The notes under the pieces: model-generated | Told to the model about the DNA's origin: nothing | Seen by the model: the letters and a program-made list of their open reading frames with translations, nothing else | Databases searched by the model: none | From: a virus | DNA length: 64,000 nucleotides | Virus record (IMG/VR): IMGVR_UViG_3300029574_000202 | Direction: 5' to 3' (one strand) | Position numbers and translations under genes: made by a program | In this document: in pieces, positions 1 to 64,000 of the stretch | Layout: the number at the start of each line of letters is the position of its first letter | How positions within the stretch are numbered: position 1 is the stretch's first letter

Positions 1-774
1 AAAGGATTTATAAATTTCAAAGCGAGCAAGGTAAGAGGAGAAGTGGCGGAATATGAAATAGTTGGACTTGCAGCGTTTCTTGTGGAAACACAAACGGAAA
101 CGCAAAGTGGTACACAAACGGAAACGCAAAGTGGTACACAAACGGAAACGCAAAGTGGTACACAAACGGAAACGCAAAGTGGTACACAAACGGAAACGCA
201 AAGTGGTACACAAACGGAAACGCAAAGTGGTACACAAACGGAAACGCAAAGTGGTACACAAACGGAAAGAAAAAAAGAAGACATTCCCCCCATACCCCCT
301 ATAGAAGAAAAAAAGAAAGAAGTGTCTTATCAGACGGATAGCGGTCGTTCGACCGCTGGGACTTTGCATCAGCGGTGTCGTAAGTTTTTCGAAGCGTATG
401 TATCTGAACGATACCCCGAAGAATATTACTGGACGGCAAAAGATGCTGGGCAACTAAAGGTTCTACTAAATGCCATCCGTTTCACTCGTAAAAGTCACAA
501 AGCGGAAGACGGTCACGCCGACCCGCGTCCGACCGACGACGAGAATATGTTCAGTGCATTCAAGGCTTTTGTAGAGTACGCTTACAATAAAGGCGACACA
601 TGGTTACTTGGAAATTTTACCATACCAAACCTAAGTTCACGATACAACTCATTGCGTCAAACAACAAACAGAATAGAAACAAATGGAACACAGCGAAGAA
701 AAGAATCAGGCGTACCAACCTACGCAAGCAAGGACGAATATGACAAGGGGTTTGCGACTCCCGCTAAGCGATAG
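1..774 (+). CDS. Partial (5'-truncated at window edge) replication-initiator-like protein; contains in-frame 24-bp tandem repeats (TQTETQSG x7) resembling iterons embedded in an initiator gene (lambda O-like arrangement)
   Basis: Frame 1 is open from nt 1 through 774 with no upstream stop, so the gene likely starts left of the window; the first in-window Met is at 43. The repeat array is translated in frame. It is followed directly by DnaC-like and DnaB-like genes. Confidence 0.4.
   Translation, partial: KGFINFKASKVRGEVAEYEIVGLAAFLVETQTETQSGTQTETQSGTQTETQSGTQTETQSGTQTETQSGTQTETQSGTQTETQSGTQTERKKEDIPPIPPIEEKKKEVSYQTDSGRSTAGTLHQRCRKFFEAYVSERYPEEYYWTAKDAGQLKVLLNAIRFTRKSHKAEDGHADPRPTDDENMFSAFKAFVEYAYNKGDTWLLGNFTIPNLSSRYNSLRQTTNRIETNGTQRRKESGVPTYASKDEYDKGFATPAKR
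89..269. repeat. Tandem direct repeat: 24-bp unit cacaaacggaaacgcaaagtggta x7 plus a partial eighth copy; candidate origin iterons
   Basis: Perfect head-to-tail copies at 89-112, 113-136, 137-160, 161-184, 185-208, 209-232 and 233-256, with a partial copy from 257 to about 269. Confidence 0.9.
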
Positions 775-1342
775 AGAAGCAAAGAACTTGATTTATGGCT
801 TCTATAAAAGAGAAGTCGAAGTAAGGAAACGTATCTTTCAGTTTACGAAAGAGTTGCGGAACAATATTTCCCGTATTGGCGATTTTCTTACTGTTGAAGA
901 CAACTTCTATGGGCTCTTTATCCCCGGTACAGTCGGTAACGGCAAAACCACTATGATGAGAGCCATAAAGGATTTGCTCGTATACCTAATAGACAAAGAA
1001 AAAATAATCTATTGCGAGGGAGACAAATATCCAACTTTTATTACTGCAAGAGAGTTGGCAGAGTTGTCATGTGATAGAAGTGCTTTAAGAATCGTTAAGA
1101 ACACGAAATATTTGTTCATTGATGATTTAGGAGCAGAACCTGTAGAAATCTCCAATTACGGAAATTTTATATACCCCTACATTGACGTACTTGAGTACAG
1201 ATATGATAGGTTACTACCAACTTTTATCTCTTCTAATTTCAGTGCAAGCGACTTGGGTAATAAGTATGAGAGCGAGCGTGTGACCGATAGAATGAAGGAA
1301 ATGTTTCAAATTATTAGCTTTAAGGAGGAGTCATTCAGATGA
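683..1342 (+). CDS. DnaC/IstB-like AAA+ helicase loader
   Basis: Walker A GTVGNGKTTMMRAI and Walker B LFIDDLG; size about 220 aa; sits directly upstream of the DnaB-like gene with an ATGA overlap. The start could instead be at 740 (MTRGLRL). Confidence 0.65.
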   Translation: MEHSEEKNQAYQPTQARTNMTRGLRLPLSDREAKNLIYGFYKREVEVRKRIFQFTKELRNNISRIGDFLTVEDNFYGLFIPGTVGNGKTTMMRAIKDLLVYLIDKEKIIYCEGDKYPTFITARELAELSCDRSALRIVKNTKYLFIDDLGAEPVEISNYGNFIYPYIDVLEYRYDRLLPTFISSNFSASDLGNKYESERVTDRMKEMFQIISFKEESFR

Positions 1343-2736
1343 GCACAGATACAAAAAATGCCTCACTAATAAATGATATTGGAGAAGAGAAGTTTGTAAT
1401 AGGCTGCTTGCTTATGGATCAGACTGCATACACAATTGCGAGTCAGCATTTGACTGACGACTGTTTTTACGACAGCACATGTAAGAGCATCTGGAAGGCC
1501 ATAGACATGATGGGCAAAAATGGCATCCCAATAGACCTAATTACGGTTTCAGCCGAATTGGCGAAGAAAAAAGAGCGGATTTCGGCGATAGACCTTGTAA
1601 ACATCATGTCTATGGTTGCATCTACCGCAGGGATGGAATATCATATTATACGCCTCGTTGATTTAAGCAGGAGACGCAAGATGTGGCTGATAGGACAAAA
1701 ACTATCAAACGTTGGGCTTTCAGAAGAAATACCCACAGCAGATGCACATCAGCAAGCAATAGATGGCATAAACGGTGTTTTTGAGCAAGCGGAAGGTGTC
1801 TTTACGCTTGAAGATTCCATGAAGTGTTTGAATAGCATTATCAGCTTAAACATGAAGCATGGCGGTGTTACTACTGGCACTAAGACAGGATTTGCACCAT
1901 TTGATGCAAAGGGTGGACTGCAAAAATCGGATTTGATAATCATAGCCGGCGAGACTTCAATGGGAAAGAGTTCACTCGCGTTGACAATAACAAGACATGC
2001 GATAGAGACAAACGAAAAGGTCGCGTTCTATTCCATGGAGATGACCAAGGAACAATTGGCAGCTCGAATGATTTCGGCAAAAACAAACATACCTGCAAAT
2101 ACAATACTTTACTCAGGAAATATGTCTTCAGAAGAAATAAAGATGATAGACGAAGCACGGGGCGCACTTCCTGGAAAGAACCTTTTCTTCGACGATAAGA
2201 GCACATCAAACATAGACTCCATTTTATTATCAATAAGAATGATGAAAATGAAATCTGACATAGGCGGAGCTGTAGTTGACTATCTTCAAATACTCAACGT
2301 AAATTCTAAAAACACAAGCTTTAGTCGAGAACAAGCGATGGGTGACGCTGCACGTAGGTTCAAAAACCTAGCAAAAGAACTCGGTATTTGGATAATAGCA
2401 CTAAGTCAATTATCACGCGATAGTAACAATCCTGAGCCGAACCTAAACCGCCTTAGAGACAGTGGACAGATAGGAGAAGCAGCAGATATAGTGATGCTCA
2501 TATACCGACCAGAATATTACAATCGAAGTTATCCTGCCCCATATGACAATCGTGAAGAATATCCAATTGAAGGAACAGCAATGATAGATGTAGCGAAAGG
2601 AAGAAACATTGGAACATTCAAATTCTTTCTTGGCTTTGACAAAAAGACAACCAATTTCTACATATCCGATTCTTTCTCAAATACGCCGCATCTAACAGAC
2701 GCAAACGAGCCAATTGAAGAAGACGCACCATTCTGA
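1339..2736 (+). CDS. DnaB-family replicative DNA helicase
   Basis: N-terminal DnaB-like domain. RecA-fold motifs: Walker A IIAGETSMGKSSLALTI, Walker B GGAVVDYLQIL, IIALSQLSRD, and arginine finger region RDSGQIGEAADIVMLIYR. Length 465 aa. Confidence 0.85.
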   Translation: MSTDTKNASLINDIGEEKFVIGCLLMDQTAYTIASQHLTDDCFYDSTCKSIWKAIDMMGKNGIPIDLITVSAELAKKKERISAIDLVNIMSMVASTAGMEYHIIRLVDLSRRRKMWLIGQKLSNVGLSEEIPTADAHQQAIDGINGVFEQAEGVFTLEDSMKCLNSIISLNMKHGGVTTGTKTGFAPFDAKGGLQKSDLIIIAGETSMGKSSLALTITRHAIETNEKVAFYSMEMTKEQLAARMISAKTNIPANTILYSGNMSSEEIKMIDEARGALPGKNLFFDDKSTSNIDSILLSIRMMKMKSDIGGAVVDYLQILNVNSKNTSFSREQAMGDAARRFKNLAKELGIWIIALSQLSRDSNNPEPNLNRLRDSGQIGEAADIVMLIYRPEYYNRSYPAPYDNREEYPIEGTAMIDVAKGRNIGTFKFFLGFDKKTTNFYISDSFSNTPHLTDANEPIEEDAPF

Positions 2737-2761
2737 TATTCAGCAAGTTACAAGTTTTAAA

Positions 2762-2892
2762 TTTAGTATTTTTAACTAAAATATCTATTAGTATATTTGC
2801 ATATATACGAATATGTTAGTACCTTTGCATATAGTTAAGAAGCAGGTAGAATTGACTAACAGGTCGCTACCTAACAAGTTAAACCAATTAAA
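2762..2892 (+). promoter_or_regulatory. Repeated promoter-leader cassette, copy A. It has a Bacteroidetes -33 TTTG / -7 TAnnTTTG promoter (tatatTTTGcatatatacgaatatgttagTAccTTTGcatatag), a leader hairpin AGGTAG-N17-CTACCT, and gttaaaccaattaaa just before the ATG at 2905.
   Basis: At least 95% identical to copies at 15925..16055 and 22911..23043. The two TTTG elements are 20 nt apart, matching the Bacteroides sigma-AB consensus spacing. Confidence 0.6.
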
Positions 2893-2904
2893 ACATTAAA
2901 GATT

Positions 2905-3132
2905 ATGAAAGCAATAAAGATTAACAACTTCTCAGAGTCATTGGTACTCGTTTTCGTTGAGAATAATATAACATTCGCATACAATTGGGGAAACGCAATT
3001 GTTATGGGTACAAGCAGCATAGAGAAACTTAAGGCTCGCTTGATGAAAATAGGTGTAGCCCCTTCTGATGTTGAACTTCTTTCTTGCGAGGTGATTGAAC
3101 TTAACAACGCAAGTGATATATACGATTTTTAA
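2905..3132 (+). CDS. hypothetical protein (75 aa); the N-terminus MKAIK is shared with the ORF at 23054, which follows another copy of the cassette
   Basis: ORF directly downstream of the promoter cassette; start context is identical to 23054. Confidence 0.4.
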   Translation: MKAIKINNFSESLVLVFVENNITFAYNWGNAIVMGTSSIEKLKARLMKIGVAPSDVELLSCEVIELNNASDIYDF

Positions 3133-3152
3133 CCAATTAAATCCACAATATA

Positions 3153-3344
3153 ATGAATACCATAACATTAGATTTCGAAAAATTAGCAGAAGCAATGGTT
3201 GTTTCGTTCAAGTACAACACAAAAGAAGAACATAGAGGCGCATTAGCTATGCTGAGCATGATTGTTGGCAATGGAGATATGTATAACAAGATTTGCGAAA
3301 TAGCTGAAAAGAAACTCGCAGAAGAAAAGAACAACGAAAAGTAA
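3153..3344 (+). CDS. hypothetical protein (63 aa)
   Basis: ORF preceded by ttaaccaattaaa about 15 nt upstream of the ATG. Confidence 0.35.
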   Translation: MNTITLDFEKLAEAMVVSFKYNTKEEHRGALAMLSMIVGNGDMYNKICEIAEKKLAEEKNNEK

Positions 3345-3360
3345 TTAGGGAGATACGGCA

Positions 3361-3741
3361 ATGACAAAAGAAAAAGAAATTCAGATTTTACAATCACTTA
3401 AAGGTGATACGTATTTTGCACAGATGTTTGGCGACGACATCGACAGGATGTGTGAGAACATTAGCGTTGATTTTGCAATCGAGAGCGGCTGTAAGTTTAA
3501 CACAAAAGCCGAGGTTTTACAAAAGGAGCTTAAAGAACAAAAGGAGCAAGCGAAGCAGGAGGCATTGGATTTTGCTTACTGCATCATCCTAGCTTTTCGC
3601 GAAGGAGACGGTGTGCGCGACAAGGTTTATCAGACGATAGAATCTCACATCGGTATTGATGAGATGATTAAGTTCAAGCACTCACAAAAAATAGAGCTTT
3701 CCGATACGGAAATCAACTACCTGGTCGGCAAGCTTAGATAA
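3361..3741 (+). CDS. hypothetical protein (126 aa)
   Basis: ORF in the same orientation; an a/g-rich stretch precedes the ATG. Confidence 0.4.
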   Translation: MTKEKEIQILQSLKGDTYFAQMFGDDIDRMCENISVDFAIESGCKFNTKAEVLQKELKEQKEQAKQEALDFAYCIILAFREGDGVRDKVYQTIESHIGIDEMIKFKHSQKIELSDTEINYLVGKLR

Positions 3742-3744
3742 CAG

Positions 3745-4125
3745 TTTATACCATCCGTGCTGCGATGTGGCGCACAAGTAGTTCGAGCCTACGCACGGAA
3801 CAAAGGCATCATTAGCCTTAGGCAGTCTTACAGATTTTCGGTTATCAATTACCTTTGAGCCGTTTCCTGCCTCGTAAACAAAGAAAGGACTGAAAGGGGA
3901 AAGGGTGAGGTGAACACTAAACACAGCAGGAAAGGGTGCTCAATCCCACCGCCAAACCTTGGTGATGGCGCAAAATCACAAGGCGTGAGAAAACATGAAA
4001 AATCCCGAGTGGCGCACGGCTATGCGTCACGTTGAAACAAACGTTAAGTAGAAGACGATAACTTAAAATAATCCGTTGGGCGAAAACGTTAAGCGCATTT
4101 AAATATTCACTCAAAACATATACAA
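3745..4125. other. About 380-bp non-coding island, GC-richer than its flanks; candidate structured ncRNA or regulatory region
   Basis: No plausible ORF on the plus strand. The minus-strand ORFs at 3682..3924 and 3917..4114 look like low-complexity artefacts. The motif gtggcgcac recurs at 3767 and 4010. The surrounding phage DNA is otherwise tightly packed. Confidence 0.2.
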
Positions 4126-4126
4126 A

Positions 4127-4423
4127 ATGGAAACAGCATCAATAATTGTAGAAATTGGAACTATTTGCAACGGCAATATCGTAAAAAATAAAGTTACGTT
4201 ACAAATACCGAGAGAGGCAGCGGTGATAATAAGCGAGGCTTGGAACAACGATGAGCTGCCGCAGCGCGAAGCTATTGTGGCGCACAATCTTTTGGGCAAC
4301 CAGTTTGCACACTGCGACCTTGTGATTGATAACGGCATCGGTGGAGGTATGCTTAATATGGTAAAAGAAAACACTGACCACGAGAAGTATTTCAGTGCTG
4401 AAGAATACGAAAAAGAAGAGTAA
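4127..4423 (+). CDS. hypothetical protein (98 aa)
   Basis: ORF. Confidence 0.4.
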   Translation: METASIIVEIGTICNGNIVKNKVTLQIPREAAVIISEAWNNDELPQREAIVAHNLLGNQFAHCDLVIDNGIGGGMLNMVKENTDHEKYFSAEEYEKEE

Positions 4424-4582
4424 ATGGCAGCATTAAACATTAATACACGATACAACTGTGAAACGTGTGAAGCAGCCGACAAATACGGTAGAGGATGTAA
4501 GCATGGACTTATGTTTCCTGTCCTGCTGGCTATGATGAAAGCTTACAATTGTCCCAATTATAAATTCAAAAACAAAGAATAA
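4424..4582 (+). CDS. small Cys-rich hypothetical protein (about 52 aa, MAALNINTRYNCETCEAADKYGRGCKHG...)
   Basis: Short ORF that is absent from the >=60 aa track. It fills the gap between 4423 and 4584 and contains CxxC plus two further Cys. Confidence 0.25.
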   Translation: MAALNINTRYNCETCEAADKYGRGCKHGLMFPVLLAMMKAYNCPNYKFKNKE

Positions 4583-4583
4583 T

Positions 4584-4865
4584 ATGATAGAAATTCCAAA
4601 GTCAAATGCCCGTGAGCAACAGGAAAACGAACTTGCATCATGGGTGCTCGAGAAGCTGGAGACAAGAAACGAAGTACAAATTTTACAGCGAACCGATGGT
4701 TGTTGCGCAGGAAATTGGGTTGGTAGTTTGCCTAATGAAGAATGGCACACATCGTCTTTTGAAGCGGTGGAAAACGTTGTACGAGCGTTTCGCCGACAAG
4801 GATATTCTGTTACCGAGCATTGCTCGATGCGTTACCCAAGTGCTTATATAAACTTTAGAAAATAA
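4584..4865 (+). CDS. hypothetical protein (93 aa)
   Basis: ORF. Confidence 0.4.
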   Translation: MIEIPKSNAREQQENELASWVLEKLETRNEVQILQRTDGCCAGNWVGSLPNEEWHTSSFEAVENVVRAFRRQGYSVTEHCSMRYPSAYINFRK

Positions 4866-4869
4866 CGAT

Positions 4870-5313
4870 ATGGCTACAGTTAGAAAACCACAAGAAGCAC
4901 CGACATCGTCTCCAGCTTGCACGCAAGAAATACCTACATTATCGTCCGTCTACGTTGTCGTTGGCGAGTCTTACGACCAGATGGAGGACAACGAAAAGGA
5001 TGTAATAAATATCCGGCACGGTATTCTTCGCATCTTTGCAACTAAGGAGGATGTAAAAGCTTACATACAAAAGTATTTCGACGAAGCTTTCCCTGACGAC
5101 GCAACGCTTTACACGCTGGAAGATAAAAAAGGACTGTACAAAGCAAAGATAACCGTAAAGGTTCGAAATAACTTAAAAAGCGCCGTTTCGTGTGAAGGTA
5201 GTCTTGAAGGTCGCGTCTACAACCTAAGTATAGAAGCTTACGAGGTCGACATCACTACCGGCACCGACGGACTGGTTGGCGACGACGATTTAGATGATGC
5301 CTTGTATGAATAA
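4870..5313 (+). CDS. hypothetical protein (147 aa) with an acidic C-terminus
   Basis: ORF. Confidence 0.45.
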   Translation: MATVRKPQEAPTSSPACTQEIPTLSSVYVVVGESYDQMEDNEKDVINIRHGILRIFATKEDVKAYIQKYFDEAFPDDATLYTLEDKKGLYKAKITVKVRNNLKSAVSCEGSLEGRVYNLSIEAYEVDITTGTDGLVGDDDLDDALYE

Positions 5314-5581
5314 AAAAATATATACACCACAAATGTTGGCAGAACATTTTAAGGTAACTACACTTAATCCATACAGTATAAGGTTTCAGGAGCCTGTAAA
5401 TGTTCAAGGGAGAAAGAGATACAATAAAGCTGAAGCCGTTAGTTTATCTGTAACAGAAAACAGAAAATTCGGTTTTTCATCTGTAGTTCATGTCATCGTG
5501 GATGGACATTACAGAAAAGTTAATTGGGATAAACTTTCAGACAGCGAAAAAATACTAATACAAAACAAATTAAATATATAA
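5294..5581 (+). CDS. hypothetical protein (95 aa)
   Basis: ORF. Confidence 0.35.
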   Translation: MMPCMNKKIYTPQMLAEHFKVTTLNPYSIRFQEPVNVQGRKRYNKAEAVSLSVTENRKFGFSSVVHVIVDGHYRKVNWDKLSDSEKILIQNKLNI

Positions 5582-5585
5582 AAAG

Positions 5586-6026
5586 ATGGTAAAAGGGACT
5601 GAAACGTTCAAGAAAGTAATAAAAGGCTATCTTGATAATAGGGCAGCCAATGACGATTTGTTTGCTGCACGTTATAACAATAAGGATAAGTCAATTGACG
5701 AATGTTGCGATTATATAATCGAGCAGGTAAAGAAAACAGGATGCAATGGATTTGTCGATGAAGAAATATTTGGCATGGCAATTCACTATTATGACGAAGA
5801 CGGTATAAAACCGCAATGTAGCCATTCTGCATGCTCTGTTATAGTAAACCTTTCTGACCACACGAAAGAACAACTCGAACAAAAAGCGAAAGAAGAATTT
5901 CAAGACAGATATCTCGCCAAGCTTGAGGCAGAGGATAAAGCTAAAAAAGAATCAGCGAGGCGCAAGGCTCAAGAAAAGAAACAAAAAGAAGAGGCGGCTG
6001 GTCAGCTTAGCCTGTTTGATATCTAA
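5586..6026 (+). CDS. PcfK-like small protein; the C-terminus QLSLFDI matches the beta sliding-clamp binding motif QL[SD]LF
   Basis: 146 aa with a Lys/Glu-rich coiled C-terminal half ending ...AAGQLSLFDI. The size and the adjacency to a roughly 416-aa partner are as seen in PcfK/PcfJ pairs of Bacteroidales mobile elements. The family assignment is from memory. Confidence 0.45.
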   Translation: MVKGTETFKKVIKGYLDNRAANDDLFAARYNNKDKSIDECCDYIIEQVKKTGCNGFVDEEIFGMAIHYYDEDGIKPQCSHSACSVIVNLSDHTKEQLEQKAKEEFQDRYLAKLEAEDKAKKESARRKAQEKKQKEEAAGQLSLFDI

Positions 6027-6037
6027 ATCTAAAAAAA

Positions 6038-7288
6038 ATGAAGCCACGAAACAAATTAGAAAGGGAGGTAGTGGAACTATCTGCTAAGCTCCCAATTATA
6101 TCCCAACATCAAGAAAAATGGGCAAAAGAACGCCTTATTAGAATAGAAGAGGCTTATAATCGTTCATCACGTATAACAGTCAGTTCTTTTCTTGTTATAA
6201 CAACATACAAAGGGTGGCAAGTAATAAGGTATTACATGATGTACACAAAGGTTGCCTATCATAAGGCTATAAAAACTTGGTTCGTAGAGTGTTTTCAACA
6301 TTGGCTAAAAGACGGGAAATACGTTTTTCTTTCGAAACCGAGAGCAATGGGATATATAAACGATGCTTTTATACCATTTGCAGAAATGACAATAAAGCGT
6401 GATTATTGCTCTTACCTTGGTGATCCTCGTGATGTTTGTGGGTGGTCTGTAGTTTACTATGCAAGACTTCAACCCAAATACAAATATATATTGCAAAATA
6501 GAAAGGACATTGACGTTGATGTATTATTACGCACCGTTAATGCAAGCCCATATAACGAAACACTTCTTCGCAAATATCCTAAAGTATGGGTAGAAAGCAG
6601 GACTAAGGGCTTTATATATGACACCGAAAAAACTGCGGCAATCAAGATAGCAATACGACACAAGTATAGGACAACGCCAGAATGGTACGATATGATAGAT
6701 AACCTCGCATATCTTAAAAAAGACTTACATAATCCAGCATTTGTGTGCCCGGCAAACTTACATGAAGCTCATGACAAATGGATGGCAGCAGCTCAAAAAA
6801 AGAGAGAACGCATGTCAGACAAAATGACAAAGTTAAGACAAATAGCAGAAGAAAAGGCAGAGCTTCGACGTTTAGAAGAGGCGGAGAAATATAATGAGAA
6901 GCTACGCAATGAAGCCAAATCTCTATCGGCACTATATATTAAAAAACGGGAACGCTACTTCGACATAGATATTACAGATGGTATTATACACATCCAAGTT
7001 CTAAAGTCAGTGGATGAATTTTTCGAAGAAGGCAAAGAAATGTGTCACTGTGTTTTTTCAAATAGATATTATGATATAAATAGAAAGCCGAATTGCCTTA
7101 TATTATCAGCCAGGATAAATGGCAAACGAACAGAGACGATAGAGGTGGATTTATACTCTAATTTAGTAATTCAATGCCGCGGAAAGCACAATATGGATAG
7201 CAAATACCACAAACAGATTATGAACTTAATCAACTCTAATATGTGGCAGATAAAACTATTACATGAACACCATGCAAATGCTGTATAA
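6038..7288 (+). CDS. PcfJ-like protein (416 aa)
   Basis: Size and position immediately downstream of the PcfK-like gene; the family call is recollection only. Confidence 0.4.
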   Translation: MKPRNKLEREVVELSAKLPIISQHQEKWAKERLIRIEEAYNRSSRITVSSFLVITTYKGWQVIRYYMMYTKVAYHKAIKTWFVECFQHWLKDGKYVFLSKPRAMGYINDAFIPFAEMTIKRDYCSYLGDPRDVCGWSVVYYARLQPKYKYILQNRKDIDVDVLLRTVNASPYNETLLRKYPKVWVESRTKGFIYDTEKTAAIKIAIRHKYRTTPEWYDMIDNLAYLKKDLHNPAFVCPANLHEAHDKWMAAAQKKRERMSDKMTKLRQIAEEKAELRRLEEAEKYNEKLRNEAKSLSALYIKKRERYFDIDITDGIIHIQVLKSVDEFFEEGKEMCHCVFSNRYYDINRKPNCLILSARINGKRTETIEVDLYSNLVIQCRGKHNMDSKYHKQIMNLINSNMWQIKLLHEHHANAV

Positions 7289-7314
7289 AAATGGCGTTTT
7301 TGATTAAAACAACC

Positions 7315-7420
7315 CTTGATATATTTGCATATATGCAAATATATTAGTACCTTTGTATATAGAAAGTTGGAAGTTAGATTTGATTGTCCAAATCATCCGA
7401 ATAAGTTAAACCAATTAAAT
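7315..7420 (+). promoter_or_regulatory. Diverged copy D of the promoter-leader cassette. It has atatTTTGcatatatgcaaatatattagTAccTTTGtatatag, a different leader hairpin (GATTTGA...TCAAATC) and gttaaaccaattaaattcag.
   Basis: The promoter core and the downstream taaaccaattaaa are conserved. The leader hairpin sequence is replaced but a hairpin is retained. Confidence 0.5.
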
Positions 7421-7549
7421 TCAGTGTAATATAAATACAAAATAAAAAGTCCAGACATCCACAAAGCGGAGACAAATAATGTTAAATTATTGTTAAATAT
7501 TAATATATATCACAACATATATCAAAATAATCACTATTTTTGCAATCAA

Positions 7550-8395
7550 ATGACATACGACTACGACAAATTAAGAGAGTACGTTAAACGATGTAATTGG
7601 TGTTGGGCTCAGTCTATGATAGAAGTGCCGCATGAATACATTCATCGTGACAAGTGCGCATTGACTCGCGAAGAGTTCTATTATTTCGTTAGCGCCCAGC
7701 GTGAAAACGGAATACACGAACGATGGGGTAAATACAATTTCCCATATCTTTACCTGGACGGATACAAGTATTGGACAATGGGAGACCCATTTGAAACCAC
7801 TTGGATTTTAAATCGCCAGAAGGTTTTCAACGAATTTGACTTTCTCGACTGGCCGATTCCAAGACTTCATACAAACCAAGAAATGGACATGATGGCGAAA
7901 ACCATTTTGTATTCATTTAAAGAAAAGAAGGTTTTTGAGGCTGGAATAGGAAATGGCGATTTCGTGAAGTTGTCTAAAATCCGACCGGAAATGTATTATG
8001 GGGTTGACCCTAGCAAAAAGTCAATATTGCAGTTCCGTGCGAACGCATTCGGATTTTATAGAAGGTGCTCTACAAAGTCATTCGAAGAGTCAATCAACAA
8101 ATGGCTTTCAGCAGACAGCGTCGTAATTTCCCTATTTGGAACAGCATCGTATTTCATGCATCAGTATCTAGAGAAACTTGGTAAGAGTGGGATTGATTAC
8201 TGTTTGATGTTTTATCGAGAGGACTTCGAACCTGAAGAGTTCAAAGATATGCATCACTTTAAGTACGACCGGGTACAATTGAAGTCAATGTTCCCAGGCT
8301 GCAATCTCTACAACCACCAAAAATACATAACAATATCAAACAAAAAGTTAGTTTGGCAGCAACCGACAATAGAAAATGAATTATTCCCAGTATGA
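7550..8395 (+). CDS. Class I SAM-dependent methyltransferase-like protein with a Cys-rich N-terminal extension
   Basis: Motif I KVFEAGIGNGDF and motif II YYGVDPS. The ORF track starts at 7490, but the Asn/Ile-rich first 20 codons are doubtful, so the start is placed at 7550 (MTYDYDK). Confidence 0.45.
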   Translation: MTYDYDKLREYVKRCNWCWAQSMIEVPHEYIHRDKCALTREEFYYFVSAQRENGIHERWGKYNFPYLYLDGYKYWTMGDPFETTWILNRQKVFNEFDFLDWPIPRLHTNQEMDMMAKTILYSFKEKKVFEAGIGNGDFVKLSKIRPEMYYGVDPSKKSILQFRANAFGFYRRCSTKSFEESINKWLSADSVVISLFGTASYFMHQYLEKLGKSGIDYCLMFYREDFEPEEFKDMHHFKYDRVQLKSMFPGCNLYNHQKYITISNKKLVWQQPTIENELFPV

Positions 8396-8918
8396 TGACA
8401 TAGCAGTCAATTATGACAACCTCTTTCGTGATGAAAGTAGTTTAGTCGAGAACCGTGAGGTGGGAGCGATGCTTCCACCTCTCAAAGGTTCTGTCTTAGA
8501 TATCGGTTGTGGAACAGGATTGCTAACGGAGGTATACGACATATCTCCACAGGATTATTTGGGCATCGATCCTAGTATTGGAATGTTAACACAGTTCCGC
8601 AAGAAACATCCAGAGTTTGCAGAACGTCTTGTAAACGAACCGTTCACTGGCAAAAACATAGATTGTAAAAAGTTTGATAATATTGTCGCTATGTTCGGTT
8701 CTCCGTCATACTTGTCAGGTTACGCCATAGTAGCTATATCTAAGAGCAATGCCCGTAAGTTTCTTATGTTCTACAAGGAGGGTTATCATCCTGTCACATA
8801 TGAAAAATGCGATGTCGAGTTTTCACATAATGTGTATTCAAAGAAATCCCTTATTCATTTGTTTGGAGAAAATAACGTATCAGAATATCACAACTATATA
8901 ATTGTAAATAGCCAATGA
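8376..8918 (+). CDS. Class I SAM-dependent methyltransferase
   Basis: Motif I VLDIGCGTGLLTE and an acidic residue in LGIDPS; length 180 aa. Confidence 0.65.
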   Translation: MNYSQYDDIAVNYDNLFRDESSLVENREVGAMLPPLKGSVLDIGCGTGLLTEVYDISPQDYLGIDPSIGMLTQFRKKHPEFAERLVNEPFTGKNIDCKKFDNIVAMFGSPSYLSGYAIVAISKSNARKFLMFYKEGYHPVTYEKCDVEFSHNVYSKKSLIHLFGENNVSEYHNYIIVNSQ

Positions 8919-9571
8919 AACAGAAAGGGTTGCGTTATGATGGAAGTATTGATAAATACCCCATAACAGAAGGAGAAGTCTATTGTTTGGACAATGGAAG
9001 TAAAATCACCATTGCTGATATTACATTAGAGCTTCCTGAGTTTTCGGAAAAGGCAGATTGTGTGTTTATTGACCCTGCTGGAAACAAGGGTGTTCTAAAG
9101 GCTTACTATACAAAAGCGGAAAAAGAATGCCCAGTCCAAAGCTTTGACGAGTTTGTTACACACATTAAAAAATGTATCGAACAAATAAAACCAGACAGGC
9201 TTTTTGTAGAGTGCTTTGCTCGTAATAAGACTCAAATTATCAAAATGGTCGAGTCTTTATTCCCATGTGTTAAAATTTACAACAACACATATTACCACAG
9301 TCCTAAAAATGCTTGTTGGATAGTACAAGGAACAAAACAGCCAGAGGATTGGAAACTTGAAGGAATGGATGAATGGGAAGCCGTTTTCAAAATATGTGAA
9401 GATGTTCCTTTCAAAGCCATAACAGATTTCTTCTTGGGACAAGGGCTCGTCGCTGAGGCAGCTTTTAATGCCGGTAAGGTATTTTATGGAAGCGACATGA
9501 ATCGCAATAGACTTGCCGTTGCTATAAACCGCATAGCAAAACGAGGAGGAGATTGGACAATAAACAAATAA
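8915..9571 (+). CDS. Beta-class (N6A/N4C-type) DNA methyltransferase-like protein with an atypical catalytic motif DPAG instead of DPPY
   Basis: The order is motif IV first (ADCVFIDPAGNKG), then motif I (DFFLGQGLVAEAAFNAGKVFYGSDMN, compare DPFxGSGTT...GiE.N). Only 218 aa. Confidence 0.5.
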   Translation: MKQKGLRYDGSIDKYPITEGEVYCLDNGSKITIADITLELPEFSEKADCVFIDPAGNKGVLKAYYTKAEKECPVQSFDEFVTHIKKCIEQIKPDRLFVECFARNKTQIIKMVESLFPCVKIYNNTYYHSPKNACWIVQGTKQPEDWKLEGMDEWEAVFKICEDVPFKAITDFFLGQGLVAEAAFNAGKVFYGSDMNRNRLAVAINRIAKRGGDWTINK

Positions 9572-9578
9572 AAATCCT

Positions 9579-10313
9579 ATGATAAAGCTATCACAAATTA
9601 TTATCCTTAACGTTCCCAAAAGAGAACGTGAGGGCAAGTATCTAAAAAAACTTATAGAGACAAGTGCTAAGCCTTTTGGTATAGAGGTAAGTATTTCCAT
9701 GGATAGAGGTTTAGGATTGTGGGATAATTACTCAAGAGCGCTAACGCAGGATGTAGCCGAGGGAACACACAGAATGATTATCCATGATGATATATCTTTT
9801 GACAGAAACATCCTCGAGAAAATACTTTACATCCTTTCTCATGCCCCTGAGCACAACATTATCAGTTTTTACAATCCAACCAATGGAGATTATATGGACT
9901 GCTTTAATAAAGGCAAGCATGTAATCTCAACAAAGACAAACTTTTGGCTACAGGCAAGTGTTTACCCAAACGACTTGGCGAAGGATTTCGTAGAGACATC
10001 TAATAAAATGACTGATGACCAAACCAGATATGACGACTCACGACTTAAAGCATATTTGCAGGCGAAAGGAACGTGTCTGTATGCTATCGTTCCCGGTTTG
10101 GTTCAGCATTTTGGTGCATACAGAAGCACTTTTGGGAATCCAGGTTCCGTCGGAGGGATACAGCGCTATAGCAACACATATAACAACCAGTTAGATGTAA
10201 AGACTATCAATTGGGAAGAGGAATTTAAAACTCCATATCTCGCAAAATCAAGCAAAGATTGGGTCAAAGAAATAGTAAATAAGGAATTTTTCGATGAATA
10301 CAAGAAACTCTAA
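9579..10313 (+). CDS. hypothetical protein (244 aa); a possible transferase within the modification island
   Basis: ORF, ATG-initiated, embedded between the MTase-like and ParB-like genes. No clear motif was recognised. Confidence 0.4.
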   Translation: MIKLSQIIILNVPKREREGKYLKKLIETSAKPFGIEVSISMDRGLGLWDNYSRALTQDVAEGTHRMIIHDDISFDRNILEKILYILSHAPEHNIISFYNPTNGDYMDCFNKGKHVISTKTNFWLQASVYPNDLAKDFVETSNKMTDDQTRYDDSRLKAYLQAKGTCLYAIVPGLVQHFGAYRSTFGNPGSVGGIQRYSNTYNNQLDVKTINWEEEFKTPYLAKSSKDWVKEIVNKEFFDEYKKL

Positions 10314-10749
10314 AGAAAACCTTGCTTTAAAATTGGCGAAAGACAATATAGAGGTAGAACAGGTGAAACCACTGCATATTGACTACATTAAAGTTGATGA
10401 CATTTATCCAAATGACTACAACCCCAACACTCATGATGCAGATAGCTTTGACTTGCTCGTAAAGTCCTTGCTTTATTTTGGCTTTACCCAACCTATCGTT
10501 GTTAATCGCTCTACAATGCAGATTGTGGATGGAGAAAACCGCTACAGAGCCGCTTGCGTAATTGGATATGAAATGGTTCCAGTTTGTTTTGTTGACTTCG
10601 ATGAAGAAAAACTTAAATATGCGACTATTATGCACAATGCCGCACGTGGACATAATAATAACGAAATGATGACTAAGTTAAAAAATTACTTGGATACCCA
10701 TTTCGACAACTCCAGTGACAAAGTACTCTTAAATAACAGGAAGAAATGA
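10294..10749 (+). CDS. ParB/sulfiredoxin-fold (ParB-like nuclease domain) protein #1
   Basis: Core VDGENRYRAA corresponds to the ParB N-terminal domain motif DGxHR..A. Length 151 aa. Confidence 0.55.
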   Translation: MNTRNSKENLALKLAKDNIEVEQVKPLHIDYIKVDDIYPNDYNPNTHDADSFDLLVKSLLYFGFTQPIVVNRSTMQIVDGENRYRAACVIGYEMVPVCFVDFDEEKLKYATIMHNAARGHNNNEMMTKLKNYLDTHFDNSSDKVLLNNRKK

Positions 10750-11939
10750 TATTTTATAGTGACAAGAATGTTTACGAAGCGGCTCTTGAGAGATTTAGAT
10801 ACATCTTTAAAGAGTTTTATGGCAAACGCAAGATTGTTGTAACAATGTCTGGCGGTAAGGATTCGACTGTAGTCCTAAATCTCGCCCATGAGGTTATGCA
10901 AGAAATGGGAATAGAGAAAATACCGGTTCTTTTCTTAGACCAAGAGGCTGAAACACCAATGACAATTGAATACGTACGATACATCATGCATCTTCCGTGG
11001 GTTGAGCCGTATTGGATTCAGTCGTATTTCCAAGAATGGAACGCCTCAAAGGGAGAGTGGTTCAACGTATGGGGGCCAGGAGAAAAGTGGATTCGCGAAA
11101 AAGAGCCGGATTCTTATGGTGACTTGGAGATACCGCACAACCAGTATTTCTCCAAGACCCTTGATCAGGTGCACAGAATGTTATTTGGAAAAGACTACCT
11201 TACTTTGGGTGGTGTACGAATTGAGGAGTCGCCTGCAAGATTGTCGGGTCTTACAAGGGGAGAGTGCCTTCCAGGCATCACATGGGGAGGAGGCGGTGGA
11301 TATTACAAAGACGGAACCCCAAGAAGTCTTGTTCTCTACCCTATTTGGGATTGGAAGGTATATGATGTGTGGTATTACATCTTCAGCAATAAGCTTCCGT
11401 ACTGCAAACTCTACAATTATCAATTCACACAAAAACCGTTACGAGCGTGTAGAGTTAGCTCGTTAATCCACGAGCAAGCTATACACGACCTTGGATTTAT
11501 TAAGGAGGTAGATCCGTGGTTTTATGATAAACTTGTCAGACGAGTTGCCAATGTCAATACATCTGTACACGCTTTTAACGATGTGGCGAATTATTGTTAC
11601 AACCTACCTCCTTATTTCAAGGATTGGGACGAATACGTTGACTACCTTGCCGATAACCTTTGTGAAGACAAGAAGAATGCGGAAACTATTAAAAGGGGAT
11701 ATCGCTCAGCAAAAAAACGCAACACAGCGAAAGCTGGACATTGTCAAGAGTGCGTTGATTACGTAATACATCAGATAGGCTTCACAAGCGCAGTTTGTGT
11801 TATTGCTGAGGATTTTGGCATGAAGAGAATACAGAGCGTTGAGCGCTCACTACGGCAGTATTTGAGTGACAATTATGTTAAAATAGAAAAAGCTAATAAA
11901 GAATATGAATCTTCAAGAAAACATAAAGAAGGAGTTTGA
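10746..11939 (+). CDS. PAPS-reductase-family PP-loop ATP pyrophosphatase, IbrA/DndC-like, with a C-terminal extension
   Basis: PP-loop VTMSGGKDSTVVL. A block LYPIWDWKVYDVWYYIFSNKLPYCKLYNYQ matches the CysH-family PLxDW..DVW.YI....PYN.LY region. At 397 aa it has an extra C-terminal region of about 150 aa, as in IbrA/DUF3440 proteins. Confidence 0.8.
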   Translation: MIFYSDKNVYEAALERFRYIFKEFYGKRKIVVTMSGGKDSTVVLNLAHEVMQEMGIEKIPVLFLDQEAETPMTIEYVRYIMHLPWVEPYWIQSYFQEWNASKGEWFNVWGPGEKWIREKEPDSYGDLEIPHNQYFSKTLDQVHRMLFGKDYLTLGGVRIEESPARLSGLTRGECLPGITWGGGGGYYKDGTPRSLVLYPIWDWKVYDVWYYIFSNKLPYCKLYNYQFTQKPLRACRVSSLIHEQAIHDLGFIKEVDPWFYDKLVRRVANVNTSVHAFNDVANYCYNLPPYFKDWDEYVDYLADNLCEDKKNAETIKRGYRSAKKRNTAKAGHCQECVDYVIHQIGFTSAVCVIAEDFGMKRIQSVERSLRQYLSDNYVKIEKANKEYESSRKHKEGV

Positions 11940-12564
11940 CGCAGCGAAAGACAAGCTGCAGTTCTTAAACGACCTTAGAAAATACATAAGCTCTTTGTCT
12001 CCAGAGAAAGTAAACCCGGTTGACTGTGTACTTTGGGTAGACAAAGACATGGTGGTTGCCAATAACTATAACCCAAACCATGTTGCCGACAAAGAAATGC
12101 GACTTCTTTATACATCGGTAAGAGAGGACGGATACACTATGCCTATCGTCACCATTTGGGATGAGAAACTACAGAAGTACGTAATCATTGACGGATTCCA
12201 CAGAAATCTCGTTATCCGCAAATTTGCTGACATAAACGAGCGTTGTGGCGGAAGATTGCCTATCGTAGTGCTCGACAAGGACATTGACCAGCGAATGGCA
12301 TCTACCGTCCGCCATAACAGAGCGCGAGGAAGTCATTCTGTCGACGGTATGGTGAACATTGTTTTCAATATGCTTCGTGACGGAAAGTCAGAGCGTGAGA
12401 TTTGTGAGCAGGTAGGACTTGAACAAAAGGAGCTCGTAAAGCTAAAATACGTGACAGGTTTTGCCAAAATATTTAAAAACTACAAGTACAACGCCGCAAT
12501 TGAAAAAGTCGTAGATGAGAGGCGTGTGGCAAGAGAAACAGCAAAGAAAGGAGAAACAGAATGA
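11905..12564 (+). CDS. ParB-like nuclease domain protein #2
   Basis: VIIDGFHRNLVIRKF (DGxHR motif). The N-terminal region resembles a ParB N-domain. Length 219 aa. Confidence 0.65.
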   Translation: MNLQENIKKEFDAAKDKLQFLNDLRKYISSLSPEKVNPVDCVLWVDKDMVVANNYNPNHVADKEMRLLYTSVREDGYTMPIVTIWDEKLQKYVIIDGFHRNLVIRKFADINERCGGRLPIVVLDKDIDQRMASTVRHNRARGSHSVDGMVNIVFNMLRDGKSEREICEQVGLEQKELVKLKYVTGFAKIFKNYKYNAAIEKVVDERRVARETAKKGETE

Positions 12565-13187
12565 AAGTAAAATCAGTTAAGCTAAGCGAGATTTACCCTT
12601 ATTACGATAATCCTCGCGACAACACAAATGCCGTAGAGCCTACAAAGGAGAGCATTAGGCGATTCGGTTTTGTAAAGCCGATTTTGGTAGATAAAGCAGG
12701 AGTTATCATTGCCGGTCACACACGTTACGTCGCAGCTTATCAATTAGGCATGGAGTACGTTCCTGTTGTATATTCCAGCATGGATGATGAGATGGCGAAG
12801 AAGTATCGCATCCTTGATAATAAACTTGCCGAAAAGTCATCATTTGACGAAGACCAGCTCTTGGAAGAGTTGCGAAATATGGAAGTGCCAACAGAAATGC
12901 AGGTCTTCTTCTTCGAGGATATAGACCAAATGCTTAATTTCTCCTTTGATTCAATTAGTCAGCAAGCAGAGGAATACGGTGGCTTCCAAGATGATTATTC
13001 ATCAGTTGATAACGAAAATTTAGAAGCCACATCATCTGAAACAGAAACTACATCTACCGACGAAGAGGAGGAAGACCCCGCAAAAGACCTATTCGTACTA
13101 AAAGAACGCGAAGATGGAAGCCACTACATGAAGGTTGTTTGTCCATTCTGCGGCAATATGGAAACCATTGAAATAGAGGAGGTATAA
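12561..13187 (+). CDS. ParB-like nuclease domain protein #3 with an acidic linker and a single C-terminal CxxC
   Basis: IIAGHTRYVAAYQLG (GxxRxxA); acidic tract SSETETTSTDEEEEDP; C-terminal VVCPFCGN. Confidence 0.65.
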   Translation: MKVKSVKLSEIYPYYDNPRDNTNAVEPTKESIRRFGFVKPILVDKAGVIIAGHTRYVAAYQLGMEYVPVVYSSMDDEMAKKYRILDNKLAEKSSFDEDQLLEELRNMEVPTEMQVFFFEDIDQMLNFSFDSISQQAEEYGGFQDDYSSVDNENLEATSSETETTSTDEEEEDPAKDLFVLKEREDGSHYMKVVCPFCGNMETIEIEEV

Positions 13188-13188
13188 T

Positions 13189-13806
13189 ATGTCAGACATA
13201 AGAATCAACGATACTATCATAGAACTGCCAATTGAAAGCATCATACCGCATGATGGTTCGCACAAAACAGACGAAAATGCAGTTAGTGCTCTTATTCAGT
13301 CGATAAAAGACTTCGGTATTACGCAGCCCATCTCGATTGATAAAAACAACGTTATTGTAACTGGCAATGGAGTATACAAAGCGGCTAAGGCTTTGGGAAT
13401 TGACAAAATTCCGTGCATACGTGTAGGCTATCTCACAGACGAGCAGATACAGCAGTATCGTATTGCAGACGACAAAACATCAGAGTTCGCAACATGGAAC
13501 GAGAAAAAGCTCCGTAAAGAATTATCTTATTTAGGCGATCCGAACAGCTTACAGTATGCGTTCGACGAAAGCATAACTAACATGCTCGGTCTTAATGCCA
13601 AGCCTAAGGCCCCAAAAACAGTCACCGTTCCAACAAAGGAAGAAACAAATCATTCTGTTAAAAAAGTAATTACCGAGGAGCAAAAGGATCAGAAGTTCAA
13701 AGAGGAGTTGAAGGGTGTGGAAGAGACCATTCAAGTTAAGCCCTCAGAATACTACGAATATCATTGCTCGAATTGCGGCAAACTTGTAAAAGTAAAGAAG
13801 CCATGA
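13189..13806 (+). CDS. ParB-like nuclease domain protein #4 with a single C-terminal CxxC
   Basis: VIVTGNGVYKAAKALG in a ParB-like N-domain context (IESIIPHD...); C-terminal YHCSNCGK. Confidence 0.55.
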   Translation: MSDIRINDTIIELPIESIIPHDGSHKTDENAVSALIQSIKDFGITQPISIDKNNVIVTGNGVYKAAKALGIDKIPCIRVGYLTDEQIQQYRIADDKTSEFATWNEKKLRKELSYLGDPNSLQYAFDESITNMLGLNAKPKAPKTVTVPTKEETNHSVKKVITEEQKDQKFKEELKGVEETIQVKPSEYYEYHCSNCGKLVKVKKP

Positions 13807-14339
13807 CACAAGAAACATCACAGCAGAAGACAAAATCGTTCGTGCATAGGATTCCAAACCCAGTTGGCAGACCTTTTAAAATAAAGTCTGCCTCCGAACT
13901 TTGGGAAAAGTTTGTGGCTTACTGTGATGATGTTGAAAACAACCCCTGGCAAGTAAAGACCGGCAGTAACTCTATTGCTGGAGACAATGGTAGGCAAAGC
14001 AATACTATGCGACAAGAAGTACGTGTTATGCAAAGAGCATACACTCTTTATGGGTTTTGTGCTTTTTGTGGCATAGTCCAAAAATGGGCTGACTTCAAGC
14101 GTGGTAACATGAAACGTAAAGGTTTTGAGCCTGTTATTATGCAGATTGAGAATGTCGTTGCATCACAACAGCTTGATGGTGCGCTAATTCATCAATTTGA
14201 CAGTAACATTGTTGCCCGGCTGAATGGTCTTGCCGACAAGCACATCCAGGAAGTCACTGGTAAAGATGGTGAAGAATTCAAATTCCCGAAATTATCTATT
14301 GACGATATTAACGAACTGAAAGATATAAATGGATTTTGA
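13803..14339 (+). CDS. Terminase small subunit (putative)
   Basis: Sits immediately upstream of TerL with an ATGA overlap to the previous gene (start at MTQETSQQ). N-terminal basic, HTH-like region PNPVGRPFKIKSASELWEKFVAYCDD. Length about 178 aa. Confidence 0.5.
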   Translation: MTQETSQQKTKSFVHRIPNPVGRPFKIKSASELWEKFVAYCDDVENNPWQVKTGSNSIAGDNGRQSNTMRQEVRVMQRAYTLYGFCAFCGIVQKWADFKRGNMKRKGFEPVIMQIENVVASQQLDGALIHQFDSNIVARLNGLADKHIQEVTGKDGEEFKFPKLSIDDINELKDINGF

Positions 14340-15804
14340 AAAGCAACGGTTTCTCCATAGGCAGCTATTAGCGTCTTCGCTATTGCAGTTTACTACTAAG
14401 ATGTTCGCCTACACGGCTCGCAGAGAGTACGTCGTAGGCGAACATCATAAGATTATATGCGATGCGTTAATGGACGTTATAAAGGGCAGGACGAATAAAC
14501 TCATTATAAACATATCGCCACGTTACGGAAAAACGTTACTTTGTTCCCAAATGTTTATCGCCTATGGACTAGCACTAAACCCGGCATCAAAATTTTTGCA
14601 CATTTCTTATTCAGGAAGCTTGGTTCAAGAAAATTCCATGGCGGTGAAAGACACAATAACTTCAACATATTTTCAGGCACTTTTCCCAGAAGTACAAATA
14701 AGGAAGAACGATAACACACGTGCTAAATGGAGCACTACAGCAGGAGGGGGCGAGTATGCCACATCTACCCTTGGACAGATTACCGGTTTTGGTGCTGGTC
14801 AAGCAGAAATGACAGAGGAGGAGCTAAAGAACATAGATGACTTTACTGCACAGTTCAATCCAGACCATTTTGCAGGCGCAATAGTTATAGATGACCCATT
14901 GCGCCCAGATGATGCTCTTTCTGATAATGTAAGAGAGTCTATCAACAGACGATTTGAGACTACCATAAGAAACCGTGTAAACTCACGTAAGACACCAATT
15001 ATCATAATTATGCAGCGATTGCATGAGCATGACCTATGCGGATATTTGCAAGAAATTGAGCCAAACGAATGGACTGTTGTATCATTACCTGTTATTAAAC
15101 GTGACGAAGACGGCACAGAGCACGCATTATGGCCTTTCAAACATACACTTGAAGAGTTGTATAAAATCAAGCACGCCAGCGAGTTTGTGTTTGAAACCCA
15201 ATATATGCAGAACCCAACCCCAATGGAGGGACTCATGTATCATGTCTTTAGAACGTATGATGCACTGCCAGAAAGGAGAAAGGCACGTATGCTTGGAAAT
15301 TATACAGACTCTGCAGACACTGGTTTCGATTTTCTGTGCTCTATATGTTTCGATGCGCATGATGATGGATATTATGTAACAGACGTATTGTACACCAAAC
15401 GTCCAATGGAGTTTACAGAGCCTGCACAAGCTAATATGCTTAAACGAAATAAGACAGACATTTGTTTTGTGGAAAGCAATAATGGAGGTCGTTCATTCGC
15501 CCGAAACGTCGAACGCCTTACAAAAGAGTACGGTAATCGAAAAACAATATTCGTAACATTTACTCAGTCTAAGAACAAACAGATACGAATATTCACACGT
15601 TCGAGTGAAGTAAATAACCGACTCGTCTTCCCCTCTAACTGGGAACAGCTATGGCCAGAGTTTGCACATGACTTAAAAGCATATCGCAAGGAGGGATATA
15701 ACGCTCATGATGATGCTCCTGACGCAGCGACAGGAATTATAGAGAAATGCGAAGAATGGCTAAACAACATCTCGGACGAACAGATTATGAGAGACTTTTT
15801 GTAA
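14329..15804 (+). CDS. Terminase large subunit
   Basis: Walker A ISPRYGKT, Walker B AIVIDDP and IIIMQRLHEHDL. RNase-H-like nuclease domain with DSADTGFDF and HDDAPDA. Length 491 aa. Confidence 0.9.
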   Translation: MDFEKQRFLHRQLLASSLLQFTTKMFAYTARREYVVGEHHKIICDALMDVIKGRTNKLIINISPRYGKTLLCSQMFIAYGLALNPASKFLHISYSGSLVQENSMAVKDTITSTYFQALFPEVQIRKNDNTRAKWSTTAGGGEYATSTLGQITGFGAGQAEMTEEELKNIDDFTAQFNPDHFAGAIVIDDPLRPDDALSDNVRESINRRFETTIRNRVNSRKTPIIIIMQRLHEHDLCGYLQEIEPNEWTVVSLPVIKRDEDGTEHALWPFKHTLEELYKIKHASEFVFETQYMQNPTPMEGLMYHVFRTYDALPERRKARMLGNYTDSADTGFDFLCSICFDAHDDGYYVTDVLYTKRPMEFTEPAQANMLKRNKTDICFVESNNGGRSFARNVERLTKEYGNRKTIFVTFTQSKNKQIRIFTRSSEVNNRLVFPSNWEQLWPEFAHDLKAYRKEGYNAHDDAPDAATGIIEKCEEWLNNISDEQIMRDFL

Positions 15805-15924
15805 GCACCAAAGCCGCATGGGATTTATTCCGTGCGGCTTATTCTTTTCGGTTCGTGCAATTATGGTTATGCCGGATTTAGAAAATCATATAAGCCATAT
15901 AAACCACTGATAACCAGCGGTTTA

Positions 15925-16055
15925 TTTAGTATTTTTAACTAAAATATCTATTAGTATATTTGCATATATACGAATATGTTAGTACCTTTGTATATAGTTA
16001 AGAAACAGGTAGAATTGACTAACAGGTCGCTACCTAACAAGTTAAACCAATTAAA
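15925..16055 (+). promoter_or_regulatory. Repeated promoter-leader cassette, copy B (near-identical to A and C)
   Basis: Identical to copy A apart from 2-3 substitutions. Followed by ttaaattcagaagag and then the ATG at 16066. Confidence 0.6.
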
Positions 16056-16065
16056 TTCAGAAGAG

Positions 16066-16227
16066 ATGTCGGAAACAAAATGCACAACTTACAAAAATCA
16101 TGTTATCCAGAAGTTTGAGGATAGCGACGGGTTTGTATCAGTACTTATCGACTTCAAGATAGAGGCTGTTACACTAAATAACGCAAAGAGAATTATCAAT
16201 ACTGGTTGTTCAATCTATAACTATTAA
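16066..16227 (+). CDS. hypothetical small protein (53 aa, MSETKCTTYKNHV...)
   Basis: First ATG after cassette copy B. The track ORF at 15976 starts inside the promoter repeat and is rejected in favour of the 16066 start. Confidence 0.3.
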   Translation: MSETKCTTYKNHVIQKFEDSDGFVSVLIDFKIEAVTLNNAKRIINTGCSIYNY

Positions 16228-16231
16228 AACT

Positions 16232-16429
16232 ATGAGCAAGGTTTCTATTTTCAAGATCAGGATAGTTAAGGCTATCAAGAGCGGAAACAACGAAGAGCGA
16301 TACATTGCTGAAGCATGCAAGGTCGGATATAACATTTTCGACTTCCATGCAGCGATGAAGCTGTTGCAGAGAGAACGAATGATAAAGTACAACGAAACTA
16401 TCGAAGGTTACCAATTATGCAATCAATAA
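16232..16429 (+). CDS. hypothetical protein (65 aa)
   Basis: ORF. Confidence 0.35.
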   Translation: MSKVSIFKIRIVKAIKSGNNEERYIAEACKVGYNIFDFHAAMKLLQRERMIKYNETIEGYQLCNQ

Positions 16430-16686
16430 TCATAACGGCAGATGGTCTACAAAAGAAAGTAGACCCTGCTAACGGAAAGGACTTCTCGCTTAAAGAACTA
16501 AACGAGATTGTAGATGGATATATAGAAATTCTACATATAGGTGATAAGCTTCTTGTATGCAACGAAGAAGGAAAGCTCCAGAATCTTTCGTATAATGCTA
16601 TAGCGACACGTATTATTAATGCCGTCGGTATAAAAGATTATATCGTTGGAAATGTATTATTTTGCGATAAAGACAAAATCAAATAA
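16417..16686 (+). CDS. hypothetical protein (89 aa), DUF3846-like
   Basis: ORF; pattern ...ADGLQKKVDP...LKELNEIVDGYIEIL. The family guess is from memory. Confidence 0.35.
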   Translation: MQSIIITADGLQKKVDPANGKDFSLKELNEIVDGYIEILHIGDKLLVCNEEGKLQNLSYNAIATRIINAVGIKDYIVGNVLFCDKDKIK

Positions 16687-16688
16687 CT

Positions 16689-16886
16689 ATGAACAAAGAA
16701 CAATTGAAAAGATACCTCATTGACGAGGCAGAACACAAAGAAGCAAGAGTTAACGAGATGGACGCATGGGAACTGTTCGACCGATACCTTAAGTGGAACG
16801 GAATCTGCGGATACACAAGCGACATCATAGAAGCCTTTAAGGCCGCGTTTGAAGATGAAATACTATTCGACGATACGGAGGACTAA
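16689..16886 (+). CDS. hypothetical protein (65 aa)
   Basis: ORF. Confidence 0.35.
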   Translation: MNKEQLKRYLIDEAEHKEARVNEMDAWELFDRYLKWNGICGYTSDIIEAFKAAFEDEILFDDTED

Positions 16887-16889
16887 GTT

Positions 16890-17339
16890 ATGGGATGTTT
16901 CAGTTGGTTTACGATGGATACACACCATCGAATTGTGAACTGTGATTTGTACACCGTATACCTCGTAGATGACAAGGGCAATAAATGGAAGGAAAATTGC
17001 TACGAAGGATATGGAGTATTCGGAGGCAAGGATTTTTATGAATTGTTAGCCGAAATGAATGGTTATGAGTTCAAAGATTATGGAGATGGCGAAGGGTATG
17101 TTATTCATGGTGGCAAGAAATACGTATCAAACAACGTGTGGGAAGACGCAAGACTCATAGGAATAGAATTGGCTTTCGGAGAAGAACCAGGTGGAAAATG
17201 TAAATACCCATATGGTAATAATCCAACTTTGAATTGGCCAGCTATAACAGAGAGCGGCGAATATATTAAAGGAATACCAGAAATGGATCCTGAACAAGGG
17301 TTTATAAAAGACGATAACGAAGAGGAGGACTGGACATGA
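16890..17339 (+). CDS. hypothetical protein (149 aa)
   Basis: ORF, overlapping the ligase start by 4 nt. Confidence 0.45.
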   Translation: MGCFSWFTMDTHHRIVNCDLYTVYLVDDKGNKWKENCYEGYGVFGGKDFYELLAEMNGYEFKDYGDGEGYVIHGGKKYVSNNVWEDARLIGIELAFGEEPGGKCKYPYGNNPTLNWPAITESGEYIKGIPEMDPEQGFIKDDNEEEDWT

Positions 17340-18133
17340 AGCCAATGCTCGCTACAAAATACAATAAAGCACAGGTTAAATTCCCGTGCTTTGTTCAACC
17401 AAAGTACGACGGAGTACGTTGTCTTCTATATGAAGATGGTGATGGATTTATACACTTAGAGTCAAGGGGCGGTAAGGAATACAATGTTCCACAAATCAAA
17501 GATTGGGCAGAGCATCACAGAAGATACCTGCCATTGGATGGTGAGATATACAGCCATAAAGAACTCACATTTCAGCAAATTTGTTCTGCAGTAAAATGCA
17601 AAACTGAGCTAACGGACAAGCTCAAAATGGTTGTATACGACAAACCAGTAAAAGAGCAAGGGTTCGAAACGCGCTTTGTAAACCTGCAATGTGAGATACC
17701 AGCAGATAAAACCATTTGGCCAGTGTATCGCTCTAATACATACATGTGTCACTCCGAAGAACAAATAAAAGAGTTACACGATAAGTTTGTAAGGCAAGGA
17801 TATGAGGGAGCTATAATACGCAATATAGGACACGGGTATGTAGAAGGACTAAGCAATGACCTGATGAAATTAAAAGTGTTTGACACAACGGAGTTTGAAG
17901 TTGTTGATGTATTGGAAGCAGGAGGCAACGATTCTGGTACGGCTATATTTGTGCTAAAAGCGGAAAACTCCAACTTCTGTGCACGTCCTACTGGTTCCAG
18001 GGAACTTCGTGCTAAGTACCTCAATGAGAGAAACAAGTTAATAGGAAAGAAGGCTACCATACAGCATCAAGGATATACCGATGCGATGGTTCCTCGTTTC
18101 CCAGTAATGATAAATATTAGAGACTATGAATGA
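17336..18133 (+). CDS. ATP-dependent DNA ligase (compact, about 265 aa)
   Basis: Motif I KYDGVR (KxDG), motif IV EGAIIR and motif V LMKLKVF. The size is typical of minimal phage or Chlorella-virus-type ligases. Confidence 0.8.
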   Translation: MKPMLATKYNKAQVKFPCFVQPKYDGVRCLLYEDGDGFIHLESRGGKEYNVPQIKDWAEHHRRYLPLDGEIYSHKELTFQQICSAVKCKTELTDKLKMVVYDKPVKEQGFETRFVNLQCEIPADKTIWPVYRSNTYMCHSEEQIKELHDKFVRQGYEGAIIRNIGHGYVEGLSNDLMKLKVFDTTEFEVVDVLEAGGNDSGTAIFVLKAENSNFCARPTGSRELRAKYLNERNKLIGKKATIQHQGYTDAMVPRFPVMINIRDYE

Positions 18134-18452
18134 AACGATAGAAAAAGTTGCCAAACTATGTGGCTGGAAGGTCTATATTGACAATACGATTTTTGAATTT
18201 GAAAAAATGATAGGAACTCAGGATTTTGTGTTTGCCATATCATACAAAGAAGAGAGCTTGCAATCATTTGTCTTTCAAATAGAAAATTACCTAAAGAACT
18301 TTGATGTGGATTATGAAACATCAATATGGATTGGGAAAGATGGCCACGGAAAAAACGGAGCACCATACCATATAAAAGACATATTAGACGAAATGTATTC
18401 AGCAAAAGAGCAAATAGCAACATTGCTATACGAGCTAAAAAGGAAACTATGA
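18126..18452 (+). CDS. hypothetical protein (108 aa)
   Basis: ORF. Confidence 0.4.
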   Translation: MNETIEKVAKLCGWKVYIDNTIFEFEKMIGTQDFVFAISYKEESLQSFVFQIENYLKNFDVDYETSIWIGKDGHGKNGAPYHIKDILDEMYSAKEQIATLLYELKRKL

Positions 18453-18691
18453 AAGAATTTAGAAATTACCAAAAGGTAACACGCAAACAGCTTGAAGAAG
18501 CTTATGCAGAAGAAATGGAATGGTATAAAGCGAATCACATTAAGCGCGATTTCGACAAGTACACGGAATGTTTCTGGCTTCTATTCAATGATGGAGCAAA
18601 TTCCTATATGTGGGCAATAGACACCGTGTGCGAAAATTTTCCTGAATGCAACAGAACCGAGCTTGAAAACGTATTGGACAAGTACATTTAG
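18449..18691 (+). CDS. hypothetical protein (about 80 aa, MKEFRNYQK...)
   Basis: ATGA overlap with the previous gene. The upstream part of the track ORF from 18326 is rejected. Confidence 0.4.
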   Translation: MKEFRNYQKVTRKQLEEAYAEEMEWYKANHIKRDFDKYTECFWLLFNDGANSYMWAIDTVCENFPECNRTELENVLDKYI

Positions 18692-18952
18692 TAATTAAAA
18701 ATAAATCAAATATGAATAGTTACAAAATTTACATTAAAGAAACACTCAGTCGTATCGTTGATATAAAAGCAGAATCACCACAAGATGCCTTGAAAGAGGT
18801 CAAACGTATGTATCGACACGAAGAAATTGTTCTCGACGATGGAGATTACGATGGTGTCGATTTTAATATAGTGTAAAAAATTGGTTTAACACAATAATTT
18901 CTGACTTGATGCGTTAGTATTAGAAAGCACTAACTAAAGCTGAGCTAACGGC

Positions 18953-19300
18953 ATGACGGGCGCATCATTTATGGGAAATAATCAATTTATGGCTGGAGGC
19001 ATGTTGCCTGCAGGAGATGTAAAACCTGCGAGTAGTCAAAAGAAAACAGTGGAAGACAATACGGAAGTAGCAGATTGGATAAGCCGATTTGCAAAACTTG
19101 GAACAATAATTTCCTTGTTGTTCGTTTTTTGCATACCGTTCTTTATCCTTACTGATGAAGATTTGACGTTTGCTTCGGCATTGCCGGTTCTTATGACAGC
19201 AATAACGAGTTTAATCGCATCTGTAGGCATGCTCGGTTTTTCGTGGGTTGTGAGGGCATGTATTGTATATCTTAATAATAACGGACATATCACAAAATAG
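18953..19300 (+). CDS. hypothetical membrane protein (115 aa, 2 TM helices)
   Basis: Hydrophobic segments IISLLFVFCIPFFIL and LPVLMTAITSLIASVGMLGF. Confidence 0.4.
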   Translation: MTGASFMGNNQFMAGGMLPAGDVKPASSQKKTVEDNTEVADWISRFAKLGTIISLLFVFCIPFFILTDEDLTFASALPVLMTAITSLIASVGMLGFSWVVRACIVYLNNNGHITK

Positions 19301-19477
19301 AGAAATACAATACCACATTACGCAAAGATGATGGTATCATCATGATACTCAATATCGGATACAGGCATGAAGATTTTAACCAGTACGTTAAGCCATCAGC
19401 ACACCGCAACAAGGGAAACTGGGATTCACAAATAAAATAATATTATAATACTTTCTTGCAGAAACAAAAAAAAATGC

Positions 19478-19700
19478 GTACCTTTACACCAGTAAAGCTG
19501 ATTAAATATAAAATGGGTTGGCACTTCCTCGGCGTAACCCCCAAAAGCTCCGGTCGCCAACCCTACAAATTCAAACGAAAGATAAAGGTACAATAAAAGG
19601 CATCGTAAAAGAAGCGAAAATTAAGTCCAAGATTAGATGAGGGTAGGGACACCTCTATGGTCTACCCCCGTCTTGCTTCTTTACGGTGTCTCGTGTTTTA
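19478..19700. terminator. Convergent-transcription terminator zone with nested hairpins; possible small structured RNA
   Basis: Outer stem GTACCTTTAC (19478-19487) pairs with TAAAGGTAC (19583-19591). It encloses the inner stem GGGTTGGC (19515-19522) / GCCAACCC (19556-19563). A second hairpin is GGGTAG (19641-19646) / CTACCC (19662-19667). The zone lies between the end of the plus-strand gene at 19300 and the stop of the minus-strand gene at 19701. Confidence 0.4.
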
Positions 19701-21281
19701 TTAGAAGTTATATTCTTTTATTTCCAGAATACCATCACGTAGTATAGCGCATAAAACGTTTCTCAAAGGAGTATTAGAGTTATTGCTTTTTAGTACTCCC
19801 AACATTCGCTTGTATCCATCTATAAGCTTCTCTTCTTCAAACATAGAAGGCTCGTGGAAATATAAGCAAACATCATGATATTCGGCTGCGACATCTTCTC
19901 TTAAGTTGAATTTCTTTAATTGCCGACTCTTGTTTAGCAGTTGGTTTCTATAATCCACGGTGTTACTAGTAATAGATGCCAAGTCCATCAAGCGGCCGTC
20001 TAAAACCATGTCAAGAGCAGCCATCTCTTTCCCCGTTTTGTCTTTCTTACCTTCTTCGCAAAATATAACACTATGTCCATCAGAAAATGCCTTTTCTAAA
20101 AATTCATTTTCTAAATCGTCACCATCCATCGTTCCGTTAAAAAAGTCTTTTGCAGTATAGTTGTGCTTGTTATGACTTATGTGAACAGCTTTGACGCCAC
20201 CTGCGGAATTTATTTCAACATCCTTATAGTTTGTATCATTCTTGAGTTTCTGATACTCGTTTCTTTTTCGAACGACCAAACGCACTTCCTTATCTGCAAT
20301 AAAATTAGCGTTATCAGCAAGAAAGTAAGGTAAACTTTTATTAGATTTTATCTTATCAGCGTTGTTCGATATCCACTTGTTAAAACTGCTTGGGACATCG
20401 GTGTATAATTTCTTCGGGCCTTCGCCCCAATACTCTTCTTCAGTCATTATAACGGGTACAGCGTAGCACATGCAGTTAACGTGCCAACCACTCCAAGGGA
20501 AGCCATTGGGGTATTTTCCGGCAAGTTCATCGCACATATCCTCTTTAGGGTGGCTCCCACTTGTTCTGATTTCAATGCCCTTGACAAAATCAAAGCGACG
20601 CCAACGTTCCTGCTCTGCAGTGCGATAAGCCATGTTTATCTCGTTGCGAGCGAGTCTAACACTACGATATTCGCACCCTGAAACATCTATCGCTTTACCA
20701 TATTTCTTCTTGTAATCTTTAGCAAGCGAAGGATAATCATTTAGATATTTACTAACACGTTTACTAAGCTTAACAGCGCTCATACCCTTCTCTATCCCCG
20801 TGGCCAATGCTCGCTCCAATGACTTCTTAACATCCTCCCTTTGATTCCAAATACGTTGAGACAGATTCATTCCTTTTATTGTTCGATTCTTGAACGCTTC
20901 TTTTGCGGCATTATTCTTCTCGTAGTATGCCTTAACTCGCTTTTGCCCTATACGCCTTGAGTAAGACTTAATGACTCTGCGCACAAGCAAGTCTTGGAGA
21001 GTGTTGCTACTTTCCCATTCGTTAGATATTCCACTGTAAACAAGTGTTTGCATATTACTTGAATAGTAATTGAGCAGAGATTTCACTCTACGTTCGGTCT
21101 TGGGATAATTAGAAAAAGAAAACTCATCGCTGCCGTCATAACCTACATCAACAGCAAGTTTTGCAGCCTCTTTTGCGAGCATTGCATATATAGCCAACAC
21201 CTTTCTAGTGTATTGGTTCAGTCTTTTGGACAGGTCTTTGTACGCTTTCTTTTGATTTGGTGTGCTTATTTTTGCCATCAC
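19701..21281 (-). CDS. Phage head morphogenesis protein, Mu gpF / SPP1 gp7 family
   Basis: RLARNEINMAYRTAEQERW...GIEIRTSGSHPKEDMCDELAGKYP...WHVNCMCY is the canonical Phage_Mu_F C-terminal domain ending in H.NC.C. Length 526 aa. Confidence 0.85.
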   Translation of the reverse strand: MMAKISTPNQKKAYKDLSKRLNQYTRKVLAIYAMLAKEAAKLAVDVGYDGSDEFSFSNYPKTERRVKSLLNYYSSNMQTLVYSGISNEWESSNTLQDLLVRRVIKSYSRRIGQKRVKAYYEKNNAAKEAFKNRTIKGMNLSQRIWNQREDVKKSLERALATGIEKGMSAVKLSKRVSKYLNDYPSLAKDYKKKYGKAIDVSGCEYRSVRLARNEINMAYRTAEQERWRRFDFVKGIEIRTSGSHPKEDMCDELAGKYPNGFPWSGWHVNCMCYAVPVIMTEEEYWGEGPKKLYTDVPSSFNKWISNNADKIKSNKSLPYFLADNANFIADKEVRLVVRKRNEYQKLKNDTNYKDVEINSAGGVKAVHISHNKHNYTAKDFFNGTMDGDDLENEFLEKAFSDGHSVIFCEEGKKDKTGKEMAALDMVLDGRLMDLASITSNTVDYRNQLLNKSRQLKKFNLREDVAAEYHDVCLYFHEPSMFEEEKLIDGYKRMLGVLKSNNSNTPLRNVLCAILRDGILEIKEYNF

Positions 21282-21447
21282 AGCTTATGTTTGAAATATT
21301 CGCAGCAATCATGATTTAACAACATACTATGCCTTTGGAAATCACATTTGCAAAGTATTGGTTCATTAAGAAGGCTCATGCTGTGAAATTCACGAGCATG
21401 AGCACAATCCTTACAGAAATATTTTATTTTTACACTTCTATTCTTTG

Positions 21448-22908
21448 TCATTCTTCAGAAAATAGGTTGGACATAGATTGAGCAGACCTTTCACTCTCGG
21501 CTTGCTCTTCTTTTTGTATTTCATCGTATGTATCATCAGCGTTGTCGGTAAGGTTAGCCCGGCGTATAGCTTCCTTGTGACTGATAACAGGCTTGTTTCC
21601 GTCAGCTTTCATCCATTTTTCTATCTCTGCAGCCTCATCCTCTTGTATAAATGGAGTAATCACATGCTCAATAGAAATTTCATCCAACCGCGAAGCCCAG
21701 CTTGTATTCATCTTTGCAAGAAAAGCCTTTATCACATTAGACTCTCTCTCAAAACCTTCTATCCATTTGCCCGCCTCTTCACCGATTTTAAGATGAGCAT
21801 CCATAAGAAGGGTTTTACGCGAGTCGTACCCAATATTACCAAGAGACTTCATGTTCTCAAATGAAATATCAGGCATTTGTGACTGCATGAAGTATAGTTT
21901 AATCAGCGTATCTACGTGATACTTCAAAGCATCAATAGCCTGTTGCCAAGAGACATAACTAACATCGCCATCCTCAGTAACCCTATATACCCGTCGAGTC
22001 TCACCTTTATGCTCTTCCCCGACAATAGACCCTGCAACCTTTAATATTGGAGCCGAGTTATATGCTATAACATCACTATTACGAGATATTGTATATTCTA
22101 TATTCTCACGTATAGGCTTCAGACCCTCCCAACACGGCTCGTTTCGATACCAATAAACCGCCGGTATCTTTTCTATACTTATCTCGTCGCTTATTATAGG
22201 CTGCCATCCGTTTGCATTATCTTCTGAGGATAAGCTCCATTTGTAATGATGAGTAGCGGTGAATGTTTCAAAGAAAGTTATCTTTGTATCAGCAACTTTC
22301 TTTTCATACTCAAAAGAAAGGGCAAGCAAATCTTCGTATTCATCGAATAAAGGATAAATACGAACACCATCCATAGGTGAAAATGTGCGACATTTAAGTT
22401 TGTACTCGCTATCAAAACCATACAGTTTATTCCTCTTCCGCTGCGTATACCAAAGTGTAAACATTTCGCACGAAGCATAAAGGCATTTTGCACGCTTCAT
22501 ATTCTCAGCATCAATATGTGCGTTAGTATAAATCTTTTCTATCGCTTTAGCTATTGATTTAAGAGTGTCGTCATTCCGATCATACGAGTATACACGCTTT
22601 ACAGGAATAGATACAGTAAATTCAGAAATGCGTCGTGTCAGCAATTTTTCAAGACCGATAGGAATACGTGCCGCCTTCTCTACTGCACCTCCAGGCAGTT
22701 CCTTGTCTCGTCGTCCTACTTTATCTTCCACAATTTCGTGAAGACGAGGTTCGTACTCTGTAATTAATTGACTCCAACTTGGAACAGAAACAGATCTCTC
22801 TTTTAGCCTACCAATGATAGTAGAAACATCTGTGTGAGAAAAAATTTCATCTAAATCTATCATACTCTTTTCTTGCAAAAATAAAAATATATGCTGAGAA
22901 ATATTCAA
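21448..22908 (-). CDS. Portal protein (putative)
   Basis: A 486-aa ORF immediately upstream of, and co-oriented with, the Mu-F-like gene; size and position fit a portal. The start may be at 22863 (MIDLDEIF). Confidence 0.55.
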   Translation of the reverse strand: MNISQHIFLFLQEKSMIDLDEIFSHTDVSTIIGRLKERSVSVPSWSQLITEYEPRLHEIVEDKVGRRDKELPGGAVEKAARIPIGLEKLLTRRISEFTVSIPVKRVYSYDRNDDTLKSIAKAIEKIYTNAHIDAENMKRAKCLYASCEMFTLWYTQRKRNKLYGFDSEYKLKCRTFSPMDGVRIYPLFDEYEDLLALSFEYEKKVADTKITFFETFTATHHYKWSLSSEDNANGWQPIISDEISIEKIPAVYWYRNEPCWEGLKPIRENIEYTISRNSDVIAYNSAPILKVAGSIVGEEHKGETRRVYRVTEDGDVSYVSWQQAIDALKYHVDTLIKLYFMQSQMPDISFENMKSLGNIGYDSRKTLLMDAHLKIGEEAGKWIEGFERESNVIKAFLAKMNTSWASRLDEISIEHVITPFIQEDEAAEIEKWMKADGNKPVISHKEAIRRANLTDNADDTYDEIQKEEQAESERSAQSMSNLFSEE

Positions 22909-22910
22909 AA

Positions 22911-23043
22911 TTTAGTATTTTTAACTAAAATATCTATTAGTATATTTGCATATATACGAATATATTAGTACCTTTGCATATAGTTAAGAAGCAGGTAGAA
23001 TTGACTAACAGGTCGCTACCTAACAAGTTAAACCAATTAAAAC
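22911..23043 (+). promoter_or_regulatory. Repeated promoter-leader cassette, copy C
   Basis: Near-identical to copies A and B. Followed by aacattaaagattATG, the same start context as copy A. Confidence 0.6.
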
Positions 23044-23053
23044 ATTAAAGATT

Positions 23054-23476
23054 ATGAAAGCAATAAAGAACAATGAGTTTAAGAACAAATCAAATGAAAC
23101 ACTTGAAAAGTGTTCACAGAGAGTTTATTCAATACTGAAAGATACTAACTGGAATGTGGAATATGTATATACAACCTACAAAGGCGTTATTTTAAGGATT
23201 TGCCTTAACGGAAAAAGAAATACGGAGTTGGATTTAGTTTGGAAGGAGCAAACAAAATACGAAAGCGAGTCATTCACGACAAACGTAAGAACCGCAGGCT
23301 CATTTGACCTATTTTCAGGAAACGAATCTGGAACAGAAGCTAACTTTTACAAAGAAGTCGGCATTCTTATTTCAAACGTAGAAGTGCTTTCAAAAATCAA
23401 AGAAGCAGCAAAAGATTGCTCCGCAGAAATGGAAACTTTAGAAATAGAATACTCAAAACTCAAAGATAAAGATTAA
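23054..23476 (+). CDS. hypothetical protein (140 aa); N-terminus MKAIKN, compare the ORF at 2905
   Basis: ORF downstream of cassette copy C. Confidence 0.4.
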   Translation: MKAIKNNEFKNKSNETLEKCSQRVYSILKDTNWNVEYVYTTYKGVILRICLNGKRNTELDLVWKEQTKYESESFTTNVRTAGSFDLFSGNESGTEANFYKEVGILISNVEVLSKIKEAAKDCSAEMETLEIEYSKLKDKD

Positions 23477-23477
23477 T

Positions 23478-23678
23478 ATGATTACGGCAACAGAACCAGT
23501 AGTAAATGCAACGTCACGCTACAGCATAGCTGAAGCTGCAAAAATATTGGGAGTTCATAGAAATTCGATAATGAACTACACGAAATCAGGTTTGTTAAAA
23601 TGCGGTATCAGAAAAGCTACGAAGCGTAAATTCTACACAGGTATAGAAATCCTAAAATTTTGGAGAGCAAGCATATGA
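23478..23678 (+). CDS. Small HTH DNA-binding protein (excisionase/MerR-like)
   Basis: SIAEAAKILGVHRNSIMNYTKSGLL is a typical helix-turn-helix; length 66 aa. Confidence 0.5.
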   Translation: MITATEPVVNATSRYSIAEAAKILGVHRNSIMNYTKSGLLKCGIRKATKRKFYTGIEILKFWRASI

Positions 23679-23770
23679 AAGATAAAGATACAGTTTTAAG
23701 CATGGTATATACCGTGCTGTTCGTAATAGAGATGATATTCGTAATATTAATATTTCATTAGACAGTAAAT

Positions 23771-24070
23771 ATGATAGCACTAGAATTTATAGGAACAATA
23801 ACGGAGGATGCGCAGATTATCACAACTGTTGACAACAAAAAAGAGATTACATTCCCTGTTGATGTCAAAAGGGGCATAGACAAGAACGGATTGGACAAGT
23901 CTATAGTTATCTATTGCAAAAAGAAAGGCACTTGTTCTTCAGATAAGCGCTTAGTTAGAGATCAGAAAATCTTTATCCGCGGAGACATCAATGCGTCTTT
24001 AAAGCAAGTATGCACAGGAGTTAATCGAGCTGTGATAGAATGTGTAATTTGGCAATTTGAATTATTATGA
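23771..24070 (+). CDS. hypothetical protein (99 aa)
   Basis: ORF. Confidence 0.35.
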   Translation: MIALEFIGTITEDAQIITTVDNKKEITFPVDVKRGIDKNGLDKSIVIYCKKKGTCSSDKRLVRDQKIFIRGDINASLKQVCTGVNRAVIECVIWQFELL

Positions 24071-24311
24071 TAGACTGGAATGCATTTTATGCCAACGGTG
24101 GATATTATGGAGAGAACGATCCTCAATGCTACGACGATGGGCATTATGAAGAGTTCGATGAAGAAGATTCCGAAGAAGAGAAAGAGGAAGACGAGCTTTA
24201 GCCTATGGAAACAATGGATAAAGAAGCCTACGAAATCAAGAAAGACGGCATGACGCGAGCTGAACGTAGAGCGTACAAGCGTATGCTGGCGAAACAAAAG
24301 AAAACAAACTC

Positions 24312-24812
24312 ATGGAAAAAGAAATAAGAATACCGATTTTGGGTGTAATTGAAGAAAGCGAAACCTATACTGGGAACGAACGCTATTTTCTTGACTATTA
24401 CCCACATGGCGAAGGAGTTTATCTTGTAAAGATAGGTAGCTGTTCCAGGGAGTTACGCGATGTGCGCATCCGAAACGAAAAAACACCAAATGACAGAATA
24501 AAGTGCGATTTTGGCATATTCCCTATTCGTTCGTCGGCTATTGTCGAGGAGATAAAGAAGGAGCACGAAGCAACGTTAAAGGATTATATCGAGGAGTGTT
24601 GCGTCAAGATACTAACCTCGGTAAACGCCAATCGTGACGATGTGAGAAATGTAGACGAGAAAATGAGTGTCCTCATAAAACAACTCGCCTCTGATGCCAC
24701 ATGCCTCAAAGAAACTCTCAATTCTATCAAGGAAGATAGCGTTGCATCCAGCAACGGAATTAGCGAAAAGACTTTGCTTGGAGCACTGGAAATTGTAACA
24801 AAAAGACAATAA
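24312..24812 (+). CDS. hypothetical protein (166 aa)
   Basis: ORF. Confidence 0.4.
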   Translation: MEKEIRIPILGVIEESETYTGNERYFLDYYPHGEGVYLVKIGSCSRELRDVRIRNEKTPNDRIKCDFGIFPIRSSAIVEEIKKEHEATLKDYIEECCVKILTSVNANRDDVRNVDEKMSVLIKQLASDATCLKETLNSIKEDSVASSNGISEKTLLGALEIVTKRQ

Positions 24813-24813
24813 T

Positions 24814-25029
24814 ATGGCAAACGAAAACAACAAACCTTATTTTCTTTTGGTGTTTCAGAAGAATGACCCTATGCCGTCCATTGTATCAGCAGATGTGATT
24901 GCGGCGATGTATCCATACGCTGAAAAAAAAATGGTTGATATTACAACCACGGATGGCGATTGTATGGGCTTCGAGAACGTCGAGTTGTTTAAAATGGTTC
25001 CTGCCGAGGAAATTAACTTTAACATGTAA
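24814..25029 (+). CDS. hypothetical protein (71 aa)
   Basis: ORF abutting the previous stop. Confidence 0.3.
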   Translation: MANENNKPYFLLVFQKNDPMPSIVSADVIAAMYPYAEKKMVDITTTDGDCMGFENVELFKMVPAEEINFNM

Positions 25030-25040
25030 CAACAACAGAT

Positions 25041-25367
25041 ATGAAGAAAACAATCAAAGAATTTATTAACAGGCTGCGCGATGCGTGGTCTATCATAAAA
25101 GGAGATGATTACATCTTTGTTTCTTACGAAAAGGGCGTAGACGAACAGTATGCGCGCTACACCGCAAGCCTTATTTCGGGCGTTCGTTGGTTTAGCAAGA
25201 ACAACAGCGTAAGTATATATCCTCGTATTGATATGCTTCAAGACTTGCTTAGCAGCGGCAACAGCATTATGATGCTCACAAAGGATGCTGACGGTACGCT
25301 GACTTACTGCTACGACTGCAAGTCGGAAGAAGATTTCAACGACTTAATCAGCATGGAGGTAAGATAA
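25041..25367 (+). CDS. hypothetical protein (108 aa)
   Basis: ORF. Confidence 0.35.
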   Translation: MKKTIKEFINRLRDAWSIIKGDDYIFVSYEKGVDEQYARYTASLISGVRWFSKNNSVSIYPRIDMLQDLLSSGNSIMMLTKDADGTLTYCYDCKSEEDFNDLISMEVR

Positions 25368-25529
25368 CATGAAAAGTGAGATTTACTTCGTAAACATGGA
25401 TGGCAATATCTACTTCAAGGTTGAAGATGGTGTTGTGTACTCGCGCGACAGGAAAACCGATGTGTCACCCGACAAACTCTCCGACTTCCTTGCAATAGCT
25501 AAGGAGTTGGGATTTAAAACAGGCAAGTT

Positions 25530-25715
25530 ATGAAAGCTGTACTGACATTAGACAATGGAGAGAAATTTATCGCAGATATTTATCCTCTCCAAGGCAAGAA
25601 ACAACACAAGCCACGTTTCCACGACGAGTACGAGCGGTGGTTTGTCGAAGAGTTTAACAAAGCGCAGCCACGAGCTGCTCACAAGGTGGTGAAGGCGCAC
25701 ATACTAAGAAACTAA
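25530..25715 (+). CDS. hypothetical protein (61 aa)
   Basis: ORF. Confidence 0.3.
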   Translation: MKAVLTLDNGEKFIADIYPLQGKKQHKPRFHDEYERWFVEEFNKAQPRAAHKVVKAHILRN

Positions 25716-25959
25716 TAATACAATAATATGACAGAAGAAAGATTTTACTGCGAACATCCGAGATGTAGCGTTCATAATAAAAAGACGAAAGCACTTGCGT
25801 TACAGAGGTAAGGATATTGAGGTCACGATGATGCGCTTCGGTGACACAATCACATACAGCTTCAAGGATGACACTAACAGCGACGCAAGCCTTGGTAGCA
25901 TGAGCCTTCATCCGATAGCAACAACTATTTACAACATTAACAATGTTTAAAGTCGAATA

Positions 25960-26166
25960 ATGATAGGAATAGTATTAACAATCATCAATGTCATCGGTTT
26001 TGGAGGTACCTGGTACTTTCTCGGCAGAGCTTCAATATACAAAATGATAATAGAGGACTACAAGGAATTGTTGGATATTGCAAGCAGAATGAAAATAACA
26101 ATAGAAGCCTATGAGGCTAAGTATAACACAAAAGAAACGGAGCAAGAAGATGGAGGACAAGATTAA
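25960..26166 (+). CDS. hypothetical small membrane protein (68 aa)
   Basis: N-terminal hydrophobic helix IGIVLTIINVIGFGGTWYFL. Confidence 0.3.
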   Translation: MIGIVLTIINVIGFGGTWYFLGRASIYKMIIEDYKELLDIASRMKITIEAYEAKYNTKETEQEDGGQD

Positions 26167-26168
26167 CA

Positions 26169-26864
26169 TTGCGGAAATACTCCGCGATATGCCAGAAGGC
26201 ACAAAGCTTGCATTCGCCGCTGTTCGGCAAATGCAAGCTTAGAGAAGCTATTAACGACAAAGAGTATCAAATCTCTGTTTATATTAGAGGTGAACAGACG
26301 TTTAGAACTTTCACAAAAGACGGTTGTTATTTTTCTAACATAGAGGGTAGTGAATGCGTCCTCTTTCCTTCTTCAAAGATGCGTTGTTGGGACAAGTTCT
26401 TCAAGCGTGGCGATATTGTGTACAACCCTAACAGCAAAATGTACGCTGTATTTGAGTGTTGGGCAAATGATGATTACACAGAGTTTAATACCACAATCAA
26501 CTACTACAAAGACCAAACCTTTGGCGAAGAGGAAGTGTGCGACACAGAATGTTTTGTAAAGGCAAGTGATGGACAAAAAACATTGTTCATCGCAGCAGTA
26601 GAGAAGCATTACGGCGGCAAGTACAATCCTGAAACGTTGCAAGTAGAGTCTGTTAAGGTTGTTAAACCTAAGTGTCCATTCAAGCCGTTCGACAAGGTGT
26701 TAGTAAGAGATAGTGAAGACAGTGTATGGAAGGCTGGTTATTTTTCCAATTACGACGAAGATGATGAATCCTTACCGTATATTTGCGTAGGTAGTCTTTA
26801 CAAATTGTGCATCCCATACGAGGGAAACGAACACCTTTTAGGTACGGATAAATCTCCCGAATAA
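26169..26864 (+). CDS. hypothetical protein (about 231 aa; the start is uncertain)
   Basis: ORF. An 11-bp perfect inverted repeat AAGCTTGCATT...AATGCAAGCTT at about 26205-26240 lies in its 5' end and may be a terminator for the upstream gene, which would imply a later start. Confidence 0.35.
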   Translation: MRKYSAICQKAQSLHSPLFGKCKLREAINDKEYQISVYIRGEQTFRTFTKDGCYFSNIEGSECVLFPSSKMRCWDKFFKRGDIVYNPNSKMYAVFECWANDDYTEFNTTINYYKDQTFGEEEVCDTECFVKASDGQKTLFIAAVEKHYGGKYNPETLQVESVKVVKPKCPFKPFDKVLVRDSEDSVWKAGYFSNYDEDDESLPYICVGSLYKLCIPYEGNEHLLGTDKSPE

Positions 26865-26868
26865 CAGC

Positions 26869-27120
26869 ATGGCTAAAGATTTCTCGCTTGCAGATGTCAA
26901 GTTCCGCGAGACAGGACATATCGCTTTTGCAGATGAGTATATCACATCGTATGTGTCAACGGACATCGTGCCAAAGATATACATGAGCGTGAATACTCCT
27001 CGTGACGCAACAGGGCTTGTTTCAGGCAAGCCTAAGCGTTACTACCGCACACGATACAGCGCATGGGTAACGGAAAAGACGTTTGCCAAGCAATATCAGA
27101 AAATAAGAGAAAAATTCTAA
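26869..27120 (+). CDS. hypothetical protein (83 aa)
   Basis: ORF. Confidence 0.35.
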   Translation: MAKDFSLADVKFRETGHIAFADEYITSYVSTDIVPKIYMSVNTPRDATGLVSGKPKRYYRTRYSAWVTEKTFAKQYQKIREKF

Positions 27121-27122
27121 GT

Positions 27123-27659
27123 ATGATAAATCTTTCTTTAGATAGACACGATTTTCTATTCGCAGTTGAGGGCTTCGCAGGAGGCTCACACCTCCGTCAA
27201 CACGTCTGGAAAGAGATTGTGTACAAAAGCATACCGCAGATGTCAGACGACGATATGGACTACTTCTGGTTTTATATGCGACGCGACATCTTCAAGCAAT
27301 ACTTCTACGAGCTGAACGGCAAGAAGAACACGCATTTCGGCTACGAGGACTTCATGCACGCCCTCGCTGCTCTGCACAGAGGGAATCGCTACAAGGTGGT
27401 ATTTTACAGCGAAACGGACAAGAAATTACATCAAGTTATCTGTTACCGCTTCGATGGCGAGTATCGACCGCTTTACGCATACAGCATAAATATGAAACTC
27501 GAAAAGAAGTTGGAGTCGTTCAATAGCTTTATACCCCAAAACTCGGTATGGACGGCGAAAAGGCAAGAGTTGCCCAAAAACAAATACGTTGAACTCGGCA
27601 GAGAAGAATGGTGGAACGACTTGGAGATTTACGATAGCTTTAAAACAAAACTATTATGA
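27123..27659 (+). CDS. hypothetical protein (178 aa)
   Basis: ORF; the start is chosen just after the previous stop (MINLSLD). Confidence 0.45.
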   Translation: MINLSLDRHDFLFAVEGFAGGSHLRQHVWKEIVYKSIPQMSDDDMDYFWFYMRRDIFKQYFYELNGKKNTHFGYEDFMHALAALHRGNRYKVVFYSETDKKLHQVICYRFDGEYRPLYAYSINMKLEKKLESFNSFIPQNSVWTAKRQELPKNKYVELGREEWWNDLEIYDSFKTKLL

Positions 27660-27958
27660 TTGACGAAAAGAAAATACAAGAAGCAGCAGCCGGCATGTTT
27701 AATGTAGGAGGCTTGGTGAATACAGTCGAACGAATAGCTTTTAAGAGAGGCGTTGATTGGTTCAAGCACGCCATTTGGCACGAGTCAAGTGTAAAGCCCG
27801 AAGGTAATGCTGTTATCCTATACCAATGGCTCGATGATAGAGGCACTATGGACGTTGGCATAGATGGAGTCTTCTCGGATGTTGAATGGGCAAAGTTTGT
27901 TGCGTATAATAGCATCACTAAGTGGTGTTACATAGATGACTTGCTGCCGAATAAATAA
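27656..27958 (+). CDS. hypothetical protein (100 aa)
   Basis: ATGA overlap with the previous gene. Confidence 0.4.
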   Translation: MIDEKKIQEAAAGMFNVGGLVNTVERIAFKRGVDWFKHAIWHESSVKPEGNAVILYQWLDDRGTMDVGIDGVFSDVEWAKFVAYNSITKWCYIDDLLPNK

Positions 27959-27969
27959 ATATCAAGCAT

Positions 27970-28359
27970 ATGAAACAGAGATATATAGCCGGTGATTGGG
28001 TGAGATATATAGGAGTAGCCTCACCAATAGTCGTACAAATTACAGAAGTGAGAGAGGACAACCTTTTAACTGATTTCGGCAAATGTAACTGGTACCTTGC
28101 AGACCACAGTGAAGTGGAGCCTATCCCTTTAACTGTTGAAGTACTAATATGCAACGGATGGAAATGGAGTGACGAACACGAAGAATTTGCCAAGCATGGA
28201 GTAGCGATATACCCTGTGGACAACTACTATCGCACCGATATTTTTAACATGAAAAAACGGTATATTCACGAACTCCAACATCTGCTATTCGGTTTGGGTT
28301 TGGATAATTATATGAAGATGCCAAAGAATTATATATTGCCGGAAGTAGGTAAGAAATGA
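27970..28359 (+). CDS. hypothetical protein (129 aa) with a C-terminal HELQHLLFGLGL motif; paralogue of the ORF at 29194
   Basis: The C-termini YIHELQHLLFGLGLD and YVHELQHILWALGLN are clearly related and both contain HExxH. Confidence 0.45.
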   Translation: MKQRYIAGDWVRYIGVASPIVVQITEVREDNLLTDFGKCNWYLADHSEVEPIPLTVEVLICNGWKWSDEHEEFAKHGVAIYPVDNYYRTDIFNMKKRYIHELQHLLFGLGLDNYMKMPKNYILPEVGKK

Positions 28360-29192
28360 CAGATAGCTTACGAATAAAAGTTGATATAGCTTTAAAGTTA
28401 CTAAAATCAACATGTAGAGATAAAGAGGTTGAGTTGTCATATAGCGGAGGTAAGGATTCTGACGTAATACTTGAGCTTGCGAAAATGGCTGGTATTAACT
28501 ATAAGGCTATATATAAAAATATAACAATCGACCCTCCCGGGACAATTAGACATGTGCGAGAGAATAATGTAGAGATTGTTAGACCCAAAGAGACGTTTTT
28601 TCAATTAATTGAACGCAAAGGATTTCCTACAAGGAGGGCGAGATTTTGTTGCCAGATACTTAAAGAATACAAGATAATGGATATTGCGATTCAGGGAATA
28701 AGACGCTCCGAGAGTTCAAAACGTGCAAAACTATACAAAGAGCCAACCCTGTGTAGAATTTACAATAACAACAAGGCAAATCATGTAGAAGTTATTCTGC
28801 CGATACTCGACTGGACAGATAATGATGTAGTTGAGTTTATTACAGAGCGTGGCATTAAACTACATCCTCTCTATTATACTGACGGAAAGGTCGATGTCAA
28901 AAGAAGGCTTGGGTGCATGGGTTGCCCCTTATCTAAGGACAGAGGACTTGAAGAATTTAAAAGGTATCCGAATCTGGTAAAAGCCTGGTTACGAGCTGGA
29001 CAAAAGTGGTGGGACAATCACCCGAACATTAAGACCCGTCAAAAATTCAATTCAATATATGAAGTATTTGTTGGTAATTTGTTTTTTGTATCATACGAGG
29101 ACACTATGCGGAGTGTCAGAGGAGAATTATTTAATAATCCTATTGATTGTAGAAAGTTTCTTGAAGAATATTTTAAAATAAACTTGGAATAA
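28356..29192 (+). CDS. PAPS-reductase-family PP-loop ATP pyrophosphatase (second copy, 278 aa)
   Basis: PP-loop LSYSGGKDSDVILEL; PILDWTDNDVVEFITERGIKLHPLYY; C-terminal Cys pair RLGCMGCP. Confidence 0.75.
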   Translation: MTDSLRIKVDIALKLLKSTCRDKEVELSYSGGKDSDVILELAKMAGINYKAIYKNITIDPPGTIRHVRENNVEIVRPKETFFQLIERKGFPTRRARFCCQILKEYKIMDIAIQGIRRSESSKRAKLYKEPTLCRIYNNNKANHVEVILPILDWTDNDVVEFITERGIKLHPLYYTDGKVDVKRRLGCMGCPLSKDRGLEEFKRYPNLVKAWLRAGQKWWDNHPNIKTRQKFNSIYEVFVGNLFFVSYEDTMRSVRGELFNNPIDCRKFLEEYFKINLE

Positions 29193-29193
29193 A

Positions 29194-29640
29194 ATGATTA
29201 AACCAGAAGACCTAAGAATAGGCAACCTTGTAAGAGCAAACCACAATTGCGCATTTCCGAAAGGCACAATGTGCGTTGTTACCGGTATACGTTCCAAGAA
29301 AGCCTCAAAAGATAAAAAAGGTATCGTCGACCTAAGCGCTATCTACGATGACGACGACGGACCTTGGGGAGCTTGGTGCTGCAATATCGAAGGCATCCCT
29401 CTCACGTCTGAATTTCTTGAAAAGAACGGATTTAAGGAGGAGCAGCATCAAAAGGATGGCACCTCGGAATGGTATGACTACTATCATTACGACCTCGGCA
29501 TCAATATCGTGTACGAGGTCGAGGAAAACAAGTTTGCCGCCTACCTCGACGGAAAAAAGTTAAGAGAAATCAAGTACGTGCACGAACTCCAACATATCCT
29601 TTGGGCACTGGGGCTGAACGCAGATTTAAAAGTATATTAA
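29194..29640 (+). CDS. hypothetical protein (148 aa), paralogue of the ORF at 27970 (C-terminal VHELQHILWALGL)
   Basis: Shared C-terminal HExxH-containing block and a similar N-terminal beta-rich region. Confidence 0.45.
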   Translation: MIKPEDLRIGNLVRANHNCAFPKGTMCVVTGIRSKKASKDKKGIVDLSAIYDDDDGPWGAWCCNIEGIPLTSEFLEKNGFKEEQHQKDGTSEWYDYYHYDLGINIVYEVEENKFAAYLDGKKLREIKYVHELQHILWALGLNADLKVY

Positions 29641-29660
29641 ACACAAGAATTGATAGTAAC

Positions 29661-30116
29661 ATGGAAGAAAAGATAATACAGAAGACCGTTTATCTTGCAA
29701 AAGACGGCAAAGAGTTCCTTAATAAAGAGGAATGTAGGAAGTATGAGGAAGAGTTCCTTAACAAGGTAAGTTACTTTGCCATATCATATAATTTCGATTT
29801 GACAGAAGGTCGAGGTTTTCAAAGTTTGGTTTATGTGGCTGTTGTCCCTTCCAGAAATGATAGTGCGGTAGTTATAGCAAATAAATATGCTATAGACGTT
29901 CTTAATGATGGCGTATTTGCAGGGCAAGGATGTCAAGGATATGGTTTGCAAGAAACTTATTCGCTGTGTCCAATAACAAAAGATGTGTATGATGCCAATG
30001 AAGGTATGATATGGGGATGCAATTCTATACATGGCAAACAGATTTTAATATCAGAAAAACCTATAGAAGGATTCCCCGAACCATTTAACTATAAAAAAGA
30101 ATGGGGAATTAAGTAA
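29661..30116 (+). CDS. hypothetical protein (151 aa)
   Basis: ORF; start at MEEKIIQ after the previous stop. Confidence 0.4.
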   Translation: MEEKIIQKTVYLAKDGKEFLNKEECRKYEEEFLNKVSYFAISYNFDLTEGRGFQSLVYVAVVPSRNDSAVVIANKYAIDVLNDGVFAGQGCQGYGLQETYSLCPITKDVYDANEGMIWGCNSIHGKQILISEKPIEGFPEPFNYKKEWGIK

Positions 30117-30166
30117 TAGAGTAACGAACGTACACTTCAAAGAGGTTATTAACGAAAATATAGAGT

Positions 30167-30778
30167 ATGAAAAAGATAATGTTCAACGACAAGTACGGCT
30201 TAACACAAGCTGTACTCGAAGGCAGAAAGACACAGACAAGACGAGTAGCCTATACAGCAGGAAGATGGAGAGATATTATGGTTAGGCAGGATTTAGAAGG
30301 AGTAAACAAAGGCAAAGCATGTCTGTTTGGCGATGGAATACTTCTCGCCAAATCCGCTTACAAACTCGGTGAAACTATAGCCATCGCTCAAAAATACGAA
30401 GATTTGAGAAAGGACGATGAATTTTATCGTCTTTGTGGTAAAAACGGAATGCCTTTGGAGTGCATCAAATACGAGAAAGGATGCAGCAATAAGATGTTTG
30501 TTAAGGCAGACCTTATGCCGCACCGCATCCATATCACTAACATCCGTGTCGAACGTCTACAAGACATAAGCGATGAAGATTGCATAGCGGAAGGTATCTA
30601 TCCTAAAGCAAATGGGAGGTGGTATTGTTATGATGTCGTAGGACGGATAGGGGTAAGCTACGACCCTTACCCTGACCCACGTGAAGCCTACGCTGCTTTG
30701 ATAGACAATATCAGCGGCAAGGACACATGGGGGAGCAATCCTTGGGTTTTCGTTTACGATTTTGAACTTGTAAAATAG
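30167..30778 (+). CDS. ASCH (ASC-1 homology, PUA-like) domain protein
   Basis: N-terminal MKKIMFNDKYGLTQAVLEGRKTQTRR is the hallmark ASCH start (..GRKTQTRR). Length 203 aa. Confidence 0.55.
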   Translation: MKKIMFNDKYGLTQAVLEGRKTQTRRVAYTAGRWRDIMVRQDLEGVNKGKACLFGDGILLAKSAYKLGETIAIAQKYEDLRKDDEFYRLCGKNGMPLECIKYEKGCSNKMFVKADLMPHRIHITNIRVERLQDISDEDCIAEGIYPKANGRWYCYDVVGRIGVSYDPYPDPREAYAALIDNISGKDTWGSNPWVFVYDFELVK

Positions 30779-30784
30779 CAAGCT

Positions 30785-31024
30785 ATGGATATGGAAAGAG
30801 TAAAGCAGCTCCGCAACGAATACACAGAGCAGCATATTATTTTAAAGGAGCAGTTCGAGAAATTTCAAGAACTTTTAAAGGAGCATCCAGAACAGCAGAC
30901 GGAAGAATCAAAAAGATGCCGTGAAGCTTTAGAGTTTTACGAAACCAAAAAGGACGGTATGACACGTCAACAGCGTAGAGCATACGAGAGAAGACTTGCA
31001 AAGGAGAACAAAAGAAAACATTAA
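30785..31024 (+). CDS. small basic hypothetical protein (79 aa). The C-terminus KDGMTRQQRRAYERRLAKENKRK is paralogous to a 40-aa ORF at about 24203-24325.
   Basis: Shared KDGMTRxxRRAYxRxLAK tail. Confidence 0.35.
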   Translation: MDMERVKQLRNEYTEQHIILKEQFEKFQELLKEHPEQQTEESKRCREALEFYETKKDGMTRQQRRAYERRLAKENKRKH

Positions 31025-31043
31025 CAATATAACAAACATAACT

Positions 31044-31775
31044 ATGAACAAAGAAATGAAACAATACACTGGAACAAAGACAGTGAAGGCTATGCCTATG
31101 ACAATGGGTGAAGCCTACGAGCGCAAGCTCTTGAAAGAGGGCGTAAGACCCTCTGAGTGTGAAACAGACAAGGCTGGCTACCTCGTTGAGTATGAAGGCG
31201 GTTACCAGTCTTGGAGTCCGAAGAGCATATTTGATGAAGCATACAAGTGCGCTGACACTTTCCTTGACCGTTTAAAAGTTGAGTATGAAGAACTCATGAA
31301 GCGGTATGAGAAATGCGCTGCATTCGTAGATTCTGAAAAATTCCGTAAGGTGGTTAAAGAAGACTGTCCTGCTTTTCTGCTTTCATTGCAGCGTAAATTT
31401 ATGGGATATTATTTGGTAATCCTTGAACAGCGTATGGCTATTGCCAAGGGAGAAATAAGCATCACTACATTAACGGGAATGTCTTTCGGTTCAGCTATTC
31501 AGGCATTAAAATTCGGTCTTGCCATCCGCAGAACTGGTTGGAACGGCAAGGGACTGTTTGTCGTGAAGCAAGTTCCTGATCGTATCACTGGTGACATCAT
31601 TCCTAATATGCAGTCACTTCCCCAGTCTGCCAAGGACATCATTATGGCACGTGCTGAGCCACACATCAGCTATACCAACCAGATGCTTATTGTACATCCA
31701 GACGGACGTGCCGACTCTTGGGTTCCGTCTTCGAGTGATGTGTTTGCAGAGGACTGGGAGTTGGTAACTGAGTAG
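31044..31775 (+). CDS. hypothetical protein (about 243 aa)
   Basis: ORF; start at MNKEMKQ after the previous stop. Confidence 0.45.
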   Translation: MNKEMKQYTGTKTVKAMPMTMGEAYERKLLKEGVRPSECETDKAGYLVEYEGGYQSWSPKSIFDEAYKCADTFLDRLKVEYEELMKRYEKCAAFVDSEKFRKVVKEDCPAFLLSLQRKFMGYYLVILEQRMAIAKGEISITTLTGMSFGSAIQALKFGLAIRRTGWNGKGLFVVKQVPDRITGDIIPNMQSLPQSAKDIIMARAEPHISYTNQMLIVHPDGRADSWVPSSSDVFAEDWELVTE

Positions 31776-31797
31776 GTGACACTATAAATAAACTAAA

Positions 31798-31998
31798 ATG
31801 AAAACATATAAATGGAAAATCACCGCTTTTGTGGTGTGGGTTGTCATAACGCTCATTGTTGTCAGCGTTGCGCTGAGAGGCGTAAGCAAGGCAGATACAG
31901 CAACAAATCTGATTAGCGTAGCAATCCTTTTATTTTGGACGCTTTTGTCCTTTGCAACGAATTGTTTCACTTTTAAAAATAATAAAAACAATGAGTAA
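31798..31998 (+). CDS. small membrane protein (66 aa)
   Basis: Two hydrophobic helices. Confidence 0.3.
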   Translation: MKTYKWKITAFVVWVVITLIVVSVALRGVSKADTATNLISVAILLFWTLLSFATNCFTFKNNKNNE

Positions 31999-32773
31999 AA
32001 TTAAATCAATGTGTATGTTTGTGCTGCCTATGACAGCATTGTGCTTAACCTCTTGTAGCGAGCGTATCGACGCTGGTTCTGAAGGCATTCTCGTCAACCT
32101 TTACGGTTCAGACAAGGGCGTTGATGACGTAAGTCTCGTTACCGGTCGTGTGTGGTACAATCCATTTACAGAAGAGGTCTATGAGTACCCGACATTCGTA
32201 CAGACAATCGACTATCCTGCTTTTACCATCAACGCCAAGGATGGTTCTGAGTTTACCGTTGATCCGACGGTATCTCTCAAGATGATCGACGGCAATGCAC
32301 CGAAAGTGTTCAAGAAGTACCGCAAGGAACTGAACGACATCATAAATGGTACATTATTCAACTATGTCAAAGATGCGTTCCGTATTCAGCTCAACAAGTA
32401 CACTACCGATCAGATTGTCAGCAACCGTGATATGGTAGAGCGTGCTATTGAATCACAGCTTAGTAAGGCACTTGCCAAAGAGCACTTCCAGCTTGAACAG
32501 CTTACGTCTGGTCTCAAATATCCAAACTCCATCGTTGAAGCCGTCAACCAGAAGAACAAAGCTATTCAGGAGGCACAGCGAGCACTCAACGAAGTGGCTG
32601 TAAAGAAGGCTGAAGCAGAAAAGATGCTTGTACAGGCACGTGCCGAACGAGAGGCTAATGAACTTAAATCCGCAACACTTACTCCAGCAATTCTCAAAAA
32701 GATGTGGATTGAGAAGTGGGATGGCAAGCTTCCCGTTTATGGAAACGTGCCGCAGATTATGATGACCAAGTAA
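31991..32773 (+). CDS. SPFH/band-7 (prohibitin/HflC-like) lipoprotein
   Basis: Signal peptide plus lipobox MSKIKSMCMFVLPMTALCLTSC. SPFH-like core and a C-terminal coiled region EAQRALNEVAVKKAEAEKMLVQARAEREANELK. Confidence 0.55.
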   Translation: MSKIKSMCMFVLPMTALCLTSCSERIDAGSEGILVNLYGSDKGVDDVSLVTGRVWYNPFTEEVYEYPTFVQTIDYPAFTINAKDGSEFTVDPTVSLKMIDGNAPKVFKKYRKELNDIINGTLFNYVKDAFRIQLNKYTTDQIVSNRDMVERAIESQLSKALAKEHFQLEQLTSGLKYPNSIVEAVNQKNKAIQEAQRALNEVAVKKAEAEKMLVQARAEREANELKSATLTPAILKKMWIEKWDGKLPVYGNVPQIMMTK

Positions 32774-32792
32774 TTAACAAGTCCTCTCCCCA

Positions 32793-33077
32793 GTGACAGT
32801 GGGGAGAGTAAAAAAGAAGAGAAATATGTTAAAGAGGAGTGAATTTAAAAGAGGAGAATTTCTTGTAACAAGTGATGGAAATATATTTATCCATGATGGC
32901 TATAAAAATGGTGACGGATATGGATGTTTGATTGGTCTGGATTCCAATGGCGAATTGCGAAAGCAAAGTGATTGGGGAAACTTTATGCGCTACCCAATAG
33001 ACCATATAGCATCAGATAAAGAAATAGACCGCCTTATGCGAAAAATAATGTATGCAGAGCGTATTACAAATTACTAA
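32793..33077 (+). CDS. hypothetical protein (94 aa)
   Basis: ORF. Confidence 0.35.
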   Translation: MTVGRVKKKRNMLKRSEFKRGEFLVTSDGNIFIHDGYKNGDGYGCLIGLDSNGELRKQSDWGNFMRYPIDHIASDKEIDRLMRKIMYAERITNY

Positions 33078-33445
33078 TTATCATCCTCTAATTTAACAAG
33101 TGATTAATATGACAAAATTTAAAGTTATTAGATATTGGGACACGTATCCCGATGGAGTTGTTGCAATTTGTAATACAGAGGAAGAAGCAGAAAAGATATG
33201 TAATAAATATCGTAGAAGCCGCAAGCCTATGTACGACTATTTAGTCCGAAAGGAGGGTGAATAATGACGAGAGAACAGTTAAAAAATAAATATGGAGATG
33301 AAATATGCGAGTTATGCTTACGAGAGTATTTTACTAACAGAGCATTCCCTGAGACGCTTTGTGAAGGTCGTTATTGCGAGGATGCAGAAGATAGTTTCGC
33401 AGATGAACATAATATAGAACTAAAGGATTAATATAACATTAGAAG

Positions 33446-33697
33446 ATGAAAGAAATTATAGCAAAAATGATATGCGTTGTTTTAACGGCACCATTAATTC
33501 CAGTTGTGCTAATTGGATACATCCCTTACGCCTTATTTAGAGGAGTCACAAGCGAATCTGTCTTTGATGCTTACTTTGATATTTTGGAGCGGTTTGTTGA
33601 CTTTCTATTATACCCATACTATAAATATCTGGAAAGAAAAAAATTATATAAAAAAGTTGAAGCAGAAGGTGGATTATTATCGCGAGGAGAATGTTAG
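33446..33697 (+). CDS. small membrane protein (83 aa), overlapping an alternative-frame ORF at 33513..33743
   Basis: N-terminal TM helix. A +1-frame ORF with a coiled-coil C-terminus ends in an ATGA overlap with the next gene. Confidence 0.3.
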   Translation: MKEIIAKMICVVLTAPLIPVVLIGYIPYALFRGVTSESVFDAYFDILERFVDFLLYPYYKYLERKKLYKKVEAEGGLLSRGEC

Positions 33698-33739
33698 ACT
33701 TAATAACGCATTGGAAAAAATTGAAAAAGAAAAAGAATT

Positions 33740-34126
33740 ATGACAAGAGAGGAAGCCAAAGAATTACTGCCTATAATACAGGCATTTGCTGAAGGGAGAA
33801 CAATACAACTATTTGGAAGAGACGGTTGGACGGACTTATATAAAGATTTCATATTTGACATAAGTTATCGCTACCGCGTCAAGCCTGAACCCAAATGCCG
33901 CCCATTTAAAAACGCGGATGAGTGCTGGCAGGAGATGCTGAAGCATCAACCGTTCGGGTGGCTTAGAGAAAAGAAACGAAATGTGCGTACTCAAATTGGA
34001 TTTATGCACACAGAAGGAATACAAGGAACAAGTGGTGGCTCTTCTAATTATAAGGCTTTCTTTGACTGTTTTAGCTTTGCCGACGGTGCGCCGTTCGGAG
34101 TAAAGGAGGAAGTATGGGAAAATTAG
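33740..34126 (+). CDS. hypothetical protein (128 aa)
   Basis: ORF. Confidence 0.4.
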   Translation: MTREEAKELLPIIQAFAEGRTIQLFGRDGWTDLYKDFIFDISYRYRVKPEPKCRPFKNADECWQEMLKHQPFGWLREKKRNVRTQIGFMHTEGIQGTSGGSSNYKAFFDCFSFADGAPFGVKEEVWEN

Positions 34127-34296
34127 ATGGTATTATATTACTTGTGTTTGGGTGCATCATAGCATTTCTCACAATAGATTTTATCATTGGTGCTCATTTT
34201 GGCATACAATATGGCTTTTTGTCAATGGCAGCAGAACTTATAATCTGCGGACTATTGCTAATCAAATTCGATGATGAAACAGAAGATAAATTATGA
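34114..34296 (+). CDS. small membrane protein (60 aa)
   Basis: Hydrophobic throughout. Confidence 0.3.
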   Translation: MGKLDGIILLVFGCIIAFLTIDFIIGAHFGIQYGFLSMAAELIICGLLLIKFDDETEDKL

Positions 34297-34651
34297 ACAA
34301 CAAAGAAATCATATTCAGGGGCAAACGCCTCGACAATGGCGAATGGGTGTATGGCGACTTACTCCACCTCGTAGGCGGTGAGTATATAAGCAACGGTTGC
34401 GGATGCGACACGCAGGTAGACCCCGATACGGTCGAACAATACACTGGATAGAAGGACAAGAACAGAAAGGAGGCTAATATGCAGGAAACAACGATAACAT
34501 TTAAGGTTCGGGTGTCCGACGATGAGAGCCGTGTCATAATTGCAAACCCGACAACGACAGACTCTATAAGTCTTAGCGTTTTCATGGGTATCATCAGAAG
34601 TCTTGCGGACTTTCAGGAAGAGTGGAACAAGGAACATAAACAAAAAGGAAT

Positions 34652-34936
34652 ATGCCAAAATACAAATGGATAGTAGTAGCTTTACTTTTGGTTGCGCTTA
34701 CTATAATAGTAATTCTTTTAAACACCGCTTATGGTGTTATATTAGCTTTAAGCGAATTAATAGCGTTCGGATTATTATATAAAATTGATACAACAATGAA
34801 ACAGGCAGATTATATCAGACTGACGGCACATATTGCCGTACTGAAAGAAATTGCCGTTGATTACAGCGGCAAGACGATAGACAACATCATACAGCAGCTC
34901 GAAGCAATTAAGAAGGATGTGACGGATGAAGATTAG
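34652..34936 (+). CDS. small membrane protein (94 aa)
   Basis: N-terminal TM helices. Confidence 0.3.
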   Translation: MPKYKWIVVALLLVALTIIVILLNTAYGVILALSELIAFGLLYKIDTTMKQADYIRLTAHIAVLKEIAVDYSGKTIDNIIQQLEAIKKDVTDED

Positions 34937-35174
34937 AAAAACAAAGAAGCGTTACAAAACCATGTTTCTGACGCATCCTTTCTGCACTAAAGTAAAGTTT
35001 AAAAAGATAAGTACATCAATCGAAACAGAACCGCGTCAATACCCCAAAATGTGTGGCGTGTTTGTTGCATACGAGGTGCGCAGGTGGTATCGTAAAAAGG
35101 AATTGAAAACTCGATACGTGCACATAAGAATTGGCGCAGCAAAAAAGTAAAACATCACATAAAATCAAATAACA

Positions 35175-36185
35175 ATGAAAATACTCAAAGAAATCAAAGT
35201 TCCTACAGGCGAAATCTACACCGCAAAAGGAGATAAAGGCGTGTTGGAGTTTCTGACAGTAGCCGACTATGGCAAAGACGCAAATATCAAAGCCGACTTC
35301 CTCGGCATAACAAGAGAGCTGAATGGAGTGCCGAACGGAACGCCGATGCCACTAACCAAAAAATGGGTAATAACAATCTCTACCCAGTACGGCTGCTCAA
35401 TGAACTGCAAGTTCTGCGATGTGCCGAAAGTCGGACCGGGACGCAACGTAACACTGAACGACCTGCGCCACGAGATAACAACGGCATTAGGTATGCACCT
35501 GGAGGTTAATCACACCAAACGCCTTAATGTACACTATGCACGCATGGGCGAGCCGACATGGAACGAGGCTGTAATCGAGCACGCGCGCTTCTTCTTGCGC
35601 GTAGATATTGTTCCCTACATCGGAAATTCACTTGTACATCCTGTAGTAAGCACAATGCTCCCGAAGCATAATTGTAACTTGTATGATTTTATCCACAAAT
35701 GGGTTAGAGTTAAGAATACCGACTACAACGGAAACGCAGGCTTGCAGTTCTCTATAAACTCTACCGACGACGCGCAGCGAGAATACCTGTTCTCGGGAAA
35801 CGCCTTGCCATTGAGAGATATTGCAGAACTTGCCGACACACTTGAAACTCCGCGCGGTCGCAAGTACACCCTTAACTTCGCGCTTGCCGACGACTCCATT
35901 ATTGACGGCAAGGTACTTGCTTCGATGTTTGACCCACGCAAGTTCATGTGTAAGATTACACCACTTCACAGAACAAACAGCTGCGAAGCCAACCACATTC
36001 AGACAAGCGGAGGTTACGACTCGTTTGTGCCGTACAAGAAAGTGGAAGAGGATTTGAAGGCAAACGGATTCGATGTAATCGTGTTCGTTCCGTCGTATGA
36101 CGAGGACAACGGATTGATTACTTGTGGCAATGCAATCCTGTCGGGCAAGAAGCCGACATCAAGCTACAAAGAAGTGGTATTTTAA
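35175..36185 (+). CDS. Radical SAM enzyme of the RlmN/Cfr family (RNA adenine C2/C8 methyltransferase-like), N-terminally shortened
   Basis: ISTQYGCSMNCKFCDV versus RlmN VSSQVGCALECKFCST (CX3CX2C); NVHYARMGEPTWN versus RlmN MGMGEPLLN; C-terminal DEDNGLITCGNAIL versus RlmN GDDIDAACGQL, which contains the second catalytic Cys. Length 336 aa. Confidence 0.6.
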   Translation: MKILKEIKVPTGEIYTAKGDKGVLEFLTVADYGKDANIKADFLGITRELNGVPNGTPMPLTKKWVITISTQYGCSMNCKFCDVPKVGPGRNVTLNDLRHEITTALGMHLEVNHTKRLNVHYARMGEPTWNEAVIEHARFFLRVDIVPYIGNSLVHPVVSTMLPKHNCNLYDFIHKWVRVKNTDYNGNAGLQFSINSTDDAQREYLFSGNALPLRDIAELADTLETPRGRKYTLNFALADDSIIDGKVLASMFDPRKFMCKITPLHRTNSCEANHIQTSGGYDSFVPYKKVEEDLKANGFDVIVFVPSYDEDNGLITCGNAILSGKKPTSSYKEVVF

Positions 36186-36198
36186 TCTGATAAACAAA

Positions 36199-36528
36199 AT
36201 GAGCAAAAAGAAAATATACATATCATCACCGATTACCGGCTATAACCTCAACGAGCGACACAAGTTCTTCGCACGGATCGAGAAGGAACTGACAATTCTC
36301 GGCTACAAGGCAGTCAACCCTATGGCTAAACCTATACCCGATTCTGCGCCGTACACGGAGCACATGAAAGAGGATTTACGCCTGCTCCTCGGCTGCGACG
36401 GCATTGTTGTACCGAACCGATGGCGTTGTTCAAAAGGCTGTGAAACGGAACGTCGTGTGGCGGACGCTTGCGGAATACCCGTTGTCGGCGTGATAGACGA
36501 AGATTTGCAAATCTTAAACGCAATATAA
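36199..36528 (+). CDS. DUF4406 / nucleoside 2-deoxyribosyltransferase-like protein
   Basis: N-terminal KKIYISSPITGYNLNERHKFFARIEKELTILGYKAVNP fits the YI(A/S)GPMTG...N.. pattern of DUF4406. The start is at MSKKK after the previous stop. Confidence 0.4.
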   Translation: MSKKKIYISSPITGYNLNERHKFFARIEKELTILGYKAVNPMAKPIPDSAPYTEHMKEDLRLLLGCDGIVVPNRWRCSKGCETERRVADACGIPVVGVIDEDLQILNAI

Positions 36529-36530
36529 GC

Positions 36531-37277
36531 ATGAGTGCAAGTCAGTTAATAAGCCGAACCCCCAAAAGGGCGTATATTATCGCGCCAAGTGTAAAGCAGA
36601 AAGAGGAAATACTAAAGAGCATTGACCGCTATTGTTCGCTGTATTACATCACAATGGGTTCTGCATACAACATTGCCCAAACAGCGATGATAGACGCTTA
36701 CAACGCGATTAAAGAGGACAAAAAACTATACCGTCAGCAGACAAAGCAAAGCATCAACAAGGCTCTTGCTGCATACAACACATGGGATGCGAAGATGCGC
36801 TTTGTCCTCGCCGACCGCTATCAGCTTTGGCTTGACCTATCCGATGCGTCGGAAGCGGAACTGAAACCGCTCGTCACAACGCTCTATTACTGCATCGACA
36901 ACTACTTCCTAAAGAACAAGGTGCCGAAAAGCAAGATAATCGCCCGTATGGAGGCAGCAATGGTGCTGATAGATATTGCGGTAAACCTATTTAAGAACTT
37001 GTTTGATAACATCCAAAAGAAAATCGGCAAGGACTTGCGACCGATGTTCAGTGATGGCAACGCACTGGAGTTGCGACAAAATTGGAACAATGCCATGCAA
37101 TCCGTCATAAACTCGGTACCAGGAATGCCCGACATTGACATCAACGATGATGCGGACAGTGTTCAGGCGGCGAAGAATATCGTAACGAAAATCTCGAACG
37201 AGGGTGTTTACAACCGCGCAGGAGAGTATGCGTTACAGGTGAACCCAGAATATAAACCAGAAGATTACGGAATATAA
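36531..37277 (+). CDS. hypothetical protein (248 aa)
   Basis: ORF; start after the previous stop. Confidence 0.45.
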   Translation: MSASQLISRTPKRAYIIAPSVKQKEEILKSIDRYCSLYYITMGSAYNIAQTAMIDAYNAIKEDKKLYRQQTKQSINKALAAYNTWDAKMRFVLADRYQLWLDLSDASEAELKPLVTTLYYCIDNYFLKNKVPKSKIIARMEAAMVLIDIAVNLFKNLFDNIQKKIGKDLRPMFSDGNALELRQNWNNAMQSVINSVPGMPDIDINDDADSVQAAKNIVTKISNEGVYNRAGEYALQVNPEYKPEDYGI

Positions 37278-37338
37278 TAATATCAACGGCGCACGGACTA
37301 CAATAAAGCCGGCGCAAAAATAAAGTATAAAGATAGAA

Positions 37339-37629
37339 ATGAGTAGAGGAAAACATTTTTCACAGGAAGAGATAGAATTCCTAAAGGTTAATGCTCTTGT
37401 TATGACTACAAAGGAGCTTGCCGACAAACTCGGAAGAAATTATTGGGCAGTACATAGAAAACTGCAAGCAATGGGAGTAATAAAGAATCATGTATTTACT
37501 GCCGACGAGGACTTTATCATAAAAAGAATGTATGGTAAATACACTGCAAAGGTAATAGCTACCAAAATAGGAGTTGACGAGAATGCGATATACAATCGTT
37601 GTAAAAAACTAAAGTTAAGCCAGAAATGA
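37339..37629 (+). CDS. small DNA-binding protein with two HTH-like repeats (96 aa)
   Basis: The repeats TTKELADKLGRNYWAVHRKLQAMGV and TAKVIATKIGVDENAIYNRCKKL. Confidence 0.4.
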   Translation: MSRGKHFSQEEIEFLKVNALVMTTKELADKLGRNYWAVHRKLQAMGVIKNHVFTADEDFIIKRMYGKYTAKVIATKIGVDENAIYNRCKKLKLSQK

Positions 37630-38099
37630 TAAAGAGTTTTACAATAGACCACACAAGGCTAAAACCTGGAATATATGTTTCAAGGGAGGATAGTATAGGG
37701 AAAGAGCGAGCAACAACTTATGACTTGAGAGTCTGTTTGCCGAATAAAGAGCAATTGACACCAGAGATTGCGCATACGATAGAGCATCTTATGGCAGATT
37801 ATTTACGCAACGAATGGGTCTACAAACAAAAAGTTATTTATTTTGGGCCTATGGGATGTCTAACCGGTTTCTATCTAATTCTTAAAGGTAAACCGGACAT
37901 TGTAAGGGTCGCTTGCGCACTAGTAGAAGCATTGAGATATTGCTCTAACAGTTCGTCTATACCAGGTGCTACAGAAAAGGAATGCGGTAACTATAAGTTG
38001 AATGACTTACAAGGAGCTATCAAAACTTTGAAGGGTTTTAAGGAAGATATAGAGAATAAAATCTCAGAAGCATCAAATGTATTTTCATACCCACGTTAG
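37626..38099 (+). CDS. hypothetical protein (157 aa)
   Basis: ATGA overlap with the previous gene. Confidence 0.4.
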   Translation: MIKSFTIDHTRLKPGIYVSREDSIGKERATTYDLRVCLPNKEQLTPEIAHTIEHLMADYLRNEWVYKQKVIYFGPMGCLTGFYLILKGKPDIVRVACALVEALRYCSNSSSIPGATEKECGNYKLNDLQGAIKTLKGFKEDIENKISEASNVFSYPR

Positions 38100-38115
38100 A
38101 TTTATATGTAAACAT

Positions 38116-38171
38116 AAAGATTTGACTATCAGATACTTATTTTAAAAATAAGCTTTGATAGTCAAATCTTT
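38116..38171 (+). terminator. Strong intrinsic terminator, followed by a late promoter (TAtaTTTGcacc at about 38176-38190)
   Basis: Perfect 16-bp inverted repeat AAAGATTTGACTATCA...TGATAGTCAAATCTTT with a palindromic loop and a trailing T-rich run. It immediately precedes the structural operon. Confidence 0.55.
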
Positions 38172-38251
38172 ATTATTATATTTGCACCATAATAACTGCT
38201 GTGATAAATCGTACTGGGATATTTAATGATTAATCACTAAATATCAATAAA

Positions 38252-38938
38252 ATGAAGAAAAAGACAAAGCAGGTATTAAGTATTTTGAAACCTAAATGTA
38301 AGGCGTTAGGGTTCAATTTGGAAGAGTTAGAGGGTATTGCCGCAGACATTGCCGATAACCTTGAACTTGATGAAGAAGCCTCAGAAGAGGAGATAAACGA
38401 GAAGATTTCGTCAGAAGTCGAAGCGGTTATCCCTTATCTTAAGATCGCTCAAAAGGCGTCAAATCGTGTTATTCAGAATTCAAAGAATAACAAAAACCCA
38501 GAAAGCGATGACAACGACACGAATGCCGGCCAAGATGGCGTCAACCAGGAGAAAGAAGAAGAAAAAGTTCCGGTTTGGGCACAAGCAATTATCACCCAGC
38601 AAAAAGCGATACAAACAGAACTAACTGGTTTAAAGTCCGAGCGAGAAACAGACGGAAGACGCTCAAAGTTAAAAGCATTGTTGAAAGACACCGGCACTTT
38701 CGGCAAGAGTACCCTCAAAAACTTTGACAAGATAAAGTTCGAGAACGAGGCAGATTTCGAAGAGTTCTATGATGGTGTAGTAGAGGATTTAGCAACATTA
38801 AACCAGGAAAGAGCCAACGCGGGTCTCGCCAAACTTGGAGCAACCGCAGCTACAAGTGGGAACAAAAAAGAAAAAGAGGGCGATAAGCCAGAAGTCATCA
38901 GCGAAAAAGAGATTGAAGAGTTGGCAGGAACAATGTAA
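38252..38938 (+). CDS. Scaffolding protein (putative)
   Basis: Acidic, Glu/Lys-rich and coiled-coil; 228 aa; sits two genes upstream of the putative major capsid gene. Confidence 0.45.
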   Translation: MKKKTKQVLSILKPKCKALGFNLEELEGIAADIADNLELDEEASEEEINEKISSEVEAVIPYLKIAQKASNRVIQNSKNNKNPESDDNDTNAGQDGVNQEKEEEKVPVWAQAIITQQKAIQTELTGLKSERETDGRRSKLKALLKDTGTFGKSTLKNFDKIKFENEADFEEFYDGVVEDLATLNQERANAGLAKLGATAATSGNKKEKEGDKPEVISEKEIEELAGTM

Positions 38939-38956
38939 AACAAAAAAAGTAAAATT

Positions 38957-39349
38957 ATGTATGGATTAGAAGCAGCAGAAGTTTTTGACTCTGGTAAAGA
39001 GTCTGTTGTCATCCGTAAATATCTAAATGGTATTACAGGTGGCGTTGTGCTTGACATGACCGGGTTCGACGAGCCATTTATAAAATGTGGCCACGTAATC
39101 ATTCGCAGCACAAAGGATGGAGAATACAAACCTATGCCGGTTTCTGGAAAGGAGTATTCTTCATTACCAGCGAATTGCGAGTATGTCGGCGTTTGTATGA
39201 CAACCGCTCCCAAAGACACACCTCACGTCGGCGTACTCACAGCCGGGGAGGTTAACGACAGAGCAGTACCCTACTCAGTAGAAACCATTAAAGCAGCGTT
39301 TAAAACAGCGGTTCCCACAATACAGTGGGGACATGACAAAATCAATTAA
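38957..39349 (+). CDS. hypothetical head protein (130 aa)
   Basis: ORF between the scaffold and capsid genes. Confidence 0.4.
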   Translation: MYGLEAAEVFDSGKESVVIRKYLNGITGGVVLDMTGFDEPFIKCGHVIIRSTKDGEYKPMPVSGKEYSSLPANCEYVGVCMTTAPKDTPHVGVLTAGEVNDRAVPYSVETIKAAFKTAVPTIQWGHDKIN

Positions 39350-39351
39350 TT

Positions 39352-40653
39352 ATGAACAGTTCATTATTTCTAAAGTATGTATTGAGTTTCTTCCCCGTTC
39401 TGAAGACACTCATTGAGAAGATAAATGGCAAAAGAGGAAACGAGCTTACATATCTCCACAAAGACACATCAATTCTTCGCCGCGTCTACTCGACTGACAA
39501 CAAGTGGGAGGCCGATACAGTAGACACAAGCTATGTAGCCGCTGACTATGTAGCCATCGACTCACCGGTTCCATTGAAATCTCGTGACCGCATTTCCGTA
39601 GCCAACGGAAAGCTGCCGAAGATGGGTATGAAGAAGAATCTTAAGGAGTCCGAAATCCTCGCTCTTCGCATAATGGAAGCGCAGGGCGGTCAGACAGCAG
39701 AGATACGAAGGAAACTGGCACAGGATCCAGTTGCATGCTCCGTAGGTATCGATGAGCGAAACGAATATGCCCTACTCTATGGACTTTCAAATGGTTATGT
39801 AGCGGTTCGCGATGATGACAATCCAAAGGAGTTGCTCCGTATTAACTATCAGTATCCCGAAGATAACAAGCTCGGAATCAACAACAAGAAAGACGGTCTC
39901 ACCGTAGACGACTTAAAAAACGCTATTGAAAGAGCGACAAACGACGGTAACACAATTATCCAGTTCTGGATTGCAAAGACAACTTTTGATGCGTTAAAGA
40001 AGACCCAGGGTGCGAAAGAGCTCGTAGCGACTTATAACGGACAGTCATACGATTCGAACACAAAGTTGCCAACTCCAACGACAACCAAGTTCCAAGAAGC
40101 TTTTGAGGATGAGACAGGCGTAACATTCCGCATAATCAATCGCACTGTTCGCCTCGAAGAGGATGGAGGACGCCGCAGTGTTAAGCCTTGGAACAAGAAT
40201 ATGGTTATCGGAGTCTGCAATACCATGATTGGAGCACTTGTTTACGGACAGGTAGCGGAATCAACTAACCGCGTAAGTGGTGTGACCTACCAGCAGATTG
40301 ATTACAAGCTCATATCGCAATACTCAACAACAGACCCACTAATGGAGACAACCGCTGTTCAGGCGTATTGCTTACCTGTAATTGAAGACGTTGACTCTAT
40401 CTACCAGATAGACATCACAGTCGAAGACCATGTAATTGAAGTTGATGACGCAAAAGAGTCTGAAGACGCATCCGATGAAAAGGTAACCATTGCAGATAAG
40501 ACCTACAAAAAGGCGGAAGCAATTGCCGGTCTTAATGCTCTTGGAGCAAGCTTACCAAGCAATGCTTCTGATGCGGATATCGTAGCTGCGTACAATGAGC
40601 TTCCTCCAGTAAAGAAAGGACAGTTTAAAACAAATGTGACACCAACAACTTAA
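39352..40653 (+). CDS. Major capsid protein (putative)
   Basis: A 433-aa ORF following the scaffold gene; it is the largest head-module ORF. Synteny only. Confidence 0.5.
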   Translation: MNSSLFLKYVLSFFPVLKTLIEKINGKRGNELTYLHKDTSILRRVYSTDNKWEADTVDTSYVAADYVAIDSPVPLKSRDRISVANGKLPKMGMKKNLKESEILALRIMEAQGGQTAEIRRKLAQDPVACSVGIDERNEYALLYGLSNGYVAVRDDDNPKELLRINYQYPEDNKLGINNKKDGLTVDDLKNAIERATNDGNTIIQFWIAKTTFDALKKTQGAKELVATYNGQSYDSNTKLPTPTTTKFQEAFEDETGVTFRIINRTVRLEEDGGRRSVKPWNKNMVIGVCNTMIGALVYGQVAESTNRVSGVTYQQIDYKLISQYSTTDPLMETTAVQAYCLPVIEDVDSIYQIDITVEDHVIEVDDAKESEDASDEKVTIADKTYKKAEAIAGLNALGASLPSNASDADIVAAYNELPPVKKGQFKTNVTPTT

Positions 40654-40657
40654 AGTT

Positions 40658-40987
40658 ATGAAGACAATCGGGCAAGCGTTAATCGATGAAATACACATAC
40701 CAATTCCATTCGGGTATATAGAGAACGTGTGTATCAAGCGTAATTTGGACGTTTCTGATGATTTCGACTACGAGTCATCTAAGAGCGAAGCGTACAAAGG
40801 TGCGCTTGCCGATTGCCTAATGTCACTAGTTCAGGCAGTCAATTTCTCTGAGTCGGATAAGTCTATAGGTTCTCTTACCGAAGACCAGCGTCAAGCCATA
40901 ACGCTAAAAGCAAATGGTCTATACAAAGAAATAGGGGAAAGCGAGATTCCAACAAGACCAGTACCCACAGTTTATATAAATTGTTGA
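40658..40987 (+). CDS. head-tail connector/adaptor (putative, 109 aa)
   Basis: Synteny downstream of the capsid gene. Confidence 0.35.
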   Translation: MKTIGQALIDEIHIPIPFGYIENVCIKRNLDVSDDFDYESSKSEAYKGALADCLMSLVQAVNFSESDKSIGSLTEDQRQAITLKANGLYKEIGESEIPTRPVPTVYINC

Positions 40988-41316
40988 TGAGTTTACTAAA
41001 TTTCAACGCCTCTAAGCTTTATCGCCAAACCAAGACAGAAGGTTATACCGATGTGAATGGCGACTATCACCCCGGAAAAATCAAGTGGGAATACTGCTGT
41101 TCATGCGATGTTGTGCCAGCAGGAGAAGCTAACAAGATAGCTATCCCAGACGGATCTATTGATTTTTACTCATATACAGTATACAATATACCGGTATGTG
41201 TAAAAAAGTTTAACTACGGAGATTTTGTGCGACTTTTAGTCTTGGGCGAGGAAGAAGTAATCCTAAAGGTTAAGGGATTTCATCGATACCAACTTCAATG
41301 CAAATTATGGGTATAA
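40981..41316 (+). CDS. head-tail joining protein (putative, 111 aa)
   Basis: Synteny. Confidence 0.35.
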   Translation: MLMSLLNFNASKLYRQTKTEGYTDVNGDYHPGKIKWEYCCSCDVVPAGEANKIAIPDGSIDFYSYTVYNIPVCVKKFNYGDFVRLLVLGEEEVILKVKGFHRYQLQCKLWV

Positions 41317-41789
41317 GGATAGTAACACCAGAAAACTCGGTAAAAGAGTTCCTGTTTCGGGCAGCATCGTATTTGCAATCTGCAATACTAAATGCATTAT
41401 GCAAGCTTGGAGAAGAATGTGTCGTTAAAATCAGGAATCGTTCTTCAAGGGAGAGCTGGATAGACCATACAGGCAACCTGCGAAGTTCAATAGGCTACTC
41501 AGTATACGACCACGGTAAGAAATTTTTGTCATCAGCCTTTTCACAGGTGCTTTCAGGTGTAGCCGGAACAGCTAAAGGAAAGAAGCTGATTGAAGATTTA
41601 GCAAAAGAGTATTCCCGTGTTTATGCCCTAGTAGTCATAGCTGCCATGGAATACGCAGCAGAGGTCGAAGCGATAGATAGCAAGGATGTGCTATCATCAA
41701 CAAAGACATGGGCTGTTGGTCAAGTAGAGTCACGCATAAAAACCGCAGTGGATTTTGCTATCTTGGAAATAAACAAATGGAAGATATGA
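41298..41789 (+). CDS. head-tail joining / tail completion protein (putative, 163 aa)
   Basis: Synteny. Confidence 0.35.
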   Translation: MQIMGIRIVTPENSVKEFLFRAASYLQSAILNALCKLGEECVVKIRNRSSRESWIDHTGNLRSSIGYSVYDHGKKFLSSAFSQVLSGVAGTAKGKKLIEDLAKEYSRVYALVVIAAMEYAAEVEAIDSKDVLSSTKTWAVGQVESRIKTAVDFAILEINKWKI

Positions 41790-42178
41790 GGTCAGACGGA
41801 ACTATAAGGACAGACGTATATCACTATATCAAAGGCAGTGTATTAGACAATGCTACAAATGGCATGGTGACAAAGAAAAAGCGCCCTGCGAAGTCGCATA
41901 AGGAAGACATTGTTATCTCCATACTTTCAAATGAGGGAGTACAAAACCAAACCGCAATTGTCAATGTGAACATCTATGTTCAAGATTACGATGTGGAAGG
42001 CCAGTTTGAAGAGAATACGGCTCGTGTAGATGAATTATGCGAAATAGCTTGGAAACTACTTGAACATTTCAGAACAGACGAGTATGTTGCACATGCAATA
42101 AATCAACGTGTTTATCCAACAGATAGCGGAGAGCACATTATAAATAATCAAATAGAATACAAAACTTTAAACGATTAA
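41777..42178 (+). CDS. tail terminator (putative, about 133 aa)
   Basis: Synteny; the start is chosen at MEDMRSD, overlapping the previous stop. Confidence 0.35.
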   Translation: MEDMRSDGTIRTDVYHYIKGSVLDNATNGMVTKKKRPAKSHKEDIVISILSNEGVQNQTAIVNVNIYVQDYDVEGQFEENTARVDELCEIAWKLLEHFRTDEYVAHAINQRVYPTDSGEHIINNQIEYKTLND

Positions 42179-42181
42179 ATT

Positions 42182-42763
42182 ATGTCAGTAACATCTTGGG
42201 GCAAATGCTCTATATTCATTCAGCCTGTCGGCTCAGCCAAAAATGAGTGGGACAAGCTTGATACACCGAAAGAGGATACAACACAGGTTACTCCTACTAA
42301 AGGTGACACAATGACGCAGACTGAAGAAGGTGGCGGCACAGTCGATAGAAAGACGAAGAAGTCAACCTATGAAGCTGCATATCAGTTATTCATTAAAAAG
42401 GGAGTCTCCCAGCCATTTAAGACCATAGACGGCGTTGTAGAAGGAAACTATCGTCTCGCTATTCAACCTGAAGATCCAGAATTGCCTGGTGTGTATATGG
42501 GCAATACAACCGTGGGTGCAGAGGAAGCCTTTACTACGGCAGATGGTGCATTGATCACATACACGCATTCTGCTCTCATCCCTGATGGTGATGTAGTAGC
42601 TAAAACAACAAACAAGAAAAACGAGGATGTGTATTGTGCTTACCGATGGCGTGTAATAAAAGCGACAAAGGGTACAGGTGGTAAATACGCATTGAAGTTT
42701 AGCACTCCACAAGCAGGCGAAACCCCACCTACAGAGATTGAGGAAACTTACACAAGCGTATAA
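42182..42763 (+). CDS. Major tail protein (putative, 193 aa)
   Basis: Its position before the chaperone and tape-measure genes is typical of siphoviruses. Confidence 0.4.
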   Translation: MSVTSWGKCSIFIQPVGSAKNEWDKLDTPKEDTTQVTPTKGDTMTQTEEGGGTVDRKTKKSTYEAAYQLFIKKGVSQPFKTIDGVVEGNYRLAIQPEDPELPGVYMGNTTVGAEEAFTTADGALITYTHSALIPDGDVVAKTTNKKNEDVYCAYRWRVIKATKGTGGKYALKFSTPQAGETPPTEIEETYTSV

Positions 42764-42806
42764 TGTGTCTCTCCCTTCGCCGATTGAGGGTAGTCAGTCG
42801 GCATAA

Positions 42807-42911
42807 GCCCAAGTAGCTCAGTTGGAAGAGCATGGTCTAAAGTTAGCCATTGTTTAAATCCGCAGACCATAAAGCGGTTGAGAGTCGCAGGTTCGAATCC
42901 TGTCTTGGGCA
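42807..42911 (+). tRNA. tRNA-like gene of aberrant length (105 nt). The acceptor stem, D-arm and T-arm are canonical, but the anticodon region is a 6-bp stem enclosing 25 nt and the variable region is 17 nt. It may be an intron- or insertion-containing tRNA or a tRNA-like structure; no CCA is encoded.
   Basis: Acceptor GCCCAAG pairs with CTTGGGC; D-arm GCTC AGTTGGAA GAGC; T-arm GCAGG TTCGAAT CCTGT. Between them TGGTCT...AGACCA flanks AAAGTTAGCCATTGTTTAAATCCGC, followed by TAAAGCGGTTGAGAGTC. Confidence 0.5.
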
Positions 42912-42912
42912 C

Positions 42913-43626
42913 ATGAAAGAATTAGGAACCATCATAGCAAACGTATTAACAGATACGCCTATCTATTTCACGATAGGCAATAAACGTTATTGTGCTTATC
43001 CGCCGACGTTAGGAAAGATGTATCTAATTTCCCAATTGTTAGAAACACTCGGAATAAATAAGGAAAACATAGCCACTAACCCAGTTTTAGAAATAATGCG
43101 AGTAGTAAAAGCAAAAAGAATGGAATGCTGTAAACTACTCGCATATCACATTACAAACAAAAGAGAAAAGCTATTAGACATAGAATGGATCGAGAGAGTA
43201 AGTAATTCTCTCTATAGAGCCGCAGACGACGAAGACCTTACAACACTTCTAGTTGTAATACTGAAAGAAAGCAGCCTAGAGAACATTGTTAGTATGACCG
43301 GAATAGACAAGGAAACAGAAAGAATGTCAAATGTAAGCGCAGCAAAAGACACGAAGAACCAATATGTATTCGGAGGCAATACGATATGGGGTTCCATGAT
43401 AGATGTGGCTTGCGAACGATACGGATGGTCTTACGACTATGTAGTATGGGGAATATCATACAATAACCTAACGCTTATGCTTAAAGACAAGATAACATCA
43501 ATCTATCTGTCTGATGAAGAAGCAAAGAAATGCAGGATACCACAACAAAGCGGAGATTACATCAACGGAAACGATAGGAAAGCTGTAATGATGGCGGCGA
43601 TGGAAAGTGAACTCAACCCCGAATAA
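42913..43626 (+). CDS. Tail assembly chaperone-position protein (about 237 aa)
   Basis: Lies between the putative major tail protein and the tape-measure gene. The track ORF from 42850 overlaps the tRNA-like gene, so the start is moved to MKELGTI. Confidence 0.4.
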   Translation: MKELGTIIANVLTDTPIYFTIGNKRYCAYPPTLGKMYLISQLLETLGINKENIATNPVLEIMRVVKAKRMECCKLLAYHITNKREKLLDIEWIERVSNSLYRAADDEDLTTLLVVILKESSLENIVSMTGIDKETERMSNVSAAKDTKNQYVFGGNTIWGSMIDVACERYGWSYDYVVWGISYNNLTLMLKDKITSIYLSDEEAKKCRIPQQSGDYINGNDRKAVMMAAMESELNPE

Positions 43627-43724
43627 CCGACCTCTCACGCACACGCGCACGAAATTAATTCCTATTTAGAATACATGTCTCAATAATCACCGTGTTACAC
43701 CTAACCAAAGAAATTTAGAACACC

Positions 43725-46700
43725 ATGCCAAGTTTAAAATTTGATGCTGTCATAGAAACAGGAAAAGTTGTCTCAGGTTTCCAGGATATTCAGAATGCTG
43801 TTCACAAGACAGCGGCGACAGTAGAGTCTGAGGGCAAGAGCATTGATGATATAATAAACAAAATACAGAACACAGTTAATATAGCTATTGGTGGATGGAG
43901 TATAGGAAAGTTTGTAAGTCAGATGATGCAGGTCAGAGGTCAATTCCAACAGACGGAAATGGCATTTAAAACCATGCTTCAAAGTGAGGAGAAAGCGAAA
44001 GACCTGATGCAGCAGCTGATAAATACCGCAGCCATAACGCCATTTGGTGTAGATGATGTTACAGAAGGAGCAAAACAGTTGCTAGCCTTTAATGTAGCTG
44101 CAAAAGATGTCAATGATACGCTTATAAGACTCGGTGATGTTGCAGCTGGCATGGGAGTAAGCTTATCTGAAATGGTAATGTTATATGGAACCACCATAGC
44201 AAAGGGCAAGATGGATACAATGGATTTGTACCAATTCCTCAATCGAGGTATTCCTATCGCTGATGAACTGGCTAAGGTTATGGGTCTTGATGTTAATAAC
44301 GCAATTGCCGAAGTCAAAGAACAACTTACAGCCGGCAAGGTGACAAGTGATATATTCATTAAGGCTATGCAGAACATGACATCAGAAGGAAGTAAGTTTG
44401 GCGGCATGATGAAAGCACAGTCTAAAACTATCACTGGTCAGATAAGCAATATTGAAGACGCAATAGAACAGATGTTCAATGAGCTTGGCAGATCACAAGA
44501 AGGAATTATCAATACGGGACTTGATGCAGTGTCCACAATCGTAGAAAACTGGCGCAAGGTTGGCGAGGTAGTGATGGTAGCAGCAACGGCATACGGTACA
44601 TACAAAGCTGTTCTCATGGCTGTCAGCGCTCTTCAAGTGCTAAACAACCGTATACTTCAGCAGGCTGTTGTTGAAAAAACGCTCGCAGCAGCCGCCGGCA
44701 TAAATTTATCAAACGCAGAGGCAGTTGCGGCAGCACGAACAAAATTCCTGACATTAGCACAACAGGGACTTACAACAGCATTAAAGGAAACTGCAGCCGC
44801 AACGCTGTTGAACCCATACGTACTTATGGCTGCCGCTATTACAAGCCTTGTCTACACGATATACAAGTTTTCAACGGCAGCCTCAGCGGCAGAGATAGCG
44901 CAGAATGCTTGGAATAAAAGTATGGATGAATTTAACAGGAAGGCAGAAGACCGCAAACAGAAGATTAAAGAGTTAGTTCAAATTATTCAAGGCGCTGATT
45001 CCACCAGTCTGGAGAAACAACTTGCTTTTGACGAACTGGGTACTGTAGCCCCCGAACTTACTAAGGTTTATGACAGCGTTAAAAAACTCGAAGACACCGA
45101 TTTGACTAATTTCAACAAGCAACTGAATGAAATGACCGGCAAAGACCGCGAGGTGGGGTTAAAGGCACAGATAAAACAACTAAAAGAATATGCAAAGGCC
45201 TTGCAAGATAATTCTGCGTCTGCTGCAGCAGGATCCGCAAGACGTGCTGCTGTGCAAGGCTTAAAGGATAACTATGGCATCGAAGCTCCCTGGTCATTTA
45301 ATAAAGACGAAAAGTTAAACGACGCCATCTTCGAGTACATGGTAAAGCTACAAAGCGAACTTGACAAAATACAAAAAGCGAAGGATGAACTGGAAACGCC
45401 TACACAGATAGATGTCAAACTTGCCGAGGAGGACTATAAGCAAAGCAAGGATGAATTAGACTACCTGTCCAGGTTCGCCCTTGCAATGAAAGACGATATA
45501 GAGAAGAAGCCTACAAATATTCCTTTCGAAGGAAGAAATGCCGAGAAGGTTATAGTGGAGCTTGAAGACAAGGTCAACGACCTTAAGAAGGAGCAGGAAG
45601 AGCACCCCATCCAATTCACAGCAGATAAGAAAAAAGCGCTTGATAAATACCAAGAACTGCTTGGAGACATTAAGAGATGGAAAAATACAGCGTGGAAGCA
45701 GGGAGTGTTTACTATACCAGTTGAGATACAGTTCAAGATGAAACAATTGCAGGACGAGACAGACAAGGCAAAGGGCCATTTTAATTATGTCACTGGTAAA
45801 TACGAAGAAGCAAACAAGGATGAGTCATATGCAGCCGCCAAGAAGCGAGCAAAGATTAACTATCAAGCGGCTGTAAAGGCAGAGAAAGAGGCAAGAAAGG
45901 GATCTAACAAAGATTGGGAGAATGCGAAGGAAGACCTCGATGCCAAGAAGAAAGAATACGAAAAGTATTGGGGAAGCATATCTGAGGCTTCGAGCAAGGC
46001 AAACAAATCGATGACCGATGCAAAGAAAAGGGCGGAGGAACAGAGAAAAGCGCAGGAAGAGTTGAGCAATGCTTTAAAGGAGCTTATCCAGAAGAATATG
46101 GACGATGAAATCTCCATTATGCGCGAAGGAACGGAAAAGAAACTAAAGGAGATTGACAATGACTATAAGAAGCGTATAGCAGAAATAAAAAAGCAAGAGA
46201 CAGAGTTCAAGAAGAAAAACAAGGAAGCAGGTAAAGCCTCATCACTCACCAAAGGACAGTCAAAGGCAATTAGTGAGGCGAAATACCTTGCCAGTCTTAA
46301 TAAAGAACAAAAGATTAGAGAAGTCAACAAGGAAGCATCAGATAAAGAGCAAAATGACCTCTATGAATATCTTAAGGAGTATGGTAGCGTTCAGCAGCAG
46401 AAACTCGCAATCACGCAAGAGTACGCGGATAAGATAGCCAAAGCCGAAAATGCTTATCAAAAGGCATCACTTGCAAACCAGCGCGACAACGAGCTGAAGA
46501 AAATAGATGCAAGCGATGTGTTTGAACAAATAGACTGGGAGAATGTCTTTGCTGACCTCTCATCTCACACAAAGGAGTATCTCGTTTCCTTGCGTGCACA
46601 GCTACAGTCATTATTAAAAAGTGGTAAGTTAACTGATGTCTCTGATATATCCAAGGTACAGGAGAAAATCAACGATATCAATGCCGAGATAAGCAAGCAG

Positions 46701-48455
46701 GGAGGAATATTCGACTTTATAGGTACGAAGCAGCAGGAAAACATACGTCGTATCAATGAAGCTAAAGAAGCGCAAGAAGCCCTCAATTCAGCAAAATTGC
46801 AAGAAGCAGACATTGAAAAACAATATGAGAAAGCTTTAAAGCAGGCAAACCACAAGGCAGCAGATCTTGGAGTGCGCGCTATCGGAGATGATACCACAGG
46901 CATACAAGCTAATATAGACAAGGCGGGCATAGACAAGTCTACCAAGGAGTACAAGGAAATGTCATCCATTCTGACAAACCTTGCTGTGCTTGAAGGGAAG
47001 CTGGCTAAAGCACGAGAAAAGACCGCTAAAGCCACTATAGAAGCGAAGGACAAAGAGGACGCATCAAAGAAATCAACCACGGCTCAAATAGCCGATTGGT
47101 TCTCTGATGCGCAGGAGTTTATATCCAAAAGTGGTATAGACCAGCTACCAGAACTTTTCTCCAGTCTTGGCATGGATGAAGCATCTGCTAAAATTGGTCA
47201 AGGTCTATCAGCTTTAAATGACTCCGCTGGTGCTGTTGCAGACTTTGAGAGCGGCAACTACATTGGAGCTTTAACAAAGGGGATTTCTGCCTTACAAGGG
47301 TTTTCAAATGTCTTAGGAATCGGCGCAGACAATACAGCAAAAATGCAGGATAAGATAGATGAGCTTAATCAAAAGAATGACGTACTTGCCTCATGTCTTG
47401 AAGAACTGAATGATACACTACAGGGTACAAATTCCATAACGGGAGCACAAGAGGTATATAAGGATGCCGTAGAGCTTATAAATGCACAAAAGAAAAACGC
47501 ATCAGATGCCATGAAGGCAGAGGCGAACAAGCATGGCACTTGGCGTTCTTCCCTCCATTCTTCTGTTAACGACAATAAAACTTGGAAAAAAGACATGGAG
47601 AAAGTGTCAAAAATCCTTGGCAAGACTGTAAAAAGTAGCAAGGATTTCCTTTCTCTATCTCCAGAAGAGATGAAAAAAATCCGCGACACAGACAAAGATT
47701 TGTTTATGTCGATTCTCAATGAATATAGAAAAGAAGGCGGCAAGGGAGGTCGCTCTGACAAGTTGCCGAGTATGATACAAGACTATATCGACAAGTATGC
47801 TGATGCTATCAATGACATCAATGAGCAAATGAGCGAGAAATACACCCAGATGTCGTTTGATGACATGAAGAGCAGCTTCTTTGACGCATTGATGGATATG
47901 GATAAGGACGCAGAAGACTTTTCGGACGACTTCTCCAAATACCTCATGAAGTCTGTGCTTAATGCTAAAATTGGAGACCTCCTCGATAAGGATTTGAAGG
48001 AATTCTATTATGAATGGTCTAAACTTGCTGAGGATGGTCTTTCAGAAACAGAGATTGACTACCTAAACAACAAGTGGGACACAATAGTCAACAAAGGTTT
48101 GAAATTCAGAGACGAAGCCTCAAAAGTAACAGGTTATACGGGTTCTTCATCGCAGACTGCCACAAGCGGAGGTTGGCAATCCATGGGGCAAGAAACTGCA
48201 GATGAACTTAATGGTCGATTTACTGCCTTACAGATAGCAGGAGAAAGCATATCGGCAAGTATGATCACCGCTGTTGTGCATATGGAGACGATAATATCAA
48301 CTGGAATCTCAACCAATGGCGCTGTGACAGAGATACGAAACATGATGATAATGACAAACAGCTATCTAGAGGATATGGTAAAGTATGCCAAACTCACGTA
48401 TAGCGAATTTGGTTCAAAGATTGATGACATAAACAAGAGACTAAAGGAAATATGA
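43725..48455 (+). CDS. Tail tape measure protein
   Basis: 1576 aa, overwhelmingly alpha-helical coiled-coil and low-complexity (A/K/E/Q-rich). The N-terminal region is typical of tape-measure proteins, and the gene sits upstream of the distal tail genes. Confidence 0.85.
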   Translation: MPSLKFDAVIETGKVVSGFQDIQNAVHKTAATVESEGKSIDDIINKIQNTVNIAIGGWSIGKFVSQMMQVRGQFQQTEMAFKTMLQSEEKAKDLMQQLINTAAITPFGVDDVTEGAKQLLAFNVAAKDVNDTLIRLGDVAAGMGVSLSEMVMLYGTTIAKGKMDTMDLYQFLNRGIPIADELAKVMGLDVNNAIAEVKEQLTAGKVTSDIFIKAMQNMTSEGSKFGGMMKAQSKTITGQISNIEDAIEQMFNELGRSQEGIINTGLDAVSTIVENWRKVGEVVMVAATAYGTYKAVLMAVSALQVLNNRILQQAVVEKTLAAAAGINLSNAEAVAAARTKFLTLAQQGLTTALKETAAATLLNPYVLMAAAITSLVYTIYKFSTAASAAEIAQNAWNKSMDEFNRKAEDRKQKIKELVQIIQGADSTSLEKQLAFDELGTVAPELTKVYDSVKKLEDTDLTNFNKQLNEMTGKDREVGLKAQIKQLKEYAKALQDNSASAAAGSARRAAVQGLKDNYGIEAPWSFNKDEKLNDAIFEYMVKLQSELDKIQKAKDELETPTQIDVKLAEEDYKQSKDELDYLSRFALAMKDDIEKKPTNIPFEGRNAEKVIVELEDKVNDLKKEQEEHPIQFTADKKKALDKYQELLGDIKRWKNTAWKQGVFTIPVEIQFKMKQLQDETDKAKGHFNYVTGKYEEANKDESYAAAKKRAKINYQAAVKAEKEARKGSNKDWENAKEDLDAKKKEYEKYWGSISEASSKANKSMTDAKKRAEEQRKAQEELSNALKELIQKNMDDEISIMREGTEKKLKEIDNDYKKRIAEIKKQETEFKKKNKEAGKASSLTKGQSKAISEAKYLASLNKEQKIREVNKEASDKEQNDLYEYLKEYGSVQQQKLAITQEYADKIAKAENAYQKASLANQRDNELKKIDASDVFEQIDWENVFADLSSHTKEYLVSLRAQLQSLLKSGKLTDVSDISKVQEKINDINAEISKQGGIFDFIGTKQQENIRRINEAKEAQEALNSAKLQEADIEKQYEKALKQANHKAADLGVRAIGDDTTGIQANIDKAGIDKSTKEYKEMSSILTNLAVLEGKLAKAREKTAKATIEAKDKEDASKKSTTAQIADWFSDAQEFISKSGIDQLPELFSSLGMDEASAKIGQGLSALNDSAGAVADFESGNYIGALTKGISALQGFSNVLGIGADNTAKMQDKIDELNQKNDVLASCLEELNDTLQGTNSITGAQEVYKDAVELINAQKKNASDAMKAEANKHGTWRSSLHSSVNDNKTWKKDMEKVSKILGKTVKSSKDFLSLSPEEMKKIRDTDKDLFMSILNEYRKEGGKGGRSDKLPSMIQDYIDKYADAINDINEQMSEKYTQMSFDDMKSSFFDALMDMDKDAEDFSDDFSKYLMKSVLNAKIGDLLDKDLKEFYYEWSKLAEDGLSETEIDYLNNKWDTIVNKGLKFRDEASKVTGYTGSSSQTATSGGWQSMGQETADELNGRFTALQIAGESISASMITAVVHMETIISTGISTNGAVTEIRNMMIMTNSYLEDMVKYAKLTYSEFGSKIDDINKRLKEI

Positions 48456-48895
48456 CGATTAAAGAACAACTATACATAAATGGGAAAAACGCTTACGCTG
48501 AATACGGCATCTTTATGGATGACACAGCAATTAGCGCATTAATGACACCAGCTCCGAGCAAGGAGTTTATCAGTAATAAATATCGCTATAAGAATGGTAA
48601 ACATGTAATCAAGCACAATCCATGCCTTGATGAGCGCGATGTTACGATAGGCTTCAATATTCATGCGAAAGACGAAAAGACATTCATGTCGAATTATTAC
48701 AAGTTCTGCGAAGAAGTCTTGTCCACCGGCGAATTGATTATTCACACGTCATTCCTGCCGAATGTATGGTATAGATGTACTTACTTATCTTGTACACAAT
48801 TTAGTCAGTTCAATCGCCAGATGGCAAAGTTTAGTCTAAAACTAAACGAGCCCGATCCAAGCGACAGAGGTGAAAATAGCAAATATAGCGTATGA
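48452..48895 (+). CDS. Distal tail protein (putative, 147 aa)
   Basis: ATGA overlap with the tape-measure gene; position. Confidence 0.4.
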   Translation: MTIKEQLYINGKNAYAEYGIFMDDTAISALMTPAPSKEFISNKYRYKNGKHVIKHNPCLDERDVTIGFNIHAKDEKTFMSNYYKFCEEVLSTGELIIHTSFLPNVWYRCTYLSCTQFSQFNRQMAKFSLKLNEPDPSDRGENSKYSV

Positions 48896-51800
48896 TACAG
48901 GTTTATAGAAACGGCCAAAATTTCTTCACAATAGAAGATTTGTGTGAAGGTTCCGTGATGTCAAGACAGCTCATGGAGAACCACTACATAAAGTTAAAGT
49001 TCTCTACGGAAAATCCAGTCTACTTTGAGATTGGAGATTCTGTAGAGATTCCAGACTTTGGTTTGTTTGTTCTAACATCAGCTTACTTTCCGAAATACAA
49101 TAGCACGACAGACGGCTATGACTACGAGATGCAGATGGATGCTTACTACATGGCATGGAAGAACAAAATTTGCAAGTACCGTCCTCAGCATGGAGCCAAT
49201 GAAACTTCATTCAAGCTTACAACACATGTCTCGGCGCACCTCAACGTTGTTTTAAACAACTTAAAGGCTCTTGGCTATAAATATAATGGAAAAGATATCG
49301 TCGTTGATTACACGACATACAATAAGTCTGTGTTCGATGTTGAAAAGCGCTTCTTGGTAGAGTACAACTCAATCAGCATAATAGAAGCCCTCAATACTAT
49401 TGCAGAATCCCTTGAATGCGAGTGGTGGATAGACGGTAGTGTGATTTACCTTGGCTATTGCGAAATGACTGGGCAGACTGTCTTTGAGCAGGGGGTGAAT
49501 ATGCTGTCAATGTCACAATCAGACTCAAAATCAGATTACATAACCCGTTTGTACGCTTTTGGCTCTGACAAGAACATACCTAGCGGTTACTTCACTGGTG
49601 CAGAAAAAGATGTTACCACAGATGGGGTGGCGACAGATTATCTGATGTTGCCTAACAAAAAAGAAGATTCTGAGGGGTTCTATTCAAAAGACGGATACAT
49701 TGAAAATACTAATGTTGTAAAAAATGATGGGCAGGCAATTGAGGGTGTTGTAGTGTTTGATGATGAATACCCAAAGGTAAGTTGTACCATCAGCAATATA
49801 AAGACATATGATAAAACTGCAAAGAATAACGATGGAACGACAACAACAGAAACTTTTTGGCAAGTAACTTCTACCGATTCATTTGCGACATCATTTAAAC
49901 AGAGTTGGATTAAGCACAATCTTACTCTTATGATAAAGTTTGAGAGTGGTGCGTTGATTGGAATGGAGTTTGAGATTAGCTTTAAGATACTCGATGGTGT
50001 TAACTACTTTGAGATTGTTGCCAATGACAACTATGGGCGAAAACTTCCAGACACTACATTATGCCCTAAAGTTAATGATAAGTTTTTTCTGTATAATTGG
50101 GACGCGACCAAGATAACAGAAACAAACCTTATACAAGATGCGAGAGAAGCCTTGTTTGAAAGAGCAAAGACTTACTATAAGAAGTCTATGATAGACAATT
50201 CCAATTTTACGTGTGTAATGGATGGGGAAAAGTTCTATAACAATGGAACATACGACTATCAACCCCTCGGTGAACAGGTGAAGCTGATAAATCCCATGTT
50301 TGCCGATACTGACGCAAATGGTAAACATTATCGCAATTCTCGCATTATAGGAATGGAGATAAAGCTTGATATACCATACGATAGTCCGACTTATATCATA
50401 GGAGAAAAAGCCTCGTACAGTAGGCTTGGACAACTTGAAGACAAGGTTGAGTCAATAACTGTCAGCGGAAAGCAAGTAGCGGATGCAAACGGAGGTAGTG
50501 GTGTGTATGTTATAGGGGAAAATGATGTTACACCAGAAACTGATAGCAATGTTTATTCTGCACGTAGAACACGAAACAATTTTCTCTCTAAGACCGAAGA
50601 CGATATTGCACAAGGAATCATTCGTTTTGTCAAAGGTCTGAAATTCGGAGCGAAAGCTGTAGACAACCCTCTCGGCATCTCCTCTGACGGCATCGCAAAT
50701 CTCAAAGAGGTTGTGTCAGCTGCGTTCCGTTCGGGTGCGCTCGGTTCTGGCTTCAAACTTGGCGATTACAACGGAAGTGGTGACAGCTACTTGGAGGTAG
50801 ACCGCCTACTTGTGCGCAAGGCGGCGGAGTTCGTAAGGCTCGTAATCCGAGAGCTTCAAAGCGTAGGTGGTGAGATTGTTCTGTCGCCTGCTGCCATGAA
50901 GATTAGCAATGTGGTCTATTTCGAGAAAGGTGTGTATCTTCCCGAATATGAAGCTCTTCCTCTGCGCTACAATGTTTACCGCTGCTACTTCTCGCAGAAG
51001 AAAGGCGACGAAGAGATAGAAAACCAGTTCGTCGAGGACGACCTTGTGCGCTGTCAGACGTTCAACGTCAAGGAGGGCGTGAGTGAGAACGTGAAGAACA
51101 GATACTACTGGCGTAAGGTGTACAAGGTAGGTAAAGATTTCATTGATGTGCTTGCTGATTTCTGCGATACTGGCAGCGATATTCCGCAGGCAGGTGACGA
51201 GCTTGTACAGATGGGCAATACGACGGACACGGCACGCCAGTCGGTCGTTGTTTTGTCGGCATACGGAGCGGATGCGCCATCGTTAAAGATGTACGAAGGC
51301 GTAGATAGCTACTCGTTAGAAAACAAGGAGGTCTTTGTCCTATCGCGTTCCGAGATGTTCGCCATAGCCGATAAGTTTAGGTTCGTTACGCGCAAGGCTA
51401 ATGGCGAGATAGAAAGCACGCAGTCGTTTGCGGAGCTTGTGATGTCCGTGGATGGACTCAGTGCAACGGTCGACAGAAACAAAAAAGAGCTTGACGGACA
51501 GATAACGCAGATGAGATCAGATATAAAGCAGATGCCAGATCAAATACTCTTAACGGTGGGGAAGTATTATCCGACAAAGACGGATGTAACCAAGCAGATA
51601 GAGTCGGTCAGTTCGGAGATAACACAGACGGCAACCAATATCGCGATGAAGGTAGGCTACACTCTTGCCGAGCGACGTAACCTGCTCGTCGGCTCGTTGT
51701 TCCGCAAGCAAGGCGAGGGTTTCTTTCTTCTACGCTCTAAGATATATCGCACGTCGGCGCATGAGGGTGCTAATGTGATATTCGCGCCCGATGCCAAGGC

Positions 51801-53346
51801 AGGCGGTGCGCAATGGGGTGGAGCTGCAAACTCTCGCAACATACATGTCGCCAAGGGCAAAACGTACACACTGGCGTTTTGGGCTCGCACGAAGTCAGCC
51901 AAAGTAGAAATTGTGGGCGAGGCGATATGGCACAGCTCGGCAACCGACACGTCGCGACCAAGTGGATATACCGGTCCTAACGGCAGTGCGAATTTAGGCG
52001 GAGTAACGATAACGCCAAGCAACGGCTGGTATCTGTATCAGAAGACGTTTACCGTTGCAGCGAACGCTCCTTATGAGTGGATTTCCGTGGCGTGTCTAAA
52101 GGCTAACGCATCTACTGCAAGTCAGCAGGCGTATATCGCACACCCTATACTCATTGAGGGCACGGCAAAGGATTTTGTATGTTGGAGTGCTTCGCCCAAT
52201 GATTACAACTACATCGGCGGCAATCTCCTCGACAACACGCGCACGTTCACCAAAGCCGGCAATCTGATGCGTTTGGATGCCTCGATAGTCACTAACGAGT
52301 CGTACAATAATGGCTGCTCCGTTATTTATGCTGACGGAGCATCTAAGTACATCGAGATGGCGCAGTGGAGCGTGAACACCATCATCAAAAAAGATGAGGA
52401 CTACATACTCTCCTTTATGGCAAAAGGTAGTGGCAACATCGACGCATACATGTGGAGTGGCTCCAATCTAAGCATATTCGCCGAAGACAGCGAGCACGAT
52501 ACAACGACACAGAACGCCGATGGAGGACGACGCTTACCTCTTACTGACGAGTGGAAGCGTTATTGGGTGCACTGGCGGTCAGAGGGCACCGGCATACCTA
52601 ACTACGTCCTTATCCGTTGTCTGCAAGGCAGTAAGGCGTGGGTGACAATGCCGAAGTTGGAGGTCGGTGCAACGCCTACCGATTGGATAGAGGGCAAGAG
52701 TGGTTTTATCGAAGACAGTGGTATTGCCGCAAAGCTACTGCGCACTGGCTTAGACATCGAAAATGGCAAGATAACGGCAACGGCTGACAAGTTCGAGATT
52801 CGCAACAATAGCGGCGAGACAACCGCGAGCGTGAACGAGAAAGGTGTGCTGGAGGTTGGCGCAGGTCTGTTTGGGGGCTTTATTGCGAAGAAGTTGACGG
52901 TCATTACACCTGACAATATCGCGCGGTACACTATACCTTCCGCTCAACTTGGCTACATTGTATTCGATTTTGCCAGCGCAGGTTCTTTTGTTAGGTTTGA
53001 GGGCGATTTTAATACTGTGTTTAATAACAACGAACCTGTAATTGTTCTACCATACTACAACCGCAGTCAGGGAACGTCTTTACATAGCAAGGGCGCGTGG
53101 GAAGCCGCACCATATTTAGACCAAACTTTCATTGTAATAAACAATACAAAAACCACAATCAAATTTATTGGCGGTGGCACCATTAATAACCAGGGTGTAG
53201 ACTCTCCGAGTAACGTTCTCGTCTCAGGCAATCTTAGCATCGGAAGAAGCGCAATATTGAAGTGCACCCTTCATACGAAAACTGATACCAGTGTATATTG
53301 GGGCAATAGTTTTACAATAGTATGGGATGGTTACATTTATGGATAA
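48892..53346 (+). CDS. Large tail / host-specificity protein (Tal-like, 1484 aa)
   Basis: Giant ORF directly after the distal tail gene; beta-rich with a Gly/Asn/Thr-rich C-terminal half. Confidence 0.6.
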   Translation: MIQVYRNGQNFFTIEDLCEGSVMSRQLMENHYIKLKFSTENPVYFEIGDSVEIPDFGLFVLTSAYFPKYNSTTDGYDYEMQMDAYYMAWKNKICKYRPQHGANETSFKLTTHVSAHLNVVLNNLKALGYKYNGKDIVVDYTTYNKSVFDVEKRFLVEYNSISIIEALNTIAESLECEWWIDGSVIYLGYCEMTGQTVFEQGVNMLSMSQSDSKSDYITRLYAFGSDKNIPSGYFTGAEKDVTTDGVATDYLMLPNKKEDSEGFYSKDGYIENTNVVKNDGQAIEGVVVFDDEYPKVSCTISNIKTYDKTAKNNDGTTTTETFWQVTSTDSFATSFKQSWIKHNLTLMIKFESGALIGMEFEISFKILDGVNYFEIVANDNYGRKLPDTTLCPKVNDKFFLYNWDATKITETNLIQDAREALFERAKTYYKKSMIDNSNFTCVMDGEKFYNNGTYDYQPLGEQVKLINPMFADTDANGKHYRNSRIIGMEIKLDIPYDSPTYIIGEKASYSRLGQLEDKVESITVSGKQVADANGGSGVYVIGENDVTPETDSNVYSARRTRNNFLSKTEDDIAQGIIRFVKGLKFGAKAVDNPLGISSDGIANLKEVVSAAFRSGALGSGFKLGDYNGSGDSYLEVDRLLVRKAAEFVRLVIRELQSVGGEIVLSPAAMKISNVVYFEKGVYLPEYEALPLRYNVYRCYFSQKKGDEEIENQFVEDDLVRCQTFNVKEGVSENVKNRYYWRKVYKVGKDFIDVLADFCDTGSDIPQAGDELVQMGNTTDTARQSVVVLSAYGADAPSLKMYEGVDSYSLENKEVFVLSRSEMFAIADKFRFVTRKANGEIESTQSFAELVMSVDGLSATVDRNKKELDGQITQMRSDIKQMPDQILLTVGKYYPTKTDVTKQIESVSSEITQTATNIAMKVGYTLAERRNLLVGSLFRKQGEGFFLLRSKIYRTSAHEGANVIFAPDAKAGGAQWGGAANSRNIHVAKGKTYTLAFWARTKSAKVEIVGEAIWHSSATDTSRPSGYTGPNGSANLGGVTITPSNGWYLYQKTFTVAANAPYEWISVACLKANASTASQQAYIAHPILIEGTAKDFVCWSASPNDYNYIGGNLLDNTRTFTKAGNLMRLDASIVTNESYNNGCSVIYADGASKYIEMAQWSVNTIIKKDEDYILSFMAKGSGNIDAYMWSGSNLSIFAEDSEHDTTTQNADGGRRLPLTDEWKRYWVHWRSEGTGIPNYVLIRCLQGSKAWVTMPKLEVGATPTDWIEGKSGFIEDSGIAAKLLRTGLDIENGKITATADKFEIRNNSGETTASVNEKGVLEVGAGLFGGFIAKKLTVITPDNIARYTIPSAQLGYIVFDFASAGSFVRFEGDFNTVFNNNEPVIVLPYYNRSQGTSLHSKGAWEAAPYLDQTFIVINNTKTTIKFIGGGTINNQGVDSPSNVLVSGNLSIGRSAILKCTLHTKTDTSVYWGNSFTIVWDGYIYG

Positions 53347-53361
53347 TTAAAAGAACAAGAT

Positions 53362-54360
53362 ATGAAGAAAATAGTAAGAGGCAACGATTTTACGTTGCGC
53401 ATACCAGTAAAGAAGATAGTCAATGGTGAACAGGTATCGTTCCCGTTGACTGATTGCACCGACATCGCGGTGCACATCGTTAGCAAGTACAAGCGTACCG
53501 CACTCCCCTACACTATCGACAAGGAGTCTAATGATGTGCTTTTGGCTGACGTTGACGGCACAACACTATCGTTAGGCACTTACGCCTTGGAGGTGACGGG
53601 CGTATCGGAGGGTTCCAACTGGCGAAGCTACGAGTATGAGCAGTTCGCCATCGTGGACAATAACGCAAGCAGCGATACAGTATTTGAGGACAACACAGCC
53701 AATGGCGACACCAACATCGAGGACGGCAACGGAGATAATGCCAACAAAGGCTGCATGGATGTGAAGATTGAGGGCTTTGCTGTAGATACTGCGCTTGTTG
53801 TCCTTCCTCCTATATCCGCGCGAGCAACCCCGAGTGTCAAAAAGAGCAAACCAAAGATAGAATATGTAGTTGGTAGGGCGATAAAATGCTCATTGCTGAC
53901 CTTATCATCATCTGACAGGGTAAGGTATATTGTGCCCAGCAATGATAAAATGATTTCCTTATTGGTTGGCAATAAAAAACGAAGTCTTCTGGCAAAGAAA
54001 GGAGATAGTATTAAGGTAAAATTAATTACTGATGCAGGTTCTCCCATTGAGTCTTTTAGTGAACCTATTAGAACTCACCTCTATGATGTTTTATTTGGTA
54101 GAAATGGTGAGATAGAAATCACTAAAGCCACCAACGAGTTTACTTGTTATAGAGTGTCTCTATGTCTTTTTAGTCTGCAGCCTGGTGCCTGGTTTGTAAA
54201 AAACGTCACACTTATGGATGACGGTGTTTATGTGGTTACATTGGATTGGACTGGCATTCCAAGTTCTTTTGATACCGTAAGCCCTTACAGAAAATTCGAG
54301 AATGGCATGGTGGTAAATAAACGTCTGCCACAAGGTCTCGGTTTTAACGCGGCTTTTTAA
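53362..54360 (+). CDS. Tail fibre / receptor-binding accessory protein (putative, 332 aa)
   Basis: Position after the host-specificity gene; beta-rich. Confidence 0.4.
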   Translation: MKKIVRGNDFTLRIPVKKIVNGEQVSFPLTDCTDIAVHIVSKYKRTALPYTIDKESNDVLLADVDGTTLSLGTYALEVTGVSEGSNWRSYEYEQFAIVDNNASSDTVFEDNTANGDTNIEDGNGDNANKGCMDVKIEGFAVDTALVVLPPISARATPSVKKSKPKIEYVVGRAIKCSLLTLSSSDRVRYIVPSNDKMISLLVGNKKRSLLAKKGDSIKVKLITDAGSPIESFSEPIRTHLYDVLFGRNGEIEITKATNEFTCYRVSLCLFSLQPGAWFVKNVTLMDDGVYVVTLDWTGIPSSFDTVSPYRKFENGMVVNKRLPQGLGFNAAF

Positions 54361-54751
54361 ATGAATTCTCCCACCAGCAAGCGATATACACTTACAAATA
54401 CACGTGGTGCAACACCAAACTGTTAAAAGAAGGTGGGCGTAAAAGAGTAAAAAAAATGAGACGTAAATATATAAAGTCGGGCATCTGTCATATTTTGGTT
54501 AAACACCAAAATGAAAAGAAAAGTTGTTATATGCAAACATACGCCGTAAACATAAAGAGAAACAAAATAACGAGGCTCCACTAAACGTGCAAGTAACACA
54601 TCAGTATTTAACCGAGCTATCTTACTGGTCGGTGGCTCCTCGTCACTCACAAAATTACTACATTTCTATAATACTTGTAAGGGTAGTTGGTAAGAAACAG
54701 AGATAAAAAGTGATTTTATAACTTTAATTAACAAAAAAAAAATCAAATAAC

Positions 54752-55213
54752 ATGGAAGTAAAAGTAAGACGAATAGCAAAAAAGGAGACGTACACAATAG
54801 GTAAGATGTACGTCGACGGCGAGTATGTCTGCGACACTCTTGAAGACAAGGACAGAGGACTGACATCTAATATGTCGGTTGCGCAGATATGCGGAGTGAA
54901 GATTAAGGGCGAAACCGCCATACCTACAGGCAGATACCTCGTAGATATGAAGACGGTATCGCCACGCTTCGGAGGTCGGGCGCAGTACCAGTTTTGCAAG
55001 GGCAGACTGCCAAGGTTGTGCAATACGCCTGGCTACCAAGGCGTGCTGATACACTGCGGCAACACCGCGAAGGACACGGAGGGCTGCATCCTCGTCGGCG
55101 AGAATAAGGAGAGGGGCAAGGTGCTGAACTCAAAGGCAACGTTCAATAGGCTTTATCTTAGACTGGCGATTGCTGACAAGAGAGGAGAACAGATTTGGAT
55201 AACAATCGAGTAA
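54752..55213 (+). CDS. Putative endolysin with a YkuD/L,D-transpeptidase-like catalytic motif
   Basis: VLIHCGNTAKDTEGCILVG fits the H-x(10-15)-GC[IV] His/Cys catalytic arrangement of the YkuD fold. It is followed by holin-like membrane genes. Confidence 0.4.
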   Translation: MEVKVRRIAKKETYTIGKMYVDGEYVCDTLEDKDRGLTSNMSVAQICGVKIKGETAIPTGRYLVDMKTVSPRFGGRAQYQFCKGRLPRLCNTPGYQGVLIHCGNTAKDTEGCILVGENKERGKVLNSKATFNRLYLRLAIADKRGEQIWITIE

Positions 55214-55707
55214 ACACAATGGAGATGGCAGGAAATATCACTACAAGTACAGGAAAGGCTTTCGTGGTCGGCACCATTGGCACGGAAGCACTTACCGCAT
55301 TGTTCGATTTGCGCTGGATGCTCGTACTTATCGTCGTACTTATCGTCGCCGATTTTTGGTTCGGCGTTTCGGAGAGTCTAAAAAAGCATGAGCACTTCCG
55401 TTTTTCGCGAGCTGGGCGCAGAACGTGCAATAAGGCGGTAGACTACGTTACGTATCTCATACTCGGATCGGTGCTCGGTTTGGCTATCTTCGAACCACTC
55501 GGCTGGGCTAACCACGTCACAACAGCGGCTATCGGTTTGGGCTTCGGCTGCATCTGGGAGATTGACAGCATCGTAGGACACGTATGCGCATTGCACGGCA
55601 TCAAGAATACATTCTCCATCAAGCGGTTTATTATCTCGCTCATTAAGAGCAAGAATAAGGACATCGGCGAAGCGGTGGAGGATGCAGTGGATAACAATAA
55701 AAATTAA
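55195..55707 (+). CDS. Holin-like membrane protein (170 aa, about 3 TM helices)
   Basis: Hydrophobic helices LRWMLVLIVVLIVADFWF, YLILGSVLGLAIF and AAIGLGFGCIW; position after the lysin. Confidence 0.45.
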   Translation: MDNNRVNTMEMAGNITTSTGKAFVVGTIGTEALTALFDLRWMLVLIVVLIVADFWFGVSESLKKHEHFRFSRAGRRTCNKAVDYVTYLILGSVLGLAIFEPLGWANHVTTAAIGLGFGCIWEIDSIVGHVCALHGIKNTFSIKRFIISLIKSKNKDIGEAVEDAVDNNKN

Positions 55708-55712
55708 CGAAT

Positions 55713-56396
55713 ATGAATATAAGAGAAATTCTGATGCTACTGAACTGCATCATATTGGGAGCGACAACGCTCTTTATTTTCTACAAGGCAGACAAGCTCG
55801 GTGTAGTCGATGAAGGCTACGACGAGGATAAGCGAAACCGACAAGGTGCTATCGGATGGTTTATTGCGTCTATATTCGTAGGCGTTCTTGCACTGCCAGT
55901 AATGGTGCTGCGTGAGGTTTATCAATGGAAGCGTTATAAGCTACCGGGTATTGAGTGGGATGACATTTGTCGCTACGGCTTCACTATCATCGTCGGCTCT
56001 ATGCTGCATCTGCTCCTGCTTGTGGTAACGAGCTGCACAACTCCGAAGCCTGTTGTGTTGGAGCGAGTGATTAACAAGACGGACACGCTGTACAAGACCA
56101 ACTACATAGCCGATACGTTCCGCGTACATGACTCTATATATGTCGAGAGCTACATGATAGGAGATACGATATATAAGACAAAGAATGTGTACAAATGGCG
56201 TGATAGAGTGAGCGTGAAGACGGACACGATATACAAGTCTATCCTGCGAGCGGACTCTATTCCAGTGCCGGTGCCAGTTGAGCGTAAGGCGACATGGTGG
56301 GAGCGGACGCAGATGTTCGCAGGCAAGATAGCGGTCGGAGCGGTGGTACTATGTTTAATCTCGCTACTGCTTTGGCTGATACACAGAAAGAGATAA
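55713..56396 (+). CDS. Membrane protein with N- and C-terminal TM helices and an internal DT[LI]YK[TS] x3 repeat; spanin-like candidate
   Basis: TM helices at both ends; the repeats TDTLYKT, DTIYKT and TDTIYKS; follows the holin. Confidence 0.35.
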   Translation: MNIREILMLLNCIILGATTLFIFYKADKLGVVDEGYDEDKRNRQGAIGWFIASIFVGVLALPVMVLREVYQWKRYKLPGIEWDDICRYGFTIIVGSMLHLLLLVVTSCTTPKPVVLERVINKTDTLYKTNYIADTFRVHDSIYVESYMIGDTIYKTKNVYKWRDRVSVKTDTIYKSILRADSIPVPVPVERKATWWERTQMFAGKIAVGAVVLCLISLLLWLIHRKR

Positions 56397-56634
56397 TATG
56401 TAGATTGGTTAGTTATTAGTTTTTAGTTTAAGGTAAATTGTTTTTAGGAGCCTTGCCCGTCCGTGATGGATAGGCAAGGAGTTTAAGTGAACTACCCACA
56501 AGCTAAAGACTTGCGGTTTTTGCGGTGTTTAAATAAATATAAATATAAATAACAGCGCATACAACTTTGAAGATAAATGACTAACTTGCATTGCAAAAAC
56601 TAATAAACGTTACGTTAAACCCCAAAAAATCACT

Positions 56635-57141
56635 ATGAACGAAGATGATAAAAGGATGTTTCTTGCTCTTGTGAAGGGTAAGGACATATCGGAGATTATG
56701 TCTTTGCTGGCTGAGTCCGGCAATCAGTATTCACGCAGAATACTACGGTTCTTCCGTTGGTTCTGCAAGTGGGTTCCGTTTTTCATAATGCTAACGCACA
56801 TGTACGGCGTGTTTGACTTTAGCCGCAATCCAAAGGAGATGTTTGCCGTACACAGTGCAAATTGGGCGTGCTACACATTTATATACATCATGGTCTATAT
56901 ACTGCCGATGGTTCTTATTCTTGCGTCGCGCTTCTTTTGGCTATGTTGGAAGTATCGCATACCGTTCTTCTACTACTTCGGTGTCAACTCCATACATCTT
57001 GTATATTGGAGTTGGTACACGACTAACGAGATGGTAATGGCGCACTTTGCAATCATGGCGTTCACGTTGTTGCTGTATGTCTACGGAGCTGTCGACTGGT
57101 TTTGCTGTAAATCAAAGCTCGGCAAAAGAATGTTCAGTTAA
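56635..57141 (+). CDS. polytopic membrane protein (168 aa)
   Basis: Four or more hydrophobic helices, Trp/Tyr/Phe-rich. Confidence 0.4.
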   Translation: MNEDDKRMFLALVKGKDISEIMSLLAESGNQYSRRILRFFRWFCKWVPFFIMLTHMYGVFDFSRNPKEMFAVHSANWACYTFIYIMVYILPMVLILASRFFWLCWKYRIPFFYYFGVNSIHLVYWSWYTTNEMVMAHFAIMAFTLLLYVYGAVDWFCCKSKLGKRMFS

Positions 57142-57152
57142 AAAGAAATGCC

Positions 57153-57497
57153 ATGAGAAAGATTTTCGGCTATAAAATGCTTGGTACACTGTTGCAATCA
57201 CTCGCCAATTCGTGCTTTCAGGCAGACGAGCAGCAGCGCAACGGCGAGAAAGTAACGGCTTGCGGTATGAGTGACGACGATATAGAAACACTTTGCCAGG
57301 ACATACTCCCGAATATGCTCAACCCGATGATGAGCGCAGAGGAAGTAAAGGACAGACTTTGCGTTAGCGATGCAACACTCAATAGAATGGTTAAGCGAGG
57401 AGAAATACCGAACGGCGAGTGCAAGAAGCGCGGACACACACGATACTGGAAGAAGTGGGACATCCTTCACTTTTTAAAACACAAGAGAGGCAAGTAA
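57153..57497 (+). CDS. HTH DNA-binding protein (excisionase/MerR-like, 114 aa)
   Basis: VSDATLNRMVKRGEIPNGECKKRGHTRYWKK resembles an excisionase-type HTH. Confidence 0.4.
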   Translation: MRKIFGYKMLGTLLQSLANSCFQADEQQRNGEKVTACGMSDDDIETLCQDILPNMLNPMMSAEEVKDRLCVSDATLNRMVKRGEIPNGECKKRGHTRYWKKWDILHFLKHKRGK

Positions 57498-57565
57498 AGA
57501 GGCTTCTCTTTTTTTGTTTCCATTTCTTTCCAATTCTTTAAACACTGGAAAGAATGGTTTGCTAT

Positions 57566-57678
57566 GTGATAGTACCGACTATCACCTTATATACCTGATT
57601 ATCAGCGTAATACAAAATCTTTGAGCGTGTTATGGCATTATCCGTCACAACTCGCTAACTTTGCGGTGTAACGTTACA
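57566..57678. promoter_or_regulatory. Two perfect palindromes upstream of the gene at 57725, candidate operator sites
   Basis: GTGATAGTaccgACTATCAC (57566-57585) and TGTAACGTTACA (57667-57678). Confidence 0.35.
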
Positions 57679-57724
57679 ATAGTGTTTAGTCAACTAAGGT
57701 AAAATTTTAAAAAAAGATTGTATT

Positions 57725-58660
57725 ATGTCTGAGTCAAAAACTTATGTATTCGGCAATGAAGGTAGCGGACAGGGTGGCATGATGAGTTTGCTCGCTCCTC
57801 TGCTTCAACAGAGAGGTCTTGACCCTAATCTTCTCCTTGCCATGAACAAGAACGGCAATGGTTGGGGCGACGGCTTCATGTGGGTAATTTTCCTATTCTT
57901 CCTCATGGGTTGGGGCGGTAATGGTTGGGGTGGTTTCGGCAATGGTCGCGCAGGCGGTATTGCCAATGAAATCAACAACGACTACGGTCGCTCGCTCCTC
58001 ATGGATGCCATCGGTGGAAACAGAAATGCTCTAAGCAACCTTGCTACACAGCTTAACTGTACCGAAGGTCAGATACAGGCAGCTATCTCGGCTCTTACCT
58101 CGCAGGTTCAGGGTGTGGGCAATCAGGTCGGCATGAGCGGTATGCAAGTTATCAACGCTCTCCAGCAAGGCAATATGCAGATTGCACAGCAGCTCGCTTC
58201 TTGTTGCTGCGAGAACAGACTTGCCACATGCCAGCAGACCAACACCTTGCAGAACGCCATCAACGGCGTTGCGACAAATCAGGAACGCGGTTTCTCAAGT
58301 CTTGCCTTTGAGACACAGAGACAGACCTGCGACTTGCATAACGCCATCAAGGACAGCACGCAGACTATCGTCAACGGTCAGAAGCAAGCCGAAATGCGTG
58401 AAATGCAGAACAAGATTGACGCTCTGCGCGAGGAGAACTCAACGTTCAAGTCGTCGGCTATGACAAGTCAGATTGTAGGTCAGGCGGTCGCTCCTATCAA
58501 TGCGGTGTTGGCAGGTTTGCAGCAGGAGGTTGCAGGTATCAAGTGTAAGATGCCCGAGACGGCGACTGTACCTTACCAGCCGTTCGTTGCTGTCCCAAAC
58601 TGCGTAGCAGCACAATACGGACTTTACGGAGTCAACGGAGCTAACGGCTTTTGGGGCTAA
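57725..58660 (+). CDS. Gly/Asn/Gln-rich protein with one TM helix (311 aa); function unknown
   Basis: GNGWGDGFMWVIFLFFLMGWGGNGWGGFGNGRAGG, then a long Q/N/A-rich region with CCC and further Cys, ending GVNGANGFWG. Confidence 0.45.
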   Translation: MSESKTYVFGNEGSGQGGMMSLLAPLLQQRGLDPNLLLAMNKNGNGWGDGFMWVIFLFFLMGWGGNGWGGFGNGRAGGIANEINNDYGRSLLMDAIGGNRNALSNLATQLNCTEGQIQAAISALTSQVQGVGNQVGMSGMQVINALQQGNMQIAQQLASCCCENRLATCQQTNTLQNAINGVATNQERGFSSLAFETQRQTCDLHNAIKDSTQTIVNGQKQAEMREMQNKIDALREENSTFKSSAMTSQIVGQAVAPINAVLAGLQQEVAGIKCKMPETATVPYQPFVAVPNCVAAQYGLYGVNGANGFWG

Positions 58661-58682
58661 CCATCTAACTGGAGGAACGACT

Positions 58683-59027
58683 ATGATTTGGGGTTATCCT
58701 TTTTCATGGGTCAATAGAAGAGGGTCGGCGGCTATCGGTTCTACCGGTGTGTCGGTAGGCACAAGCGGTGTGGTATTCTCATTCAGGAACCATGCCTTCT
58801 TGAATGCCAATTACAGAGGTACGGTATTCGTAAATCTGCGACAGGCAATACCGACGGGCACAACGACCACGCTGCCGATACTCTTTGAGACCAACGGCGT
58901 AACGCAGGCTGTCACCAAGTTCGGAGGTGCGGCTCTTACGGTTGCCGACGTAGCCGGAACTGGCGTATATCAGCTCTGGTTCGAGAGAGATACTAACACC
59001 CTTCAGTTAATGACGGGTATCGTTTAA
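58683..59027 (+). CDS. hypothetical beta-rich protein (114 aa)
   Basis: ORF. Confidence 0.4.
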   Translation: MIWGYPFSWVNRRGSAAIGSTGVSVGTSGVVFSFRNHAFLNANYRGTVFVNLRQAIPTGTTTTLPILFETNGVTQAVTKFGGAALTVADVAGTGVYQLWFERDTNTLQLMTGIV

Positions 59028-59049
59028 TAACTAAATTGCGAATTGTATT

Positions 59050-59568
59050 ATGTTCAGTGGACTAAGAACAAACAGCATATTCTATGTGCTTGAGAAAGGT
59101 GAGGAGCCGACATTGAAAATCGGACAGGTGGTAAGCGTAAGTAATCCGCAGCCGAAGTTTCCAACCTACCAACCAGGGCAGTTTTCAGCGCAACCTATGG
59201 AAACGGTTGTCGATGTGAAGGTAAAGCTGTCCGACGGCGAAGCGGAGTTCAAGCAGCTGCCCTCGAACGGACAGATTGCCAACTCGGGCGATGTCGTAGT
59301 CAGCGAGAGTCGCGAAGCGATGATTGCCGAAGTGGAAGCGATGTTACGACACTCGCAGGAGGTGCTTGCAAGCAAGGACTATCACGAGAAAGTGGTATGT
59401 AACTGCGAGAAGATAATGTGTGTTCTCAACCCTCAGATTGCCAAGGACAAGGAGCAGGAGCAGAAAATATCTCAGCTCGAAAGCAAGGTCTGCGGCATGG
59501 AGGGTACTCTATCAAACATTGAGAGTATGCTGCAAAAGGCACTGAAAAAGTCAAATAGCAATAACTAA
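59050..59568 (+). CDS. hypothetical protein with a C-terminal coiled coil (172 aa)
   Basis: ORF. Confidence 0.4.
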   Translation: MFSGLRTNSIFYVLEKGEEPTLKIGQVVSVSNPQPKFPTYQPGQFSAQPMETVVDVKVKLSDGEAEFKQLPSNGQIANSGDVVVSESREAMIAEVEAMLRHSQEVLASKDYHEKVVCNCEKIMCVLNPQIAKDKEQEQKISQLESKVCGMEGTLSNIESMLQKALKKSNSNN

Positions 59569-59580
59569 AATGCAAGAGCT

Positions 59581-59847
59581 ATGTATATGATAGAAATCAC
59601 AGAGAACAAGATGGGTGAGCTTGTCGAGAACGTGGAGAAATGCTTGCGCTATGGCGGCAAGGCAATGGCGTGTCTTGACAGCTTGCAGCGTGGCGAAGGT
59701 CGATACGGTGAGCGTTCACCTATGCCCGACTACCGCGACGACTGGCGACGCGAGAGCGAACGCTATGAGCGCGATATGTACGATGATGATGACGATGGTC
59801 GTTACGGAGAACGACGTGGCGGTTATCGTGGTCGCAGACGCTACTAA
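59581..59847 (+). CDS. small protein with an Asp-rich then RGG/Arg-rich tail (88 aa)
   Basis: C-terminal ...DDDDDGRYGERRGGYRGRRRY. Confidence 0.35.
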   Translation: MYMIEITENKMGELVENVEKCLRYGGKAMACLDSLQRGEGRYGERSPMPDYRDDWRRESERYERDMYDDDDDGRYGERRGGYRGRRRY

Positions 59848-59908
59848 GTAATTAACCCGACTGGTGGGGAGGTTCGCTTCCCTGCCAGTCCTTTAAAACC
59901 TAAATATT

Positions 59909-60337
59909 ATGGGAAGATGTAAGATGCCTTTGGATGTGTACGACTTGAAGCCCGAAGGAATGATAGCATATCTAAGATACAACGGCTATCACTTCAACAA
60001 GAAGATGTGTGAATGGGCTGTCAAGCAAATGCGAATGATTAGTCCAACTACGGGCAAGGAGGAACGTTTGGAGATGCTGTCAAAAGAGAAGGTCGAGGAG
60101 ATGTTGCAAACGAATGGCTTGCAGCTTGAAAACCTCGTCGGCTACGACCATGTATATGTGGCGAATATGTGCAGGGCAGACTTCTGGGGCAAGTCAATAA
60201 AGGACGAGCAACAAATGGCGCAGTATGTGAAAGATATGGTTGATGATACAGACCAGAAGGATGGTTTCATCTTCAACCGCTTCTATGCCGACTGCTGTCA
60301 CAACGGTATGCCTATACCTTGGGAGGACTTGTTATGA
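59909..60337 (+). CDS. hypothetical protein (142 aa)
   Basis: ORF. Confidence 0.4.
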   Translation: MGRCKMPLDVYDLKPEGMIAYLRYNGYHFNKKMCEWAVKQMRMISPTTGKEERLEMLSKEKVEEMLQTNGLQLENLVGYDHVYVANMCRADFWGKSIKDEQQMAQYVKDMVDDTDQKDGFIFNRFYADCCHNGMPIPWEDLL

Positions 60338-60711
60338 TTAGGCGTGACATAAGGCTCGACAAGTACGACTGGGATGTGCGTTGCTTCATTGGATATGACA
60401 GCGGCGACGCGGTGCATCTCTGTAACGAGCTTATGACTATTGGGTGTGGCAGCGAAGCGACAAGCAAAGCCTACCGTCACTTCATAAGCGGTGGCGAAAG
60501 CAGAGGACTCACCTACTCCAACGTCAAGGACAAGGTGAGCGTGGTTACTATCGGACACTCAGAAGAAGAAAGCGAGATGGTGAATACAATCGGTCACGAA
60601 CTGCTGCACGTTACGGCGCACATCTGCGAAGTGTATGATATTGATATGAGCGGCGAGCAGGCTTGCTATATCATGGGAGAATTGTGTGAGAAGATATTTA
60701 ATTTCTTTTGA
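60319..60711 (+). CDS. HExxH zinc-metallopeptidase-like protein (ImmA/IrrE-like candidate, 130 aa)
   Basis: TIGHELLHVTAHI contains HExxH followed by a downstream His. Confidence 0.35.
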   Translation: MGGLVMIRRDIRLDKYDWDVRCFIGYDSGDAVHLCNELMTIGCGSEATSKAYRHFISGGESRGLTYSNVKDKVSVVTIGHSEEESEMVNTIGHELLHVTAHICEVYDIDMSGEQACYIMGELCEKIFNFF

Positions 60712-60714
60712 ATT

Positions 60715-61023
60715 ATGGATAAAATCAATTTAAAAAATACTGGCGCACCCACACATGATTTGTCGGGTGCGCAAAAATGCGAAGTCCGTGGATATTACAC
60801 AGACGATCATGGTATTATACATTATGCTCCTAATTGGGATATTTCAATGTTAAAGTTTGCTTATTCTAAATACGATGCGATACAGAAAAAATTTGAATTC
60901 CAAAAATTCTGCTCCGTAGTTAAAATTGCTACCAACAGGTTCTATTTTGTTTTCATGTGTTGCTATCCTAAATTGTCAAACGAAAAACTCTTTGACATGA
61001 TATTACATGAAGTGTGCGAATAA
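60715..61023 (+). CDS. hypothetical protein (102 aa)
   Basis: ORF. Confidence 0.35.
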   Translation: MDKINLKNTGAPTHDLSGAQKCEVRGYYTDDHGIIHYAPNWDISMLKFAYSKYDAIQKKFEFQKFCSVVKIATNRFYFVFMCCYPKLSNEKLFDMILHEVCE

Positions 61024-61059
61024 CACAACCATGTAACCAGCTGATAATCAAGTAATTAT

Positions 61060-61190
61060 ATTTTAGTATTTTTAACTATAATATTTGTTAGTATATTTGT
61101 ATATACTGCATATTATTAGTACCTTTGTATATGAAAACAGGTGCATTTAGCTAAGATGACACCGAGATAAAACCAATTAAATTCGCAATA
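61060..61190 (+). promoter_or_regulatory. Diverged copy E of the promoter-leader cassette
   Basis: tttagtatttttaactataatatttgttagtatatTTGtatatactgcatattattagTAccTTTGtatatg, then a different hairpin (GGTG...CACC), then ataaaaccaattaaattcgcaatattATG at 61193. Confidence 0.5.
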
Positions 61191-61192
61191 TT

Positions 61193-61522
61193 ATGAACAT
61201 TATTAATGTAGCAAAATTCTTTGATTGCATGGCAAGAGGGGATATTGCATTTTCAGTAGATGATGTAATGACCGACTTCGAAACACACTTCGGAGTAAAA
61301 AATGCATTGCCGCCATGTGCAGAACATCATGAAGCAACGAAACATCGCGAAGGAACATATCTAGCTGTATATGTAACTAGTGACTCTTTGGATGAAGATG
61401 TCCTGATTGATGCTTTAAGGATGCACATGAAAGGTCTTACATGGTGGTTGTTCGAATCACCATACGGAGAGAACGAAGTAGTTTATATCGTAAAATTAGA
61501 TGATAATGATGATGAGAACTAA
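61193..61522 (+). CDS. hypothetical protein (109 aa)
   Basis: ORF after cassette copy E. Confidence 0.4.
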   Translation: MNIINVAKFFDCMARGDIAFSVDDVMTDFETHFGVKNALPPCAEHHEATKHREGTYLAVYVTSDSLDEDVLIDALRMHMKGLTWWLFESPYGENEVVYIVKLDDNDDEN

Positions 61523-61757
61523 TTTATATGTTGTACGCGATGACGGCGAGTATGATTACAAAGGTGGCTTCAAGACGTTCAAGGAGGCTAATGATTATCG
61601 CCTTGAATGCCAGCGCCAGTGGATGAATCACATTGATTTTGTGATATTACAGATTTGTACACGTCAGGGGGTGTTAGAAAGAGAAATTAACCTAACTCGA
61701 ATAAGCAATATAGAAAGGGATAAAATCCTCTCTGACTATGGCATACCGATGGAATAA
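61500..61757 (+). CDS. hypothetical protein (85 aa)
   Basis: ORF. Confidence 0.35.
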   Translation: MIMMMRTNLYVVRDDGEYDYKGGFKTFKEANDYRLECQRQWMNHIDFVILQICTRQGVLEREINLTRISNIERDKILSDYGIPME

Positions 61758-61783
61758 GTTTAACCAATTAAGCAATAAAGATT

Positions 61784-62725
61784 ATGAACATGAATTTAAA
61801 TGCTAGTGCTGCAAATATGGTAGCAACCATGGAAGCAGCGACGGAGGACAAGTTCTTCGATTTTGAGAAAGCAAAAACCCAGGAGATAACCCTCGAACAG
61901 CTTGGAAGAACATACCGTGAGAATGATGTGTATGGTTATCCTTTGAAGGGCATATATCACTACGACCTTTTTAACAAGGTAATAGCCGAGTGTGAAGATG
62001 TGGGCTATAACGTAGAGGTGTATGATATGTTCGCAGCACAAAATAGGGATAGAAATCAGCCCGGCGTTGTGAAGCTTCCCCAGGTAGAAGCGCAGAAAGG
62101 GGAGAACGCAGTTGAAGCGCACATTTTAAGAAGAGTTTTCGCTAATATCAGAATCACGGATTTTGATGACGGCGAAACCACAACGAACCTTGCTGTAGCT
62201 TTTCACCAAAAAGGAATACAGATTGGATTCGGCCCGAATGTTATGATTTGCCATAACCAGTGTCTTTTAAACCCCGAACTCTACATGTCTACATACTCAG
62301 AAAAAGGAAGAAAGGGTAGTGGAATCGAGCTATCTACAATGCTTGATACATTGAAGTCCTGGCTGGTGGATGCGCGGCATATCGTGGAAACGGATAGAGA
62401 ACGCATCGAAAAGATGAAAAACACGCGTGTGTCAGCCGAACAGATGTTCACTCTGATAGGGATTATGACTGCGATGCGTGTCAAGTCAGATACGACGCGT
62501 AAGTCGATACGAGAAAACATCACATACCCTCTTAATCAGTCACAAATAACCGTTTTCACCGAAGATATGCTTGAAGCATATCACACAAAGGAGGTTGTGA
62601 CTGCTTGGGATATGTACAACTCTGCAACGAACATGTACAAAGCAAACAAGATGGATATCCCGGCCCTACTTCCACAAAACAGAGCATTTGTTGACTTTAT
62701 AAATAAATATGTTATAGAACTCTAA
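61784..62725 (+). CDS. hypothetical protein (313 aa), possibly a DUF3871-like protein of Bacteroidales mobile elements
   Basis: ORF preceded by gtttaaccaattaagcaataaagattATG. The family guess is from memory only. Confidence 0.4.
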   Translation: MNMNLNASAANMVATMEAATEDKFFDFEKAKTQEITLEQLGRTYRENDVYGYPLKGIYHYDLFNKVIAECEDVGYNVEVYDMFAAQNRDRNQPGVVKLPQVEAQKGENAVEAHILRRVFANIRITDFDDGETTTNLAVAFHQKGIQIGFGPNVMICHNQCLLNPELYMSTYSEKGRKGSGIELSTMLDTLKSWLVDARHIVETDRERIEKMKNTRVSAEQMFTLIGIMTAMRVKSDTTRKSIRENITYPLNQSQITVFTEDMLEAYHTKEVVTAWDMYNSATNMYKANKMDIPALLPQNRAFVDFINKYVIEL

Positions 62726-62743
62726 TCAACACAAGGAGATAGG

Positions 62744-64000
62744 CTAGTCTACCTCCTTGTTATATAAGACATAATCAATAACCTTTCTATTAGCAGCGTC
62801 TATATTGGCAACACTCTTGTCAATATAGATTGCTGTTGTCCTGTTTCCATGCGAATGTCCTAAAGCCTCAGCAATAATCTCTTCTGGTATTCCAATAGAG
62901 AAAGCTATTGTCGCCCAGGTGTGCCGCGCCCAATATATTGAAAGTGATGGAAAGAAAGGCTTATACTTTATATGATAACTGAATTTCCTATTATGTTTAG
63001 TCTTCTCGTCGTTCTTTATTTTTACAACATCACCTATTTTTTTGTATGCCTTGTTTGCCTTACCTACGAATGTTTTGTATGTTGTCATCTTCTCGGTAAA
63101 GTTTACAAGTTGGTTAAAACCTTTATATTTACTTATTATCTCCATAGCCTCAGATTCAATTTTTATGCTATACATTCTTCCAGTTTTATGTCTTTTGTAC
63201 ACGAGACGACCATTTATAACATCACCATCAGTACAAGCACACAAGTCTACGGGGTTTATTCCTATCAGATAAAATGTCAGCTTAAAGTAATCCAAATATC
63301 TTTCTTGCCATTTCTCTACTTTGTGTGAAAATAGACACCTTAACTCCTCAATTGTCAATGACCTTTTCGTCGTTTCTTCTGGGCTAATGTTAAATTTTCT
63401 CATTGGATAATGACTTGTAATCTCATTATCTATAGCATCGTTGAAAACAGCCCTTATGTTTCTGAGGTGTATATTACGAGAGTTTTTTACAAGACCTTGA
63501 TTCTTTAAATAATTATCGAAACCTACGAGCCACTCTTTAGTTATCTGTTCAAAAGATAGACTTGGTGCATATTTGTCGTATTCTAATATCTTTTTTAGTG
63601 TAGTCGCATAGATCTCCTTCGTTCGTTCTGCTATACGGCTCTCTCCAAAAATACGGAAGCGCCTAATAAACAAATCGTCATTTTTTACGGATGGACTAAT
63701 GTGTTCCTGTATTTTCTTTTTTATTTGTGTGATTGTCAATCCTGTTAACTCGCCACGCATAGACAGTTCAAGAATAGCGTTGTCTATTTGCACCTTTTTA
63801 TTGTTAATATATGAGGTGATTAACTTTCCATTTGGAGCATTCTTCACCCTTTGGGCTTCGGCATTCCATTGTGACTTTGAAAGCTTAACGTCCAAACTTA
63901 TATATGTAGATTTGCCATGGCTTGTTATGCAAACCTTTAATGGGGATGCTTCATTTTCTTTTTTCCCCCTTGTGTCTAGATATAATTTAGTAGTAGCCAT
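62744..64000 (-). CDS. Tyrosine-type site-specific recombinase / phage integrase (Bacteroidetes type)
   Basis: 418 aa. An N-terminal SAM-like/AP2-like region precedes a catalytic domain containing ARHTWAT and LGHSHGNRTTAIYI (the R..H..R/H..Y signature with the terminal Tyr). The start codon lies exactly at the window end. Confidence 0.85.
   Translation of the reverse strand: MATTKLYLDTRGKKENEASPLKVCITSHGKSTYISLDVKLSKSQWNAEAQRVKNAPNGKLITSYINNKKVQIDNAILELSMRGELTGLTITQIKKKIQEHISPSVKNDDLFIRRFRIFGESRIAERTKEIYATTLKKILEYDKYAPSLSFEQITKEWLVGFDNYLKNQGLVKNSRNIHLRNIRAVFNDAIDNEITSHYPMRKFNISPEETTKRSLTIEELRCLFSHKVEKWQERYLDYFKLTFYLIGINPVDLCACTDGDVINGRLVYKRHKTGRMYSIKIESEAMEIISKYKGFNQLVNFTEKMTTYKTFVGKANKAYKKIGDVVKIKNDEKTKHNRKFSYHIKYKPFFPSLSIYWARHTWATIAFSIGIPEEIIAEALGHSHGNRTTAIYIDKSVANIDAANRKVIDYVLYNKEVD

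Follow-up and report, generated by a model that had tools for sequence, protein, structure and literature searches.

A putative ~145-bp expression cassette present at least five times in a temperate Segatella/Prevotella phage

A temperate Segatella/Prevotella phage carries a putative ~145-bp expression unit in at least five copies. We analyzed a 64-kb stretch of the phage genome (the window) and interpret the repeat, with a probability of roughly 0.7, as a portable cassette that combines a promoter, a 5' untranslated region (5'UTR) and a translation-initiation region. Host RNA polymerase would start at each copy, so that expression of the long rightward genome would be divided into successive units with a similar drive. 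The hairpin in the leader would probably stabilize or insulate the 5' end, and it would leave the initiation region open regardless of the gene downstream. An unstructured A-rich module, AACCAATTAAAA-N9-11-AUG, would replace the Shine-Dalgarno (SD) site. Owing to their ~145 bp of near-identity, the copies could recombine with one another and with the copies of co-infecting relatives. Recombination between copies would homogenize them within the genome by gene conversion, and the 3' edge at the start codon would act as a swap junction where ORFan-rich modules arrive with transcription and translation signals ready. Sequence comparison establishes how the cassette is built and conserved, the covariation in its leader, its concerted evolution and the breakpoints; we infer promoter activity, the transcription start, the role of the hairpin and a binder of the upstream element.

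The prophage and its cassette copies

The window covers 64 kb of a temperate Segatella/Prevotella prophage that is integrated and ~72 kb long, as indicated by cI-like, MerR-like and GerE genes at the left end and by a tyrosine integrase and host luxS at the right. The preliminary description had not recognized it as a prophage. The source contig is 86,971 bp long. The part to the left of the window holds a host hybrid two-component gene, after which comes an HTH_3 gene that is cI-like and lies on the - strand. Two genes diverge from the HTH_3 gene, a MerR-like one of 84 aa and a GerE/LuxR-type one of 189 aa; replication genes and ninG come next. Host luxS and further chromosomal genes lie to the right of the integrase. 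Genes within the window encode DnaB, PcfK/PcfJ, ParB_N proteins, PAPS reductases, TerS/TerL, a ligase, a Phage_cap_E capsid protein, a tape measure protein and, at the right end, the tyrosine integrase. An SPP1-type portal and a minor-head/Bxa-like protein are encoded on the - strand.

A repeat finder and an nhmmer profile identified five copies of the cassette in the window (Table 1). A preliminary description of this DNA had listed three copies at 95% identity or more. All three are present where it placed them, with identities over the 131-bp core of 98.5% (copies 1 and 2), 99.2% (copies 1 and 3) and 97.7% (copies 2 and 3), but the count was too low. These three copies differ by only one to three substitutions between TTTAGT (starting at 2762, 15925 and 22911) and AACCAATTAAA, and a 49-nt core pattern matched three times in the window versus 0.00 times in shuffles. 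The elements of the cassette are ordered as an AT-rich upstream element, the -33 TTTG, 20 nt, the -7 TAccTTTG, a hairpin leader of ~70 nt and AACCAATTAAAA-N9-11-ATG. Every copy is co-oriented with the block downstream, consistent with the earlier proposal that the copies head gene blocks; copy 5 heads three ORFans adjoining the integrase. Not all copies are intact: in copy 4, ~130 nt separate the translation module from the nearest downstream start codon that was called. An intrinsic-terminator-like hairpin is located 85 nt upstream of copy 2. Outside the window, the promoter core recurs in the cI/cro-like intergenic region of the same prophage, and a variant that comprises the upstream element and promoter lies 365 bp before the window start.

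Table 1 Positions of the cassette copies and associated features in the window
Feature	Position	Strand	Remarks
Copy 1	2762–2907	+	Downstream of dnaB; nhmmer profile extent 2762–2907
Copy 1 upstream element	2762–2783	+	TTTAGTATTTTTAACTAAAATA
Copy 1 -33 box	2796–2799	+	TTTG
Copy 1 -7 box	2820–2827	+	TACCTTTG
Copy 1 transcription start site (TSS)	~2831–2835	+	Predicted
Copy 1 leader hairpin	2844–2872	+	AGGTAG 2844–2849, N17, CTACCT 2867–2872
Copy 1 translation module	2878–2904	+	GTTAAACCAATTAAAACATTAAAGATT
Copy 1 start codon	2905	+	ATG
Free-standing module	3128–3155	+	TTTAACCAATTAAATCCACAATATA-ATG, inside the copy 1 operon; AACCAATTAA at 3131, ATG at 3153
Copy 4	7292–7423	+	Diverged, 61–72% identity by gapless comparison; nhmmer profile extent 7292–7423
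Copy 4 palindrome	7319–7344		Perfect, 26 bp
Copy 4 -33/-7 boxes	7320 and 7348	+	
Copy 4 hairpin	7369–7398	+	Other stem, GAUUUG/CAAAUC
Copy 4 AACCAATTAA	7409–7418	+	Next called gene not before 7550
Intrinsic-terminator-like hairpin	15811–15840	+	13-bp stem and T-run; closes the terS/terL unit
Copy 2	15925–16068	+	Downstream of terL; nhmmer profile extent 15925–16062
Copy 2 upstream element	15925–15946	+	
Copy 2 -33 box	15959–15962	+	TTTG
Copy 2 -7 box	15983–15990	+	
Copy 2 hairpin	16007–16035	+	
Copy 2 AACCAATTAA	16045–16054	+	
Copy 2 start codon	16066	+	ATG
Copy 3	22911–23056	+	Divergent to the - strand portal-gene promoter; nhmmer profile extent 22911–23056
Copy 3 upstream element	22911–22932	+	
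Copy 3 -33 box	22945–22948	+	TTTG
Copy 3 -7 box	22969–22976	+	
Copy 3 hairpin	22993–23021	+	
Copy 3 AACCAATTAA	23031–23040	+	
Copy 3 start codon	23054	+	ATG
Copy 5	61063–61195	+	Diverged, ~80% identity over the promoter half; nhmmer profile extent 61063–61188
Copy 5 upstream element	61062–61083	+	Half-site ACTATA
Copy 5 boxes	61092 and 61120	+	
Copy 5 hairpin	61140–61163	+	GGUG/CACC
Copy 5 AACCAATTAA	61171–61180	+	
Copy 5 start codon	61193	+	ATG
Free-standing module	61759–61786	+	TTTAACCAATTAAGCAATAAAGATT-ATG, inside the copy 5 operon; AACCAATTAA at 61762, ATG at 61784

We scanned one genome per species (185,579 species) with a 22-mer from the cassette and obtained nine matches. Three were within 58 kb of one Segatella copri N016-9 contig, and all three were full cassettes. 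The other six were the AT-rich 22-mer without the cassette. A close relative of the window phage is therefore a prophage in the cultured S. copri N016-9. The preliminary description had named a generic host repeat as an outcome that would refute its reading. This outcome was not borne out, as the cassette was found only in the one S. copri prophage among the 22-mer matches. The cassette thus appears to be a phage element and not a host intergenic repeat, by a 22-mer scan that is blind to diverged chromosomal copies.

TerL relatives in IMG/VR amounted to at least 591 confirmed candidate stretches, from which 80 loci were fetched. The cassette occupies syntenic sites in these 80 related loci, namely directly downstream of terL, downstream of dnaB and in the portal-divergent region, and a promoter-only copy ~7 kb upstream of terL is also recurrent. 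Comparison of the cassette and the first 25 kb with 50,697 phage records (distant blastn and megablast) gave no match. By TerL, the nearest cultured relatives are the Bacteroides fragilis phages BF503P and BF486P (48% aa). The literature searched with cassette sequences yielded only coincidental primer matches, and nothing on this phage family was found in the literature on Segatella/Prevotella copri prophages.

Promoter, leader hairpin and initiation module

The cassette promoter is predicted to be of the host primary-sigma Bacteroidota type, with its activity and TSS deduced from the consensus. Every copy matches the Bacteroidota consensus of a -7 TAnnTTTG with a -33 TTTG ~19–21 nt upstream. 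All five copies, as well as the cI/cro-like region, have the arrangement TTTG, 20 nt, TACCTTTG, in line with the Bacteroidetes-type promoter of the preliminary description. The direct duplication that it reported in the core was also recovered, with TTTGCATATA occurring twice, 28 nt apart; the tandem TAnnTTTG boxes, at the same 28-nt distance, are both conserved. In the promoter located 365 bp ahead of the window, the upstream element, the -33 TTTG and the second box are retained and the first -7 box is absent. We take the second box (TAccTTTG) as the -7 box because it is the only one kept in this variant. The cI/cro-like region keeps the tandem promoter core without the upstream element or the leader. 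A scan for sigma-70-type promoters returned 71 sites versus 54 expected, a count that is irrelevant to this phylum.

The spacing between the upstream element (TTTAGTATTTTTAAC..., at about -72 to -50) and the -33 box is constant in every lineage, and the element is near-invariant among lineages that are otherwise 67–80% identical. In most copies it is a perfect TTTAGT-N7-ACTAAA palindrome (five matches versus 0.42 expected). The right half-site is lost in distant or partial copies, where it reads ACAATA (L077), GGCTAAA (copy-4-type) or ACTATA (copy 5), and the T-tract half is kept. As the right half decays and the T-tract half stays, a UP-like element fits at least as well as a dimer site. We infer that the upstream element is a UP-like or activator site.

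Approximately 100 distinct leader sequences were recovered, each of which folds to a hairpin in the same location. The stem in this location takes at least eight unrelated sequences (AAGGUAG/CUACCUU, AAGAUAG/CUAUCUU, AGGUAG/CUACCU, GGGAGG/CCUCCC, GAGAGG/CCUUUC, GUGGUUA/UAACCAC, GGUG/CACC and AUAGU/ACUAU), and they enclose a loop or inner helix that starts with a conserved (U)UUUGAYUA. Our model of the leader is a single structure, a two-tier hairpin in which the stem sequence is free to change and the pairing is kept. The AGGTAG-N17-CTACCT hairpin of the preliminary description is confirmed and is supported by compensatory changes, and its position is one base to the left of the literal reading. 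A covariance model built from one leader class was searched over 28 sources, resulting in an alignment of 46 distinct sequences (A5). In this alignment, which was fitted to the model structure and leans towards it, the outer helix had double changes at six of its seven pairs, 91% of cells were paired, and the covariation score was 0.229, versus 0.124 ± 0.008 in shuffles (0 of 500 reached 0.229) and 0.035–0.062 with slid partners. G-U pairs are frequent and the U-run of the inner helix is opposite variable purines, which suggests sense-strand RNA rather than a DNA palindrome.

By folding energy alone the hairpin does not stand out: the copy 1 leader has z = -1.0, and z averages about -2 over the variants. 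The leader is predicted to be unpaired from the hairpin to past the AUG. The hairpin is not a terminator, as no T-run is located 3' of it. A search of the leader against Rfam retrieved no family at either threshold. RNAalifold returned no structure for a MAFFT alignment of 45 leaders because the stems were out of register, and the covariance model was used instead. In a chimera test, native leaders folded at -9.5 kcal/mol versus -6.8 kcal/mol with swapped 3' halves, a weak difference given that the GGTAG arms are widely shared and one class was mis-trimmed. Two other candidate structures were set aside. A second small hairpin (AGUUG/CAAUU) over AACCAATT was predicted only in GTTGAACC lineages and is gone in GTTAAACC lineages, the window included; it was not counted. 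A loop pseudoknot with UUAAAA fails to pair in the window's own lineage.

We profiled constraint along 155 aligned copies, of which 152 came from related loci and three were the near-identical ones of the window. The most constrained blocks were TTTAGTATTTTTAACTAAAATA, GTAnATTTGCATATAT, GTACCTTTGCATATAG, TTTTGAYTA, AAGTTRAACCAATTAAAA and AAAGATTATG. Neither a generic UP element nor a hairpin with a solely structural role would need anything near the degree of invariance seen in the upstream element and the TTGAYTA loop motif.

The leader ends shortly before the ATG, as previously noted, with GTTAAACCAATTAAA stopping 13 nt (copies 1 and 3) or 11 nt (copy 2) upstream. The 10-mer AACCAATTAA has seven exact matches in the window, all on the + strand, versus 0.34 expected. 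Within operons of the window and of relatives, GTTRAACCAATTAAAA-N9-11-ATG is also found without a promoter, typically 11–13 nt before the ATG, so the module is a separable unit, a feature absent from the preliminary description. Its AACCAATT part is invariant. In Flavobacterium johnsoniae, A at positions -3, -6, -12 and -13 and low structure were shown experimentally to promote SD-less initiation (PMC6847099). Counted directly on AACCAATTAAAACATTAAAGATT-ATG, the module has an A at -3, at -5 to -7, at -10 and at -12 to -15. It thus has A at all four of those positions, and little structure is predicted around the AUG.

Concerted evolution and exchange at the 3' edge

Comparison of sequences within and between lineages indicates that the cassette copies show concerted evolution. 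Paralogues within a genome share 98–99% identity in the window, 95–98% in L003, 99% in L007, 100% in L009 and L043, and 87–93% in L054. Identity to the window between lineages is 80–85% for L004 and L005, 77–80% for L007, 77–79% for L009 and L043, and 68–73% for L054. The identity matrix of ten genomes is block-structured, and orthologues between lineages are 67–85% identical overall, similar to the divergence of the flanking core genes (~76%). Promoter-spacer variants are lineage-specific and common to all paralogues of one genome, and the spacer is unlikely to be under base-specific selection. The copies are syntenic in all lineages and must therefore be old, so that their near-identity within a genome points to gene conversion and not to recent duplication.

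One conversion tract from copy 1 enters the coding sequence (CDS) after copy 3, at codons 2–4. This gene starts with ATGAAAGCAAT (MKAIK) in the window versus ATGAATACAGA (MNTEK) in L001 and L003, whose orthologous regions are otherwise 95–99% identical to the window. The window version is that of its own copy 1 start. Accordingly, the identity of copies 1 and 3 continues past the start codon to ATGAAAGCAATAAAGA, ending at 2920 and 23069, respectively, and the common MKAIK gene start described previously is confirmed.

Recombination junctions in related phages, which the preliminary description had proposed to look for, were found as breaks in homology at the 3' edge of the cassette, before ORFan-rich variable blocks. 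L003 is 97.5% identical to the window up to 2911, after which it has 0.9 kb of unrelated sequence versus 4.5 kb in the window; the alignment resumes at 7475 with an identity of only 83.5%. After copy 2, there is no alignment from 16055–16060 until 17336. In 62 loci, a long portal-side alignment passes through copy 3 and ends at ~23058. Depending on the relative, the breakpoints fall at 2909–2914, 16055–16060 and 23058–23082. The first genes after every copy are ORFans with no PHROG or Pfam family, and the block after copy 3 consists of successive small ORFans, among them a Tad2-like anti-defence gene. The homogenized paralogues, the conversion into the CDS and the end of homology at the 3' edge all support the earlier view of the cassette as a hotspot for module shuffling.

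Known systems, rival explanations and implications

Promoter-early stem-loop cassettes (PeSLs) occur in T4-type phages (Arbiol et al. 2010, PMC2839356; Comeau et al. 2014, PMC4122927). Each is ~100 bp long and joins an AT-rich region and an early promoter to a stem-loop, an SD site and an ATG. PeSLs flank ORFans and recombine mutually, with crossovers that fall between the -10 box and the ATG (PMC2839356). The resemblance to PeSLs that had been pointed out holds for the composite anatomy, the ORFan flanks and the role as a recombination linker, but it does not extend to membership of the PeSL family, as there is no homology. Both are composite intergenic repeats that unite an AT-rich region and a strong host-sigma promoter (predicted here) with a stem-loop, a ribosome-binding sequence and a start codon. 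ORFans or variable regions accompany both, with indels and replacements bounded by the repeat, and both recombine copy with copy, here with one conversion tract ending just inside a CDS. However, they share no sequence homology, the promoter grammar here is -33/-7 rather than -35/-10, the host phylum differs, and initiation is SD-less. The stem-loop of the cassette is downstream of the predicted TSS, has no U-tract and is not a terminator or attenuator, and a separate terminator is found before copy 2 only. There are five to seven copies per genome here versus dozens, and the cassette copies are longer and far more alike (98–99%). The carrier is a temperate, integrase-bearing Segatella prophage with an SPP1-type portal, whereas PeSLs belong to virulent T4-like myoviruses. 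The cassette is a Bacteroidota analogue of the T4-type PeSLs, outside the PeSL family.

Parts of the cassette are also reminiscent of expression signals in its own phylum. The engineered B. fragilis phage promoter P_BfP1E6 is described as strong and as having UP elements, and such promoters are known engineering parts. The cassette would share with it, and with Bacteroides promoters, the -33/-7 consensus and spacing, the AT-rich upstream element and the A-rich SD-less ribosome site. This likeness is one of architecture only, drawn from secondary descriptions and not from sequence. The descriptions of P_BfP1E6 available to us do not include a multi-copy state, a leader hairpin or concerted evolution, which are features of the cassette. 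The Kozak-like SD-less regions of Bacteroidota (Baez et al. 2019, PMC6847099) have A at -3, -6, -12 and -13 and an unstructured start region, as does the cassette. In contrast to them, the cassette uses a fixed module of ~25 nt (GTTRAACCAATTAAAA...AAAGATT), found verbatim before many genes of one phage family, either by itself or as the cassette's 3' end.

The prophage carries six to eight consensus promoters. Strong constitutive promoters need to be silenced in a lysogen, and no operator shared with the immunity region was found; the portable-cassette reading thus lacks a regulatory layer. One way to supply it would be a dedicated regulon, in which conserved non-promoter blocks are sites for a phage regulator that switches all units. 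The candidate sites are TTTAGT-N7-ACTAAA, a CTGA-N3-TCAG-like box 20–31 nt further upstream and the leader motif TTGAYTAWCAG, and the regulator could be an early-operon activator (the GerE/LuxR-type 189-aa protein) or a repressor at dispersed sites. Temperate phages are known to have dispersed repressor sites, such as the C1 operators of P1 and the stoperators of cluster A mycobacteriophages. Like those, the cassette blocks are short conserved sites at or just downstream of many predicted prophage promoters, oriented with transcription. The near-invariance, fixed spacing and inverted repeat of the upstream element favor a regulon, and TTGAYTAWCAG has five matches versus 0.23 expected, one of which falls within an arm of the inverted repeat of 26 nt that overlaps the -33 box of the structural-gene promoter (at 38177), and another, inverted, immediately upstream of copy 5. 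A CTGAT..TCAG box is present upstream in four of five site classes, and HTH_3, MerR-like, GerE and two HTH_17 proteins are encoded as candidates for the silencing that the promoters require. However, copies that are distant or partial lose the right half-site and retain the T-tract half, as would be expected of an asymmetric UP-like element more than of a dimer site, and the motif similarities were found post hoc. Unlike in the stoperator system, the immunity-region promoter and the cassettes share only the -33/-7 core and no common site: the cI/cro-like region has neither the TTTAGT palindrome nor TTGAYTA, and its inverted repeats, noted by eye, are absent from the cassettes. The earlier idea of a single repressor or antiterminator target is unsupported for this last reason. 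We regard a dedicated regulon as a tentative addition to the portable cassette, less likely than not. A stronger form, which we consider unlikely, is that the cassette is the cis-element of a phage-specific circuit new to Bacteroidota, with phage factors reading the upstream site and the leader hairpin. The conserved TTGAYTA loop and the SD-like/anti-SD-like arms would then be read by a GerE/LuxR-type or AlpA/HTH_17-type factor. All rightward units would be switched on, silenced or antiterminated at once, and the same motif at the structural-gene promoter (38106–38181) would couple early and late expression.

The leader could instead act on elongation, with its hairpin and linear motif working like lambda nut or HK022 put. 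In a variant of this explanation, TATATTTG is the true promoter and TAccTTTG, at ~+16 to +23, is a sigma-dependent pause for Q/AlpA-like loading. Either form would make RNA polymerase resistant to terminators over long operons. The conservation of both -7-like boxes 28 nt apart, the variable stem with a conserved loop and then a conserved linear motif, the long units (e.g., 23054 to ~38100) and two small HTH_17 (AlpA/Xis-type) proteins, one of them encoded by the second gene after copy 3, are consistent with this. However, the variant 365 bp before the window dispenses with the first box, the one convincing + strand terminator in 1–20 kb is before a cassette and not internal to a unit, and Rfam had no match. 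No N-, Q- or NusG-like protein was found by Pfam annotation of the called genes, and in a PHROGs comparison the HTH_17 protein is scored as an excisionase. Together, the two forms are highly improbable. Reading the leader inverted repeat as a DNA operator with two dimer half-sites, and not as an RNA hairpin, would explain why both arms co-change between lineages (GGTAG/CTACC to GATAG/CTATC; GGGAGG/CCTCCC), as expected of a co-evolving palindrome. However, no single protein could read all of the eight or more unrelated stems at this one position, which sometimes co-exist within one genome (types A and B in the S. copri prophage). The common G-U pairs and the U-run opposite purines would be mismatches on DNA or on the other strand, and the spacing of the arms ranges from 7 to about 20 nt, making an operator very doubtful indeed. 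The multiple copies and the sharp identity edges at the 5' TTTAGT and the start codon could also suggest an autonomous or non-autonomous mobile element (MITE-/IS-like or homing-associated) that incidentally carries a promoter. We find this barely credible, as the copy edges lack both terminal inverted repeats and target duplications, neither a transposase nor a homing endonuclease adjoins any copy, the positions are syntenic in divergent lineages, all copies are co-oriented with the downstream gene, and the genome scan detected no cassette outside this phage family.

Hardly any expression signals have been mapped in Prevotella/Segatella or their phages, and few genetic tools are available for S. 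copri. The cassette is a natural, conserved and self-contained candidate expression part, comprising an upstream element, a promoter, a 5'UTR and an initiation region. The ~100 variants of the leader, with additional ones when the entire cassette is considered, amount to a naturally occurring mutational series with which Bacteroidota promoters and SD-less initiation could be dissected. The dispersed 145-bp copies offer a phage example of intragenomic gene conversion that is clean and measurable. The value of the cassette thus lies in its clean concerted evolution, in a variant series for an understudied host and in invariant motifs that are as yet unexplained. PeSL-style recombination linkers would reach beyond T4-like phages and into temperate phages that are abundant in the human gut (at least 591 TerL-confirmed stretches in IMG/VR).

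The cassette and its leader

In four of the five insertion-site classes, across the window and related loci, a CTGA-N3-TCAG-like box recurs just 5' of the cassette. On the strength of this recurrence in the sequences, the conserved unit may reach further 5' than the preliminary description placed it. Copy 4 of the cassette contains a perfect palindrome, so the TAnnTTTG box is present there on both strands.

The 5' arms of the leader hairpins are Shine-Dalgarno-like purine runs (AAGGUAG, GGGAGG, GAGAGG, and CAGGUG) and the 3' arms are anti-SD-like (CUACCUU and CCUCCC). These arms lie about 55 nt from the AUG. SD sites are not used by Bacteroidota, the phylum of the host.

Coordinates of cassette-related features and of other genes and repeats
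Feature	Location	Sequence or size
CTGA-N3-TCAG-like box	window 2733-2743, 15907-15917, 61041-61051	CTGATATTCAG, CTGATAACCAG, CTGATAATCAA
CTGA-N3-TCAG-like box, relatives	about 20-31 nt 5' of the cassette	TTGATTACCAG or CTGATACTCAG
Perfect palindrome, copy 4	window 7319-7344	ATATATTTGCATATATGCAAATATAT, 26 bp
Leader hairpin, examples	window 2844-2872; L004 (related phage locus) 5296-5356	
Inverted repeat	window 38106-38181	26-nt arms, 24 nt apart
cI-like/MerR-like divergent region	L209 (same prophage, outside the window) 2128-2240	
Upstream-element 22-mer	L200 (red-deer Prevotella MAG) 3649	TTTAGTATTTTTAACTAAAATA
Tandem repeat	window 40-292	ACACAAACGGAAACGCAAAGTGGT, 24-nt unit
Minor-head protein gene	window 19701-21281 (-)	
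Tad2-like/Sequestin gene	window 31044-31775	
Prophage LuxS homologue	window 37626-38099	157 aa
Host luxS	L211 (same source contig, outside the window) 12568-13056	
Rfam tRNA match	window 42807-42911 (+)	105 nt

Other genes and repeats of the prophage

The prophage itself encodes a LuxS homologue, and its integration site adjoins host luxS, which lies immediately beyond the integrase. A Tad2-like/Sequestin (anti-Thoeris-type) gene is part of the block led by cassette copy 3, and a minor-head protein has a PHROG match to the Bxa ADP-ribosyltransferase. The 24-nt unit is repeated about nine times head to tail, with five perfect copies. This array falls within a 314-aa ORF whose start is upstream of the window, and it encodes a repeat of 8 residues in the protein. 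An Rfam tRNA match (47.6 bits, full model) occupies a gap between tail genes. ARAGORN made no tRNA call at this position, and the match may represent a phage tRNA that is unusual, for instance one interrupted by an intron.

Cassette elements and inverted repeats elsewhere

In the red-deer Prevotella MAG, the exact 22-mer of the cassette upstream element is flanked by a tyrosine-integrase gene and host mutS2 and lies about 50 nt 5' of a CGTACCTTTGCA box; the remainder of the cassette is missing there. Within the window, an inverted repeat with arms 88% complementary overlaps the -33 box (TTTG) of the promoter at 38177, a TATATTTG promoter 5' of the capsid/tail block. One arm includes TTGACTATCAG, which belongs to the 11-mer class of the cassette leader loop; this class has five matches in the window, against 0.23 expected.

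The tandem promoter core of the cassettes, GTATATTTGCATATAT...GTATCTTTGCATA, recurs in the cI-like/MerR-like divergent region, which belongs to this prophage but lies outside the window. That region additionally contains two inverted repeats, ATTGTTA-N8-TAACAAT and TCTTTGCAT-N15-ATGCAAAGA; both are candidate operators and are absent from the cassettes.

Follow-up and report, generated by a model that had tools for sequence, protein, structure and literature searches.

We identified in the window (the whole 64,000-nucleotide stretch of virus DNA analysed, IMG/VR record IMGVR_UViG_3300029574_000202) nine genes that the evidence supports as a single conserved, co-transcribed functional unit, a chance juxtaposition being rejected. 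The core enzyme of this cassette is an IbrA-like PP-loop protein (g06). We tentatively favour reading the island as a post-replicative DNA-directed modification cassette, in which lineage-specific tailoring enzymes would surround an ATP-adenylylating core.

Features of the nine-gene island and its flanks (positions in the window).
Feature	Position	Strand	Assignment and matches
DnaC-like loader and DnaB helicase	upstream of island
Putative promoter/operator element with conserved leader	7297..7424	+	heads the island operon; direct repeat of 15932-16060
g01	7550..8395	+	two domains: ~100-aa N-terminal DNA-associated domain and class I SAM methyltransferase
g02	8376..8918	+	class I SAM methyltransferase of small-molecule/RNA-type family; Methyltransf_25 (E 4.8e-7)
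g03	8915..9571	+	minimal (218 aa) beta-class (permuted) DNA amino-methyltransferase fold
g04	9579..10313	+	244-aa GT-A fold glycosyltransferase; invariant DD (DxD-type) motif
g05 (ParB1)	10294..10749	+	short ParB_N-only protein; ParB_N 5.4e-13; motifs DGENRYRAA, HNAARG
g06	10746..11939	+	IbrA-like PP-loop ATP pyrophosphatase/adenylyltransferase; PAPS_reduct 1.4e-16, DUF3440 1.7e-5, phrog_2302 1.5e-67
g07 (ParB2)	11905..12564	+	IbrB-like ParB/Srx-fold; phrog_2159 ParB-like 6.9e-63; motifs DGFHR, RHNRARGSH
g08 (ParB3)	12561..13187	+	ParB_N 4.7e-9; phrog_620 3.7e-42; motif AGHTRY
g09 (ParB4)	13189..13806	+	ParB_N 2e-7; phrog_620 6.6e-37; C-terminal CSNC knuckle
terS	13764-14339	+	phrog_606 1.1e-20; ORF overlaps g09
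terL	14329-15804	+	phrog_38 1.6e-89; ORF overlaps terS

The cassette is carried by a Segatella copri prophage that is very common in the gut. The ORF list confirmed nine consecutive plus-strand ORFs at 7550-13806 with replication genes on one side and terS/terL on the other, as the first-pass annotation had described, and all nine bear a coding signature when compared with one diverged relative (identity of 0.36-0.55 at third positions against 0.78-0.99 at the first two). Since neighbouring ORFs overlap (8376/8395, 8915/8918, 10294/10313, 10746/10749, 11905/11939 and 12561/12564) or are separated by no more than about 8 nt, translational coupling of the island genes is suggested. The element heading the operon consists of the palindrome ATATTTGCATATATGCAAATAT followed by TTAGTACCTTTGTATATAG with a TAnnTTTG-type -7 box, and is 83-93% identical to its direct repeat. 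Four copies were found in the window (2793, 7321, 15956, 22942) versus none expected by chance, and comparison with the Bacteroidota consensus suggests that they act as promoter/operators. After the 7.3 kb copy the next lies only past terL; the island and terS/terL are one operon, bracketed by the repeated copies from 7.3 to 15.9 kb. Besides LuxS, which is encoded in the window, the phage has a Tad2-like anti-signalling domain, a tRNA and an RlmN/Cfr-like radical-SAM protein. Our search of the window found no ParA, TGT, cysteine desulfurase or hydroxymethylase, no TET/JBP enzyme or kinase able to make the classical sugar acceptor on a base, and no further sulfate-assimilation genes; within 5-16.5 kb no parS-like repeat array was found except for the promoter copies.

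The family of g06 keeps SGGKDS, D65, E67, R117, R158, E161, R165, D202, W203 and R236 invariant, with no invariant Cys. The earlier assignment to the PAPS-reductase-family PP-loop proteins with a DUF3440-like C-terminus was borne out by the domain matches. However, because the SGGKDS loop is intact and no Cys is conserved, IbrA is not a reductase of the CysH type and does not resemble DndC, and chemistry like that of DndC/SspD phosphorothioation or Dpd, drawn on at first as a parallel, is disfavoured, desulfurase and TGT being missing as well. In a PDB profile search its closest solved relatives were FAD synthase (FMNAT, 1.2e-10) and CysD (3.9e-7), ahead of CysH, the FMNAT and CysD matches being local to motifs and not over the full length, and ThiI, TilS and MnmA were not close. 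NCBIfam scores fall far under the CysH and CysD cut-offs.

Four ParB-fold proteins are indeed present, but they are not strictly tandem as first described, as the PP-loop gene separates the first from the other three, and the class alignment separated them into four distinct conserved classes with no recent duplicates. The Pfam search detected ParB_N only, with neither the HTH nor the dimerisation domain usual in DNA-clamp ParBs, which together with the missing ParA rules out ordinary partition ParB. In PHROG and PADLOC, g05 best matches the ParB part of proteins in which ParB is fused to a DNA MTase (phrog_498 3e-24; PDLC03229 1.8e-13), and g05 is the predicted partner of the GT-A gene g04. 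A g07-class protein adjoins IbrA in the examined Streptococcus, Mycobacterium, Arthrobacter, Flavobacterium, Bacillus and Microbacterium phages, and g07 is IbrA's regular partner. Weak SerK-like NCBIfam matches were obtained for g05 and g07. In g08 an acidic S/T-rich linker precedes a C-terminal CPFC knuckle, and a C-terminal CxxC is found in all its orthologues (gp2 of Microbacterium phage Hendrix, 44% identical; L089:14271-14894; L088:819-1379); the linkers of ParB3 and ParB4 are S/T- or T/P-rich. The conserved motif arginine is missing from g09 (TGNGVY) and likewise from its orthologue L089:14907-15563 (AGNAIY) and from Pipefish gp1 and Kovu gp5 (AGNHT), and g09 may be a non-catalytic partner.

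Both class I SAM methyltransferases proposed earlier were confirmed, residues 106-265 of g01 being paralogous to g02 (BLASTP 1e-14) and several g01 homologs containing PF13649. In addition to its table entry, g02 matches Methyltransf_12/23/11 in Pfam and phrog_4752 “tRNA methyltransferase”, with only weak CpaM/UbiE/BioC/CmoB-like matches in NCBIfam. L088 and L089 lack g02, and in L206 and L239 it is missing or truncated; it is probably a dispensable tailoring gene. The N-domain of g01 (W..PHEY..YKYWTMG..NR) comprises 1018 representative clusters and occurs elsewhere as a free-standing protein (L088:1379-1654) or fused to PDDEXK_4 nucleases (five cases), class I MTases and GmrSD_N; divergent homologs adjoin GmrSD_N genes inside defence islands. 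For g03 the initial beta-class DNA-MTase call holds: by structure it is nearest to DNA N6A/N4C MTases and motif I is intact (DFFLGQG). Motif IV is the non-canonical DPAG, and g03, without the catalytic PP(Y/F/W), may be inactive. In L088 the corresponding protein is a canonical enzyme with DPPW and PF01555. The gene previously listed as unknown, g04, encodes a glycosyltransferase, with GT25-type enzymes and actinophage GTs as its best viral structural matches.

All nine genes keep the same order in about 80 relatives anchored on IbrA and in 69 of 72 anchored on TerL, and strong co-occurrence of the cassette genes extends to other phages. Constraint is strongest on IbrA and IbrB, with 97% amino acid identity and saturated synonymous sites (both also seen for g06 against L005, where pN of g07 is 0.02), compared with 89% for TerL and 75-81% for the MTases. 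Losses among relatives affect only g02, g04 and g05, and gains comprise a MetK-like SAM synthetase, three further GT-A genes or an additional paralogue of g03. These comparisons suggest that MTases, GTs, GNATs and MetK are exchangeable around a constant IbrA/IbrB core. The cultured actinophage Hendrix, whose TerL is just 24% identical to that of this phage, encodes GT-A proteins (gp154/155), a g01-like MTase (gp156, the likely g01 orthologue), an N-acyltransferase (gp157) and IbrA (gp158, 36% identical to g06), then IbrB (gp1, annotated as ParB-like, 53% identical to g07) and two CxxC ParBs (gp2 and gp3) followed by terminase; the gene set of L088 and L089 matches this cassette. Thus, while no characterised system matches the combination, as the first-pass annotation had said, the composite cassette is not confined to this phage. 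Nor is the pairing of ParB and PP-loop genes multiplied here in particular: ParB-IbrA-ParB is the usual layout across diverse phages, with ParB within two genes of IbrA in 61 of 75 diverse loci and on both sides in 34. In a nearest-neighbour census of 25 loci the neighbours of the IbrA module were DNA-metabolism genes; a GNAT acetyltransferase recurred in six (also Kovu gp8), and terminase was adjacent in one. An MTase lies beside the module in a Bacillus phage, and in Streptococcus phages the module follows the lysin.

That the unit is DNA-oriented is supported by the predicted DNA-MTase fold of g03, the similarity of the ParBs to DNA-MTase-fused ParBs, the nuclease and GmrSD_N fusions of the g01 N-domain and the DNA-metabolism neighbours of IbrA modules. 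The intact loop, the lack of a conserved Cys and the adenylyltransferases FMNAT and CysD as closest solved relatives favour an adenylylating IbrA. LuxS in the window and MetK in relatives, as methyl-cycle support genes, also speak for this reading. From these features we tentatively infer DNA, as opposed to RNA, protein or a metabolite, as the covalently hypermodified target. Against this reading stand the usual substrates of class I MTase and GT-A families (small molecules, glycans, RNA and proteins), the lack of an enzyme making the classical sugar acceptor, the degenerate g03 and the local nature of the FMNAT and CysD matches. The same usual substrates favour an alternative that we consider rather unlikely, although it is the strongest rival: the ParB/Srx partner, modelled on sulfiredoxin and the archaeal serine kinase SerK, would be a kinase, and IbrA, modelled on FMNAT and CysD (both of which put AMP on an oxyanion), would adenylylate the resulting phosphate to give an ADP-linked activated compound used or tailored by GT-A, GNAT and MTases. 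Virion proteins might be the final acceptor, by analogy with the glycosylated capsids of mycobacteriophages; other candidates are a glycan on the host surface and a nucleotide of host immune signalling, which would be neutralised in the process. The SerK-like matches, the GT25-type and actinophage relatives of g04, the ParB3/ParB4 linkers that could themselves carry glycans, and the investment in anti-defence indicated by the Tad2-like domain are consistent with such donor synthesis, yet it leaves unexplained the need for three or four ParB-fold proteins, the DNA amino-MTase fold of g03 and its L088 counterpart, and the association of the g01 N-domain with nucleases and GmrSD; moreover, most ParB-IbrA-ParB modules have no transferase to use the donor.

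Regulation or DNA handling is somewhat less probable again. The ParBs would be NTP-dependent DNA clamps, VirB-like counter-silencers or packaging accessories that organise or mark concatemeric DNA for terminase or switch on late or prophage genes, with IbrA as an ATP-using regulator and the MTases and GT as separate anti-restriction or moron genes with no more than the operon in common. The public literature yielded no functional work on IbrA/IbrB, on YbdN/YbdM or on the cassette of Hendrix; the sole reported IbrA/IbrB phenotype, increased expression of prophage eib genes (annotated as “co-activator of prophage gene expression”), speaks for regulation and against modification, and the E. coli ybdNM operon is repressed and H-NS-linked. 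The missing arginine of g09-class ParBs would fit a structural role, and the module directly precedes terS/terL not only here but also in Pipefish, Kovu, Hendrix, L088 and L089. However, many loci lack terminase adjacency, which counts against the DNA-modification reading too, and the ParB_N-only architecture, the lack of a parS-like array, the extreme constraint with an intact PP-loop active site (arguing for catalysis) and the co-variation of the GT-ParB1 pair and g01-type MTase with the module across phyla, contrary to a moron model, all oppose it. Many PP-loop enzymes target tRNA, and g06 might work on tRNA or rRNA of the host or phage in the manner of TilS, ThiI or MnmA, while the class I MTases would methylate RNA, to reprogramme translation or evade tRNA-targeting defences; the g02 matches to phrog_4752 and weakly to CmoB, and the phage tRNA and radical-SAM protein, fit this proposal. 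It is nevertheless improbable, given the distance of IbrA from those enzymes, the absence of THUMP, PUA or TilS-C RNA-binding domains in the Pfam search and a ParB, DNA-MTase and nuclease-associated context pointing to DNA. Least credible is a cysH-type auxiliary gene boosting host sulfate assimilation beside partition or nuclease ParBs and orphan anti-restriction methylases. Phage “cysH” genes are classed in the literature as organosulfur AMGs, with a DUF3440 clade noted, and the PF01507 match, LuxS and MetK agree with that; but with no invariant Cys the CysH catalytic thiol is absent from g06 while its ATP-type loop is intact, ParB accompanies it in most diverse loci, and the sub-threshold NCBIfam scores and missing sulfate-assimilation, ParA and desulfurase genes argue likewise.

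Under the DNA-modification reading, for which we also infer step order, chemistry and anti-defence role, replicated phage DNA would be bound by the ParB-fold proteins, probably in an NTP-dependent manner, and the enzymes recruited. IbrA, partnered by the ParB/Srx-fold IbrB, whose gene always lies next to its own, would adenylylate a substrate oxygen with ATP, releasing PPi and activating a DNA position (base carbonyl or backbone phosphate) that a nucleophile then resolves. Two more ParB-fold proteins with C-terminal CxxC knuckles, one without the motif arginine, would join this core. The product would be glycosylated and methylated, or acylated in other lineages; the tailoring set here would comprise GT-A with its own short ParB, the g01 MTase with its DNA-associated N-domain, g02, and g03 with its degenerate catalytic loop. 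Because the cassette is co-expressed with terS/terL, we propose that modified DNA is what gets packaged, and it would be shielded at the next infection against restriction by the host or other defences that sense DNA. The IbrA/IbrB pair is widespread, and here it is joined to methyltransferases and a sugar transferase in one cassette.

The nine consecutive plus-strand genes that the first-pass annotation had placed at 7550-13806 (g01 to g09) are all present as described and are constrained coding sequences. The phage in the window is temperate, with Segatella (Prevotella) copri as its host; its PP-loop protein (g06, here IbrA) is 97% identical to the counterpart in S. copri strain N016-9, and near-identical copies occur in more than 100 IMG/VR gut contigs. 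Neighbouring ORFs of the island overlap or almost abut, and terS and terL are followed, in order, by an ATP-dependent DNA ligase gene, a portal gene, a head-morphogenesis gene, a capsid gene, tail genes and the integrase. A 130-bp element, consisting of a perfect palindrome and a TAnnTTTG-type -7 box, occurs twice and brackets the island together with terS and terL, which therefore form one transcription unit. By the Bacteroidota consensus the TAnnTTTG element is a putative promoter. The palindromic operator (ATATTTGCATATATRCRAATAT) with its TAnnTTTG-type box was found at four places in the window against none expected by chance, and these copies divide the phage genome into operons that are probably all run by one regulator.

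Features of the phage window, with Hendrix counterparts (protein identity, E value) where compared
Feature	Position	Strand	Remarks	Hendrix counterpart
DnaC-like loader and DnaB helicase	683-2736
Operator and TAnnTTTG-type box	2793-2834	+
PcfK-like and PcfJ-like gene pair	5586-7288		directly upstream of island operon
130-bp element	7297-7424
Operator and TAnnTTTG-type box	7321-7362	+
g01	7550-8395	+	MTase; N-domain 7550-7864
g02	8376-8918	+	class I SAM MTase
g03	8915-9571	+	predicted beta-class MTase fold
g04	9579-10313	+	predicted GT-A
g05 (ParB1)	10294-10749	+	short; DGENR
g06 (IbrA)	10746-11939	+	PP-loop	gp158, 36%, 2e-47
g07 (ParB2/IbrB)	11905-12564	+	IbrB class; DGFHR and RHNRARG	gp1, 53%, 5e-60
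g08 (ParB3)	12561-13187	+	AGHTR; C-terminal CxxC	gp2, 44%, 4e-27
g09 (ParB4)	13189-13806	+	TGNGV, no arginine; C-terminal CxxC
terS	13764-14339
terL	14329-15804			gp5, 24%, 2e-19
130-bp element	15932-16060
Operator and TAnnTTTG-type box	15956-15997	+
ATP-dependent DNA ligase	17336-18133
Portal and head-morphogenesis genes	19701-22908	-	Bxa ADP-ribosyltransferase-like/minor head
Operator and TAnnTTTG-type box	22942-22983	+
Small ORF	27970-28359		paralogue of 29194-29640
Second PP-loop gene	28356-29192		PF01507 1.6e-19; phrog_424
Small ORF	29194-29640		paralogue of 27970-28359
ORF, tentative Tad2-like	30996-31775		GWNGKG...DWELV
Radical-SAM protein	35175-36185		CxxxCxxC
LuxS	37626-38099		159.8 bits, cut-off 158
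tRNA (Rfam)	42807-42911	+	47.6 bits; overlaps start of ORF 42850-43626
Weaker fifth operator/promoter match	61088-61134
Integrase	62744-64000

(Hendrix gp154 matches g04 at 25% identity, 1e-9.)

Several features elsewhere in the window deserve mention. PcfK/PcfJ and polyvalent-protein-type proteins typically belong to conjugative elements and anti-defence cargo; in L089 (L-numbers denote related loci used for comparison) the region equivalent to the PcfK/PcfJ pair, 5522-7542, has LPD29 and LPD11 (polyvalent-protein) domains. The portal and head-morphogenesis genes interrupt a genome otherwise on the plus strand; the GC skew is locally reversed there as well (-0.17), so that this segment seems to have been inverted. 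In some ten relatives (L014, L022, L044, L081, L249-L254), where the TerL match starts at residue 69 and is shifted by about 1.15 kb, the 5' part of terL seems to have been interrupted by inserted DNA, such as an intron, an intein or a homing-endonuclease gene. The Rfam tRNA extends over 105 nt against a 71-nt model and may contain an intron or insertion; ARAGORN reported no tRNA in the window. A Tad2-like domain (Thoeris anti-defence 2, PF11195, 1e-17) was detected among the scanned window ORFs, and its placement in the table is our guess from the motifs listed there. Just upstream of the major capsid gene lie the genes for LuxS (S-ribosylhomocysteine lyase) and for a radical-SAM protein distantly like RlmN/Cfr. 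Methyl-cycle helper genes thus accompany the system in the form of LuxS here and MetK in relatives: in L064 (7359-8147, also in L062) a 262-aa MetK-like SAM synthetase, a short form with only the PF00438 N-terminal domain (3.9e-9), stands between the second and third MTase genes of the island. With the radical-SAM gene and the three MTase-fold genes added to these, the phage invests heavily in SAM chemistry.

As synonymous sites were saturated and NG86 dS was not computable, per-position identities were used to assess constraint. Third-position identity to a saturated relative was 0.36-0.55 with positions 1 and 2 remaining high in all nine genes, which are therefore real and constrained. About 80 loci anchored on IbrA keep all nine in the same order, as do 69 of 72 anchored on TerL; the remaining three lack only g02 and/or the g04-g05 pair. 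Protein identity amounts to 97% for IbrA and IbrB (pN 0.02), 89% for TerL and 75-81% for the MTases, and the IbrA/IbrB core is thus more strongly constrained than the packaging motor. The cassette is essentially fixed in the S. copri phage lineage, which is very common in human gut metagenomes; the clusters for g01, g03 and g04 contain 1,300-1,800 member sequences each. L059 matches the window at 98-100% from g07 to terS, almost codon for codon, and at only 80-83% in g04 and g05, where third positions are saturated; this pattern indicates mosaic recombination inside the island with breakpoints between cassette modules.

Family searches of the nine proteins returned MTase, ParB_N and PAPS_reduct matches and upheld the proposed families as neither partition ParB (no ParA) nor CysH (no Cys). 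IbrA carries PAPS_reduct (PF01507, 1.4e-16, 61 bits, cut-off 22.5) followed by DUF3440 (PF11922, 1.7e-5, 25.1 bits, cut-off 25) and matches phrog_2302 (1.5e-67). Nine diverse members of the family all keep the SGGKDS PP-loop along with several Asp, Glu and Arg residues, and no Cys is invariant among them, which rules out CysH-type thiol catalysis and DndC-type Fe-S/persulfide chemistry in IbrA. The catalytic Cys of CysH sits in a C-terminal ECGLH-type motif; a role of g06 as PAPS/APS reductase in sulfur metabolism was rejected because this residue is missing, and scores against curated CysH models are far below cut-off (TIGR00434, 18.4 bits vs 165; PRK02090, 27.9 vs 154). The nearest solved relatives by profile, all in local matches, are FAD synthase/FMNAT (1.2e-10) and CysD (3.9e-7), with true PAPS reductases at about 5e-6, and IbrA is consistent with an ATP-dependent adenylyl-transfer enzyme. 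The second, different PAPS-reductase-family gene of the window encodes SGGKDS with FCCQ and GCMGCP cysteine motifs, has no ParB neighbour and is flanked by two paralogous small ORFs with a common C-terminal Y(I/V)HELQH(L/I)L..LGL.

The four ParB/Srx-fold proteins represent four distinct conserved classes. The nucleotide-binding arginine of the GxxR motif is kept in g05, g07 and g08 and missing from g09. No solved structure is related in sequence to IbrB (g07), the gene of which overlaps the g06 stop. The protein can be aligned with the IbrB annotated in Streptococcus phage CHPC1230, both its motifs being common to the two. In g08- and g09-class ParBs a single C-terminal CxxC knuckle follows an acidic or S/T/P-rich linker and is kept from Bacteroidota phages to actinophages; by analogy with the Rad50 hook, we speculate that the half-sites of ParB3 and ParB4 might share one zinc and so pair the paralogues. 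All four are small (151-219 aa), with ParB_N as the only domain detected and neither HTH nor C-terminal dimerisation domain, and score 30-46 bits against the partition model TIGR00180 (cut-off 58). No ParA, CbiA or AAA_31 family member was found among the scanned window ORFs, and a ParABS partition role was rejected in the absence of ParA, HTH and, within 5-16.5 kb, a parS array.

With g01, g03 and g04 unmatched in Pfam, PHROGs and NCBIfam, their identities were assigned through paralogy and structure prediction. The 244-aa g04 product, left as unknown in the first-pass annotation, is resolved as a GT-A glycosyltransferase by its predicted fold and a DxD-type motif, in which D70-D71 are invariant (HDD or QDD) and lie right behind strand E64-69 of the model; a profile relationship to the ATP synthase alpha subunit among PDB sequences reflected chance matches only and was discarded. 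Residues 106-265 of g01 are paralogous to g02 (1e-14), which belongs to Methyltransf_25 and related families, and PF13649 is found in g01 homologs. The N-terminal 90-100 aa or so of g01 (W..PHEY..YKYWTMG..NR), matched by no Pfam model, form a separate domain seen in 1018 representative clusters, either free-standing (L088:1379-1654) or fused to PD-(D/E)XK (PDDEXK_4) nucleases, class I MTases or GmrSD_N, with further examples at L096:7186-9795 and in L097. Divergent g01 homologs adjoin GmrSD_N genes in defence islands or sit on a mobilisable plasmid. These neighbours and fusions point to a DNA-directed role, and the N-domain may be an undescribed domain recognising DNA or modified DNA. The g03 protein is predicted to have a permuted Rossmann fold, with motif IV ahead of motif I and an FxGxG SAM motif. 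Its motif IV reads DPAG (17 of 18 family members, GPAG in the other) rather than (D/N/S)PP(Y/F/W), and it has no PF01555 match; its counterpart in L088 is a canonical DPPW enzyme that matches PF01555. Some close relatives carry an extra g03 paralogue with EPAW, and L059 likewise has an additional one.

The module is widespread. IbrA homologs were found in 223 annotated phage records, with hosts including Flavobacterium, Mycobacterium, Streptococcus, Arthrobacter and Bacillus, and in at least 330 IMG/VR matches. In a set of 75 diverse IMG/VR loci, each with IbrA called as a gene, a ParB gene lies within two genes of it in 61, immediately downstream in 46 and on both sides in 34. The expected co-occurrence in other phages is thereby borne out, and the multiplied ParBs, regarded in the first-pass annotation as a special feature, are the norm. 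In a 25-locus census the nearest non-ParB neighbours of IbrA were DNA-metabolism genes, GNAT acetyltransferases recurred in six loci and a terminase was among them only once, so terminase adjacency is frequent, not universal, and was dropped as a defining feature. The order is ParB (gp1), IbrA (gp4), IbrB (gp5) and TerL (gp6) in phage Pipefish; ParB, IbrA, IbrB, acetyltransferase, TerS and TerL (gp5 to gp10) in Kovu; and ParB, IbrA and MTase (gp81 to gp83), then an IbrB-class protein (gp86), in Bacillus phage 031MP003. L088, a distant relative by g04, has a CxxC ParB, a free g01 N-domain, an NNMT-like MTase, GT-A, ParB1, the DPPW MTase, IbrA and IbrB, with terminase and portal further along; L089 has a g01-like gene, four GT-A paralogues, ParB1, IbrA, IbrB, ParB3, ParB4, TerS, TerL and portal.

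The first-pass annotation matched the combination to no characterised system; a composite cassette, likewise uncharacterised, is also present in Hendrix (L180), a cultured, lytic, circularly permuted Microbacterium phage of 66% GC. This parallel emerged only through structure and profile comparisons: 50,697 annotated phages contained no match either to window positions 7400-14400 at the DNA level or to g04 and g01 by tblastn, and the cassette is not mentioned in the Hendrix genome paper. Across the Hendrix genome ends run gp154/155 (GT), gp156 (g01-like MTase), gp157 (N-acyltransferase), gp158 (IbrA), gp1 (IbrB), gp2 and gp3 (CxxC ParBs of the ParB3/ParB4 class, L180:803-2007), gp4, gp5 (TerL) and later gp10 (DNA ligase). 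As in the window, GT-A, an N-domain class I MTase, IbrA, IbrB and two CxxC ParBs precede the terminase, with a ligase a few genes on, whereas an N-acyltransferase and a second GT replace g02, g03 and ParB1, and identities are 25-53%. Given the identities in the table, the cassette is ancient, horizontally mobile and far better conserved than the phage backbones that carry it. The ligases, a few genes past terL in both phages (L180:5429-6466 in Hendrix), showed no BLASTP similarity at E <=0.1, and their similar position may be accidental or have arisen by convergence. Overall, the data reveal a modular system in which lineage-specific methyl-, glycosyl- and acyl-transfer enzymes surround a constant core, made up of IbrA and IbrB with one accessory ParB or two.

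Compared with known systems, g06/g07 have the architecture and gene order that define IbrA/IbrB (E. coli YbdN/YbdM), in which a PAPS_reduct and DUF3440 protein adjoins an IbrB-class ParB with DGFHR and RHNRARG; in the window the pair is joined by two CxxC ParBs, a GT-A/ParB couple and three genes with an MTase fold, all transcribed together with the terminase. In the literature searched for functional work on the pair, DUF3440, PAPS-reductase with ParB in phages, S. copri prophages and Hendrix, the only sources were annotations, a survey of AMGs and a study of a regulon, the last of which describes ybdNM as a CitR-repressed operon of E. coli. As this family is without known biochemistry, membership says little about function. 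The pairing of a PAPS-reductase-clan PP-loop ATP pyrophosphatase with a ParB/Srx-superfamily protein recalls DndC/SspD/BrxP with DndB/SspE, whose phosphorothioation enzymes act on DNA. However, IbrA is without conserved Cys/Fe-S ligands, and cysteine desulfurase, DndD/E and SspB/C are absent from the island (Pfam, PADLOC) and from the other scanned window ORFs; phosphorothioation was rejected for lack of Cys in IbrA and of a desulfurase. The N-terminal g06 matches to TIGR03183 (2.7e-8) and BrxP (3e-11) cover the PP-loop region only and lie far below cut-offs, that to DndC spans only residues 29-81 (33 bits, cut-off 290), and PADLOC gave weak or partial matches on the island and no defence-system assignment. 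Recent comparative genomics of Dnd and BREX discusses DndB-class ParBs and PAPS-reductase-type enzymes, not the IbrA/ParB module. ParB-DNA-MTase fusions (phrog_498; PADLOC MTase_II PDLC03229) provide the best match to g05, g08 and g09 in their ParB module and share the g03 fold in their C-terminal half; in the island, by contrast, the modules are split into genes, DPAG replaces DPPY/W, and a PP-loop enzyme and a glycosyltransferase are joined to them. Defence-island GmrSD/DUF262 loci, in which a g01-family protein (N-domain and class I MTase) stands directly beside DUF262 (GmrSD_N), repeat the phage pattern of an MTase beside a ParB-superfamily gene, but are cellular, defence-like and without IbrA and GT. 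Finally, hypermodification cassettes (T4 hmC glucosylation, the 5-HMUDK/aGPT-Pplase route to hypermodified thymidine, Dpd/DpdA, Mom), which phages encode for anti-restriction, share the logic of an activating core with exchangeable GT, MTase or acyltransferase. No dNMP hydroxymethylase, TET/JBP, 5-HMUDK, aGPT-Pplase or Mom-type GNAT was found among the scanned window ORFs, and no TGT/DpdA, QueC, QueD or QueE (preQ0 genes) among the nine island genes and the other 58 window ORFs scanned; without TGT, a Dpd (7-deazaguanine) system was rejected. To our knowledge, a PP-loop adenylyltransferase as activating enzyme is without precedent in base hypermodification pathways.

There are four reasons to think that DNA is the substrate: g03 and its DPPW counterpart share a DNA-MTase fold, the ParB domains come closest to those of ParB-DNA-MTase fusions, the g01 N-domain has nuclease and GmrSD links, and the neighbourhood is one of DNA metabolism and packaging. 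Together with the modular core they lead us to favour, tentatively and with a confidence just short of calling it probable, a post-replicative DNA modification cassette with an anti-defence role, of which we infer the chemistry, order and role. IbrA would adenylylate a DNA oxygen, the ParB-fold proteins would target or regulate this step, the GT and MTases would decorate the product, and the decoration would shield packaged DNA from host defences. Of the modification island proposed in the first-pass annotation, the modular unit and its DNA-oriented context stand; it is neither unique to this phage nor special in its multiplied ParBs, and the evidence speaks against chemistry of the phosphorothioation or Dpd kind. 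More specifically, and with considerable doubt, the IbrA/IbrB core might perform a new post-replicative DNA chemistry, namely PP-loop adenylylation of a base carbonyl or backbone phosphate, guided by ParB-fold NTPases and leading to a glycosylated, methylated (elsewhere acylated) adduct. If so, hundreds of phages of at least three bacterial phyla would possess a hypermodification route independent of hydroxymethyl-pyrimidines, 7-deazaguanine and sulfur, and many phage "cysH sulfur AMGs" would be mis-assigned.

An adenylyl-transfer enzyme encoded beside a glycosyltransferase could also make an ADP-activated donor, or the glycosylation could concern a non-DNA acceptor; set against the lines towards DNA, we think this unlikely. 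A role in regulation or as a packaging accessory, the tailoring genes being unrelated, would suit the terminase neighbourhood and subsystem annotations of IbrA/IbrB as "co-activators of prophage gene expression" (eib activation is known only from the source annotation); it seems less likely still. RNA modification, which the first-pass annotation had allowed for as tRNA, is improbable given the same pointers to DNA. A sulfur AMG beside unrelated modules is hardly credible: an AMG survey does place the DUF3440 clade among phage "cysH" AMGs, and IbrA has no catalytic Cys. The post-replicative DNA modification cassette remains our preferred reading, and the question is directly testable as an orthologous cassette exists in the cultured phage Hendrix.

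What has been found is a module of a known, uncharacterised kind in a new and enlarged form, and it is not unique to this phage, which makes it less exotic and more important. Pairs of PAPS-reductase-like and ParB-like genes are among the most often annotated and least understood phage genes and were previously read as regulators or sulfur-metabolism AMGs; our analysis adds that the pair, itself highly constrained, forms the core of a modular, DNA-oriented cassette that recruits methyl-, glycosyl- and acyl-transferases. If the DNA is modified, this would represent a new anti-restriction chemistry and a possible source of new DNA-modifying enzymes, and it would affect the reading of gut phage-host networks, methylome-based host assignment and the sequencing of such phages.

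Follow-up and report, generated by a model that had tools for sequence, protein, structure and literature searches.

Two neighbouring genes directly upstream of the terminase genes of a temperate phage encode P3 and P4, which family comparison places as an old duplicate pair within an extensive family of short ParB proteins from phages; each ends in a single CxxC, and P3 has the motifs of a nucleotide pocket that in P4 is degenerate yet, judging from its orthologues, under constraint. We tentatively hypothesize, with slightly less than even confidence, that P3 and P4 form a heterodimer with a shared 2+2 cysteine zinc site and one nucleotide pocket, which would function as a clamp or adaptor in a packaging-coupled modification of the phage DNA. 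The pair belongs to a set of four ParB/Srx-fold genes (P1 to P4) that flank the gene of an IbrA-type PP-loop enzyme on the plus strand at positions 10294-13806 of the window (the whole stretch of DNA that was analysed, 64,000 nucleotides):

7490-10313, plus strand: upstream accessory genes that accompany the block
10294-10749, plus strand: P1, 151 residues, a ParB N-domain and little else
10746-11939, plus strand: IbrA-like PP-loop ATP pyrophosphatase (PAPS_reduct and DUF3440)
11905-12564, plus strand: P2, IbrB orthologue, with a ParB/Srx N-domain and an HTH-like region at the C-terminus
12561-13187, plus strand: P3, the "live" short ParB
13189-13806, plus strand: P4, the "dead" short ParB
13803-14339, plus strand: TerS, P22 gp3-type terminase small subunit (Pfam GP3_package, 1.9e-15; phrog_606, 1.1e-20)
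14329-15804, plus strand: TerL, terminase large subunit (phrog_38, 1.6e-89), which closes the conserved block

The earlier note had placed the four reading frames correctly. Neighbouring genes of the block have start and stop codons that overlap or almost abut: the stop of P1 and the start of IbrA share an ATGA, and so do the stop of P4 and the likely start of TerS (13803-13806). For TerS the ORF finder gives a TTG at 13764, but the ATG at 13803 is the likelier start on the basis of start-codon context. As read from these frames, translation of the block is coupled to that of the terminase genes. The phage, a temperate one of the Segatella/Prevotella group, encodes a tyrosine integrase, which provides a route of integration; the block forms a conserved module of the late operon, in fusion with the terminase genes. 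The prophage is very common in gut bacteria, and the block directly precedes its DNA-packaging genes.

The order IbrA-IbrB-P3-P4-TerS-TerL recurs in all of the relatives compared, including those with as little as 39% identity in IbrA. Over the same range the P3-type and P4-type genes are adjacent and in constant order in all lineages looked up, and TerS lies immediately 3' of the P4-type gene in all related loci. A lone CxxC-ParB gene occupies the equivalent position in loci L081, L167 and L256, and such single-gene loci (L081, L256) are consistent with a duplication history that started from a homodimer. Enterobacterial chromosomes also carry IbrA-IbrB pairs, and no further phrog_620-type ParB was found at these loci. 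The earlier note had regarded the array as an oddity of a single prophage. This does not hold, because the core block is conserved in many phage lineages and additional ParB genes beside IbrAB also occur in Polynucleobacter and Spirochaetia assemblies, in prophage-type loci with terminase genes adjacent. Nor is the array a "four-fold tandem expansion": the four genes are, by their family relationships, ancient and of different subfamilies, P3 is 34% identical to P4, and P2 has no significant BLASTP match to P3 or P4. The description of one PP-loop enzyme is true locally, but the window contains another PAPS_reduct gene at 28356-29192.

Signature motifs were located in P1, IbrA and P2 as follows:

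10411-10428, plus strand: P1 Box I, NDYNPN
10528-10554, plus strand: P1 Box II, DGENRYRAA
10633-10650, plus strand: P1 Box III-like motif, HNAARG
10848-10865, plus strand: IbrA PP-loop motif, SGGKDS
12061-12078, plus strand: P2 motif, NNYNPN
12190-12207, plus strand: P2 motif, DGFHR
12310-12330, plus strand: P2 motif, RHNRARG

The IbrA-like protein matches Pfam PAPS_reduct (PF01507, 1.4e-16), phrog_2302 (1.5e-67) and DUF3440 (PF11922, 1.7e-5, at 25.1 bits with a cut-off of 25). In an alignment of 40 homologues (36-100% identity), SGGKDS has five invariant residues out of six and G36 reaches at least 90% conservation, while no cysteine is invariant. CysH has an essential cysteine in a C-terminal ECGLH motif and DndC a cysteine dyad, and the lack of an invariant cysteine (n = 40) does not fit IbrA being a CysH PAPS reductase or a DndC sulfurtransferase; its scores against the NCBIfam cysH and DndC models are far below the cut-offs.

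P2 falls below the threshold for Pfam ParB_N (E 0.018), but it matches the "ParB-like" family phrog_2159 (7e-63), is linked to P1 by BLASTP (2e-8) and aligns with P3-type proteins in hhalign (E 2e-4, probability 47%). An IbrB profile built from loci of other phyla recovers P2 at E 1.5e-101, and DGFHR and NRARG are invariant in the IbrB alignment (15 sequences from several phyla). The IbrB-type gene lies directly downstream of IbrA in 26 of 27 IbrA-type genome loci, the exception being L090, where it is upstream and split. Position, the NxYNPN/DGFHR/RHNRARG motifs and the HTH-like C-terminus thus all identify P2, at the level of sequence, as a member of the IbrB family. P1 matches Pfam ParB_N (E 5e-13) and aligns with Bacillus subtilis Spo0J (6sdk, E 3.5e-10), GENRYRAA facing GERRFRAA; family profiles and the sequence itself gave neither an HTH nor a CxxC tail. 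Because P1 scores 65 bits with the IbrB profile and 56 bits with that of the P3 family, and is restricted to the closer lineages among the loci compared, we place it by profile as a short lineage-restricted ParB intermediate between the IbrB and phrog_620 families.

P3 and P4 match Pfam ParB_N (5e-9 and 2e-7, respectively) and phrog_620 (3.7e-42 and 6.6e-37). Their AlphaFold2 models (mean pLDDT of 86 and 74.5) match the CTP-bound ParB structures 6sdk, 7bnk and 7bnr in Foldseek with E of about 1e-6; the P4 model superimposes on ParB N-domains with an r.m.s.d. of 2.1 Å over 91-94 columns, and the alignment of the P3 model extends past the N-domain to about 154 columns. The ParB fold claimed for all four proteins is thereby borne out by Pfam for P1, P3 and P4, by phrog_2159, P1 and hhalign links for P2, and by AlphaFold2 for P3 and P4. 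The two short proteins differ in the following elements:

12609-12623, plus strand: P3, intact pocket motif, NPR
12714-12728, plus strand: P3, intact pocket motif, GHTR
12816-12833, plus strand: P3, intact motif, DNK
about 12936-13106, plus strand: P3, acidic disordered linker, net charge about -15
13140-13151, plus strand: P3, terminal CxxC, CPFC, residues 194-197
13255-13272, plus strand: P4, GSH-K-T-D where NPR is expected
13363-13380, plus strand: P4, GNGVYK where GHTRY is expected
13765-13776, plus strand: P4, terminal CxxC, CSNC, residues 193-196

All the motifs quoted for a GxxR/DGxHR core are present, but the supposed core of P4 has no arginine. The Box II arginine is found in P1 (GENR), P2 (GFHR) and P3 (GHTR) and in 129 of 130 family sequences, P4 (GNGV) being the sole exception, and ParB-fold proteins in which this arginine is exchanged for alanine no longer bind NTP (PMC12704722). 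In P4-type orthologues (39-85% identity) the replacements are fixed: SHx and GN[GA]V occur in 52/52, His-25 in 52/52, and the arginine in none of the 52. P4 therefore keeps the ParB fold but is probably not a nucleotide switch, as its motifs suggest, whereas P3, with its NTP-pocket motifs retained, is predicted to be nucleotide-competent. The acidic spacer noted earlier in P3 is a constant feature of its type (-14 to -20 across 20 orthologues), and the charges of the P3 and P4 linkers are strongly different.

Both models place the CxxC at a β-hairpin turn, with strands at residues 188-193 and 200-205 in P3 (pLDDT 83-94) and at 188-192 and 199-203 in P4. The single terminal CxxC that had been pointed out in each protein is kept in homologues, namely in 52/52 P4-type and in all P3-type sequences examined, the latter having exactly two conserved cysteines. 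Because 37 of 84 CxxC-tailed family members contain no other cysteines, one chain cannot provide four ligands. Pfam zinc-ribbon models are matched by the tails below threshold and over half the model length, and models of other types are not matched at all. A complete zinc ribbon within one chain can thus be dismissed in favour of a single knuckle; the models agree with the proposal that each tail is half a ribbon, and the whole would take two chains.

The hairpin charges of the two types are reciprocal. P3-type strands carry a mean of +1.9 (strand 1) and -2.0 to -2.7 (strand 2), P4-type strands means of -1.1 and +3.0, and in the remaining CxxC-tailed family members strand charge is close to 0. 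Two of the 13 lineages (L253 and L255) fit the pattern poorly, strand-1 signs being exchanged in both types in L255, and the p-values of these statistics overstate independence, as related sequences were used. Together with the constant adjacency and coupling of the two genes, this complementarity favours the heterodimer that the earlier note had suggested, as far as sequence comparison can indicate. The single CxxC tail does not itself point to a hetero-partner: it is common in the wider family (80 of 131 short top matches), one-gene loci included, and in single-gene members it evidently works without one, which speaks against the heterodimer and modification reading.

The genes upstream of P1 bring DNA modification into consideration, although most of the modification-gene assignments near the block are below family thresholds:

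7490-8395, plus strand: class-I SAM-methyltransferase-like gene (Methyltransf_25/12/23/11 matches)
8376-8918, plus strand: paralogous class-I SAM-methyltransferase-like gene (Methyltransf_25/12/23/11 matches; BLASTP E 1.5e-13 between the two)
8915-9571, plus strand: 218-residue protein with a sub-threshold DNA-methylase motif (N6_N4_Mtase, E 0.016)
9579-10313, plus strand: 244-residue protein

The same accessory genes lie upstream of IbrA in L161, L163 and L255, a glucosyltransferase-like gene takes this position in L081 and L167, and some relatives have methyltransferase-like and GT2-like genes inserted within the ParB array. The window ORFs scanned, which cover part of the window, contain no TET/JBP dioxygenase gene.

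We propose that P3 and P4 may be obligate partners, each contributing one CxxC β-hairpin knuckle to a shared four-cysteine intermolecular zinc ribbon, which would replace the classical ParB C-terminal dimerization domain, and that the oppositely charged strands would keep the hairpins in register. Because only P3 is predicted to have a competent pocket, such a dimer would be asymmetric and NTP-gated, a putative clamp or adaptor on DNA. By analogy with phage ParB-dependent thymine dioxygenases, ParB-methyltransferase fusions, DpdB and DndB, the ParB proteins might recruit or activate DNA-modifying enzymes on phage DNA being readied for packaging; candidates are IbrA and the methyltransferase- and glycosyltransferase-like products of neighbouring genes.

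Could P3 and P4 instead be independent, each forming a homodimer by way of its CxxC hairpins, much as the Rad50 zinc hook does, with jobs that diverged after duplication (one an NTP-dependent clamp, say, and the other a binder of DNA or protein that needs no NTP)? The single-copy CxxC-tailed ParBs, the wide occurrence of the tail and the unlike linkers are all compatible with this, but symmetric pairing would oppose like charges (on strand 2 about -2 to -2.7 in P3 and about +3 in P4), tails elsewhere in the family are near-neutral, the two types always co-occur with coupled genes, and retention of a "dead" copy beside its "live" counterpart typically marks a heterodimer; we consider independence unlikely. 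The least probable of the explanations weighed here is that the CxxC, carried on a flexible arm, supplies IbrA with a dithiol for redox or sulfur-relay chemistry, as thioredoxin does for CysH. IbrA does belong to the PAPS-reductase/PP-loop family, whose members CysH and DndC rely on cysteine chemistry (PMC10853773), but it has no invariant cysteine of its own, the modelled hairpin turn has zinc-knuckle geometry rather than that of a thioredoxin helix cap, and the Pfam matches of the tails, all below threshold, are exclusively to zinc ribbons.

The linkage to TerS fits a packaging role equally well, with the ParBs as accessories that prepare the pac region, by marking or processing it, for the small terminase of gp3 type. 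HNH endonucleases that adjoin terminase genes assist cos cleavage. Zinc-ribbon HNH enzymes beside terminase genes are a recognized theme (PMC3592412), and fusion of the block to TerS-TerL in all lineages, coupling of P4 to TerS and the ParB-IbrA pair of the cultured Flavobacterium phage FCV-1, which sits between terminase and portal genes, point the same way. We nevertheless judge this rather improbable, because no parS-like, pac-like or centromere-like repeats were found around the block, the TerS of this phage has a CxxC that lacks conservation, the ParB family to which these proteins belong also occurs in fusions with DNA methyltransferases (phrog_498), and IbrA-IbrB pairs are likewise present on enterobacterial chromosomes. 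It is very doubtful that the ParBs are prophage transcription regulators or partition proteins like KorB, VirB or P1 ParB. IbrAB were reportedly first described as activators of prophage-borne eib genes, with which the HTH-like C-terminus of P2 and the extended alignment of P3 would agree, but P1, P3 and P4 have no recognizable HTH, centromere-like repeats were not found around the block, the phage integrates by its tyrosine integrase, and regulators are not usually encoded beside the terminase in an operon of late type. A canonical partition ParB was rejected: TIGR00180 scores are 30-46 bits (cut-off 58.45), Pfam gave no HTH or C-terminal-domain match in the block ParBs, parS-like repeats were not found, and family libraries detected no ParA-like gene near the block or among the window ORFs scanned (part of the window).

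The heterodimer reading can be compared with several known systems. In Rad50, a CxxC per chain from two chains forms a four-cysteine site that dimerizes a DNA-handling NTPase; here, too, two chains with one CxxC each would be needed, but the resemblance is one of principle only, as the hook lies at a coiled-coil apex, the CxxC of P3 and P4 in a C-terminal β-hairpin, and the proteins are non-homologous. The ParB/Noc/KorB CTP clamps share the N-domain fold and the positions of Boxes I, II and III and are the best structural matches (6sdk, 7bnk, 7bnr, 7nfu, 8qa8). Unlike these, the present proteins come without a full HTH, ParA, parS-like repeats or a classical C-terminal dimerization domain, and one partner (P4) lacks the nucleotide-binding arginine; to our knowledge, known ParB-type clamps are homodimers.

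ParB-methyltransferase fusions (PF02195 with PF01555/PF13489) are enriched in prophages (PMC12704722), and the N-domains of P1, P3 and P4 match the fusion family phrog_498 (E 1e-24 to 1e-31) almost as well as phrog_620. The ParBs described here are, however, free-standing, with separate methyltransferase-like genes, and P3 and P4 have a CxxC hairpin at the C-terminus in place of an enzyme domain. The ParBs associated with 5mYOX enzymes in phages are needed for DNA thymine dioxygenase action and consist of an N-terminal nucleotide-binding domain, an unconserved disordered linker of 30-50 residues in the place of the DNA-binding domain, and a small C-terminal dimerization element (O'Toole et al. 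2025, bioRxiv 10.1101/2025.08.14.668559). Compared by architecture alone, P3 and P4 have the same build; an Asn in place of the Box I Gln of ParB and genes adjoining DNA-modification genes are further common features. The partner there is a TET/JBP dioxygenase, whereas the neighbour here is IbrA, and that report models homodimers and mentions neither a CxxC/zinc tail nor a live/dead pair. A parallel in gene order is IbrA/IbrB of the Escherichia coli YbdN/YbdM type, from which the present block differs by its larger size, with two or three extra ParB-fold genes and the terminase fusion, the enterobacterial loci having no additional phrog_620-type ParB. In both, an IbrA with PAPS_reduct and DUF3440 is followed by an IbrB ParB with DGFHR and NRARG, an order common to 26 genome loci across phyla, including Enterobacteriaceae.

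The four ParB/Srx-fold genes (P1 to P4) surround an IbrA-like PP-loop gene and are followed by the small and large terminase genes (TerS and TerL):

10294-10749, + strand: P1, 151 aa
10746-11939, + strand: IbrA-like enzyme, 397 aa
11905-12564, + strand: P2, 219 aa
12561-13187, + strand: P3, 208 aa
13189-13806, + strand: P4, 205 aa
likely ATG start 13803, + strand, after P4: gp3-type TerS
14329-15804, + strand: TerL

Adjacent genes in this run overlap or almost abut: the P1/IbrA and P2/P3 junctions share an ATGA overlap, and a single base separates P3 from P4. The ORF finder puts the TerS start at a TTG at 13764, within P4; the true start is likely the ATG at 13803, which overlaps the P4 stop (ATGA).

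P1, P3 and P4 match Pfam ParB_N above threshold. P2 falls below it (E 0.018), and a search of solved structures gave no match for this protein; we assign it to the fold because of its match to the “ParB-like” PHROG 2159 (E 7e-63), a BLASTP link to P1 (E 2e-8) and a profile comparison with P3-type proteins (E 2e-4, at a probability of only 47%). The AlphaFold2 models of P3 and P4 (mean pLDDT of 86 and 74.5, respectively) have CTP-bound ParB structures as their best structural matches. The motifs and both terminal CxxC pairs quoted in an earlier note on this DNA are all present; of its four GxxR-type cores, however, only those of P1 to P3 hold, as P4 lacks the arginine. The “one PP-loop enzyme” described there is not the only one in the phage. 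A second gene of the PAPS-reductase family, of the other common phage type (28356-29192, + strand; PF01507, E 1.6e-19; phrog_424, 2.9e-36), lies well away from the ParB cluster and lacks a ParB neighbor.

The four ParB genes belong to at least two families. P2 is the IbrB orthologue, carrying the IbrB-invariant NxYNPN, DGFHR and RHNRARG motifs and an HTH-like tail. An IbrB-type gene directly follows IbrA in 26 of 27 true IbrA loci, which were drawn from one-genome-per-species contigs and include the enterobacterial YbdN/YbdM type; in the remaining locus (L090) it lies upstream of IbrA and is split. P1 is a bare N-domain restricted to closer lineages, with the most ParB-like Box II of the four proteins (GENRYRAA) and a profile score slightly better for IbrB (65 bits) than for the P3 family (56 bits). 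P3 and P4 are mutual nearest relatives (34% identity, E 1e-22) and both fall into phrog_620, a very large family of short ParBs from phages, for which 23,849 cluster representatives were counted at E ≤ 1e-3. Pairwise identities do not exceed 29-34%, and P2 matches neither P3 nor P4 significantly, which led us to reject a recent tandem duplication. The one-off, four-fold tandem expansion proposed previously is thus contradicted by these identities, by the separate families and by the wide conservation of the block.

In every relative looked up, the order is IbrA, IbrB, P3 type, P4 type, TerS (gp3) and TerL, and it persists even where IbrA identity has dropped to 39% and where the genomic context otherwise differs. 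Each P4-type gene found has a P3-type gene immediately upstream, and both divergent P3-type proteins whose contigs were checked (P0245 and P0243) have a P4-type gene immediately downstream. More distant terminase-adjacent loci follow the same gene grammar with fewer ParBs:

Polynucleobacter locus: IbrA, IbrB, one CxxC ParB, TerS, TerL
Spirochaetia locus: P1-like ParB, IbrA, IbrB, (unknown), TerL, portal
further metagenomic phage: IbrA, IbrB, X, CxxC ParB, methyltransferase, (unassigned 204-aa gene at the expected TerS position), TerL

IbrA-type genes occur in at least 160 cultured phage records, and Flavobacterium phage FCV-1 has a ParB-IbrA pair between its terminase and portal genes. Viral contig scans and protein searches with the window proteins returned mostly near-identical relatives; diversity was sampled via an IbrA search, a distant P4 orthologue as query and contig look-ups. 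The TerL genes of two distant relatives (L169:9576-13140 and L171:7114-9852) contain inteins (Intein_splicing, LAGLIDADG).

The window comes from a temperate phage with DnaB-type replication, PcfK/PcfJ, capsid and portal genes, and a tyrosine integrase (62744-64000 in the window). Many near-identical contigs occur in IMG/VR and further assemblies of gut metagenomes. In the human gut the phage is extremely common in metagenomes, each protein cluster comprising hundreds of contigs; the carriers named in the sources are Segatella copri, S. hominis and Leyella stercorea. A nucleotide search against cultured phages gave no match, and the lineage is known from metagenomes and prophages only. At 19701-22908, two genes lie on the - strand and so run against the terminase and almost all other genes: one for the SPP1-type portal and one for head morphogenesis, the latter with an ADP-ribosyltransferase-like region (phrog_16625). 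The 336-aa protein encoded at 35175-36185 (+ strand) aligns at full length with phrog_24834, a family without assigned function, and hits Radical_SAM weakly, at a sub-threshold E of 9e-5. At about 7320-7343, within the 200 bp that separate PcfJ from the methyltransferase/ParB operon, lies a near-perfect AT-rich palindrome (ATATTTGCATAT/ATGCAAATAT), which could be an operator, promoter or terminator.

Among 130 sequences of the P3/P4 family, Box I (NPR) and Box II (GHTR) are almost invariant, and P4 alone is without the Box II arginine. None of the 52 P4-type orthologues (39-85% identity) has an arginine at the GxxR position, His25 and the motif glycine, G59, are present in all 52, and the residue after this glycine, N60, in 51. 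Since the replacement residues are themselves conserved, the loss of the motif is not decay. Mutating the Box II arginine of ParB-fold proteins is reported to abolish nucleotide binding (survey, PMC12704722), and on this ground P4 is predicted to be a nucleotide-blind partner.

The idea that each CxxC tail is half of a zinc ribbon survives better than expected. Without exception, the P3-type and P4-type sequences examined keep the CxxC. According to AlphaFold2, it forms the turn of a C-terminal β-hairpin beyond a disordered linker, with strands 188-193 and 200-205 in P3 (pLDDT 83-94) and 188-192 and 199-203 in P4; the tails give only half-length, sub-threshold matches to zinc-ribbon models. 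In the models, “half a zinc ribbon” therefore reads as an apt structural description. A single C-terminal CxxC is found in 80 of the 131 short top hits of the family. Because 37 of 84 CxxC-tailed family proteins have no further cysteine, a four-ligand site cannot form within one such chain, so that chain pairing, homo or hetero, would be the natural way of completing the putative zinc site. An intramolecular site in P4 (His25, Cys76, Cys193, Cys196) is unlikely, since Cys76 is replaced by valine in 3 of 52 orthologues and cysteine occurs at this position at similar rates with or without a tail (28/84 tailed vs. 10/46 untailed members). The FCAFCG motif of TerS was rejected as a third CxxC partner, as it is not conserved in TerS orthologues.

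Could P3 and P4 complete each other? Their hairpins carry reciprocal charges: in the P3 type the strand before the CxxC is basic (mean +1.9) and the strand after it acidic (mean -2.0 to -2.7), while in the P4 type the first is acidic (mean -1.1) and the second basic (mean +3.0). The corresponding values in other CxxC-tailed members are about -0.6 and -0.3; Mann-Whitney p-values on these charges are descriptive only, the sequences being related. Both partners of one relative locus (L255) have swapped strand-1 charge signs, and another (L253) misfits the pattern. The P3 linker carries a charge of -14 to -20 in 20 of 20 orthologues, and that of P4 is near neutral. The two types strictly co-occur, their genes are coupled, one pocket is dead and outgroups have a single copy; all four observations fit a history in which a homodimeric CxxC-ParB was duplicated into an obligate P3-P4 heterodimer with one working site. 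We hypothesize that P3 and P4 would form a heterodimeric nucleotide switch in which one pocket is live and the other permanently dead. In place of a ParB C-terminal domain, an intermolecular 2+2 cysteine zinc ribbon would close the switch, its halves perhaps having co-evolved opposite charges, and this asymmetric clamp could gate modification of the phage DNA by IbrA, coupled to packaging. As a whole, this reading, which would make the pair the first heterodimeric ParB-fold switch, is tentative and rather unlikely to be correct.

IbrA retains its PP-loop, yet none of its cysteines is invariant; a genuine PAPS reductase or a sulfurtransferase of the DndC kind is therefore improbable, and we consider an adenylating (ATP pyrophosphatase) chemistry the likelier option. 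The neighboring genes, most of whose family hits are weak, point to nucleic-acid modification. Tandem class-I SAM-methyltransferase-like genes lie at 7490-8395 and 8376-8918 (+ strand), the C-terminal half of the former being a paralogue of the latter (26% identity, E 1.5e-13), and are followed, up to 9571, by the gene of a 218-aa protein whose C-terminal part matches an N6_N4 DNA-methylase motif below threshold. Such a pair and methylase-like gene also precede IbrA in three relatives (L161, L163, L255). Elsewhere, a methyltransferase-like gene of ~195 aa, related to one near IbrA in the Polynucleobacter locus (L081), is inserted between P1 and IbrA (L045/L173), a GT2-like glycosyltransferase gene (~225 aa) between P3 and P4 (L188:2878-3561); two distant loci have a glucosyltransferase-like gene ahead of IbrA. 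Restriction-type genes lie a few genes upstream of the IbrA block in two relatives (L165:4282-5388, - strand, HSDR_N; L253:343-2091, - strand, GmrSD); GmrSD targets modified DNA. By analogy, we favor a nucleotide-gated ParB clamp or adaptor that would serve DNA-modifying enzymes when DNA is packaged. The main functional rival is a direct packaging role of the ParB proteins. A search for parS- or pac-like repeats near the block gave nothing but short repeats at chance level. PADLOC gave only weak matches, to the ParB portion of type II methyltransferases and to the BrxP and DndC PP-loops, none establishing membership in a defense system.

Phage ParB-fold diversity, IbrAB pairs and ParB-dependent DNA modification are already known. 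In our literature search, no publication described the CxxC tail or a live/dead ParB pair, let alone a conserved one with complementary half-ribbons, and none explained how IbrAB works biochemically. The central claims, namely zinc, heterodimer and substrate, are inferred. Research on ParB-fold CTP/NTP switches is young, and to our knowledge the family is known as homodimers only. If confirmed, the pair would add an asymmetric heterodimer to it, together with zinc-mediated clamp closure as a further mechanism, and would open a way to understanding IbrA/IbrB (YbdN/YbdM), a long-unexplained pair that is present in E. coli K-12. Most phage ParB-fold members are uncharacterized “orphans” (2025 survey, PMC12704722). 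Because the host phage is so common in the human gut, any role in DNA modification or anti-restriction would bear on the ecology of Prevotella-group phages. The sole functional precedent for short phage ParBs that we know of is the activation of a DNA dioxygenase. The short phage ParBs described in a 2025 preprint, without which a phage thymine dioxygenase does not modify DNA (O'Toole et al., bioRxiv 10.1101/2025.08.14.668559), share with P3 and P4 the build of domain, linker and small C-terminal element, and are the closest functional precedent for the pair.
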